The notes below the pieces were generated by a model. The model was not told where the DNA came from. It saw only the letters and a list, made by a program, of their open reading frames with translations, and made no database searches. Positions 1 to 34,545 of a DNA stretch of 34,545 nucleotides are shown here, in pieces. Made by a program: the position numbers and the translations under genes. Every line of letters begins with the position of its first letter. Positions within the stretch are counted from its first letter, which is position 1. Origin of the DNA: Deltaproteobacteria bacterium (GTDB lineage: Bacteria > Desulfobacterota > GWC2-55-46 > DRQE01); assembly GCA_023134165.1 (NCBI GenBank), contig JAGLUZ010000088.1:1-34545 (forward strand). The letters run 5' to 3'.

Positions 1-1062
1 AATATCCATAAAATAAAGACTCCCTCCCGTATTATTTCCAGTAACCCTGTTATTAATTACCATAGCAAGTGTTGGTTTTGCGATATCTATACCGGAGCCA
101 ATATGTCTGGTAATTGTATTACCGATTAGAGTTACATCCGAATAACTACTTGCGTTTACTCCATTTCCATTCTCAGTAATCAGATTCCCTGAAATCGTAC
201 CACTGGAGTCATATACATGGATTGCATCGTAAGTTGCAGTCCCATAACCATTACCTATTAAAATATTCCCTGAAATTGTAAAACCTGAGACACTTTCAAG
301 TACTATCCCGTAATTATTTTCTGTAAAATAACTATCTCTTATCGTCATGTTTGAGCCACTGCCAGGATACATGCCAAAACTATTAGTCTTAAAGATATTC
401 TCTGAAATTGTAATATTAGTAAAAGGACCACTACCAATTCCATAGTTTCCATTGCTAACAGTGAGTCCGGATATCGCAGCATCGTCAACATTCCATAATG
501 AGATAACAGATCCACAAGCAGCCCCATCTATTATAGTAACCTCTTTACCTGCACCTCTTAAATGGACATTACTCTTCATATCAATACAATCTACATACGT
601 GCCAGGCATTACATCAATAACATACGGCGTACTCGCCGACGGCGTTATCGCCGCAAGAGCCGCTGTTATGGTCGCATAGTCACCACCTGAGATTGCTACG
701 ACAACTCTGTTACTTGCCTTCTCTAGGTTTGCCCTGCTAATTGGCCCTGTTATTTTTGCATCTGTTACCGCACCCGCGGCTAGGTCAACAGTATCAACTG
801 TTCCGTCTGCGATATCTATAGAAGTTACTGAGCCGTCTGTTATATCAGCTGAGCCAACGCTATTATCTTGAATGTCAGTTCCAGTTATTGTTCCGTCAGC
901 AATATCAGCCGACGTTACTGTGCCGTCCACAATCTCTGAAGAATCAATACACGGACTTGGGCACTGCACATCCGACGCTATCACCCCTGCTGAAAAGGCC
1001 TCGGGCGTGTAAAACACAAAAGAGAAAACAAAGACACATAATAAAATGATTACCTTTTTCAT
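1..1062 (-). CDS. Secreted protein with 10-aa repeat stalk and right-handed parallel beta-helix (NosD/pectin-lyase-like) domain; 3' end runs off the window
   Basis: Not in the ORF track because it has no stop in the window. Manual translation from ATG 1062 (SD AAGGAGG) gives MKKVIILLCVFVFSFVFYTPEAFSA (signal peptide), then IADGTVTSAD-type repeats, then GGDYATITAAL..V.PGTY...LRGAG and PbH1-like repeats (TISGNILIGN, TISGNLITEN, TLIGNTIT). The frame is open to position 1. Confidence 0.85.
   Translation of the reverse strand, partial: MKKVIILLCVFVFSFVFYTPEAFSAGVIASDVQCPSPCIDSSEIVDGTVTSADIADGTITGTDIQDNSVGSADITDGSVTSIDIADGTVDTVDLAAGAVTDAKITGPISRANLEKASNRVVVAISGGDYATITAALAAITPSASTPYVIDVMPGTYVDCIDMKSNVHLRGAGKEVTIIDGAACGSVISLWNVDDAAISGLTVSNGNYGIGSGPFTNITISENIFKTNSFGMYPGSGSNMTIRDSYFTENNYGIVLESVSGFTISGNILIGNGYGTATYDAIHVYDSSGTISGNLITENGNGVNASSYSDVTLIGNTITRHIGSGIDIAKPTLAMVINNRVTGNNTGGSLYFMDI
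751..948 (-). repeat. About 6.5 degenerate 30-bp/10-aa coding repeats
   Basis: IDSSEIVDGT-VTSADIADGT-ITGTDIQDNS-VGSADITDGS-VTSIDIADGT-VDTVDLAAGA-VTDAKI. Confidence 0.85.
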
Positions 1063-1153
1063 GATAAAACCCTCCTTTATTATCTTTAAGGTTAGATAAA
1101 ACTTGACTATCCCTTGTCAGAACAACACTTAAAATAAAGATTAATCAAAGCCT

Positions 1154-1182
1154 AGGGTACAACAACGTGCAAAGGTTGTCAA
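1154..1182 (-). promoter_or_regulatory. Sigma70-type promoter of the beta-helix gene
   Basis: TTGACA-17 bp-TACCCT on the minus strand, about 90 nt upstream of ATG 1062. Confidence 0.5.
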
Positions 1183-1311
1183 TATTTTTTTAAAGTTAAA
1201 GTGTAATACTTAAACGCAAGCAAGTATAAATAACGACATTAACCTTTATAACTTTAAGGAAAATAAAAAAATATTAAAGTAATTCTTTTTTTTGATTGAT
1301 TAAAAGCGGGT

Positions 1312-2913
1312 TTAGTTTAATAAGAAAGACGGGGGTACGCTCTGGAAGGCAGATTTTCTAAATGCCTGTTGTGTTGCAGTATTATGGTATGAAAAGTTAT
1401 TATCTTCATCTGTAAGAAGGTTTGCACTCTTAATTAACCCTGAGTCAAGCGGGCGAGTACCATCAAAGGTAGAGCTTAGACGAGCCTTCACTGATTTTGG
1501 GGCATCAAATAAAGTAGCGTCTATTGCAGTAGGCTCTACACCCGCCCCTTTAAATGCAAGCAAGTAAACATTCTTTAGCCCTGCGACACGACCAAGTTTG
1601 TCGTGATACATAGTCACAGATGGAAAGACCGACTTTAAGGTCTTTACAATACTATAAAAAGGAGCCCAGTGGCTTGAATGGGCAAAGGTATTCATTACAA
1701 CAAAACCCTCACTACTTAGGCACTTACTTGCGTCTCTAAAGAACTCGCGAGAGAGCAGGTGATCAGGAGTACCATCACCTCTAAATAAATCAACTATAAG
1801 GGCGTCGTAGGAATTATCACAACCCCTAACAAAAGTGCGAGCATCCTCAGTAAAGACCTCTATATTCTTACTATCAAAACCAAAATAATCAGTTGCAACG
1901 CTCACCATCGAAGGGTTTAACTCTACTACATCAACCTCAATCTCGTCTCGCAAAAAACGCATGGGAACTATTCCAGCCCCGAGACCAAGGACAAGCACCT
2001 TTCCTTTCTCTGGTAAATTCTTAAGAGTCAGAGTCTCAAGTGCATAGGTAAATGCCTCGGATGAACGCTTGCTCTTATCCAAAAGTGCTTGGTAAATCCC
2101 ATCATTAAAGAGAGCCTTATGACCCCCGGAAGTAGTTATCACCTTTAAGTTTCCAAATACACTTGTATACTCCTTCTCTATCTTCCACTCAAGACCATTA
2201 TACTTTACAAGGTTACCCTCACCACCACGCATATAGATTGAGACCATTAAAACAAGCAGGGCAAAGACCACCCCACCGCCAGAGAGAATTGCCATGGGAA
2301 GGCTCCTGACCTCTTTGTCTATCTTTAGGAAGACCAACCACAGGGCAAGTAGCGAGAGTACGCCTGAGAGGATGAGCATGGAGTAAAGATTTGTGGCATT
2401 TGGAACGAGCAAAAAGGCCGTTAAAAAAACACCCACAACAGAGCCAATTGTGCTTACAAAAAAAACGCGACCTGAGACGTGCCCCCCACTTCCAGCCTCA
2501 GTTGAGGCCATAGCGATGAGTAACGGGCTCATTGCCGAGAGGAGGAAAAGAGGCAAGAACAGGATTAAGAGAGAGGCTAGAATAGAGCCAACTACAAGGT
2601 TAAAGCCTGCTAAGGAATAAAAAAGAGACGGATATATGAGGCAGACCAAAGGCAGAAAAAGACTCGTAAGCGAGGGCATAATAATAAAAAAACGTTTTTG
2701 AAATAAGATGCGTTTGGCCGGGGTTTTCTCTAGATTTGAGAGAATACCACCAAAAAAATAACCAAGCGAGAGTGCAAGGAGTGTTACTGACAATATGCTT
2801 GCCCAGATATAGAGGCTAACCCCAAAGTATGGGGTCATTACACGCGAGGCAACAAGCTCAAGCGAGAGAACAACAGCACCTGCAATAAATACAATTATAT
2901 AATAGGATCTCAT
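1312..2913 (-). CDS. Fused membrane domain/spermidine-synthase-like SAM-dependent transferase
   Basis: N-terminal TM helices with LELVASRVMTPYFGVSLYIW; class I SAM motifs VLVLGLGAG, VELNP, EDARTF, YDALIVDLF and C-terminal LTDEDN. Confidence 0.85.
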   Translation of the reverse strand: MRSYYIIVFIAGAVVLSLELVASRVMTPYFGVSLYIWASILSVTLLALSLGYFFGGILSNLEKTPAKRILFQKRFFIIMPSLTSLFLPLVCLIYPSLFYSLAGFNLVVGSILASLLILFLPLFLLSAMSPLLIAMASTEAGSGGHVSGRVFFVSTIGSVVGVFLTAFLLVPNATNLYSMLILSGVLSLLALWLVFLKIDKEVRSLPMAILSGGGVVFALLVLMVSIYMRGGEGNLVKYNGLEWKIEKEYTSVFGNLKVITTSGGHKALFNDGIYQALLDKSKRSSEAFTYALETLTLKNLPEKGKVLVLGLGAGIVPMRFLRDEIEVDVVELNPSMVSVATDYFGFDSKNIEVFTEDARTFVRGCDNSYDALIVDLFRGDGTPDHLLSREFFRDASKCLSSEGFVVMNTFAHSSHWAPFYSIVKTLKSVFPSVTMYHDKLGRVAGLKNVYLLAFKGAGVEPTAIDATLFDAPKSVKARLSSTFDGTRPLDSGLIKSANLLTDEDNNFSYHNTATQQAFRKSAFQSVPPSFLLN

Positions 2914-2961
2914 AGTTTAAAAAAATTCATAAAATATCACGGCTAAAATTTACAAAAAAAA

Positions 2962-4533
2962 TTAATGCAAAGCTCCACCAGTTCCAGCCTCAACCTTTCC
3001 GATGATTGCGGAGAAGGCCTGAGTACCACGGATTGAATCAAGCTCTGGGTCTGTCCTTAATTGCTCTAAATCATTAAAGCCACGTGCAACAGCCCACTTT
3101 AGGGCATGTAGTGCCTTGTCTTTTTTTCCAGTTAATGCATGAACGCAAGCAATATTATAGTACGCACTATATAGTTGAGGATTTAATTCAATTACCTTTG
3201 TGTATTCCTCAATTGCCCTATCATAGTCCCCTCTCTCAGCAAGAACGAGCCCCAAGTTATAGTGTAAAGTCACGCTTCTTGGTGACTTTATCACGGTATC
3301 ACTCAAAAGTGAATAATTATCATGCCAAACCATATTTCTTGAGTAAGTAAGGACTGAGAAAACTATAAAAAATACAAGAGCAATGGGGCCAGCAATTTTT
3401 ATATGCCAAAGATAGGACAACTGTGAGAGAAGCAAACCAAAGAGTAGAGCAAGCCCAACAGAGGGTAAGTAGAGATTACTCTCACTCATTAGCTTTGGTA
3501 AAGGAAGCAGGTGCAGGGAAGGCAGTACAGAGAGAAGAATAAAGAAAAAGATAAACCCAAGTCGTTTGTTATATCTTAGTGCCACAAATGAGAGATAAAT
3601 TGAGAGACAAAAGACTTGAAGAGGGATTATAACCTCAAAGCTTAAGAAACGGCTTGGAGGTAAGAACTCATACCACGCACTTAGATTTAGCGGGATAAAG
3701 AGCTTTAGAAAATACAACCCAAAGATACGAAGCATCATGAGTGTCTTTTGAAAAAAACTAAGGCTTGATAAAAAATCGTCTGGCGTGAGTATTAGGTAAT
3801 AAGCAAGGTAAATTATCAGGATGATAAAAAAAGGGATTATTTTTTTTATCTCTTTTAGTCCTACAAAAGCAACCAGATATATTATAAGAATAAACGGAAG
3901 TGCAAGGGCTGTAACAGAAGAGAAAAGAGCAAGGATAAAGAAGACTATAGACCCAGTAGAGACCTTTGATTTATTAGAGCGGATAAAAAAACAGATAGAG
4001 AGGAGGGTAAATATTACAGCAAGAATCTCTCCAGCACCTCCAAGACCTGTAACAGCATCAGTATTAACAGGGTAAAGAGCAAAGGCAACGGCAGAAAATG
4101 CACCCGCCCTCATTGTGAAAAGCTCTCTTGCAAGTAAGCCAACGCAGACCGAGGCCACGGCGTGAAGCATGTTATTTATGAGATGAAAACCGTAAGGGTT
4201 TACACCCCAAATTGCATACTCAAGGCTGAAGAGAACACCTCGAAGTGGACTCTCAAAAGGTCTTAAGAAATAAGCAGGAATACTTGAGAGACTCTTTATC
4301 TGCTGGCTACCCTCGATAAAGGAATATGTCGTAAAAGGAAGCTCAAAGAAAAGAGCATTTAGATAAACCAGAAAACCAGCAATAACAGCAAAGGCCATAA
4401 AGGCTGGAAAACGATTAGGAAGGGAAGATACTATAACTTCACTACCTAAAGGAGAAAAGTTTTTTTCTGTAGGCTCTTCCACTACATCTTCAAGACGCTT
4501 GGAATGAGCCTCTGTTGACTTCTTTGTTTTCAC
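2962..4533 (-). CDS. TMTC/DUF1736-like GT-C-fold membrane protein with C-terminal TPRs (degenerate motifs)
   Basis: About 11 TM helices with GVNPYGFHLINNMLH, LKLFIPLNLSAWY, LYLPSVG and RNMVWHDNYSL. TPRs (HYNLGLVLAERGDYDRAIEEY) precede an end-of-group TPR (YNIAC...DPELDSIR). GTG 4533 is preferred over TTG 4590, which overlaps the upstream gene by 47 nt. Confidence 0.75.
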   Translation of the reverse strand: MKTKKSTEAHSKRLEDVVEEPTEKNFSPLGSEVIVSSLPNRFPAFMAFAVIAGFLVYLNALFFELPFTTYSFIEGSQQIKSLSSIPAYFLRPFESPLRGVLFSLEYAIWGVNPYGFHLINNMLHAVASVCVGLLARELFTMRAGAFSAVAFALYPVNTDAVTGLGGAGEILAVIFTLLSICFFIRSNKSKVSTGSIVFFILALFSSVTALALPFILIIYLVAFVGLKEIKKIIPFFIILIIYLAYYLILTPDDFLSSLSFFQKTLMMLRIFGLYFLKLFIPLNLSAWYEFLPPSRFLSFEVIIPLQVFCLSIYLSFVALRYNKRLGFIFFFILLSVLPSLHLLPLPKLMSESNLYLPSVGLALLFGLLLSQLSYLWHIKIAGPIALVFFIVFSVLTYSRNMVWHDNYSLLSDTVIKSPRSVTLHYNLGLVLAERGDYDRAIEEYTKVIELNPQLYSAYYNIACVHALTGKKDKALHALKWAVARGFNDLEQLRTDPELDSIRGTQAFSAIIGKVEAGTGGALH

Positions 4534-4543
4534 TTTCTTACGC

Positions 4544-5587
4544 CTACTCTTTCCAAGCAACAAACTCTCCTTTTTCACCAACCCTAGCAACCTCTACAGA
4601 GCTTTGGTATTTGCCCTTATCATCAACACCTCCAAGGACGTATATATAATCATCATGGACAAGGACAGCTGGTGCGTCCCTTGGAATTTTAAGCGAAGGA
4701 AAGTTTTTCCACTCACCAAGGCCTCTGTCGTCTTTAATCCCCGCGGCCTCAACAAACGAAAGAGCCTTGCCATCATAGCCACCAATAAGGTAAACCTGTT
4801 TGTCTACCCTCACAGCCACAGCACCGTACCTTGGATGATTTATCGAAGGTGATTCTTGCCACTGCCCAAGGGTTGCGTCTTGAAGTATCTCTGCGTACTC
4901 AACCTTCTCTGTAGCCCCACCTGAGCTTTTATGATGACCTCCCATTACGTATAACATACAACCACTACCAACGGAAGAGTGGATATATCTCCTGTGCTCC
5001 ATTATTGACTCAAGAGACCACGAGCCAAGTGTACCATCTGCATTTATCTTTGCTCGCTCCACAGTGTCTAAAAATTCACCATTATAGCCACCTATTGCAT
5101 AGATGTATCCGCCCCTAACATAAGCCGTCGTGCCACGGCGTGCGGAGAAAAGTTTTTCCTTTTCTAGAACCCACTTACCAAGGCTTCCATCACGATTAAC
5201 CTTAACCCTCTCAACGGTATTTAATAATTCTTGGCCGTACTTGCCGTAAGCTCCACCCAGGACATAGATGTAGTGATTGTAATAAACCCCAGCCGAGTAC
5301 CCGCGCGGGGTATTTAGGGATCTTGATTTTTTCCAACCCGTAAAACCCCCATCTGCTCTAATCCTTGTCCACTCAACCTCCGAGATATAACCCTTATCAT
5401 TAGAGCCACCGATTATATAGAAGGTATCACCAACAGCAACATATGCTGGTGCCATCCTCGGAGTTAGCATCTCCCCTCCGTTAACCCACGCAGAGGTATT
5501 TTCCCCAACCTCACCATTACTGATTGAGCAAGAAGGTAGAGTCAGAACCATAAATAAAAATACCGAGAAAAAAAACTTAAACCTCAT
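4544..5587 (-). CDS. Kelch-repeat six-bladed beta-propeller, probable lipoprotein
   Basis: Six Kelch GG motifs (IIGGS, VLGGA, AIGGY, VMGGH, LIGGY, VLGGV) with downstream VE and W residues; N-terminal hydrophobic stretch ending LPSC (lipobox-like). Confidence 0.88.
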   Translation of the reverse strand: MRFKFFFSVFLFMVLTLPSCSISNGEVGENTSAWVNGGEMLTPRMAPAYVAVGDTFYIIGGSNDKGYISEVEWTRIRADGGFTGWKKSRSLNTPRGYSAGVYYNHYIYVLGGAYGKYGQELLNTVERVKVNRDGSLGKWVLEKEKLFSARRGTTAYVRGGYIYAIGGYNGEFLDTVERAKINADGTLGSWSLESIMEHRRYIHSSVGSGCMLYVMGGHHKSSGGATEKVEYAEILQDATLGQWQESPSINHPRYGAVAVRVDKQVYLIGGYDGKALSFVEAAGIKDDRGLGEWKNFPSLKIPRDAPAVLVHDDYIYVLGGVDDKGKYQSSVEVARVGEKGEFVAWKE

Positions 5588-5652
5588 AAGAAAAACCTCA
5601 TGTAAAAAACTATATTTAGGTTTTAAAATAATTTTCAGGTTTTAGAAAAAAC

Positions 5653-8523
5653 CTAATACATAGGAATACCTTTTAAAAGTTTCTCAACTACTTCACGCTC
5701 AGTAGAGGCAACCTCAAAAAAACCTTTTTTCTTGTAGAGCTCAGAGAGGAGGAAATGCGTCCTCGGACTCTTTGGATTTAACCTCACACTTGTCTTTAAT
5801 GCCAAGCCAGCCTCTTTGCCACGCCCAGCCCTTAGGTGCAGACGACCAATATAGAACCACGCCTCTGCATACTCAGGGAAAAGCTCTACAGCCTTTTGAA
5901 AATAATTTAATGTTATTTTCTCTTCTTTTGTTGTTTTAAGCCCAACCCTGAGGTACTGTTTTGCAGCCGCCCTCTGTAAATCAACATTACCAGAGATAGT
6001 TGGGGTAATCTCATCCAAAAGAAAGACGGCTTTCTCTACTTCACCATCACTTATAAAGACCTCAGCATTTTTTATAATTGTGGCTAAGTGATAGGTATCA
6101 GCAATACGGCTTGCCTCGTCTTTTGTAACCCCTGAGAGGAGTGTCTCAGGGGAGGCTCTAAATTTTGTAACCCCCACATTTCTCTCCAAGGTCAGGGACT
6201 TAAAGATACAAGCGGGTGCCGAAAACTCTAAGAATGCATTATCATAGGTGTTAACCTTTGCACCCTTTGAGTACCTCTTCATTCCATCCTCATCAAAGGT
6301 ATAATAACTAATCAGGGTTGATAGATTATTTAGTCCCTTTTTATCAAGGTGATGAAGTTCCTTCTCTACCTCAAAACGATCCTTTAAGACTGAGTAATCA
6401 AGTTCCATGTGCTTAAGTGAACCCATAAGGATGTAATCGCCTTCAGCGGCATTTACCTCCCAGAGCGCACTGTGAGGAAAGTTCTTTGAGAAGGTTCTAA
6501 CAATTGACTTTAAGTCTATATCAGATAATCGAGTGCCATTTACCCACTGAGCAACTATTGCCTCACTACTTAACATACCCTTTAGCCCAGAATAATACTC
6601 ATCGGTGAAGAACCTTGAGCTACCATATATCCAAGGTGCTGGTGGGTTTGAGAGAATTACGTCGTAGCGTTTTCCGCTACTTAATATATCAGCTCTTCCA
6701 TCACCTGGAAGTAAACGCACACGCCAATCAAGCAAGGCCTCTCCGTTTACCTCCCTTAAAACCTTTGCCGCATTTACAATCTCTTCGGTGACCTCGACAA
6801 AATCTATTGACTCAACGGAGTGCATTGTTACGGCCTCTAGGGTAACGCCGCCTCCTAGCCCAAGGAGTAAAATATCCTTTGGACGACCGTGGAGGAGGAG
6901 AGCGATATCAGCTAATAGTTCGTGTACTGCGGTCTCATCACGATTAGAGCTTACCTCTACACTACCGTCAACAATTAAGGAAAGATCACCGTTAATATTT
7001 CTCGCTACCGCAACCGTTGAGGTGAGCCCCTCTTCGTAGTGAATTACAGAATTTTTCCGCTTCATCTCTCTTGCAATATCAGCCTTTAGGGTTCCACCAC
7101 TACCGTAAGTTGAGGAATAAAGAACCGGGCCACCAGAGATTAGATCATTATCCCAAGCAGGCAAAAGAAGAAAGAATATAGGAAAAACAAGTACCGCAGA
7201 GACGACAAAGCCGTGACGCCTAAGAGGTGTTAGCGAACAGGTGAGAAAAGCAAAAGAGCCAAGAGAGAGAAAAACAAGAGCAGAGAGGAGTAAGAGGTTG
7301 ATTAGTCCAAAGGATATTGTTAGTAGGTACATCGAGGTAACTACGCTAATTGAGGCACCAATAAAACCCATTATATATAAGGTGCCAACTCGCCGCATCT
7401 CTAGGCCAACGTCTTTTAGGGCAAGCCCGCTTGCACCTGCAAGATAAAGACCAAAGAAAAAAGATGGCAAGAATAAAACTGCAAAGATAATAAAAAACTG
7501 GAGAAGCCTGTAAACAAAAAAAGAATCGTAATGACCAAGTAGTATCTGAACAACGTAGATAGGGAGAATTACTTGAACCGCGGCAGAGATTAAGATTGAA
7601 ACTCCAGTTAAAACCTTAAAGATTGCAAGAGAGCTAGGGTGGTCTTTAAAGTATTTACTTAGGTAATGGGAAGTCATCGTAGCACTCGTCACTGCAAGTA
7701 TGAGGGCTAGAAAAAATAAGGAGATAGAATAAACCGTTGTGTCAAAGAGCATCAGTAGAATTCTGGCAGAGCCAAATAAGTAGAGTCCGATGGCAAAGAT
7801 TGAGATGGAGAGGTAGACAAAAACAGACCCTTTTTTAGGAGTTAAACCCTCACCACTCTTATCCCTTGTGGCTTCTTCTAAAGGTGTCTTATTTTTTTTA
7901 TAAACGAGAAAAGCAAGTAGTGCTGAGAGTAGAGTGAGAGCTACAATCACATACAAGGTAGTAGAATACCCAAGAGACGGAAGGAGAAAAAATATCATAA
8001 GAAAAAGACCAAGACCAAGGCCAAGACCAAAGAGAGAATAAAGACTTGCCCACGAGGATCTCTCTACTCTACTAAATTCCAATAGAGTTCTTATTAAAAG
8101 AGGAATAGAAAGACCAAGTATAACTGATGGAAGCATTAGTAAAAAAACACAGAACAAAGTGCTTGGAACTCCGAGGAGGCCAAAGGAGCCATAATAATTT
8201 GCGTAAAAAGCTATAAAAATACCGCTTGTTGCATCAAGAATAAAGGGGAGAAAAAAAGAAAACACCGCAGAGATAACTAGTACTATTGAATAAGACCTAA
8301 GAGACTTGGAGGAAGGTCTAAGGTATTTTAATGAGAGTAAGAAACCAATTGAAAGACCAAGGAAAGAGAAAATAAAGATAAGAAACGGAGTATAGTGAGT
8401 GGCGTCCATCACAGAGCCAAAAAAATGAGCCCAGAGGATTTGACTTGAGACGCAGAGCAAGCCGCTTAGAAAAATAAGAAGGCACACGCCCTTTAAGGGG
8501 TTCTTAAAGATAAGCACCTCCAA
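5653..8523 (-). CDS. Fused MFS-like membrane domain/spermidine-synthase-like SAM-dependent transferase with C-terminal TPRs
   Basis: About 13 TM helices, then HYEEGLTSTVAV, LLLGLGGGVT, FVEV, GDGR, YDVILSNPPAPW and VAQW; TPRs at the C-terminus (AEAWFYIGRLH). Confidence 0.85.
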   Translation of the reverse strand: MEVLIFKNPLKGVCLLIFLSGLLCVSSQILWAHFFGSVMDATHYTPFLIFIFSFLGLSIGFLLSLKYLRPSSKSLRSYSIVLVISAVFSFFLPFILDATSGIFIAFYANYYGSFGLLGVPSTLFCVFLLMLPSVILGLSIPLLIRTLLEFSRVERSSWASLYSLFGLGLGLGLFLMIFFLLPSLGYSTTLYVIVALTLLSALLAFLVYKKNKTPLEEATRDKSGEGLTPKKGSVFVYLSISIFAIGLYLFGSARILLMLFDTTVYSISLFFLALILAVTSATMTSHYLSKYFKDHPSSLAIFKVLTGVSILISAAVQVILPIYVVQILLGHYDSFFVYRLLQFFIIFAVLFLPSFFFGLYLAGASGLALKDVGLEMRRVGTLYIMGFIGASISVVTSMYLLTISFGLINLLLLSALVFLSLGSFAFLTCSLTPLRRHGFVVSAVLVFPIFFLLLPAWDNDLISGGPVLYSSTYGSGGTLKADIAREMKRKNSVIHYEEGLTSTVAVARNINGDLSLIVDGSVEVSSNRDETAVHELLADIALLLHGRPKDILLLGLGGGVTLEAVTMHSVESIDFVEVTEEIVNAAKVLREVNGEALLDWRVRLLPGDGRADILSSGKRYDVILSNPPAPWIYGSSRFFTDEYYSGLKGMLSSEAIVAQWVNGTRLSDIDLKSIVRTFSKNFPHSALWEVNAAEGDYILMGSLKHMELDYSVLKDRFEVEKELHHLDKKGLNNLSTLISYYTFDEDGMKRYSKGAKVNTYDNAFLEFSAPACIFKSLTLERNVGVTKFRASPETLLSGVTKDEASRIADTYHLATIIKNAEVFISDGEVEKAVFLLDEITPTISGNVDLQRAAAKQYLRVGLKTTKEEKITLNYFQKAVELFPEYAEAWFYIGRLHLRAGRGKEAGLALKTSVRLNPKSPRTHFLLSELYKKKGFFEVASTEREVVEKLLKGIPMY

Positions 8524-8728
8524 GCCCTATGTCAGAAGAACTACAAAAAGTGCGAGGACTTACGAGGTATTTAAAATTAAGGAACAAATCAAGAAAACAA
8601 GAAGACATAAGAACCTCACTTAAAAGTAATCAAATAACTTAGATTTAAGGTGCAAAAAGAGAGGTGTGTAAGAACGCCAGCAAAAAAAACCAAGCGTCTA
8701 TTCTCGGTGTCTCATCAAATTAAAAAAT

Positions 8729-8765
8729 AAAAAAACCCCTAAAGACAATACTTGTCTATAGAGGC
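8729..8765 (-). terminator. Intrinsic terminator-like hairpin
   Basis: Minus strand GCCTCTA-T-AGACAA-GTA-TTGTCT-T-TAGGGGT followed by a T-run. Confidence 0.6.
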
Positions 8766-8808
8766 TGCGTCACCTGAAATAACTTTTTGTTTCTAAATTG
8801 TTATATCA

Positions 8809-8837
8809 ATCTTAATAAATAAAAGGAGTAAAGTCAA
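8809..8837 (-). promoter_or_regulatory. Sigma70-type promoter
   Basis: TTGACT-17 bp-TAAGAT on the minus strand. Confidence 0.5.
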
Positions 8838-8898
8838 GAAGCAGTATCTTCGCTAAAAACAAAAAAACACCCTCCCCTAATTTATCAAAATAGGTTCT

Positions 8899-9648
8899 TT
8901 AATTACCCTGCACCCCAGAGAGCTGAAGCTCCATCCTTGAGAGCCTTTCTTTATAGACCTCATTATCAGGGGCAAGTGCCAGTGCTTTTTTCATATTGAT
9001 TATTGCTTTTTCCAGGTTACCACTAAGGACGTAGATCTCGGCTAGGCCATCAAAGAGATCAGGGGAATCGTCTTTTTCTTTAAGTGCAAGGAGCAAGGTC
9101 TTCTCTGCTTTCTCTAATTGCTTTATTTTGACGTAAAGTATCGCAAGCTCAAAGTGCTTTGTCCACTCAACTTGCCTGCCTTCAACTATTTTTTCAAGGA
9201 TTGCAATTCTGCTTTTAACTGCCGAGGCCTCACTAGCGCGCTCAATCATGTCCTGTAGGTGCGTAGCCTCTGGTGATATCTCAAGGGCTAAGTACCAGGA
9301 CTTTGTAGCCTCGCTATATTTTCCGTCTCTAAAAAAAGCCATGCCCAAGGCCTCTCGTATCTTAAAATTTTTTGGACGTAACTCAGTACCAAGCGTTAAT
9401 GTTTTTTGAGCTTCACTAAGTCGTAAGGAATGAAGGTATAAGATCCCAAGCGAGTAAGCGTCTTGCCAAGAAAAATTCTTTTGGTTTGATAAAACCTCTA
9501 GCCTTTTTATCTCTTGGTCTCGATCAGCTATATTTTGGTAGGTAAAGACCCCGAGTGGTTTTTCCTCTGTTTTTTCATTATGATAAAACCCCTTTACCGC
9601 AATTATTAGTACTGATATAAGTACTACAAAAACAATCATCTTTTTCAT
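8899..9648 (-). CDS. Exported or membrane-anchored TPR protein
   Basis: N-terminal signal/anchor MKKMIVFVVLISVLIIAV; TPR motifs (EALGMAFFRDGKYSEA, DGLAEIYVLSGNLEKA...LALAPDN); SD AGGAG. Confidence 0.85.
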   Translation of the reverse strand: MKKMIVFVVLISVLIIAVKGFYHNEKTEEKPLGVFTYQNIADRDQEIKRLEVLSNQKNFSWQDAYSLGILYLHSLRLSEAQKTLTLGTELRPKNFKIREALGMAFFRDGKYSEATKSWYLALEISPEATHLQDMIERASEASAVKSRIAILEKIVEGRQVEWTKHFELAILYVKIKQLEKAEKTLLLALKEKDDSPDLFDGLAEIYVLSGNLEKAIINMKKALALAPDNEVYKERLSRMELQLSGVQGN

Positions 9649-9669
9649 AAAAAACTCCTAAGTGAAAAT

Positions 9670-9701
9670 AAAAAACCCAACCCAAAATTGCAGGTTGAGT
9701 T
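9670..9701 (-). terminator. Terminator or stabilising hairpin after the second OmcS-like gene
   Basis: Minus strand AACTCAACCTG-loop-TGGGTTGGGTT followed by T's. Confidence 0.5.
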
Positions 9702-9796
9702 AAAAGAATAAAAAGGTCTTGTACCTTTAAAAAGAAGTAAAAATCACTCAAAACTAATTAAGGATGACAAAGAACCTGGGAATCTACACGTGCCTG

Positions 9797-11005
9797 TTAC
9801 TGATTATGGCAACTATTGCAGGTGTTACGCATCCTGCCTTCTGCTACAACGTAGGCTGGATCTATATTTGCTCTACCAGTATCATCAGTCAAAACAAGCA
9901 TACTGTGGTCAACAAAACCTCCGCCTACATTACCCCCGCCGTGTGCGTAATGGCAAGAGAGACAAAAAGGCTGTTCGTCTCCATCAATTACACTTGGCCT
10001 ATCAAAATCGGCAAAACGAGCCCCTGAGGTAGCAGAGAGGTTGGTGGTCTCAGCATGGCCATTGCCCACAAGTGTGACATCAGCTACGGGATGTCGCCTC
10101 CACGGTGTTCCATTATTATCATCCCCCGCACCAATTCCTGCTAAAGCCGCTCCACCAAAGTTTATAGCGTCACCACCACTGATATTATAAAAATCAGAAT
10201 GGCAACGCGCGCACCACTCGGAAATGCGATTACCCTCCTCATTTGTTGCAATATTGAACTGGACGCTTGGTCTTAGAAAGGCATTAAAAGCAGTTGTATC
10301 ATCTATATTATTTACATCACAAGGAGCAAGCTGACCATCGGAGCAGGTTCCACCTGTATTCATCTCAAAGCTGACTATCACCCCATTTGTTGCATCATTA
10401 TTTGCTGAATTAGCTGGGTCATACAAAAGGTTACGATAATTCGGTGTGCCGTGCTGGGCATGACAATAAGTACAGACAAAGATAGAGCCTTTAGACTCTA
10501 TAACAGAGCCTGCACCACTCCACGGAATTGCGCCATTATAGCCAGGCGGTGGTGTCAATGTAATATCAGTACCGATATTGTGTTTATTTGCAGGGTTATC
10601 AATACCACTATGCATAAAATCCCCAGCCGAACTTACATAACCAAGGGTGTTGTTTGATACGTCCGGTGGTGTTGGGCTGAAGAGATTAGCCGAATTATTT
10701 TCATGGCAATACAAACAAAGGTCTGCGGCATTTGCCATCATCAAAAGTTTTGGAGGAGGTATTGCGGCACCGTCATAAGAGAGATAATTTATACCCCCGC
10801 CCTGCGTACCATGCATTACGTGGCACTGCGCGCAGGCAAGGCCAAATTGAGCAGAGTGATACTGTCCAGCAAAGGACGTGCGACCACCAAGGAGTGAGAA
10901 AAAAACCGCAAAAATAAATACAACAAAAACACGAGAGAAGAAGGATAGGAATATTCCCCCTCGGTTTTGAGTTTTCCTTTTAAATGTGATGACCTTTAAA
11001 GACAA
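9797..11005 (-). CDS. OmcS/OmcT-family hexaheme c-type cytochrome (paralog 2)
   Basis: Signal peptide; six CxxCH (CAQCH, CLYCH, CTYCH, CARCH, CLSCH, CNSCH); OmcS-like landmarks YH..CxxCHVMH, AGDF, HNI, CHAQHG, YRNL, SEWCARCH, RHPV, CLSCHYAH and C-terminal CNxCH; TTG start with SD GGAGG. Confidence 0.88.
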   Translation of the reverse strand: MSLKVITFKRKTQNRGGIFLSFFSRVFVVFIFAVFFSLLGGRTSFAGQYHSAQFGLACAQCHVMHGTQGGGINYLSYDGAAIPPPKLLMMANAADLCLYCHENNSANLFSPTPPDVSNNTLGYVSSAGDFMHSGIDNPANKHNIGTDITLTPPPGYNGAIPWSGAGSVIESKGSIFVCTYCHAQHGTPNYRNLLYDPANSANNDATNGVIVSFEMNTGGTCSDGQLAPCDVNNIDDTTAFNAFLRPSVQFNIATNEEGNRISEWCARCHSDFYNISGGDAINFGGAALAGIGAGDDNNGTPWRRHPVADVTLVGNGHAETTNLSATSGARFADFDRPSVIDGDEQPFCLSCHYAHGGGNVGGGFVDHSMLVLTDDTGRANIDPAYVVAEGRMRNTCNSCHNQ

Positions 11006-11062
11006 ATTAATTCCTCCAAAAAAGGCATCCTCACCTTAAAATTATATATAATTATTGGGTTT

Positions 11063-12064
11063 TTATTTGTAGACTTTTATTGAACGAGCACGCTTACTAA
11101 GTAAGTATACCATGCCTTTTACGTCAAAGTCAACATCACGAGGGGCAGAAACTCTCTCCCTTTGGGTAGGTGCTCTACCAAGGACACCGAGCAGTTCTCC
11201 GCCGCTACTTAAGATCTGAATTCCCTTGAATCTATCAATAACCCAAAGTCTTCCATGGGAATCTATTTTACCTGCTATTGGCGTGACAAGAATAGCCCCT
11301 CTTCCAGTCTCACTCTCAACCAAATTCGATACGAACTCCCCTGAGGTTGAAAAGACGCGAACTTTATAGTCTTCCCTAAGAGGCGTAAGGAGGTAAACCC
11401 TACCCCCTCCGACAGCAACCCCTGAGAGGGAAGCAAACCGAGGGCCAATTATTTTGGAGAATTTATCTTCCGTGTCCAAGACAACGCACTGCCGAGTAGA
11501 TTTATTTACGATATAAATATTTCCGTCCTCATCGATATCCATATCAGCTGGCATGAACGGAGTGTCCTCTGGGGCAAGCCTAGCAATTGTTTTTCCTTTA
11601 TAATCCAAGACCTGAACATAATCTACACCATCCTGTGTGATGTAAATTTTTCCTTCCCTGACGATCATATCAATTGCTTCACCAAGCATTGCACCCTTGC
11701 CAATGCGCGCGACTGGGCGAGCCTCAAGGTCAAAGATAAATATCTCGCCGTAATAAGAATCAACAACATAAATCTCTTGGTGGCGATTATCAACAAAGAT
11801 TGCCTGAGGTTTTTTAAAGGGGAGCTTAAAGTAGGAATTTATCTCAAACTTAAACCTTGGCTCAAGTATGGGCGGGGTCATCTTGATTTTGGGGGCTATT
11901 GGTTCTGCTTTTTTTTGAGGGATATTATCTATAATATCTGGCTCAAAGGGAAGCGGAAGAGGAACAAGAGCTGGGGTTGTGGTCGGTGAGAAAAACAAAA
12001 CAAGGGCGAGAACCAAACTCGCCCCAAAAGTTGCTAAGAGATATTTGCTGGTTGTTTTACCCAA
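11063..12064 (-). CDS. Exported NHL-repeat six-bladed beta-propeller
   Basis: NHL repeats (KPQAIFVD..EIYVVDS, PADMDIDEDGNIYIV, IDSHGRLWVID, PRDVDFD); hydrophobic N-terminal segment. The likely start is TTG 12064, just after the upstream stop, rather than 12154. Confidence 0.8.
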   Translation of the reverse strand: MGKTTSKYLLATFGASLVLALVLFFSPTTTPALVPLPLPFEPDIIDNIPQKKAEPIAPKIKMTPPILEPRFKFEINSYFKLPFKKPQAIFVDNRHQEIYVVDSYYGEIFIFDLEARPVARIGKGAMLGEAIDMIVREGKIYITQDGVDYVQVLDYKGKTIARLAPEDTPFMPADMDIDEDGNIYIVNKSTRQCVVLDTEDKFSKIIGPRFASLSGVAVGGGRVYLLTPLREDYKVRVFSTSGEFVSNLVESETGRGAILVTPIAGKIDSHGRLWVIDRFKGIQILSSGGELLGVLGRAPTQRERVSAPRDVDFDVKGMVYLLSKRARSIKVYK

Positions 12065-12065
12065 A

Positions 12066-13484
12066 TTACTTGACGACCATAAAGTCGACACGTCTTGACA
12101 TACCCATACCTTCTTCGCCCATGCCCTCAATGCCGACCTCGCCGAACGGAACAACGATTAGCCTGTCTGGGTCAACGCCCTTCATGGCGAGGTACCCCAT
12201 GACGGCCTGAGCTCGTTTCTTTGAGAGAGCCATATTTTGCGCATCTGTGCCGGTAGGGTCAGCGTAGCCACGGATGTTTATTGTCTCTTTTGAGTTTCTA
12301 AAGAGCCACTTGGCGTTTTTGGTGAGAGCCGACCTTGCATCGTCGCTTAGGAGGAAACTATTAATCTCAAAATATACAGGTAAGAGACGCCCCTCTTCAC
12401 GGACAATTATCTCGACCTCATCCTCTTCTATGGGGATGATTACCTCTGGCTCTTCTGGTTCTTCTACTTTTGCTACAACAATCTGTGGCTTTGGCCGTGG
12501 CATGGTTGGTGGTACGTATTCTTGACCTTCGATTAATTCAAAGACCTTTATCTTACCAGATGTATCTGAGACGTAAATCCTACCAGTGTCATCGACAGTA
12601 ACTTTATAAGGTACTGTCATATCACGAGAATACCCAAATTCAAATAAAGGTAGCCCCTCTCTATTAAAGACAATTACACATTCCCTACGAAAATCAGGGA
12701 CAAAAATTCGTCCCTTTAATGTGTCAATGGCAATATCTACTGGTTGACTAAAGCCACCAAAGAGGCCAGACATAGTCCCAAATCTGCGTACTCCCTTGCC
12801 TGTGACTTTATCTAAAACAACAACTGAGAATGATGGTGTATCAAGGGCATAAACATAATCTCCATCAACTGTCAAACGTGCATTCCGAACAATATCCTCA
12901 CCTAGGAACTTTATAAATTCGTTCTTGGATAAATCAAAGACCGCAACCTTCCCATAAAAACCGATATAAAGCACCTCTCCTTCTAGGGTCACACTCTGTA
13001 TAACAAGTTCACCTATTCCTGGAATAGTAGAAAGGTCGAGTTCCTCAACAAACTTACCACTATAGTCTAATACAATAATTTTTTTTGCTTCAGATAAATA
13101 TAGATTACCGTCAGTGGCTACGGAGATAGTTAAAGGAGCCTTAATACGTGCATTACTATAATCTGTTGAATAAAGAAAAGATCCTTCCAAATTCATTATG
13201 ACAATTCTATTATTAAAAGAATCTAAGACAAATATCTCATTATGTTTTTCATCGACAAAAAAATCAGAGATCATACCAAAGCTACTTCCACTAACAATTG
13301 GATCAAGAGATTTTAGAAACTTAAGCCTAAGGTTCTTGTTCCAAGGCTCAATCTCAGACCAAGCATTTTGAGAAAACAGGAAGGGAGATAAAAAAGATAG
13401 TAAAACAACAACCACTGCAATTCTTAATGGTTGTTCTCCTCTACTGTTGTGTTTATTTAAAATTTTCAATAGAATATTTTTCAT
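12066..13484 (-). CDS. NHL-repeat beta-propeller fused to a C-terminal OmpA/Pal-like peptidoglycan-binding domain
   Basis: Signal peptide; NHL repeats (IFVLDSFNNRI, FSQPVDIAID, PYKVTVDDTGRIYVSD); Pro/Glu linker; OmpA_C motifs VYFEINS, IRGYADPTGTDAQNMALSKKRAQAV, PFGE and RRVDF. ATG 13484 is preferred to 13547. Confidence 0.88.
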   Translation of the reverse strand: MKNILLKILNKHNSRGEQPLRIAVVVVLLSFLSPFLFSQNAWSEIEPWNKNLRLKFLKSLDPIVSGSSFGMISDFFVDEKHNEIFVLDSFNNRIVIMNLEGSFLYSTDYSNARIKAPLTISVATDGNLYLSEAKKIIVLDYSGKFVEELDLSTIPGIGELVIQSVTLEGEVLYIGFYGKVAVFDLSKNEFIKFLGEDIVRNARLTVDGDYVYALDTPSFSVVVLDKVTGKGVRRFGTMSGLFGGFSQPVDIAIDTLKGRIFVPDFRRECVIVFNREGLPLFEFGYSRDMTVPYKVTVDDTGRIYVSDTSGKIKVFELIEGQEYVPPTMPRPKPQIVVAKVEEPEEPEVIIPIEEDEVEIIVREEGRLLPVYFEINSFLLSDDARSALTKNAKWLFRNSKETINIRGYADPTGTDAQNMALSKKRAQAVMGYLAMKGVDPDRLIVVPFGEVGIEGMGEEGMGMSRRVDFMVVK

Positions 13485-13565
13485 TTCAAGTATGTTCAAA
13501 ACTAAGGTAAATAAAATATCAAAATGTACTGGAAAATTATATACCAAAACATAAGAAAAAGAAAT

Positions 13566-13602
13566 AAAAAAAGGGAGAGGGTTTTAAAACCCTCTCCCTT
13601 TT
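13566..13602 (-). terminator. Strong intrinsic terminator after the major OmcS-like gene
   Basis: Perfect inverted repeat AAAAGGGAGAGGGTTTT/AAAACCCTCTCCCTTTT (13569-13602) with a T-run on the minus strand. Confidence 0.85.
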
Positions 13603-13636
13603 AAATTATTACTAAATAATATCTAAGGTTCAGATA

Positions 13637-14830
13637 TTACTTATTGTGACATGCGTTACAACCTTGACCAACGGCCATGGCAAGACCAGTCTGGTTACCA
13701 GAAACTACAGCAGTGGTGTAATCCCATCTGAGACCATCAGAGTTTGGTCCACCATGAGCAAAGTGACAGCTCAAGCAGAAGACTTCATCTGTAGCAGGAG
13801 CAGTCTGATCGTAAGCACCAGTACCACCTGCAACACCTGAACCTGTAGCTACAGGTAGATTACCAGTACCTGCACCCCAAGTTGCATAGTTTGTAAGGTC
13901 GATTATAGTGTTTCCTGAACTTGAAGTAGCTGTTCCATCACCTGTTAGCTGAGTTCCAACTGGATGTCTTGTCCAGTCAACACCTGAAGCGTTGTTATCA
14001 ACTATACCGTCATTGTTCTGATCCTCATGCCATGCACCATGACACTGGGTACAGAAGTATGAGAATGATGTTGAATATACATTGTTGTTTAAACCCTGAT
14101 ATACAGGCCAGATGTTACCACCAAGGGCGTTACCTGTTGGAGCAGAGTTATCACCGGCATTAACACCACCAGTATAAGAATCACCTAAGTCGGTAATGAA
14201 CTCAAGTGTATTACCAAGGGTTGTCCAATCTCCAACAGCATTACCCTGTTCAGCTATATTAGCTCTAAGGTTTCTATAGACATTTACAGAAGCTGTTGTT
14301 ACGTTAGTACCATGTGGATCATGACAATTTGTACACTGTAAAGAAGGCATAACTGCAGGAACAGTTGCACCTGGAGGTGTACCAGCAGCGTTTAATGAAT
14401 GACCTGTATCGATTGAGGCTGCACCGTCTGCAACAAAGGTAATACCATTCCAAAGACCAGTACCACTAAAGTCTCCGCCAGCTCCAACAAGACTAAAGTC
14501 TGTTGCACCAAGAGCAAAAGGTGCCGTCTCTAGGTAAACAGATGGAGGAGTTGTTGCAGCAAGAAGTGCGTTATATACTATATCGTTGTTTGATGCTACA
14601 CCTGTATCTGCATGACATGAAAGACAGAAGTCTGATGTTGTACCAGTACCCCTTAAAAGAATTGCAGTTGGTGTACCACCAAGTGTTGCACCACCCTGGC
14701 TGTTATGCATTGTGTGGCATGAACCACAAGCAAGGCCGCCTGAGCCTTTGTGTACGGCCATTGCAGGTGTAGCGATCAAGATAAGACCGGCTACGATTGC
14801 TAGGGCTGTCATTACGAATGTTCTAGTCAT
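13637..14830 (-). CDS. omcS: OmcS-family hexaheme c-type cytochrome, candidate nanowire subunit (paralog 1)
   Basis: ATG 14830 with SD GGAGG; signal peptide ending PAMA; six CxxCH; motifs in the same order as Geobacter OmcS: VH..CGSCHTMHNSQGG, LLRG, CLSCH, GGDF, GHSL, CTNCHDPHG, YRNL, CTQCH, RHPVG, CLSCHFAH, CNACHNK. The gene symbol is a family-level assignment. Confidence 0.9.
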   Translation of the reverse strand: MTRTFVMTALAIVAGLILIATPAMAVHKGSGGLACGSCHTMHNSQGGATLGGTPTAILLRGTGTTSDFCLSCHADTGVASNNDIVYNALLAATTPPSVYLETAPFALGATDFSLVGAGGDFSGTGLWNGITFVADGAASIDTGHSLNAAGTPPGATVPAVMPSLQCTNCHDPHGTNVTTASVNVYRNLRANIAEQGNAVGDWTTLGNTLEFITDLGDSYTGGVNAGDNSAPTGNALGGNIWPVYQGLNNNVYSTSFSYFCTQCHGAWHEDQNNDGIVDNNASGVDWTRHPVGTQLTGDGTATSSSGNTIIDLTNYATWGAGTGNLPVATGSGVAGGTGAYDQTAPATDEVFCLSCHFAHGGPNSDGLRWDYTTAVVSGNQTGLAMAVGQGCNACHNK

Positions 14831-14929
14831 AGTTTCCTCCTGTTTTTTAGTGCGTAAAAGCAAGGCCTTTACGTCACTTGTTTGTTAAAACACTTTTTTT
14901 ATAAAAACATTTTAGTCGGTTTGAGCCAA

Positions 14930-15100
14930 TAAAAAAGCCCCAATATGGTTGTGATGGTTGTTTTGGTCTTTTTGGGTAATACCTTTTGGACAACCTTATA
15001 ACAGGACACCCTAGCATTACTCGCAAACTCCAAACACCCTCGTTCCATATGAGGCACACATAACCTCGTCAGATAGGAACCTTCGTCAGCTCTTATCGTT
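14930..15100 (-). promoter_or_regulatory. Long structured 5' leader of the omcS-like gene (candidate cis-regulatory RNA)
   Basis: About 270 nt between promoter and ATG; two hand-folded hairpins (15042-15080 and 14956-15038) followed by a U-run. Confidence 0.4.
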
Positions 15101-15106
15101 AATTAC

Positions 15107-15135
15107 AAATTAACAGATTTTAATCTTTGTGTCAA
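15107..15135 (-). promoter_or_regulatory. Sigma70-type promoter of the omcS-like gene
   Basis: TTGACA-17 bp-TAATTT with extended -10 TG. Confidence 0.6.
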
Positions 15136-15477
15136 GGGAAAAATAATAAAATTTTTATATAAAAACAATCCTTATTTAATAGACCAGCACCCTTGCAAGT
15201 ATTAAGGAAAGTTAATATTATCACATTTGCAACTCATAAAAAGATAAAAAACTTTTTTGAAATCCTCGGAATATGCACTATATCAGTAATAAAAAAACCC
15301 TGTACGAATTGTGAAGATGTATCAGCATCAGATGGTGTATTCATTATATAGTATAAGGATTGGTTTTGGGGAGAAAATTAAAATAAAGAAGATGCTCTTT
15401 ATACTTGACATTTTTACCAATAGATAAAATAATAAGGACGCACGCAGAAGTTTTAAAAATAAGGGGGAATTTTAATA

Positions 15478-16683
15478 ATGCAAAAAAATAAAGTACGCAA
15501 CATATTGATGGTAATGGTTGCGTTACTATCTCTTACGGCCTTTACGGGAACACTAGCCTCGGAGGCACTCGCAGTGGAGGAGAGTAAGTTTCGTAAGCGG
15601 TTTCAAAAGTATCATAAGGAACATAAATTTAAGCACCAAGTAAAAAACGTAAAAAAGAACAAGAAGAAGATAGTCGCCGAGGTTGAGGCAATCTTTATTG
15701 AGTTTGAGGCCGCAACAGAGGAGCGCGAAAAGCTCTACCTAATAGACCTAGCGATAAATATGGCGAACATGCATATGGAGTGGAACAAAGGGCCAAAAGA
15801 GCTATTAGAGAGAGCAGAGGCACATCGTCAACCAATCTTGAATGATATAAAGGCAAGGAAGAAGGCTGCAAAAGCAAGAAGGAAGGCCGAGAAGACACCT
15901 GGTAACTTTGTCTTAGATGCAAACGGCAAGGAGGCCATGGAAAAGGCCGGGGTTGCCGCAGTCATATACCCTCACTGGGTTCACAGGTCTTTTATGAGAT
16001 GTAAGGTATGCCACGAAGATATATTCCAGATGAAACGCGGGGCAAATGAATTAAACCATAAGAACTTTGATGAAGGAAAGTTCTGTGGTACGTGTCATAA
16101 TGGTGAATTATCCTTTGATACAAAACCAAAAGAGAACTGCGAAAGGTGTCATTCCTTTGGAAGTGTAGAGTCAAAGAAGCTTATGAACCTCAAGTACTAT
16201 GACCAAAAGAAGTTTGAGGAAATAGCAGAGAGACTCGGCACAGAATGGAATCATGACAAGTTACCAAATGGTAAGCTACCACGCACAAAGAAGTTTAAGG
16301 CCATCAACTGGGTTGAATTAGATAACTTAGAGGCATTTAAGCCACTCGTAGCCCTAGAGAAAGGCATGACCGTGGATAGTAAGGAAACAAACGGCGTTAG
16401 AGACACTGACATTCTCTTTAATGTTGATAGTTCCTTCATGAAGGACATTATCTTTAGCCACAAGATACACACGGCACGCCTAAAATGCGCCATGTGTCAT
16501 GATAAGATATTTAAGAAGGAGCTTGGCTCAAGCAAGGTAACGATGCTTCAGATAAAAGAAGGCAGTGCCTGCGGAACATGTCACGGTCGCGTTTCTTTTA
16601 GTAATAAGAACTGCAAGAGATGTCACGCTCAACCAAAAGGAGAGGTTCCTAAAGGCGTATTAATTCGCCCCGCCTCAAATTAG
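15478..16683 (+). CDS. Periplasmic hexaheme cytochrome c with two c7-type triheme domains and a basic helical N-terminal domain
   Basis: Signal peptide ending ALA; YPHWVH..CKVCH..CGTCH..CERCH and FSHKIH..CAMCH..M..CGTCH..CKRCH, the pattern of GSU1996-type c7 domains. Confidence 0.88.
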   Translation: MQKNKVRNILMVMVALLSLTAFTGTLASEALAVEESKFRKRFQKYHKEHKFKHQVKNVKKNKKKIVAEVEAIFIEFEAATEEREKLYLIDLAINMANMHMEWNKGPKELLERAEAHRQPILNDIKARKKAAKARRKAEKTPGNFVLDANGKEAMEKAGVAAVIYPHWVHRSFMRCKVCHEDIFQMKRGANELNHKNFDEGKFCGTCHNGELSFDTKPKENCERCHSFGSVESKKLMNLKYYDQKKFEEIAERLGTEWNHDKLPNGKLPRTKKFKAINWVELDNLEAFKPLVALEKGMTVDSKETNGVRDTDILFNVDSSFMKDIIFSHKIHTARLKCAMCHDKIFKKELGSSKVTMLQIKEGSACGTCHGRVSFSNKNCKRCHAQPKGEVPKGVLIRPASN

Positions 16684-16715
16684 GTTTTTTTAAGGTAAAA
16701 GAATAACAAACATGC

Positions 16716-16752
16716 AAAAGGGGTGAGCAGATTTTCTGCTCACCCCTTTTTT
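16716..16752. terminator. Bidirectional intrinsic terminator between convergent genes
   Basis: AAAAGGGGTGAGCAGA-TTT-TCTGCTCACCCCTTTT(TT). Confidence 0.88.
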
Positions 16753-16830
16753 AATTTTCTTGGAAGTAAAACCCAGCGTCATTTAACAAAACAAACAGTC
16801 AACTAAACCTAGCCCCGTAACTAAGGGCAG

Positions 16831-17679
16831 TTACTCGTACTTGTGTCGTTTCCATTTGTAGGGAAGATCTATAATGGTACCTGCTTCTTTGATGCTCTGA
16901 AATGCCTTTAGAGCGTCACAAAGAATTGTCCTGTGCTGGGGGGCGTTAAAGGGTTCCCCTAAGGGATGCCCCATAGGCCACTGAACAAATAAAGCCCTAG
17001 GTACACCTGTCTTCTCAGTTATATCCCTTACAAAGGTTACCCCAATTGTAGGAATACCTCCCTCTTCAAGTACTCTTTGTACCAATCCAACGGACCGGTT
17101 ACAGGTGATTCAGCCAGGGCTTAGGATAACAACATCGACTTTATCTTCTTTTAGACGACGCAAAACCTTTGGAGCTGATTCATTAATTAATACATCTACT
17201 AAGCCGCCAACGATATGCCCCATAAAACCGTAGTGACTTGTAGCAACCTCACTGATTACCCCCTCACCTGCAAGCTCACGCAGACGCTCTATTGGGAGTA
17301 CGATATTTACGTCTTTATCAGCATCACTGTGGTCGTAATAATCATGGGTAATCTTAAGATTTTTTGTATCTGTACCAGAAGGGATAGCCCTAAAAGTTGC
17401 GTCCCCTTCAGCGTCATACATATCAAATGGCTCATCTGCTGAGAGGTGAACGCCAGCTGTGGTGATAAGAGCTACCTTAAGCTCGCTTAAAGGTTTTTTA
17501 AGTGGCGTCCAGGGTATATTTGAGTCTGTGTCATTTAAATCATTATTATCAGTAGAACTCATTTTCATAGAAGAATCTCCTTTTGGGTTAGAGACAAGAT
17601 GCGGAGCAAGAAAGGCCACAACTGAGGGTAGCCTCGATAGTATTGAAGAGATAAGACGGTTCTTAAACCTTGAACTCAT
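16831..17679 (-). CDS. Selenoprotein of the glycine/sarcosine/betaine/D-proline reductase component B (GrdB/PrdB-like) family, Sec at codon 190
   Basis: Track ORFs 17110..17739 and 16831..17085 are in one frame, joined by ...CCT GGC TGA ATC ACC TGT AAC CGG TCC GTT GGA TTG (PG-U-ITC-NRSVGL). Family motifs VALITTAGVH, DVNIVLPIERLREL, LEEGGIPT, PRALFVQWPMGHPLG. ATG 17679 with SD AGGAG gives 282 aa. Confidence 0.9.
17078..17103 (-). promoter_or_regulatory. Bacterial SECIS element
   Basis: UGU-A-ACCGGUCC-GUU-GGAUUGGU-ACA hairpin; the apical loop begins with GU, 18 nt after the UGA at 17112-17110. Confidence 0.8.
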
Positions 17680-17692
17680 AAGGGAGCTCCTA

Positions 17693-20590
17693 CTAAGCGT
17701 CTTTTTCTGCTGTGCCTTCACCACTGGTAGTATCATCACTACCCGCAGAATCTGGATCTGGTTTAGGCTTTACAGGCAAGGTAAAGACAGGTGCCTTAAA
17801 CCACTTTAGTCTTAGTGCATTTAGAACAACACTTACAGAGCTCATTGCCATAACAGCGGCCGCATATACTGGATTTAGCACAATACCAAAGAAAGGGTAA
17901 AGGATGCCAGCGGCTACAGGGATAAGTGTTGCATTATAGAAAAATGCCCAAAAAAGATTTTGCTTGATATTCCTAATCGTTGCCCTGCTAAGTTCAATGG
18001 CAGTGACAATATGACGGAGATCATCTCGTATGAGGGTTATATCAGAGGCCTCCAAGGCAATATCAGCGCCACTACCAACGGTTATACCAACGTCAGCGCA
18101 GGCAAGAGCAGGTGCGTCATTTACACCGTCCCCAACCATTGCTACGTACCTTCCAGGTTGCTGAAGCCTCTTCACCTCAATGGCCTTATCCTCTGGTAAA
18201 ACCTCAGGGAGGATTCTTTTAATACCAAGCTCAGCACCAACTGCAAAGGCAGTTCGTCTGTTATCCCCAGTTAAGAGTACAACCTCTATACCAAGGGCTT
18301 GAACAGCTCTAATTGCCTCCCTTGAGTTTTCTTTTAGAGTATCAGCTACAGCAATAGCACCGAGGATAACGCTATCTAGTGCAATAAGGACCGGGGTCTT
18401 GCCTGCCTCAGCCAATTGGTTTATCTTCTCCTCAAGGCTACGAGGGATAAGTACGTCTTGCTCCTCCATAAAACTTTCATTACCAATTACAACCTCACCC
18501 TCATCTATTGTAGCACTAACACCGTAACCAGCATCAGCCTTAAAGCTCTCAATCTCTTCTACCTTGATATTACGTTTTTCTGCTTCTGCTACTATTGCCT
18601 TGCCAATTGGGTGCTCAGAGCCTGTCTCAACACCAGCGGCAATCCTAAGGACAGCATCTGCATCATGGCCAGTCTCCTCAGAAGCTATAACGTCAGTGAC
18701 CGAGGGCTCTCCTTTTGTAAGAGTCCCAGTCTTATCAAAGACCATAATAGAGACCTTATGGGCAATCTCCAAAGAATCTCCACCCTTAATTAACACCCCG
18801 AGTTCAGCCCCCCTGCCCGTACCAACCATAATAGAGGTTGGGGTTGCAAGCCCAAGTGCGCACGGACAAGCGATAATAAGGACAGTCACAAAGGCAAGAA
18901 CAGCGTGCGTAAAACTTGGCTCAGGGCCAAGGAGGACCCAGATAAAGAAGGTTACCATTGAGATGGCTATAACGACTGGAACAAAGTAAGAGGCTACGAG
19001 GTCTGCTGTCTTCGCAATTGGCGGCTTTGCACCTTGCGCCTCCTCAACCATCGTAATAATTCGTGAAAGTACAGTTTCTTTTCCAACCCTAAGGGCTTGA
19101 AACTTAAAGGCACCTGTCTTATTTATTGTCCCAGCCGTAACCAAGCCCCCTGCACTCTTATCAACAGGCATACTCTCACCTGTTACCATAGATTCATCAA
19201 CCGAAGAAGCCCCGCTTAGGATAACCCCGTCTACGGGAACTCTCTCACCAGGTCTAACAACTAGGATATCGCCTGCGACAATATCCTCAAGTGGAACTTC
19301 TGTCTCTGTGCCTTCCCTAAAGATACACGCAGTATCTGGGCGTAGGGATATAAGTTTTTTTATTGCATCTGTTGTGCGAGCTCTGGCACGAGCCTCCAAG
19401 AACCTGCCAAATAAAATAAGTACAATAATTGCCGCTGAGGTATCAAAGTAAACAGCAAGCTCGATAACTGAGGCCTCAAAAAATACAGGATAAAAAGTAA
19501 CCAAAACGCTGAAAAAGTATGCCGCACTAGTACCAACAACAATTAAGGTATTCATATCTGCGCCGTGACGAGTAAGAGACTTCCAAGCCCCGCGGTAGAA
19601 CTCAAAGCCGCACCAAAACTGGACAGGTGTTGCCAGGACAAACTGAGCAATAAATATCTCTTTTGTTGTGAGAGTGATAATATTACCAAGACCTAGGAAG
19701 GTGGCATTCATTAGGATAAATATCGGTACTGTAAGGAGTGTGCCAATACCAAGACGAAGCTTTAAATTCTTATCAATACTTTGTTTCTCTGGCGTCTCAC
19801 CAGAATACTGACTCTTCTCTTCATCTCCTAACTCATCAACTTCAAAGCCTGAGGTCTCAATGGCACGTATAATCTCTCTTAATGTAAGTGCTGTTGGTAG
19901 GTACTCAATTATTGCCTTGCTTGAGGAAGAAGTTACGTAGACCCCGACCATACCATCGAGTGCGTCAACTGCGGCCGTAACCAAGTCAGTACTATCAATT
20001 GAGGTCATCCCAACTACAGGAAGAGTTACTTTTTTGGTAGATACACCGTACCCAGTTGAACGAACAATATTTAATAAGTCAATTAAAGTAATATCTAGGC
20101 TATCATAGACAATCCTAATTTTTTCAATGGCAAAATTAACGCTCGCTGAGATTACACCATCAATACTATCAAAGGCATGCTCTATCTTTGAAGCACATGA
20201 GGCACAGGTCATCCCTGTAATTGCGATATGGATTGTTTTTCGTCCTCTATCAGAGGAAAAAACCGATTTTTTATTTTTTAGGAGTAAATTGACCTCAGGT
20301 AGGTTAGCCTTAGGCGTTTGGGACGCGTCCATTGCTCCATCTTCCGTATCATCAGCATTAGTATCACCATCAACCTCAAAGGAAAGGTTTTCCTTAAAGC
20401 GAACCTCTTCAGCCTCTGTCGTGGACTCTACTGCTTCCTCTGTAGGCTTTGAGAGAAAGACCTCTGGACTACGCACAAAGATATCCTTGCAGCTCGTTGA
20501 GCAAAAGTAGAAGGTATTACCTTCAAAATCAGAGTTAATACTTCGCTCAGAGCCCTCCACAAACATGCCGCAGACTGGATCTTGTACCAT
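17693..20590 (-). CDS. copA: Copper(I)-translocating P1B-type ATPase with N-terminal YHS and HMA domains
   Basis: YHS (DPVCGM..FCSTSC), [36 protein letters not shown] and MAMSS. Confidence 0.95.
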
Positions 20591-20769
20591 AGAATTATCA
20601 CCAAAGAGGCCTAGAAAAGAACCTCTGCCTTGCTAAATATAATATTAAGTACTAAGAAAAAAAGATACCTCGGAAAAGCCGAGAAAAAAACTTTTAGAAT
20701 ACTTTATGAGGGTTATAAAGAGAGAGCATCAATACCTCAAAGAGAGATGCCACGTGGAATGGGAGCTGA

Positions 20770-21165
20770 CTAATAACCAATCTTTCCGTGCTTTTCAGGT
20801 AAAACAGTACTCCCATCCATAAGGTTCCAAAGCAGGTAAGCCACCACTTCTGGGACAAGGGCTGTGTACTGGTTGCCTGAACGAGCAAGATCACTCCTCA
20901 TAGCTTTTTTTGCATCCTCATTGCCAGTAAGGTCAAAGATTATATCGATTTCCTCCCCCATAGCCACAAGCTCTTTTGGGTCATTTACAACATTAATCCC
21001 TTTATCCTTTGCAAGCTCAATGCCTGGAGCATCTTTATTTATCTCAGCAACGGCAACAATCTCGACGCCAGTGCCGATTTTATCTGCAAATTTCCTTAAA
21101 AAAGTAGTCCCAACCTGACCAAGTCCAGCTATTGCAACCTTTAAATCCCTCTTATTGTCTGTCAA
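20770..21165 (-). CDS. Small stand-alone NAD(P)-binding Rossmann-fold protein (homoserine dehydrogenase/Gfo-like N-terminal domain only)
   Basis: VAIAGLGQVG (GxGxxG), EIVAVAE, IDIIFDLTG; TTG start with SD GGAGG. Confidence 0.75.
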   Translation of the reverse strand: MTDNKRDLKVAIAGLGQVGTTFLRKFADKIGTGVEIVAVAEINKDAPGIELAKDKGINVVNDPKELVAMGEEIDIIFDLTGNEDAKKAMRSDLARSGNQYTALVPEVVAYLLWNLMDGSTVLPEKHGKIGY

Positions 21166-21219
21166 GATGCGCCTCCGTTTTTTAAGTTGCCTCTAGAGCC
21201 AATTGCCCCAAGCCTTAAA

Positions 21220-21249
21220 AGATTAACTTAAGTCTTGGCTCTATGTCAA
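21220..21249 (-). promoter_or_regulatory. Sigma70-type promoter upstream of the Rossmann gene
   Basis: TTGACA-18 bp-TAATCT. Confidence 0.45.
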
Positions 21250-21283
21250 GGAAAAATAATAGCTTTTCCGTAAACTCGGCAAC

Positions 21284-21320
21284 AAAAAAAAGGAAGAGGG
21301 GTTTAACGCCCCTCTTCCTT
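21284..21320 (-). terminator. Intrinsic terminator of pilA
   Basis: AAGGAAGAGGGGC-GTTAA-ACCCCTCTTCCTT plus a T-run on the minus strand. Confidence 0.88.
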
Positions 21321-21346
21321 CTTGATAAAAAAATATACGTTATCGC

Positions 21347-21733
21347 TTAGAAGTATTTAATTGATCCGTCTGCTGTTACATTCGCAGAATTCTGTGGTGC
21401 TGTCTTAAGCAATGTCTGCTTAAGCTGAATAAAACCAGCACCAGCACCATCTAGATTTGCACTTACAAAGCTGATACCAGCTGAGGTTTGATAGCCATAC
21501 TGTTGAAGAATTGCAAGAGTTGTTACTGTTCCATCAACCTTATCGGTTAAGTAAGCCATTGAAGCTGTGTAGGCATTCTTAATATCAGAGGTAAGACCAG
21601 CTTTGTAACCACGTTGCTTGTACTTACTGAACTGAGGAATAGCGATGGCTGCAAGAATTGCGATAATGGCCACAACTATCAAGAGTTCAATCAAGGTAAA
21701 ACCACTTTCTTTCTTGAGTAGTTTTTTAAACAT
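21347..21733 (-). CDS. pilA: Type IVa major pilin, Geobacter-like N-terminus
   Basis: Class III signal G|FTLIELLIVVAIIAILAAIAIPQF; SD AAGGAG; downstream of pilSR with a sigma54 promoter. Confidence 0.95.
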   Translation of the reverse strand: MFKKLLKKESGFTLIELLIVVAIIAILAAIAIPQFSKYKQRGYKAGLTSDIKNAYTASMAYLTDKVDGTVTTLAILQQYGYQTSAGISFVSANLDGAGAGFIQLKQTLLKTAPQNSANVTADGSIKYF

Positions 21734-21795
21734 TTTAGTTCTCCTTTTTTTGTTTTATTCCTAAATTAAAATTGTTTGATATGTTCTGATTATAA

Positions 21796-21811
21796 TGCAA
21801 CCTCCGTGCCA
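21796..21811 (-). promoter_or_regulatory. Sigma54 (-24/-12) promoter of pilA
   Basis: TGGCAC-GGAGG-TTGCA, matching the consensus. Confidence 0.9.
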
Positions 21812-21849
21812 AAACTCAAACTTCTTTAAAAACAACTACTTACCATTTA

Positions 21850-21908
21850 TGACCAGAGGCAATCTGTCAGATTATGACAAAAAACGTCACTTTGGTTGTT
21901 TTTTGTCA
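21850..21908. promoter_or_regulatory. Probable PilR upstream activating sequences
   Basis: Cluster of TGAC/GTCA half-sites: TGTCA-N5-TGACA (21865-21879), TGAC-N7-GTCA (21875-21889) and TGTCA (21904-21908), upstream of the sigma54 promoter. Confidence 0.55.
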
Positions 21909-24184
21909 TTTTTTGCGTCTTCTTTTGAGCTAAATTTCATAAGTTCTTTAATGAGTGTGCCAGCAATCTCTTCATATGTATCATCTTCCTCTACAGAAAA
22001 CCGATAATATTTCAAAGCATTTGGAATATCCCCTATCTCAAGGTAGGAATTTCCAAGGTAATACAGAGCCTTGGCTCGTAGTTGTTTTACCTCAATTGAA
22101 AATGCAGCCCTCGTTAGGTACCGAATAGAACATTCAAAATCCCCAACCTCAAAGCATGAGAGGCCAAGTGCCATCAAACCTTCCTTTTCAATCTTATCCC
22201 AGACCGTTGTTGCGTGCCTCTCTAAGTATTTAACGGCATTTACGTAGTCCTTTAACTCATAATAAGTAACCCCTAGGCCAAGGTTACCCTTACTAAACTC
22301 GCCACGTATTGTTTTAAAGACCTCTAAGGCCTCGCTGCGTCGCTCTAAGGCATTTAAGGCAATCCCTAAGTCATAACCAACAAAGGGGTCACTGCTAATT
22401 TCAAAGGCTTCTTGCAGTGTTTTTACGGCTTGCTCCTGATATTCCTTGCCAAGTTTCATCTCGATTAGTCCCTTAACCCGTAGAGGGGTGATAAATCTCT
22501 CGGTAATCCCCTCTTTTTTGTAAAAACCAAGAACCCTCTCAACCTCAAGTAAGCTCTTCTTTAGCTGAGCCTCACCAGTATCAAAGATATACTGCCTCTC
22601 ATCATCACTGCAAGGATTAAGAGAATTAAAGCCCCACCTTGATATTAGTTCTTTATTGGCTTCATTGTTTTTCAGGTAAAGAACTGAGGTGTCATCAAAG
22701 ACGACCGCACTCCAGTCCTTGGCACCCTCAAAGACAGAGCACACTTTGTCAGTTGTACTAATCAGTGCCACTTTAAAGCCGTGTTCTTGCTCGAGCCTAC
22801 CAAGGCGAGCCTGGTCACTTATCTGGCGAGTTTTCCAAAAATGATAAGGGGAATAAACAGTTGGAGTTCTACCATCGATAAAAGGAGCTATATCGTTATA
22901 AATAAGGTAACCACCATAAACATACTTATTATAGATTGCCCCCTCTGGTTCTTTATCTTTAATAAAACTAAGGCTACCTTCTGGAAAAACCCCACGCTTT
23001 AAATCAAGACCATAACCGTTTATAGTTCCAACAAGAAACGCATTATAGGAAAGGCCAAGGGTTAGGATAAGGACGAGTAAAAAAGAGAACTTCTCTACTA
23101 ATTCACCATTCTTCTTTGAGCCTTCTCGTTGAAAATATCCCCCGTAAGTAGCAACCATCGGAGCTGAGATAAAAGCAAAAAGAGGAATCCACCTAGCATG
23201 ACTTGTTGCCATATAAAGAAAAGCAGAGGTAATCATCAGATCACGAAGCTTTATCTCTTTTAGTTTACGCAACCACAAAAAGGCCAAGGAATAGAGAAGT
23301 ATTAGGAATGAAGTTTTTTGGAGCGAAAATGGGTACGCATCAAAGAATAACGCACCTAGAGGAACCCTCATCCACTCACCAATATACTGAAGAGCCTCAA
23401 CATTCTCACTGCTTTGATGAATAAACGGAAATACCACGAGTTCAGCACCGTAGGGGTTAATTACCGAGACAAGTGGAATCAGTAAAGAGATAATAAAGAG
23501 CCTTTTAAAATCCTTTGAAAAATCACTTATCCCGCGAGCTTTAATAACCTCAGAGACAAAACTCCCGATGGCATAAGAACCAACGAGAAAAATTCCAAGG
23601 ATAAAACTAGAGTGAATATTAACCCACAAAATTTGAAGCGGAAGAAGTGCTAAGAGGTAAACCGGCAACCCCTTACGCTCCTCTAATCGGTCTAAATTTA
23701 GGAGGAGCAAGTAGAGCGAGACAAAGAGAAAACCAAAGAGGTGTGGTCTTATAAAGAAACGCATCTGTGTTCCAGCAAGAACAAGAAAGAGAAGAGCCAA
23801 GCAGAACCAGGTACGTTTCTTACCTGCAAGGAGTGTAAAGTTTTTCCAAAGAACTATAAAGGTTGACCCGAGAATCACAAACTGGAACACGGCAAGACCA
23901 AACCAGCCACCAAGGTAGGTAAAGACAATATGGGCTATAACCTGAAAACCCCACGTAAAGTCAATCCACTTTGAGCCTCCAAAGGTATAGCTAAATGGGT
24001 CAAAGTCTGGTACTTGAAGGTTCTCAAATATCCACTGACCGCTCTTTAAGGCCCAAAATATATCACTATCCCAGCGTTGTTTCTGAAAAACACTTAACAA
24101 AAGAAATACAGCAAAGACTATAAAAAATAAGATACGCCCTTTATTTTCGTATCTCTGCAAGTAATTACTTATCTGAGTCTTCAT
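21887..24184 (-). CDS. GT-C-like polytopic membrane protein with C-terminal TPRs, putative pilin glycosyltransferase
   Basis: DIFWALKSG..DPFSYT..WIDFTW, RPHLF, LWVNIHSSF, INPYG, IGEW, YGGYLIY..FIDGR motifs of a widespread pilin-locus membrane family; C-terminal TPRs. Confidence 0.65.
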   Translation of the reverse strand: MKTQISNYLQRYENKGRILFFIVFAVFLLLSVFQKQRWDSDIFWALKSGQWIFENLQVPDFDPFSYTFGGSKWIDFTWGFQVIAHIVFTYLGGWFGLAVFQFVILGSTFIVLWKNFTLLAGKKRTWFCLALLFLVLAGTQMRFFIRPHLFGFLFVSLYLLLLNLDRLEERKGLPVYLLALLPLQILWVNIHSSFILGIFLVGSYAIGSFVSEVIKARGISDFSKDFKRLFIISLLIPLVSVINPYGAELVVFPFIHQSSENVEALQYIGEWMRVPLGALFFDAYPFSLQKTSFLILLYSLAFLWLRKLKEIKLRDLMITSAFLYMATSHARWIPLFAFISAPMVATYGGYFQREGSKKNGELVEKFSFLLVLILTLGLSYNAFLVGTINGYGLDLKRGVFPEGSLSFIKDKEPEGAIYNKYVYGGYLIYNDIAPFIDGRTPTVYSPYHFWKTRQISDQARLGRLEQEHGFKVALISTTDKVCSVFEGAKDWSAVVFDDTSVLYLKNNEANKELISRWGFNSLNPCSDDERQYIFDTGEAQLKKSLLEVERVLGFYKKEGITERFITPLRVKGLIEMKLGKEYQEQAVKTLQEAFEISSDPFVGYDLGIALNALERRSEALEVFKTIRGEFSKGNLGLGVTYYELKDYVNAVKYLERHATTVWDKIEKEGLMALGLSCFEVGDFECSIRYLTRAAFSIEVKQLRAKALYYLGNSYLEIGDIPNALKYYRFSVEEDDTYEEIAGTLIKELMKFSSKEDAKNDKKQPK

Positions 24185-25595
24185 ACTTCTCCAGTTTATA
24201 TCTTATCGAGCGGAAGGTTATACCCAGAATCTCAGCGGCTTTTTTCTTCACCCCACCGGCCTTCTTCATAGCAGTCATTATTATCTTTTTCTCAAAATTA
24301 TTTACTGCACTCTCTAGGTTGAAACCCTGTTCAGAGAAATCAGCTGGAGGTGCCTCACTTAGCTCTCCTTGAAAATCAACTGACCTGCTACCAACACCAT
24401 TACCTAGGCCATCTGCAAACCCCTCTCTAATCTCTGGAGGCAAGCAAGGGGGCATTAACTTATCCCCCTTTTCTAGAGCAACACCACGCTCAATTGCGTT
24501 CTCAAGCTCACGCACATTCCCCTTAAAACCGAAGTCAAGGAACATCGCCATGACCTCTTCAGATACACTCTTAACCTCTTTTCCAGCCTCCAAGCAATGC
24601 TTACCTAGAAAATAACGTACAAGGGCAGGGATATCTTCCTTTCTATCCCTAAGGGGCGGGGTTTTTATCCTTATAACATTTAACCTATAGAAGAGATCTT
24701 CCCTGAAACGCCCAGCCTCGACCTCTTTCTCAACGTCCTTATTTGTTGCCGCAACGAGCCTTATATCTACAGATATATCTGTAAGCCCGCCAACGCGTCT
24801 AAAGTTCCTCTCTTGGATAAAACGAAGTAACTTAACCTGCAAGTTAAGTGGCAGTTCCGTTACCTCATCAAGGAAGAGAGTACCTTCATTTGCAAGTTCA
24901 GCAAGGCCTTTTTTATTTGCTACTGCCCCTGTAAAGGCACCTTTTTGGTGGCCAAAAAGCTCACTCTCAAGGAGGTTCTCTGGGACAGCCCCGCAGTTAA
25001 TAGTAACAAATGACGAGTCCTTCCTTGGGCTCTCACCATGTATGGCTCTCGCTATAAGCTCTTTCCCTGTCCCACTCTCTCCAGATATAAGGACATTTGC
25101 CTTGGTCTCTGAAACACTTAAGACCAGTTCATATATCTCCTTCATTGGCGCAGAGGTACCAATAATTCCCCCAAGACCAAAGATTGTCTTTTGATCTTTC
25201 TTCAGTATAAGGTTTTCACGCTTTACCCTTTGCCACTCTAGGGCTCTCTTTAGGTGTAACTTAATATCATCAATATTAAAGGGCTTTGTGAAGTAGTCGT
25301 AAGCCCCAGATTTCATCGCATCAATTGCAGTATCAACTGAGGCGAAAGCCGTAATAATCATAAATATTACCTCAGGGCAAAGCTCCTTTACAGCCTTAAG
25401 GAGACCAACCCCACCCATGCCAGGCATCTTTAAATCCGAGATAATAAGATCCACAGGTGAGCCTTCTATATACTCAAGAGCCTTCTCTGCGGAAGGAAAG
25501 GCAACTGTATCGTACCCCTCTTTACTTAACATTATTGAGAGTAGATCGCGCATACTCTCCTCATCATCCACTATAACTATCTTTTCATTTGCCAT
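24165..25595 (-). CDS. pilR: Sigma54-dependent response regulator PilR
   Basis: Receiver (VDDE, SDLKMP, KPF), AAA+ (GESGTGKE, GAFTGA, LFLDE, GNVREL), Fis-type HTH; located between pilS and pilA. Confidence 0.92.
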   Translation of the reverse strand: MANEKIVIVDDEESMRDLLSIMLSKEGYDTVAFPSAEKALEYIEGSPVDLIISDLKMPGMGGVGLLKAVKELCPEVIFMIITAFASVDTAIDAMKSGAYDYFTKPFNIDDIKLHLKRALEWQRVKRENLILKKDQKTIFGLGGIIGTSAPMKEIYELVLSVSETKANVLISGESGTGKELIARAIHGESPRKDSSFVTINCGAVPENLLESELFGHQKGAFTGAVANKKGLAELANEGTLFLDEVTELPLNLQVKLLRFIQERNFRRVGGLTDISVDIRLVAATNKDVEKEVEAGRFREDLFYRLNVIRIKTPPLRDRKEDIPALVRYFLGKHCLEAGKEVKSVSEEVMAMFLDFGFKGNVRELENAIERGVALEKGDKLMPPCLPPEIREGFADGLGNGVGSRSVDFQGELSEAPPADFSEQGFNLESAVNNFEKKIIMTAMKKAGGVKKKAAEILGITFRSIRYKLEKYEDSDK

Positions 25596-25640
25596 TTAAT
25601 ACCACCGTATTGTATTGGTAAATAAGACTCCGTACTTTTT

Positions 25641-27311
25641 TTAATGCAATGAACGCTCTACAGCAAGAGGGAGAGATACTGAAAATGTCGTCCCCTTTCC
25701 AAGCGTGCTCTTTAGAGTAATTGAGCCGTCGTGTTCTTTTATAATCCTATGGGCAAGGACAAGGCCAAGACCTGTTCCGTTTTCTTTTGTTGAAAAAAAC
25801 GGATCAAATATCTTTGATGCAACATCCTCTGCCATTCCCTCTCCATTATCAGTTATCTCAATTAAGACGTCGTACCTGTCTTTAGTACCCCCTGCTCTAG
25901 GCCTCGACTGAGTGCCAAGTGAGGAGGTTACTTTTAGTACTCCACCACTTGGCATTGCACTTGCCGCATTTAAGAACAAATTCCAAAAAACCTGAGATAA
26001 CTGTCGTTTATCTCCCTCTACAACAAGCCCTGCACGAACACTATCCTCTATAGTTATGAGCTGAGCCTCGGGGGAATTTTCAAAAATATCGAGAGTCTCA
26101 TTGATGATACCACCAAGAGAGAATCTCTCGCTTTGCCCTTTCGCTGGTCTTGCAAAGACAAGGAAATCTGTAATAAGAGCATTTAACCTCTCACTCTCTT
26201 TTAGGACAATCTCCATAAGACGTTTCTTCTCACCATCGAGTTCTAATTCTTGCCCAAGGAGCTGGATTGAACCGCTCATACTGGCCAGAGGGTTACGAAC
26301 CTCATGGGCAAGGGAGGCTGAGAGTTCACCGAGTGCCTTTAATTTATCATCACGTCTAAGTTGCTCCTCAAGGGCCTTAATCTCAGTCATATTCTGAAAG
26401 ATTACAATCATCTCCATATCCCCGCCCTCACCCTTTGTTATTGAAAAACCAAGGCAAAGACCTTCGCTATCTTTAAAGGAGTAGACCCTCTCAAAGTCAC
26501 CAACAAGGTTATCTTTGTTTAAGTGGGTATCAAAGAGATCTGGGAAGACAAAGTTTATATCACCGTAATAAACCTCACGAAGTGAAAAACCAGTAATGGT
26601 CGAGGCCGCTTGGTTAAAAGAGGTTATCCTAAAACGCGCATCTAGGGTGATTATTCCACTCGTAATATTATCAACAATATGCCTGTTTAGTGCCTCCAAG
26701 CGACCGTAATCAATATCACGCTCCTCAAGGGCTCGCTCAATTGTTTCTGTCTTTTTTGCAAGGTAACCACCGAGGTAGGCAACTGTACAGAAGGCAAGTA
26801 TATTTATAGCAAGCGTTGTTAGGACATCCTCTGAGGTTGGGTCAACAACAGATGAGAAGACCTTATACTTTGCAGGGAGAACGCCGTAATAGTCAAGGTC
26901 AAGCAGTAACCCATACGCAAGACAAGATATAACTGCGGTATAGTAGCCACCCCTGCTACCAAGAAGAATTCCACCTCCAATAACAACAAATAGGTAGAGT
27001 ACAGAGAGGTAGCTCTCGGTTGCACCCGTTACAAAGACAATTACAGTTACGAGTGCTACGTCAGCACTTAATTGAAAAAAAGCAAAGAGGCCTAGGTTTT
27101 TTATCTTGTTAAGTAGGAGTGCGTAGATAATGCTAAGGAGCCCAACAACGACCACAACAACATGCATTGGGTAGTAAATGGGCTGGGTAAAGGAGTGACC
27201 GCTGACTTGGAACCAAGTTCCAACAATAAGAAAGGCAATAGCTAGGACAACCCTTAGCACCATCAGGCCAAGGAGCTTTGTCCTAATTGAGTGTTCTGAC
27301 ACAGATGTCAT
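25641..27311 (-). CDS. pilS: Sensor histidine kinase PilS
   Basis: About 6 TM helices, PAS-like region, H-box AHEVRNPL, N box, DNGEG, FDPFFSTK..GTGLGL. Confidence 0.92.
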   Translation of the reverse strand: MTSVSEHSIRTKLLGLMVLRVVLAIAFLIVGTWFQVSGHSFTQPIYYPMHVVVVVVGLLSIIYALLLNKIKNLGLFAFFQLSADVALVTVIVFVTGATESYLSVLYLFVVIGGGILLGSRGGYYTAVISCLAYGLLLDLDYYGVLPAKYKVFSSVVDPTSEDVLTTLAINILAFCTVAYLGGYLAKKTETIERALEERDIDYGRLEALNRHIVDNITSGIITLDARFRITSFNQAASTITGFSLREVYYGDINFVFPDLFDTHLNKDNLVGDFERVYSFKDSEGLCLGFSITKGEGGDMEMIVIFQNMTEIKALEEQLRRDDKLKALGELSASLAHEVRNPLASMSGSIQLLGQELELDGEKKRLMEIVLKESERLNALITDFLVFARPAKGQSERFSLGGIINETLDIFENSPEAQLITIEDSVRAGLVVEGDKRQLSQVFWNLFLNAASAMPSGGVLKVTSSLGTQSRPRAGGTKDRYDVLIEITDNGEGMAEDVASKIFDPFFSTKENGTGLGLVLAHRIIKEHDGSITLKSTLGKGTTFSVSLPLAVERSLH

Positions 27312-27313
27312 CG

Positions 27314-28519
27314 TTAACCGCCAGCGGCTCCAGCAAGAGAGAATATAGGCAAGTAAAGAGCCATAACAAGACCACCTACAACAATGCCAAGAAAGGCCAT
27401 TAGTAGTGGCTCAATGAGTGCGGTAAGTGAGGCAACTGCGGCGTCAACTTCATCCTCATAAAAGTCTGCGATCTTACCAAGCATATTATCAAGAGCACCA
27501 GTGGACTCACCAACTGTTATCATCTGGGTAACCATCCCTGGAAAAACCTTTGTTGCGGCCAGCGGCTCTGATAGGGTTTGCCCCTCACTTAGACTTTGAC
27601 GAGCCTTCATTATTGCATTTTCAATGACCTTGTTGCCAGCTGTCTTTGCAACAATCTCCAAGGCCTCAAGGATTGGAACTCCACTTGCCATCATTGTGCC
27701 AAGTGTGCGAGTAAATCTTGCAACAGCTGACTTTTTTAAGAGATCTCCAAAGACTGGCATCTTCAAGAAAAACCCATCCAAAACAAGCTGACCAGTGGCA
27801 GTTTTATACCACTTTTTTAGACCAAAAATAGTAGCACCTATGCCACCAAATATTACGTACCAATAATTACTCATTATATCACTTAAGTCGACAACAACCT
27901 GAGTTGGAGCTGGCAAGGCACTTCCAAAATCAGCAAACATACTCTCAAATATAGGGACAACAAAGACGAGAAGTCCTGTGACAACAAGACCAGCAATTGA
28001 GATAACAGCAGTTGGATAGGTAAGTGCGGCCTTTATCTCACCTTTAAGTTTCTCTGATTTTTCCATAAACTCAGAGAGTCTATTTAGGATTACGTCCAGA
28101 ATACCACCGACCTCTCCTGCGGCTACAAGGTTTACAAAGAGAGAATCAAAGATAACAGGGTGTCTTTTTAAGGCATCTGCAAAGGTGCTACCACCCTCAA
28201 CTGAGGCCTTTACTTCATAGAGGACCTTCTTAAATGGAGGTATCTCTTGCTGGCTCGCAAGTATCTCCAGACACTGCACTAGAGGGAGGCCTGCATCAAT
28301 CATAGTCGCAAACTGGCGGGTAAAGACAACAATGTCCTTGGTCTTTACCTTTGGACCAAAGCCTGGGATCTTAAGCTCAATAGAGCCAAGCCCCTTTTTC
28401 TCAGAAATAGAAGAAGTGGTAATTCCTTTCTGCCTAAGTGAGGCCGTTGCTTGAGCTAAATTGTCTGCTACGACCTGCCCCTTTACCCCGCCCCTTGCGG
28501 TATAAACAAAAGTTGCCAT
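27314..28519 (-). CDS. pilC: Type IV pilus platform protein PilC
   Basis: Two T2SSF domains: FTRQFATMIDAGLPL, AGEVGG, ALTYP, RTLGTM..SGVPI, GESTG, LIEP, LYLPIF. Confidence 0.96.
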   Translation of the reverse strand: MATFVYTARGGVKGQVVADNLAQATASLRQKGITTSSISEKKGLGSIELKIPGFGPKVKTKDIVVFTRQFATMIDAGLPLVQCLEILASQQEIPPFKKVLYEVKASVEGGSTFADALKRHPVIFDSLFVNLVAAGEVGGILDVILNRLSEFMEKSEKLKGEIKAALTYPTAVISIAGLVVTGLLVFVVPIFESMFADFGSALPAPTQVVVDLSDIMSNYWYVIFGGIGATIFGLKKWYKTATGQLVLDGFFLKMPVFGDLLKKSAVARFTRTLGTMMASGVPILEALEIVAKTAGNKVIENAIMKARQSLSEGQTLSEPLAATKVFPGMVTQMITVGESTGALDNMLGKIADFYEDEVDAAVASLTALIEPLLMAFLGIVVGGLVMALYLPIFSLAGAAGG

Positions 28520-28522
28520 CTA

Positions 28523-29767
28523 CTACCCCTTCCTTTGCGGAGCCGACCCTGGTCGCCTAAGAACTCCTGCATTTTGCAACATCTGCTTAAGCTCCTCAGG
28601 ATCAGAGCTTCTACCCATTGCCTCTTCCATTGAAATCTTTCTCTGAGTAAATAGATTCATAAGTGCTTGGTTCATTGTCTGCATGCCGTATTTTTGTTGA
28701 CCAACCTGCATCTGGGAATAAATCTGATGCACTTTATCCTCACGAATTAGATTTCTTATCGCCGAGTTTGGAACCATGACCTCAAGTACCATGGCGCGCC
28801 CTTTACCGTCTGCTGTTTTTGCAAGGAGCTGGGATAAAACACCTTCAAGGACAAAGGAAAGTTGAGCTCGTATCTGTGGTTGCTGATCTGATGAGAAAAC
28901 ATCAACAACTCTGTTTATGGTTTGAACGCATGAATTTGTGTGGAGCGTTGCAAAACAAAGATGACCAGTCTCGGCAATTGTTAAGGCTGTCTCAATTGTC
29001 TCTCTATCTCTAAGCTCTCCGAGGAGTACGACATCAGGGTCTTGCCTAAGGATTGCCTTTAGTGCGTTCTTAAAGGAATGAGTATCTGCGCCAACCTCTC
29101 TTTGATTAACAAGTGAGGTCTTTGATTGATGAAGATACTCAATTGGATCTTCAATGGTTATTATATGTTCTTGTCGCTCTAGATTTATCTGGTTTATAAT
29201 TGCCGCTAAGGTTGTGGATTTACCACTTCCTGTTGGTCCTGTTACAAGAATAAGTCCGCGTGGTTTCCTTGATAACTCTGTTACAACAGGAGGTAGCCCT
29301 AGCTCTGCCATATTTTTTATATCAAATGGAATTGCTCTAAATACACCTGCAACAGCACCTCGCTGGATAAAGAGATTACCCCTAAAACGGCTTACACCCT
29401 TGATACCAAAGGAGAAATCAAGCTCGTTATTTTCCTCAAAAACATGTTTTTGAGCATCCGTTAGGATTGCGTAACAAAGTTGCTTTGTCTCAACAGGTGT
29501 CATAGTTGGCACATTTAGAGGGGCAAGCTTGCCGTGTACACGAAACCTTGGAGGAGAGGACGCAGTTATATGGAGGTCTGAGCCGCCTTGATCAATTAGG
29601 CTACGCAAGAGAGTCTGGAGATCTATCTTCTTAGGTTGCGGTGGAACGGGCGCTCCAGCTGGTCTTTGTGGTGCTCCAGGCGCTCCAGGTGGTCTTTGTG
29701 GTGCTCCAGGCGCTCCAGGTGGTCTTTGTGGTGCTCCAGGTGGTCTTTGTGGTGGTGTTGCGTTCAT
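28523..29767 (-). CDS. pilT: Type IV pilus retraction ATPase PilT with a Pro-rich N-terminal extension
   Basis: GPTGSGKSTT, TIEDPIE, RQDPDVVLLGELRD, GHLCFATLHTN, AIRNLIRE. Confidence 0.97.
   Translation of the reverse strand: MNATPPQRPPGAPQRPPGAPGAPQRPPGAPGAPQRPAGAPVPPQPKKIDLQTLLRSLIDQGGSDLHITASSPPRFRVHGKLAPLNVPTMTPVETKQLCYAILTDAQKHVFEENNELDFSFGIKGVSRFRGNLFIQRGAVAGVFRAIPFDIKNMAELGLPPVVTELSRKPRGLILVTGPTGSGKSTTLAAIINQINLERQEHIITIEDPIEYLHQSKTSLVNQREVGADTHSFKNALKAILRQDPDVVLLGELRDRETIETALTIAETGHLCFATLHTNSCVQTINRVVDVFSSDQQPQIRAQLSFVLEGVLSQLLAKTADGKGRAMVLEVMVPNSAIRNLIREDKVHQIYSQMQVGQQKYGMQTMNQALMNLFTQRKISMEEAMGRSSDPEELKQMLQNAGVLRRPGSAPQRKG
29651..29754. repeat. 30-bp tandem repeat (3 copies plus a partial) in the 5' end of pilT
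   Basis: CGCTCCAG(G/C)TGGTCTTTGTGGTGCTCCAGG at 29651, 29681 and 29711, partial at 29741; encodes PQRPPGAPGA. Confidence 0.95.
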
Positions 29768-29802
29768 ATAGTATATTCCTTTTTGTCTTTATTAATAAAA
29801 TT

Positions 29803-29831
29803 AATATACCCTAAATATAAAAAAAATTCAA
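29803..29831 (-). promoter_or_regulatory. Internal sigma70-type promoter for pilT-pilC-pilS-pilR
   Basis: TTGAAT-17 bp-TATATT in the AT-rich pilB-pilT gap. Confidence 0.5.
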
Positions 29832-29888
29832 GAATATCAGAGTTTTTCACTAAAATAAAATAAAGGATTTTTTAAGATTATTCACACG

Positions 29889-31607
29889 TCACCTTGGTAA
29901 AACCCTAAGCACTTCATCAACTGTAGTTAAGCCTTCAGAGATCTTACCAATAGCACTTTCCATGAGAGTCTTTACGCCACCCTTCTTTGCAAGTTCTTCA
30001 ATCCCCCGAGCGGTTGCATTATTTAAAATAGCCTCTCTAATCTTCTCTGTTACTAGTATTCCCTCAAATATTGCAATGACCCCATTAAAGCCACTCTCAC
30101 CACAGGTTCCGCACCCCTTCCCGTACTTAAGGCTTGGCCTTAACCCTAGAGCTTGCTCCTCACTAAGGCCGAGTTTTTTTAAGGTTTCTTCAGTACAACT
30201 TGTATCATCGACAATACAATCAGTGCATATTTTTCTAAGCAGTTTTTGCGTAAGAATAAACCTTAGAAGGCTTGCAACTTTAAAGGTATCACTTGCCATC
30301 ACTGATAGTGCCATTGGAGCTGAGTATATGTCCAAAGAATTAATAGAGCTTAGGATAAGACAACCCTGAAGCGCACCTTCGAGGATAATATTACCAACCT
30401 CTTTAGTCTTAATATCGCTTACCATCACAACGTCTGGGAGGTGAGCAAGAACATTCTTTAGGGTTGTAGGAAAATCAAGATCACCAGAAGAATCTACCTC
30501 TACCTGACTGACCCCCTCTAGGCTTGAATAAACAGGATCTTCAACGGTCATGATATTTGTCTTTGGATTATTTAAATCTTTAAGAGCACCGTAGAGTGTT
30601 GTCTTTCTGCCACTTGGACCAGCACCTGAGATAAGTATGATTCCACAAGGTATCCTAAGTGCTGATTTAAATTGCTCTAAAAGGTCAGAGTCAAGGCCAA
30701 GGTCATTTAGGGAAAAGTTAAAAGCTTCTGGCTTTAAAAGTCGGCAGTGTATAACCTCACCAAACTTTGTTGGAAGAGCTGATAGCGAGTACTCGAATTC
30801 TTCACCGTCATCAAGACAAAGCTTAACTACAGCCTTCTTTTTGTCTTTTCCAACCTCAATATCAAGCTTACTCATAATCTTAAGACGCGCAGTAACAGCC
30901 TCACGAACTTTAAATGGCAACTCAAGAAGATCCCTAAGTACTCCGTCTATCTTATACCTAATACGAAAACTCTGCTCATAAGACTCAATATAAATATCAC
31001 TTGCTTTTTTCTTAAAACCCTCAACCAAGATATAATTAACGAGCTTTCTAAGAGATAATACGTCAATGTCCTCTGCATCGACAAAAGCTGTTAGGTCAAA
31101 GCCTGTGTCTTCTTCTGGGAGTAAACTTTCTTCCGCGGGCACCTCGTTAATGGGTTCAAAAAATTCTGCCTCTAGGGTATCCTTTACAAAGACATTATCA
31201 AGGGCTCTGACAATATCACTCTCAGATGCAACTGCAGTTTCAATATTATATCCAGTTAAAAATCTTATATCATCAAGAGCGAGCATATTGGAGGGATCTG
31301 CCATGGCAACAAGGAGAAGGTCATTTAAGAGAGAGATTGGCAAAACAAGGTATTTCCTACAAACCTCTTCTGGGACAAGCCTAAGAGTAGTTCCATCATA
31401 GAGCTCTGTACTTATACTAACTGTTGGAATTCCGTACTGTTTACTTAAAAAAACAGTTAGATCTTCTTCAGTTATAAAACCAAGTTTTGTGAGATTATAA
31501 CCGAGGCGACCACCTGTTTTCTCTTGGCCGTCAACTGCAAGTTGAAGTTGCTCTGGGTTAATTAGACTTTCTTTTATAAGTAAATCGCCTATTCTGTCAG
31601 CCATCAA
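29889..31607 (-). CDS. pilB: PilB/GspE-family protein with MshEN domain and degenerate ATPase motifs
   Basis: MshEN (RIGDLL...RLGYNL), AMADP, ASDIYIE, TVEDPV, CTDC/CGTC Zn motif, GLTTVDEVLRV. Walker A reads GAGPSGRKT, Walker B VMVSD, and both His-box histidines are absent. Confidence 0.85.
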   Translation of the reverse strand: MMADRIGDLLIKESLINPEQLQLAVDGQEKTGGRLGYNLTKLGFITEEDLTVFLSKQYGIPTVSISTELYDGTTLRLVPEEVCRKYLVLPISLLNDLLLVAMADPSNMLALDDIRFLTGYNIETAVASESDIVRALDNVFVKDTLEAEFFEPINEVPAEESLLPEEDTGFDLTAFVDAEDIDVLSLRKLVNYILVEGFKKKASDIYIESYEQSFRIRYKIDGVLRDLLELPFKVREAVTARLKIMSKLDIEVGKDKKKAVVKLCLDDGEEFEYSLSALPTKFGEVIHCRLLKPEAFNFSLNDLGLDSDLLEQFKSALRIPCGIILISGAGPSGRKTTLYGALKDLNNPKTNIMTVEDPVYSSLEGVSQVEVDSSGDLDFPTTLKNVLAHLPDVVMVSDIKTKEVGNIILEGALQGCLILSSINSLDIYSAPMALSVMASDTFKVASLLRFILTQKLLRKICTDCIVDDTSCTEETLKKLGLSEEQALGLRPSLKYGKGCGTCGESGFNGVIAIFEGILVTEKIREAILNNATARGIEELAKKGGVKTLMESAIGKISEGLTTVDEVLRVLPR

Positions 31608-31651
31608 AATGCCTCTGGTTACTTCATTTTTTCTGCTTTTATCACTTTACT

Positions 31652-31680
31652 ATTTTATAGATTTACTTAAATATTGTCAA
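31652..31680 (-). promoter_or_regulatory. Sigma70-type promoter of pilB
   Basis: TTGACA-17 bp-TAAAAT. Confidence 0.7.
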
Positions 31681-31762
31681 GGTTCAGAGGCTGTAACCAC
31701 CATATAATTAAGGAGTTTTTTATCTTTTTAATATGCACTAACTCTGTGGTAGTTTGCTAAGT

Positions 31763-31792
31763 TTGACACGCTTCCACAAACTTTGATACTAT
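31763..31792 (+). promoter_or_regulatory. Sigma70-type promoter, probably giving a leaderless mRNA
   Basis: TTGACA-18 bp-TACTAT with extended -10 TG; the ATG begins 8 nt after the -10 box and there is no SD. Confidence 0.5.
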
Positions 31793-31799
31793 TGCTTGT

Positions 31800-32054
31800 A
31801 TGGATAGCATCTACATTCTACTGCTCGGCGTAACACTCGCCGCCTTTGTTCTAAACCTTCCATTTGGGTATATGAGGACGAGTACAAAAAAATTCTCTGT
31901 GATGTGGTTCCTCTATATCCATCTGCCAATTCCGTTTATCTTTGTACTTAGAAAACTTGGCGGGCTTAGTTATAAGATTATACCAATCCTCGTCTTTGTT
32001 GCCCTCTTAGGCCAACTCCTTGGTGGCCGTTTTAACAAAAAAAGAATCTCCTAA
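31800..32054 (+). CDS. Small integral membrane protein of unknown function
   Basis: Three hydrophobic segments with NLPFGY.R..KKFS..WFLYIHLPIP; fills a gap downstream of a promoter. Confidence 0.75.
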   Translation: MDSIYILLLGVTLAAFVLNLPFGYMRTSTKKFSVMWFLYIHLPIPFIFVLRKLGGLSYKIIPILVFVALLGQLLGGRFNKKRIS

Positions 32055-32107
32055 AGAGCTTTATCTAAGAATATTTCATCTCATCAAAAAATTTCAAAAC
32101 AGAGTAA

Positions 32108-32611
32108 ATGGTAAAGAAGAAGAAAAAAAAGAATAAACGCGGCGACGGCCTTAAGAGTATAGCAAAGATACTTGGCCTTAGCTTTAAAGGTCTTGGTGTA
32201 AAGGAAAAAGTTGTAGAGCACTCTCTTGCAAGCACTTGGAGGCAAGCCGTTGGAGAGATGATTGCAAAAAAAACCAAACCCGGCAGGTTAATTGGCTCAA
32301 CTCTTTTTGTAAATGTCCTGAATTCTTCGTGGATGAATACGCTACTCTACGAAAAATCAGAACTAATTGAAAAACTGAATGCTACGCTTGGCAGGAAACA
32401 GATTAAGGATATTGTCTTTAGGACTGGGCCTGTGGAAAATACTACAGCAATACCAAGCCCCGAAAAAAGAGAAGTAGAAAGAATAAAAAGGCCGCTTAGT
32501 GCACTTGAAGAAGAGTTTATAGAGGAGACAACCTCAGAGCTGAAGGATGAAAAATTAAGAGAGCTTATTGCAAAAACAATGGCAAAAAGTAAAGAAACTT
32601 CAAGGCCTTAG
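32108..32611 (+). CDS. dciA: DUF721/DciA family replicative helicase loader
   Basis: W..AVGE.IA..T.P..L...TL.V.V..SSW...L..EK..LI.KLN..LG...I.DI.FR pattern, followed by a low-complexity charged C-terminus. Confidence 0.75.
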   Translation: MVKKKKKKNKRGDGLKSIAKILGLSFKGLGVKEKVVEHSLASTWRQAVGEMIAKKTKPGRLIGSTLFVNVLNSSWMNTLLYEKSELIEKLNATLGRKQIKDIVFRTGPVENTTAIPSPEKREVERIKRPLSALEEEFIEETTSELKDEKLRELIAKTMAKSKETSRP

Positions 32612-33304
32612 AGAGGGTTTTTCCACTTCCACACTAAGCGAACAACCAGCCCCTGCCTCAATTAAAAAGAGTGACTTTTTTTCATTTAAACCATCAAGAA
32701 TTACGAGCCTTCCTGGGCTGATTTTGTTTTTAGCAAATTCCTCAAAGAGTTCCACTAACCTCTCAAGCGGAAAAATAAAATAAAGCCTACCAGTAGAGCC
32801 AATCAAATAAGCTGAGATTTTGAGAAGTTCCTCAAGAGTACCAGCAACCTCGGATCTTGCCAAAGCCCTTGATGAGTCAGGGCTTAGGCGTCCTGTGCCT
32901 TGTTTTTTGTAGGGTGGATTTGCAATCAGGCAATCAAAACTACCCCGTGGAAATTTACCGTAAAGAGAGCGCCAGTCACAATTAAGGAGGGCAACTCTAT
33001 CCTGCAAGTCATTGATTTTTAAATTTTTTTTTGATATTTGAAAGGTAGGATTATCAATCTCTATTCCAGTAATATTTAAATCTCGAAAACGCTCGGCGAG
33101 CATCAGCACTATTGCACCGATGCCCGTACCAAGCTCTATAACCCTTGAATTTTGTTGAAGAAAAGGAATGAATTTTGCAAGACTTACAGTATCTGAGGTT
33201 AATTGCTGCCCTGTTTTTCCATGAATCAAAGAAAAAGAACCAAGGCTATAAATACTTTCGTCATCCTGCAACTCAATGTTTTTATTAGCAATTTTCATTG
33301 CCAC
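32600..33304 (-). CDS. tRNA1(Val) adenine(37)-N6 methyltransferase (YfiC/TrmN6 family)
   Basis: VIELGTGIG, GIEID, ANPPY, RALARSE. Confidence 0.8.
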   Translation of the reverse strand: MAMKIANKNIELQDDESIYSLGSFSLIHGKTGQQLTSDTVSLAKFIPFLQQNSRVIELGTGIGAIVLMLAERFRDLNITGIEIDNPTFQISKKNLKINDLQDRVALLNCDWRSLYGKFPRGSFDCLIANPPYKKQGTGRLSPDSSRALARSEVAGTLEELLKISAYLIGSTGRLYFIFPLERLVELFEEFAKNKISPGRLVILDGLNEKKSLFLIEAGAGCSLSVEVEKPSLRP

Positions 33305-33331
33305 CAGCCCAAAAAAAGTATCTCTGGGGAA

Positions 33332-34545
33332 TTAATCCCAAAGAGGATTAATAACAACACCAGAGAGAAGTTTTGGAAAAAAGTAGGTTGATTTCTGCGG
33401 CATAAGTAAGCCTGCATCGGAGATTTGCTTTACATCTTCAACACTTGTGGCATTCATTATAAAAGCCAATTGGTTTTCTTCGGCGTTTGCAAGCTCAATT
33501 GCCTCATCAGCATCCTTGACGTAAATGAGATTGGTTTTTTTCTCCTGCGCTTCGATACTAATACCGAGTAATTTTCCAAGAACAAGGGAGTGCAAAACCG
33601 TCACATCAAGAGCCTTATAAAGGCTCCCAATGCTATCGCCAAAGACCTTATCCATGACCTCTTTTCCCTTAAGCGTTAGGATTACGTAGCGGCTCTCGCC
33701 ATTCAAAGTGAGGCCAAGTTTGTTATGATCTTCCTCACCTATTTTCAGTTTTTCTAAAAATTCTGAGCGAACATAACTCTCATTTTTTTCTGTAAAATCA
33801 AGGACTTCCGTGTTGAAATATTCATCTAAAACTTTTAAGAAAGCTCCGCCAAGCTCGACATCTTTAAGGGCGTGTACGACCCTATGTGTGGGGTAAACCT
33901 CAAGGGTTTCATCCATTGGTGTTAGGTACATAAGGACTGATTCGTGAGGTAAATCAGGAGCTTCACCTGCCCCCTCAGCACGTTTTTTATTTCGGTAATT
34001 CAGTGCTGTTTCATAGCGGTGATGGCCGTCTGCGATATATAATTTTTTATCTTCCATTGCACTTGAAACGCCACTAATTACGGCTGGATCGTCAACAACC
34101 CAGAGCTTATTTAGCACCCCATCATCGCCGGTTACCTCTATCTGAGGAGGGCCGTTTAGAGCAGAATTGAAGTTATAAAGCACCCTCTCTTCGAGCGGTA
34201 AGTCCTTGGATTCATTGAATAAAGAGAAGATACAACTATAGTTAGTTTTGCATGTTTCCATAAGACTCAGGCGGTCCTTTTTTGGGCCAGATAAGGTTTT
34301 TTCGTGCGGGAATATGACCCCCTTGCCAAGTTCCTCAATCTTTACGCGGGCAATAAAACCCTTGCGTGATTTTGCCGCTCCGTCCTTGGTCTTGTAGCTC
34401 TGCTCATAATAGTAGAGCGACTCTTTTCCGTCGCGTTTAAGGCTCTCATCTTCGAGCCAATTCTGTAGCAATTCTGCTGAGCGGGAATATCTATCTGAGC
34501 CTGGATTATCATCAGCCTCAGTCTTGTTAAGTATTAATTTTACTA
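33332..34545 (-). CDS. DUF1015 family protein; 5' end lies outside the window
   Basis: PHEKTL, YIADGHHRYETA, PTHR, MPQKSTYFFPKL. The frame stays open upstream of 34471 to the window edge (VKLILNKTEADDNPGSDRYSRSAELLQNW). Confidence 0.9.
   Translation of the reverse strand, partial: VKLILNKTEADDNPGSDRYSRSAELLQNWLEDESLKRDGKESLYYYEQSYKTKDGAAKSRKGFIARVKIEELGKGVIFPHEKTLSGPKKDRLSLMETCKTNYSCIFSLFNESKDLPLEERVLYNFNSALNGPPQIEVTGDDGVLNKLWVVDDPAVISGVSSAMEDKKLYIADGHHRYETALNYRNKKRAEGAGEAPDLPHESVLMYLTPMDETLEVYPTHRVVHALKDVELGGAFLKVLDEYFNTEVLDFTEKNESYVRSEFLEKLKIGEEDHNKLGLTLNGESRYVILTLKGKEVMDKVFGDSIGSLYKALDVTVLHSLVLGKLLGISIEAQEKKTNLIYVKDADEAIELANAEENQLAFIMNATSVEDVKQISDAGLLMPQKSTYFFPKLLSGVVINPLWD

Follow-up and report, generated by a model that had tools for sequence, protein, structure and literature searches.

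The closest described counterparts of the gene studied here are the type IVa pilus extension motors of Geobacter metallireducens (5TSG/5TSH/6OLJ) and G. sulfurreducens (5ZFR). These PilB proteins are built from an MshEN (N1) domain, an N2 domain and a C-terminal domain, and they carry a tetracysteine zinc motif that passages of PMC5424180 describe as conserved across the PilB/GspE clade. Passages of the same paper assign roles to a set of residues in G. metallireducens PilB, namely those of Walker A together with E357, E395, H413, H420, R271, R257, T411 and T327. In Vibrio cholerae MshE and the GSPII domains of Thermus thermophilus PilF, two 24-residue motifs are separated by a 5-residue gap (passages of PMC11731258), and binding of c-di-GMP tunes an active motor.

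PilB has also been linked to signaling. An ATPase-deficient Walker A variant of Myxococcus xanthus PilB still regulates EPS without pilus assembly, and the nucleotide-free protein has been proposed to be the signaling state, as passages of Black et al. 2017 (PMC5544727) and of PMC11656802 report. A signaling role for PilB has so far been documented directly only in this species. Regulation by a protein with lost catalytic sites is known from FimX of Pseudomonas and Xanthomonas, a c-di-GMP-sensing pseudoenzyme with degenerate GGDEF-EAL that regulates type IV pilus (T4P) extension (passages of PMC11656802). FimX, however, belongs to an unrelated fold and family and acts on an active PilB. Where the passages of PMC11656802 speak of "degenerate" proteins they mean GGDEF/EAL proteins, not PilB, and those of PMC5065972 that describe the Geobacter mshE-pilT3 pair do not mention degenerate motifs. 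Our literature search found no report linking a pseudo-ATPase with a pilus, nor a pseudoenzyme with a type IV pili ATPase.

Here we analyzed a window of 34,545 nucleotides, contig JAGLUZ010000088.1 of assembly GCA_023134165.1. The source organism is an uncultured seep or sediment bacterium, represented by a metagenome-assembled genome of 169 contigs that is 84% complete. In the pilB slot of this window, on the reverse strand at 29889..31607 (stop codon at 29889-29891), lies an open reading frame of 572 amino acids counted from a TTG at 31607. The next codon is an ATG at 31604. Because AGAGG precedes this ATG and the relatives start at the equivalent Met, a 571-residue product is the likelier one. 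The initial annotation had read a full-length frame behind a good promoter. The frame is indeed intact, with Pfam matches to T2SSE (254.2 bits over residues 185-568, against a PF00437 gathering threshold of 24.9) and MshEN (80 bits). Upstream we find a sigma-70-like TTGACA-17-TAAAAT at 31652..31680 on the same strand, in which 11 of 12 positions agree; this is a consensus match only.

As with canonical pilB, the gene stands ahead of pilT, pilC, pilS and pilR, all on the reverse strand. Directly downstream is a PilT retraction ATPase with a proline-rich N-terminal extension (28523..29767), which had been called canonical and proves to be so: its motifs are canonical, it scores 485.9 against the TIGR01420 cut-off of 319.1, and it is 69-74% identical to PilT of relatives. 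The PilC platform protein follows (27314..28519; Pfam T2SSF, 231.8 bits; 68-79% identity to relatives), and then three genes that are syntenic in relatives: a PilS-like histidine kinase (25641-27311; Pfam 6TM_PilS, HisKA and HATPase_c), a PilR-like sigma-54 response regulator (24165-25595; Response_reg, Sigma54_activat and HTH_8) and a TPR protein (21887-24184; Pfam TPR families). The order pilB-pilT-pilC-pilS-pilR-TPR is identical in the 9 relatives examined. The last gene of the cluster encodes a prepilin-type protein (21347-21733; Pfam N_methyl), to which the Myxococcus PilA model matches over residues 8-65 with 54.6 bits, under the model cut-off. The best solved-structure matches to the pilB product are the Geobacter PilBs 5zfr, 6olj and 5tsg, over the full length and with E values of about 1e-118 to 1e-120. 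Judged by sequence and position, this is the genuine pilB orthologue, the gene for the type IVa pilus extension motor.

Within this conserved frame, the catalytic motifs are degenerate all along the chain. The former arginine-rich stretch ERRLPQDGR has become VGKDKKKAV (residues 252-260, 30828..30854), and residue 260, the equivalent of G. metallireducens R257, is no longer arginine. The [YF]-R-V-S of relatives reads Y-S-L-S (30780..30791), with loss of the finger that aligns with G. metallireducens R271 (now S274). Walker A is GAGPSGRKT in place of GPTGSGKTT (residues 328-336, 30600..30626), with Lys334 changed to Arg and Thr335 to Lys, and in the Asp box EDPVY replaces EDPVE (residues 356-360, 30528..30542), which puts Tyr360 at the position of the Mg-coordinating Glu (G. 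metallireducens E357). Walker B with the catalytic residue is LPDVVMVSDIKT, against DPDIIMVGEIRD in relatives (residues 390-401, 30405..30440); Gly397 is Ser, and the catalytic Glu398, which aligns with G. metallireducens E395, has been substituted by Asp rather than deleted. Finally, the His box GHLVLSTLHT has become GCLILSSINS (residues 415-424, 30336..30365), with His416 changed to Cys and His423 to Asn. The Walker A, Walker B and His box sequences are thus present as first quoted in the initial annotation, with Asp in the place of the Walker B Glu. The arginine region, which that annotation took to be replaced, has changed at both of the places given above, but the second, phosphate-binding arginine finger, R289 (aligned with G. 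metallireducens R286), is retained 15 residues downstream of S274; two of the three named arginines are replaced and R289 is the sole survivor.

These positions hardly vary elsewhere. Each of the sites changed by K334R, T335K, E360Y, E398D, H416C, H423N, R274S, R260V, T414Q and T330G is invariant in 51 of 51 homologues in our alignment (A2), and the ten sites are the counterparts of the G. metallireducens residues named at the outset. The motif positions are likewise canonical in every one of the 26 relatives with data and in all 37 PilBs adjoining pilC in other phyla, the latter being the copies upstream of pilC. The arginine stretch is kept in 27 of 27 relatives, one of which has a P-to-T change. 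In total, the 114 other PilBs examined include not one with any of these motif changes, which by this comparison puts the pattern far outside chance. TIGR02538 shows the divergence as well: the protein scores 421.8 bits, under the equivalog cut-off of 675.65, while three canonical relatives reach 836.2 (P0003), 816.8 (P0010) and 789.9 (the PilB of G006).

Most of the residues that bind Mg-ATP, activate water and couple neighboring subunits are therefore replaced, and it is very unlikely, on these substitutions, that the protein hydrolyzes ATP. One could suppose that it remains a working motor whose active site is unorthodox, with Lys335 and Asp398, say, standing in for the canonical Lys and Glu. 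The lysine directly after the altered Walker A residue (R334-K335), the conservative nature of the Glu-to-Asp change, and the remaining R289 and EDPV of the Asp box would fit this idea. It would nonetheless have to accommodate ten otherwise invariant positions changed together, including the Mg-coordinating Glu, both His-box histidines and two arginines, when no other PilB of the 114 tolerates even one such change, and we regard it as highly improbable. Residual nucleotide binding is possible, as the R289 finger and the lysine beside the former Walker A lysine remain.

The N-terminal end of the protein presents a different picture. Two 24-residue c-di-GMP motifs of the MshEN type are recognizable and agree at the key positions with the consensus in passages of PMC11731258: motif I, RIGxxLIxxSLIxxxxLxxxVxxQ, at residues 5-28 (31524..31595), and motif II, RLGxxLTxxGFIxxxxLxxxLxxQ, at residues 34-57 (31437..31508), on the reverse strand, with motif II starting 5 residues past motif I after the spacer EKTGG. 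Motif I departs from the consensus at position 2 (I, consensus L) and position 10 (S, consensus G), and motif II at position 7 (T). Similar or identical deviations occur in relatives, which have Lys at the consensus Gly position of motif I. A variant of motif II in run X3 alters non-consensus positions only. With the NCBIfam c-di-GMP motif model NF053729 the protein scores 60.5 (cut-off 38). The other two PilB/GspE-type proteins of the assembly, the canonical paralogues, fall short, one with 25.6 and the other with no score. The zinc-site cysteines are also kept, as CTDC at 461-464 and CGTC at 499-502 (30102..30227), so the intact MshEN and CxxC/CxxC motifs of the initial annotation both hold. 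The retention of family-invariant sites is uneven across the protein: 23 of 24 (96%) in residues 1-56, 37 of 81 in the N2 domain and 50 of 110 (45%) in the ATPase core. The c-di-GMP motif region is the best-preserved part of the protein, and the genome contains 9 GGDEF matches.

Language-model predictions suggest that the overall PilB fold may be retained. The ESM Atlas model has a pTM of 0.63, and its residues 185-572 align to T2SSE clusters at TM 0.90-0.94; the best Foldseek matches are 5tsh and 5zfr. AlphaFold2, run with 52 sequences, gave a mean pLDDT of 61.9 with 33-76 in the C-terminal domain, compared with a mean of 68.1 for a canonical relative modeled with the same sequences, which reached 72-90 over residues 400-569. 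Confidence was modest for both proteins, which makes this comparison a weak guide to the fold, and region 292-369 was modeled poorly in each. A complex prediction with two copies of residues 185-572 returned no answer (score 0.01, mark 0.42). Given the lower AlphaFold2 confidence relative to the canonical control, some loosening of the ATPase core is possible.

The accelerated change is specific to this gene. The degenerate PilB is 41-45% identical to the PilBs of relatives, which are 75-94% identical to each other, and its terminal branch, at 1.30, is about 9 times as long as those of relatives (median 0.14). The branches of its neighbors are ordinary (PilT 0.286 against a median of 0.307, PilC 0.217 against 0.179). 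A near-length protein search found no match between 46% and 100% identity, a fragment search over residues 240-470 found only 1 protein, at 39% identity, and a JGI metagenome scan found only 2 loci, at 30% and 46% identity. The only close relatives of the gene that we found are 86-94%-identical pieces in Logan contigs of runs X3 and X4.

An isolated sequence of this kind could be due to an assembly or binning error or to foreign DNA, that is, to a chimeric or horizontally acquired gene. The fragmentation and incompleteness of the genome would be consistent with such an artefact, as would the GC content of pilB, 0.40 and slightly under the 0.44-0.45 of its neighbors. The gene, however, is internal to a 34.5-kb contig and exactly syntenic with relatives, and its GC3 is similar to that of pilT. 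Identical pieces occur in two runs from two studies (X1 and X2), an identical protein is recorded from 2 contigs, and related pieces come from X3 and X4. Its nearest homologues are the PilBs of the same relatives. We find an artefact barely credible on these grounds. A foreign origin of the degenerate pilB was rejected on synteny and composition.

A more serious question is whether the gene is simply a relic under relaxed selection. Under this explanation a small-genome lineage is shedding its type IVa pilus, pilB was among the first genes to suffer and has so far escaped stops and frameshifts, and the conserved N-terminus reflects slower decay or chance. The lower AlphaFold2 confidence of the C-terminal domain would agree with this, as would the nucleotide difference from the X4 relative, 11.7% in pilB and 5.8% in pilT, a roughly twofold faster rate. 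Neutral simulation argues against it. About 540 substitutions are needed for the observed change, which introduced 13 stops on average; all 400 replicates (200 for each of two starting genes) lost the open frame. The replacements are also significantly more conservative than neutral ones, with a mean BLOSUM62 of -0.06 compared to -0.72 (sd 0.15, maximum -0.37).

The X4 contigs, which come from another study, allow a comparison within the lineage. They match 1317 nt of the degenerate pilB at 88.3% identity with 0 gaps, compared with only 46-66% for the canonical pilB genes of relatives over the same segments. Neutral decay with frameshifts in close orthologues, which the initial annotation had named as an outcome that would count against its reading, is thus not what the X4 copy displays over these segments. 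Over 69 C-terminal codons, a small sample that holds 28 listed differences of the 154 on low-depth contigs, dN/dS is 0.29 (Nd 14.5, Sd 13.5; binomial P 0.002-0.008 against neutrality). Together these results support purifying selection on the degenerate pilB rather than neutral decay, the part after the burst of change resting on that one 69-codon stretch. The reading frame, the zinc site and the MshEN motifs are preserved under purifying selection. Catalytic residues that are gone, combined with continued purifying selection, are what characterizes a pseudoenzyme, and this gene shows both, with the reservation that the dN/dS sample is small. Decay of a relic would also have to explain the uneven retention of the domains and the normal rates of PilT and PilC, which belong to the same machine.

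The rest of the machine also bears on the relic explanation. The T4aP block pilQ-P-O-N-M, minor pilins, a PilY1-like gene and pilD, present in most relatives, was not found in the 84%-complete assembly, and a tblastn search with the 18.5-kb region of a relative that bears this block (G009) gave no orthologous match in the assembly for PilM, T4aP-type PilQ, the PilY1-like gene, minor pilins or PilD. In the nearest relative, G006, PilM, PilD, T4aP-type PilQ and the PilY1-like gene were likewise not found. Since this block was not found, partial loss of the pilus machine is possible. The missing pilD, on the other hand, is probably an assembly gap, given the incompleteness of the assembly and the prepilin-type genes of a second system, which need a peptidase. 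Taking the absences together with the simulations and the X4 comparison, we consider a relic unlikely.

A search of the genome for another intact pilB, suggested in the initial annotation, was productive: two canonical PilB/GspE-type ATPases are encoded elsewhere, the C23/C126 gene and the C137 gene. They raise the possibility that the degenerate PilB is a structural or adaptor subunit, either by entering mixed hexamers alongside a canonical paralogue or by bringing that paralogue to PilC as a c-di-GMP-dependent adaptor, in which case the pilus would still be extended. The normal rates of PilT and PilC, as if the machine works, and the retained arginine finger R289 would be in keeping with this, and there is a precedent for extension by two ATPases in Acinetobacter baylyi (PilB and TfpB), with two-hybrid contacts between extension ATPases (passages of PMC11656802). 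Extension ATPases are nevertheless generally system-specific, according to passages of the same source. Both paralogues are old and family-wide and coexist with a canonical PilB in relatives, and one of them has a platform gene and PilM/N/O-like genes of its own beside it; its cluster probably includes its own secretin and pseudopilins as well. The residues of the inter-subunit nucleotide site (R274, R260, T414 and both His) are moreover lost from the degenerate protein. Such a subunit seems decidedly unlikely.

Because the catalytic residues are nearly all lost, the c-di-GMP head is kept and the gene is under selection, a sensing or regulating role, with the motor role given up, is probable. 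The reading we favor, and consider reasonably probable, is that the primary PilB has turned into a pseudo-ATPase in one lineage and is maintained as a non-catalytic c-di-GMP receptor or regulator. This agrees with the regulatory role proposed in the initial annotation as far as catalysis, selection and the well-kept c-di-GMP region go; the mechanism we can only infer, and the hetero-hexamers or competition for PilC suggested there are conjecture. The degenerate PilB would no longer power pilin polymerization, and its N-terminal head would still bind c-di-GMP, making it a non-enzymatic signal receptor. From there the signal could take two routes. The protein might bind to the PilC/PilM platform and control whether PilT or another motor gains access, or it might relay the c-di-GMP state to other pathways, by analogy with the ATPase-deficient M. 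xanthus PilB. If this organism extends a pilus at all, one of the two canonical PilB/GspE paralogues would have to drive it.

This putative receptor resembles the M. xanthus variant in being a PilB with c-di-GMP motifs and, very probably, lost hydrolysis, and a comparable signaling role is proposed here. That variant, however, was made in the laboratory by a point mutation in a working motor, in an organism with a complete pilus, whereas here the loss is natural, spans at least five motifs and is fixed in the lineage. Compared to MshE and PilF, the motif arrangement is the same, yet the attached ATPase domain is degenerate and motif I has Ser at the consensus Gly, with binding of c-di-GMP being predicted. 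The proposed parallel with FimX is one of function; here it is PilB itself that is degenerate. One may go further and speculate that signaling is the sole role of the protein, which would be a natural separation-of-function allele: when loaded with c-di-GMP, the dead PilB would be a switchable plug or adaptor at the PilC/PilM site that chooses between PilT and a motor borrowed from the paralogous system, with motor and sensor split between genes. We think this extended scheme unlikely.

One practical consequence concerns annotation. Naming by homology would probably give this protein the name of its relatives, "type IV-A pilus assembly ATPase PilB," yet on its own it is almost certainly incapable of assembling anything. 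The protein is also a candidate for a ready-made PilB locked in the signaling state, for use in structural and interaction work. Few parts of the T4P machine are as conserved as PilB, which shows 75-94% identity across an order of bacteria and unchanged motifs in the 114 others examined, and here the primary, syntenic PilB has dropped its motor chemistry beside a normal PilT and PilC. This would be a natural experiment in support of a motor-independent regulatory function of PilB, an idea that now rests mainly on point mutants of M. xanthus.

The pilB-like gene (window 29889-31607, minus strand) is an uninterrupted frame of 572 codons from a TTG, which we number as residue 1. Codon 2 is an ATG (31604) with AGAGG at the usual spacing upstream; it is equivalent to the start methionine of the homologs, and the database record of the identical protein has 571 amino acids. 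The protein carries an N-terminal MshEN domain (Pfam, 80 bits) and a full T2SSE ATPase domain (Pfam, 254 bits), and its gene heads a minus-strand cluster of pilB-like, pilT, pilC, pilS, pilR, a TPR gene and a prepilin-type gene. The good promoter of the initial annotation is a candidate TTGACA-17-TAAAAT about 45 nt upstream that agrees with the consensus at 11 of 12 positions, which is a pattern match rather than evidence of function. The neighboring PilT is canonical by model score and motif sequence. About 45 residues of proline-rich repeats (PPQRPPGAPQRPPGAPGAP...; window 29630-29767, minus strand) precede its conserved ATPase, and because BLAST alignments to it begin at subject residues 41-77 in three relatives (G006, G029 and G018), some relatives' PilT proteins appear to be N-terminally extended as well.

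We mapped residues by HMMER alignment to Geobacter metallireducens PilB, where our numbering equals the Geobacter numbering plus 3 in the ATPase domain, and took residue roles from PMC5424180. The motifs quoted in the initial annotation are all present in the protein as written there. Walker A has lost its lysine (334, K to R) and the threonine that follows (335, T to K); T327 of Geobacter is replaced (330, T to G), as are the Asp-box glutamate described as coordinating Mg (E357; 360, E to Y), T411 (414, T to Q), both His-box histidines (H413 and H420; 416, H to C and 423, H to N) and the arginines R271 and R257 (274, R to S and 260, R to V). Every one of these positions, together with the catalytic glutamate (E395; 398, E to D), is invariant in 51/51 database homologs. 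Two of the earlier claims need qualifying: the catalytic glutamate is gone, but an aspartate stands in its place, so this is not a simple loss; and one arginine described as phosphate-binding (R289, Geobacter R286) is kept. The sensor and zinc elements are intact, as had been proposed. The tetracysteine zinc motif is complete, and two 24-residue c-di-GMP motifs with a 5-residue spacer fit, at their key positions, the consensus given in PMC11731258; the NCBIfam c-di-GMP motif model scores 60.5 against a cut-off of 38.

The order pilB-pilT-pilC-pilS-pilR-TPR is identical in the 9 relatives examined. In every one of 40 relatives from the same family and order, the best match to our protein is only 39-46% identical, and the nearest non-self protein in a collection of 5.8 billion is 45-46% identical. 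It scores 421.8 bits with the PilB equivalog model (cut-off 675.65), compared to 790-836 for canonical relatives. For 27 of the 40 we retrieved the PilB that is syntenic or matches best; these 27 are the genomes with the highest-scoring matches plus all other members of the family to which the window belongs. The 26 relatives with data (the 27th offers an N-terminal piece only) all have a canonical Walker A, Asp box, Walker B and His box, and the arginine stretch is canonical in 27/27, one with a P-to-T change. In a wider sample of 80 loci around PilC homologs (Myxococcota, Nitrospirota, Desulfuromonadales, Binatia and others), 37 have a PilB-like frame above 300 bits, all 37 with canonical motifs. 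The protein is the PilB ortholog, and the sole one of those sampled that changed. The canonical pilB of one relative, G001 (contig C32 5587-7278; locus L035 2070-3788), has a single TAG in frame, directly ahead of the RVS arginine finger, with its catalytic motifs all intact; recent pseudogenization, an error in sequencing or codon recoding could explain it.

The acceleration is confined to the pilB gene. Identity between this genome and its relatives is 69-74% for PilT (69-92% among the relatives themselves) and 68-79% for PilC (66-89%); for PilB it is 41-45%, compared to 75-94%. Maximum-likelihood trees give this genome a terminal branch of 1.30 substitutions per site for PilB versus a median of 0.14 for the other tips, with corresponding values of 0.286 versus 0.307 for PilT and 0.217 versus 0.179 for PilC. 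The nearest relative by PilT and PilC, G006, has a canonical PilB.

Despite this divergence, the gene is not in neutral decay. Our protein differs at 134 of the 282 sites that are invariant across 22 full-length relatives. When two relatives' genes were mutated at random until an equal fraction of invariant sites had changed, about 540 substitutions were needed and a mean of 13 in-frame stops accumulated; none of 200 replicates from either gene was stop-free, as our gene is, in a simulation that starts from living relatives rather than the ancestor and ignores indels. The replacements are also milder than simulated (mean BLOSUM62 -0.06 versus -0.72, sd 0.15, best replicate -0.37). Regions differ strongly in how many of the invariant sites they keep: 23/24 in the c-di-GMP motif region (residues 1-56), 19/26 in the rest of N1, 2/9 in the linker, 37/81 in the N2 domain, 50/110 in the ATPase core and 17/32 in the C-terminal part.

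Public sequencing runs contain a sister population. Identical pieces of this stretch occur in runs X1 and X2, from two studies both labelled cold seep, X1 probably being the source run; diverged pieces occur in X3 (marine sediment) and X4 (another study). Over the 1317 nt of the gene that X4 contigs span, there are 154 differences (88.3% identity); for the pilT pieces of X4, identity is 94.2%. Because the canonical pilB of two relatives, G006 and G014, is only 46-66% identical to our gene over the same segments, X4 carries the derived gene type. The initial annotation had weighed neutral decay with frameshifts in close orthologs; X4 instead has 0 gaps over the covered 1317 nt. Its last 69 codons, the stretch where the listed differences appear complete (28 listed of the contig's 60), give a dN/dS of 0.29 (Sd 13.5, Nd 14.5; binomial P 0.002-0.008 against the neutral expectation of 76%), and any effect of the low contig depth (3-6) would be to raise dN. 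The five differences listed for X3 in c-di-GMP motif II fall at non-consensus positions only.

A preserved overall fold is suggested by language-model prediction. The ESM Atlas model (pTM 0.63, mean pLDDT 0.77) superposes over residues 185-572 on T2SSE clusters with TM 0.90-0.94, and the best Foldseek matches are Geobacter PilB structures. AlphaFold2 with a shallow alignment of 52 sequences gave a mean pLDDT of 61.9 (N-terminal domain 66-84, C-terminal domain 33-76), compared to 68.1 for a canonical relative with the same sequences; that control is equally poor over 292-369 but reaches 72-90 over 400-569. It is possible, judging from these models, that the ATPase core is somewhat loosened.

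We recovered four further proteins of the superfamily in the assembly (1.6 Mb, 169 contigs, 84% complete), including a second PilT on contig C90. The search for a second intact pilB that the initial annotation proposed returned canonical ATPases at two places. One, of the MshEN type, is divided between two contig ends (C23 and C126), which overlap by about 150 identical nt (by eye); it has a gspF-like platform gene on one side and a distant PilM-like gene with PilN- and PilO-like genes on the other, and its gene row lies directly beside a respiratory nitrate-reductase-like operon. The other, of the PilB/GspE type, is a 774-codon open frame (C137 2082-4403, plus strand) whose N-terminus is extended by about 200 residues lacking a Pfam match; its gene is isolated, flanked by a di-haem cytochrome c peroxidase gene on one side and by two FIMAH-domain genes on the other. 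Throughout the relatives there are matches of both kinds, at about 30-35% identity to our protein, so these paralogs look old rather than replacements gained here. With the c-di-GMP motif model, one paralog scores 25.6 bits, short of the cut-off, and the other gives no match. GGDEF domains are matched 9 times in the genome. Contig C41 holds a GspD-like secretin followed by two prepilin-type genes.

A less likely reading is that the pilus system is being lost and the gene with it; its main support is a missing block. Most relatives have 18 kb containing pilQ-P-O-N-M, minor pilins, a PilY1-like gene and pilD (strong PilM in 12/16 family members, PilD in 13/16), and none of these was found in this 84% complete assembly. 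The search of G006 (87% complete) likewise yielded no PilM, PilD, T4aP-type PilQ or PilY1-like gene, which could be due to shared loss or to a shared assembly or binning gap; absence from incomplete MAGs is weak evidence. Because the prepilins of the second system require a peptidase too, its absence suggests an assembly gap.

Elsewhere in the window, multihaem c-type cytochrome genes (Paired_CXXCH, cytochrome c7, NapC/NirT-like) are interleaved with NHL-repeat/OmpA proteins (9797-16683), a gene content suggestive of electron transfer outside the cell or in the periplasm, in a genome that measures only about 1.6-1.9 Mb. A short frame (17110-17739, minus strand) matches only the C-terminal third of GRDB, the glycine/sarcosine/betaine reductase selenoprotein B (profile positions 213-345). 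It shares an overlap with the end of the gene for a copper/heavy-metal P-type ATPase (17693-20590, minus strand), and either truncation or interruption by a selenocysteine codon may explain its short length.

In this PilB the motor chemistry is gone, the frame and sensor head are constrained, and the change is private to the lineage. The initial annotation proposed a c-di-GMP-responsive regulator or scaffold; catalytic loss and the constrained sensor head agree with this, and from them we infer that the protein would bind c-di-GMP and act without ATP hydrolysis. Two routes are plausible. The protein may dock at PilC/PilM and control access of PilT or another motor, or it may relay a signal, by analogy with Myxococcus xanthus, where PMC5544727 and PMC11656802 describe an ATPase-deficient PilB variant that still drives EPS regulation and propose nucleotide-free PilB as the signaling state. 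Pilus extension by a borrowed motor is possible but unproven, because extension ATPases are usually system-specific, yet two-ATPase extension exists (PMC11656802). We found no account of a naturally catalytically dead primary PilB in open-access PMC papers and bioRxiv. Here it is the orthologous, syntenic PilB itself that has been converted, recently enough that the sampled relatives all retain the working form.
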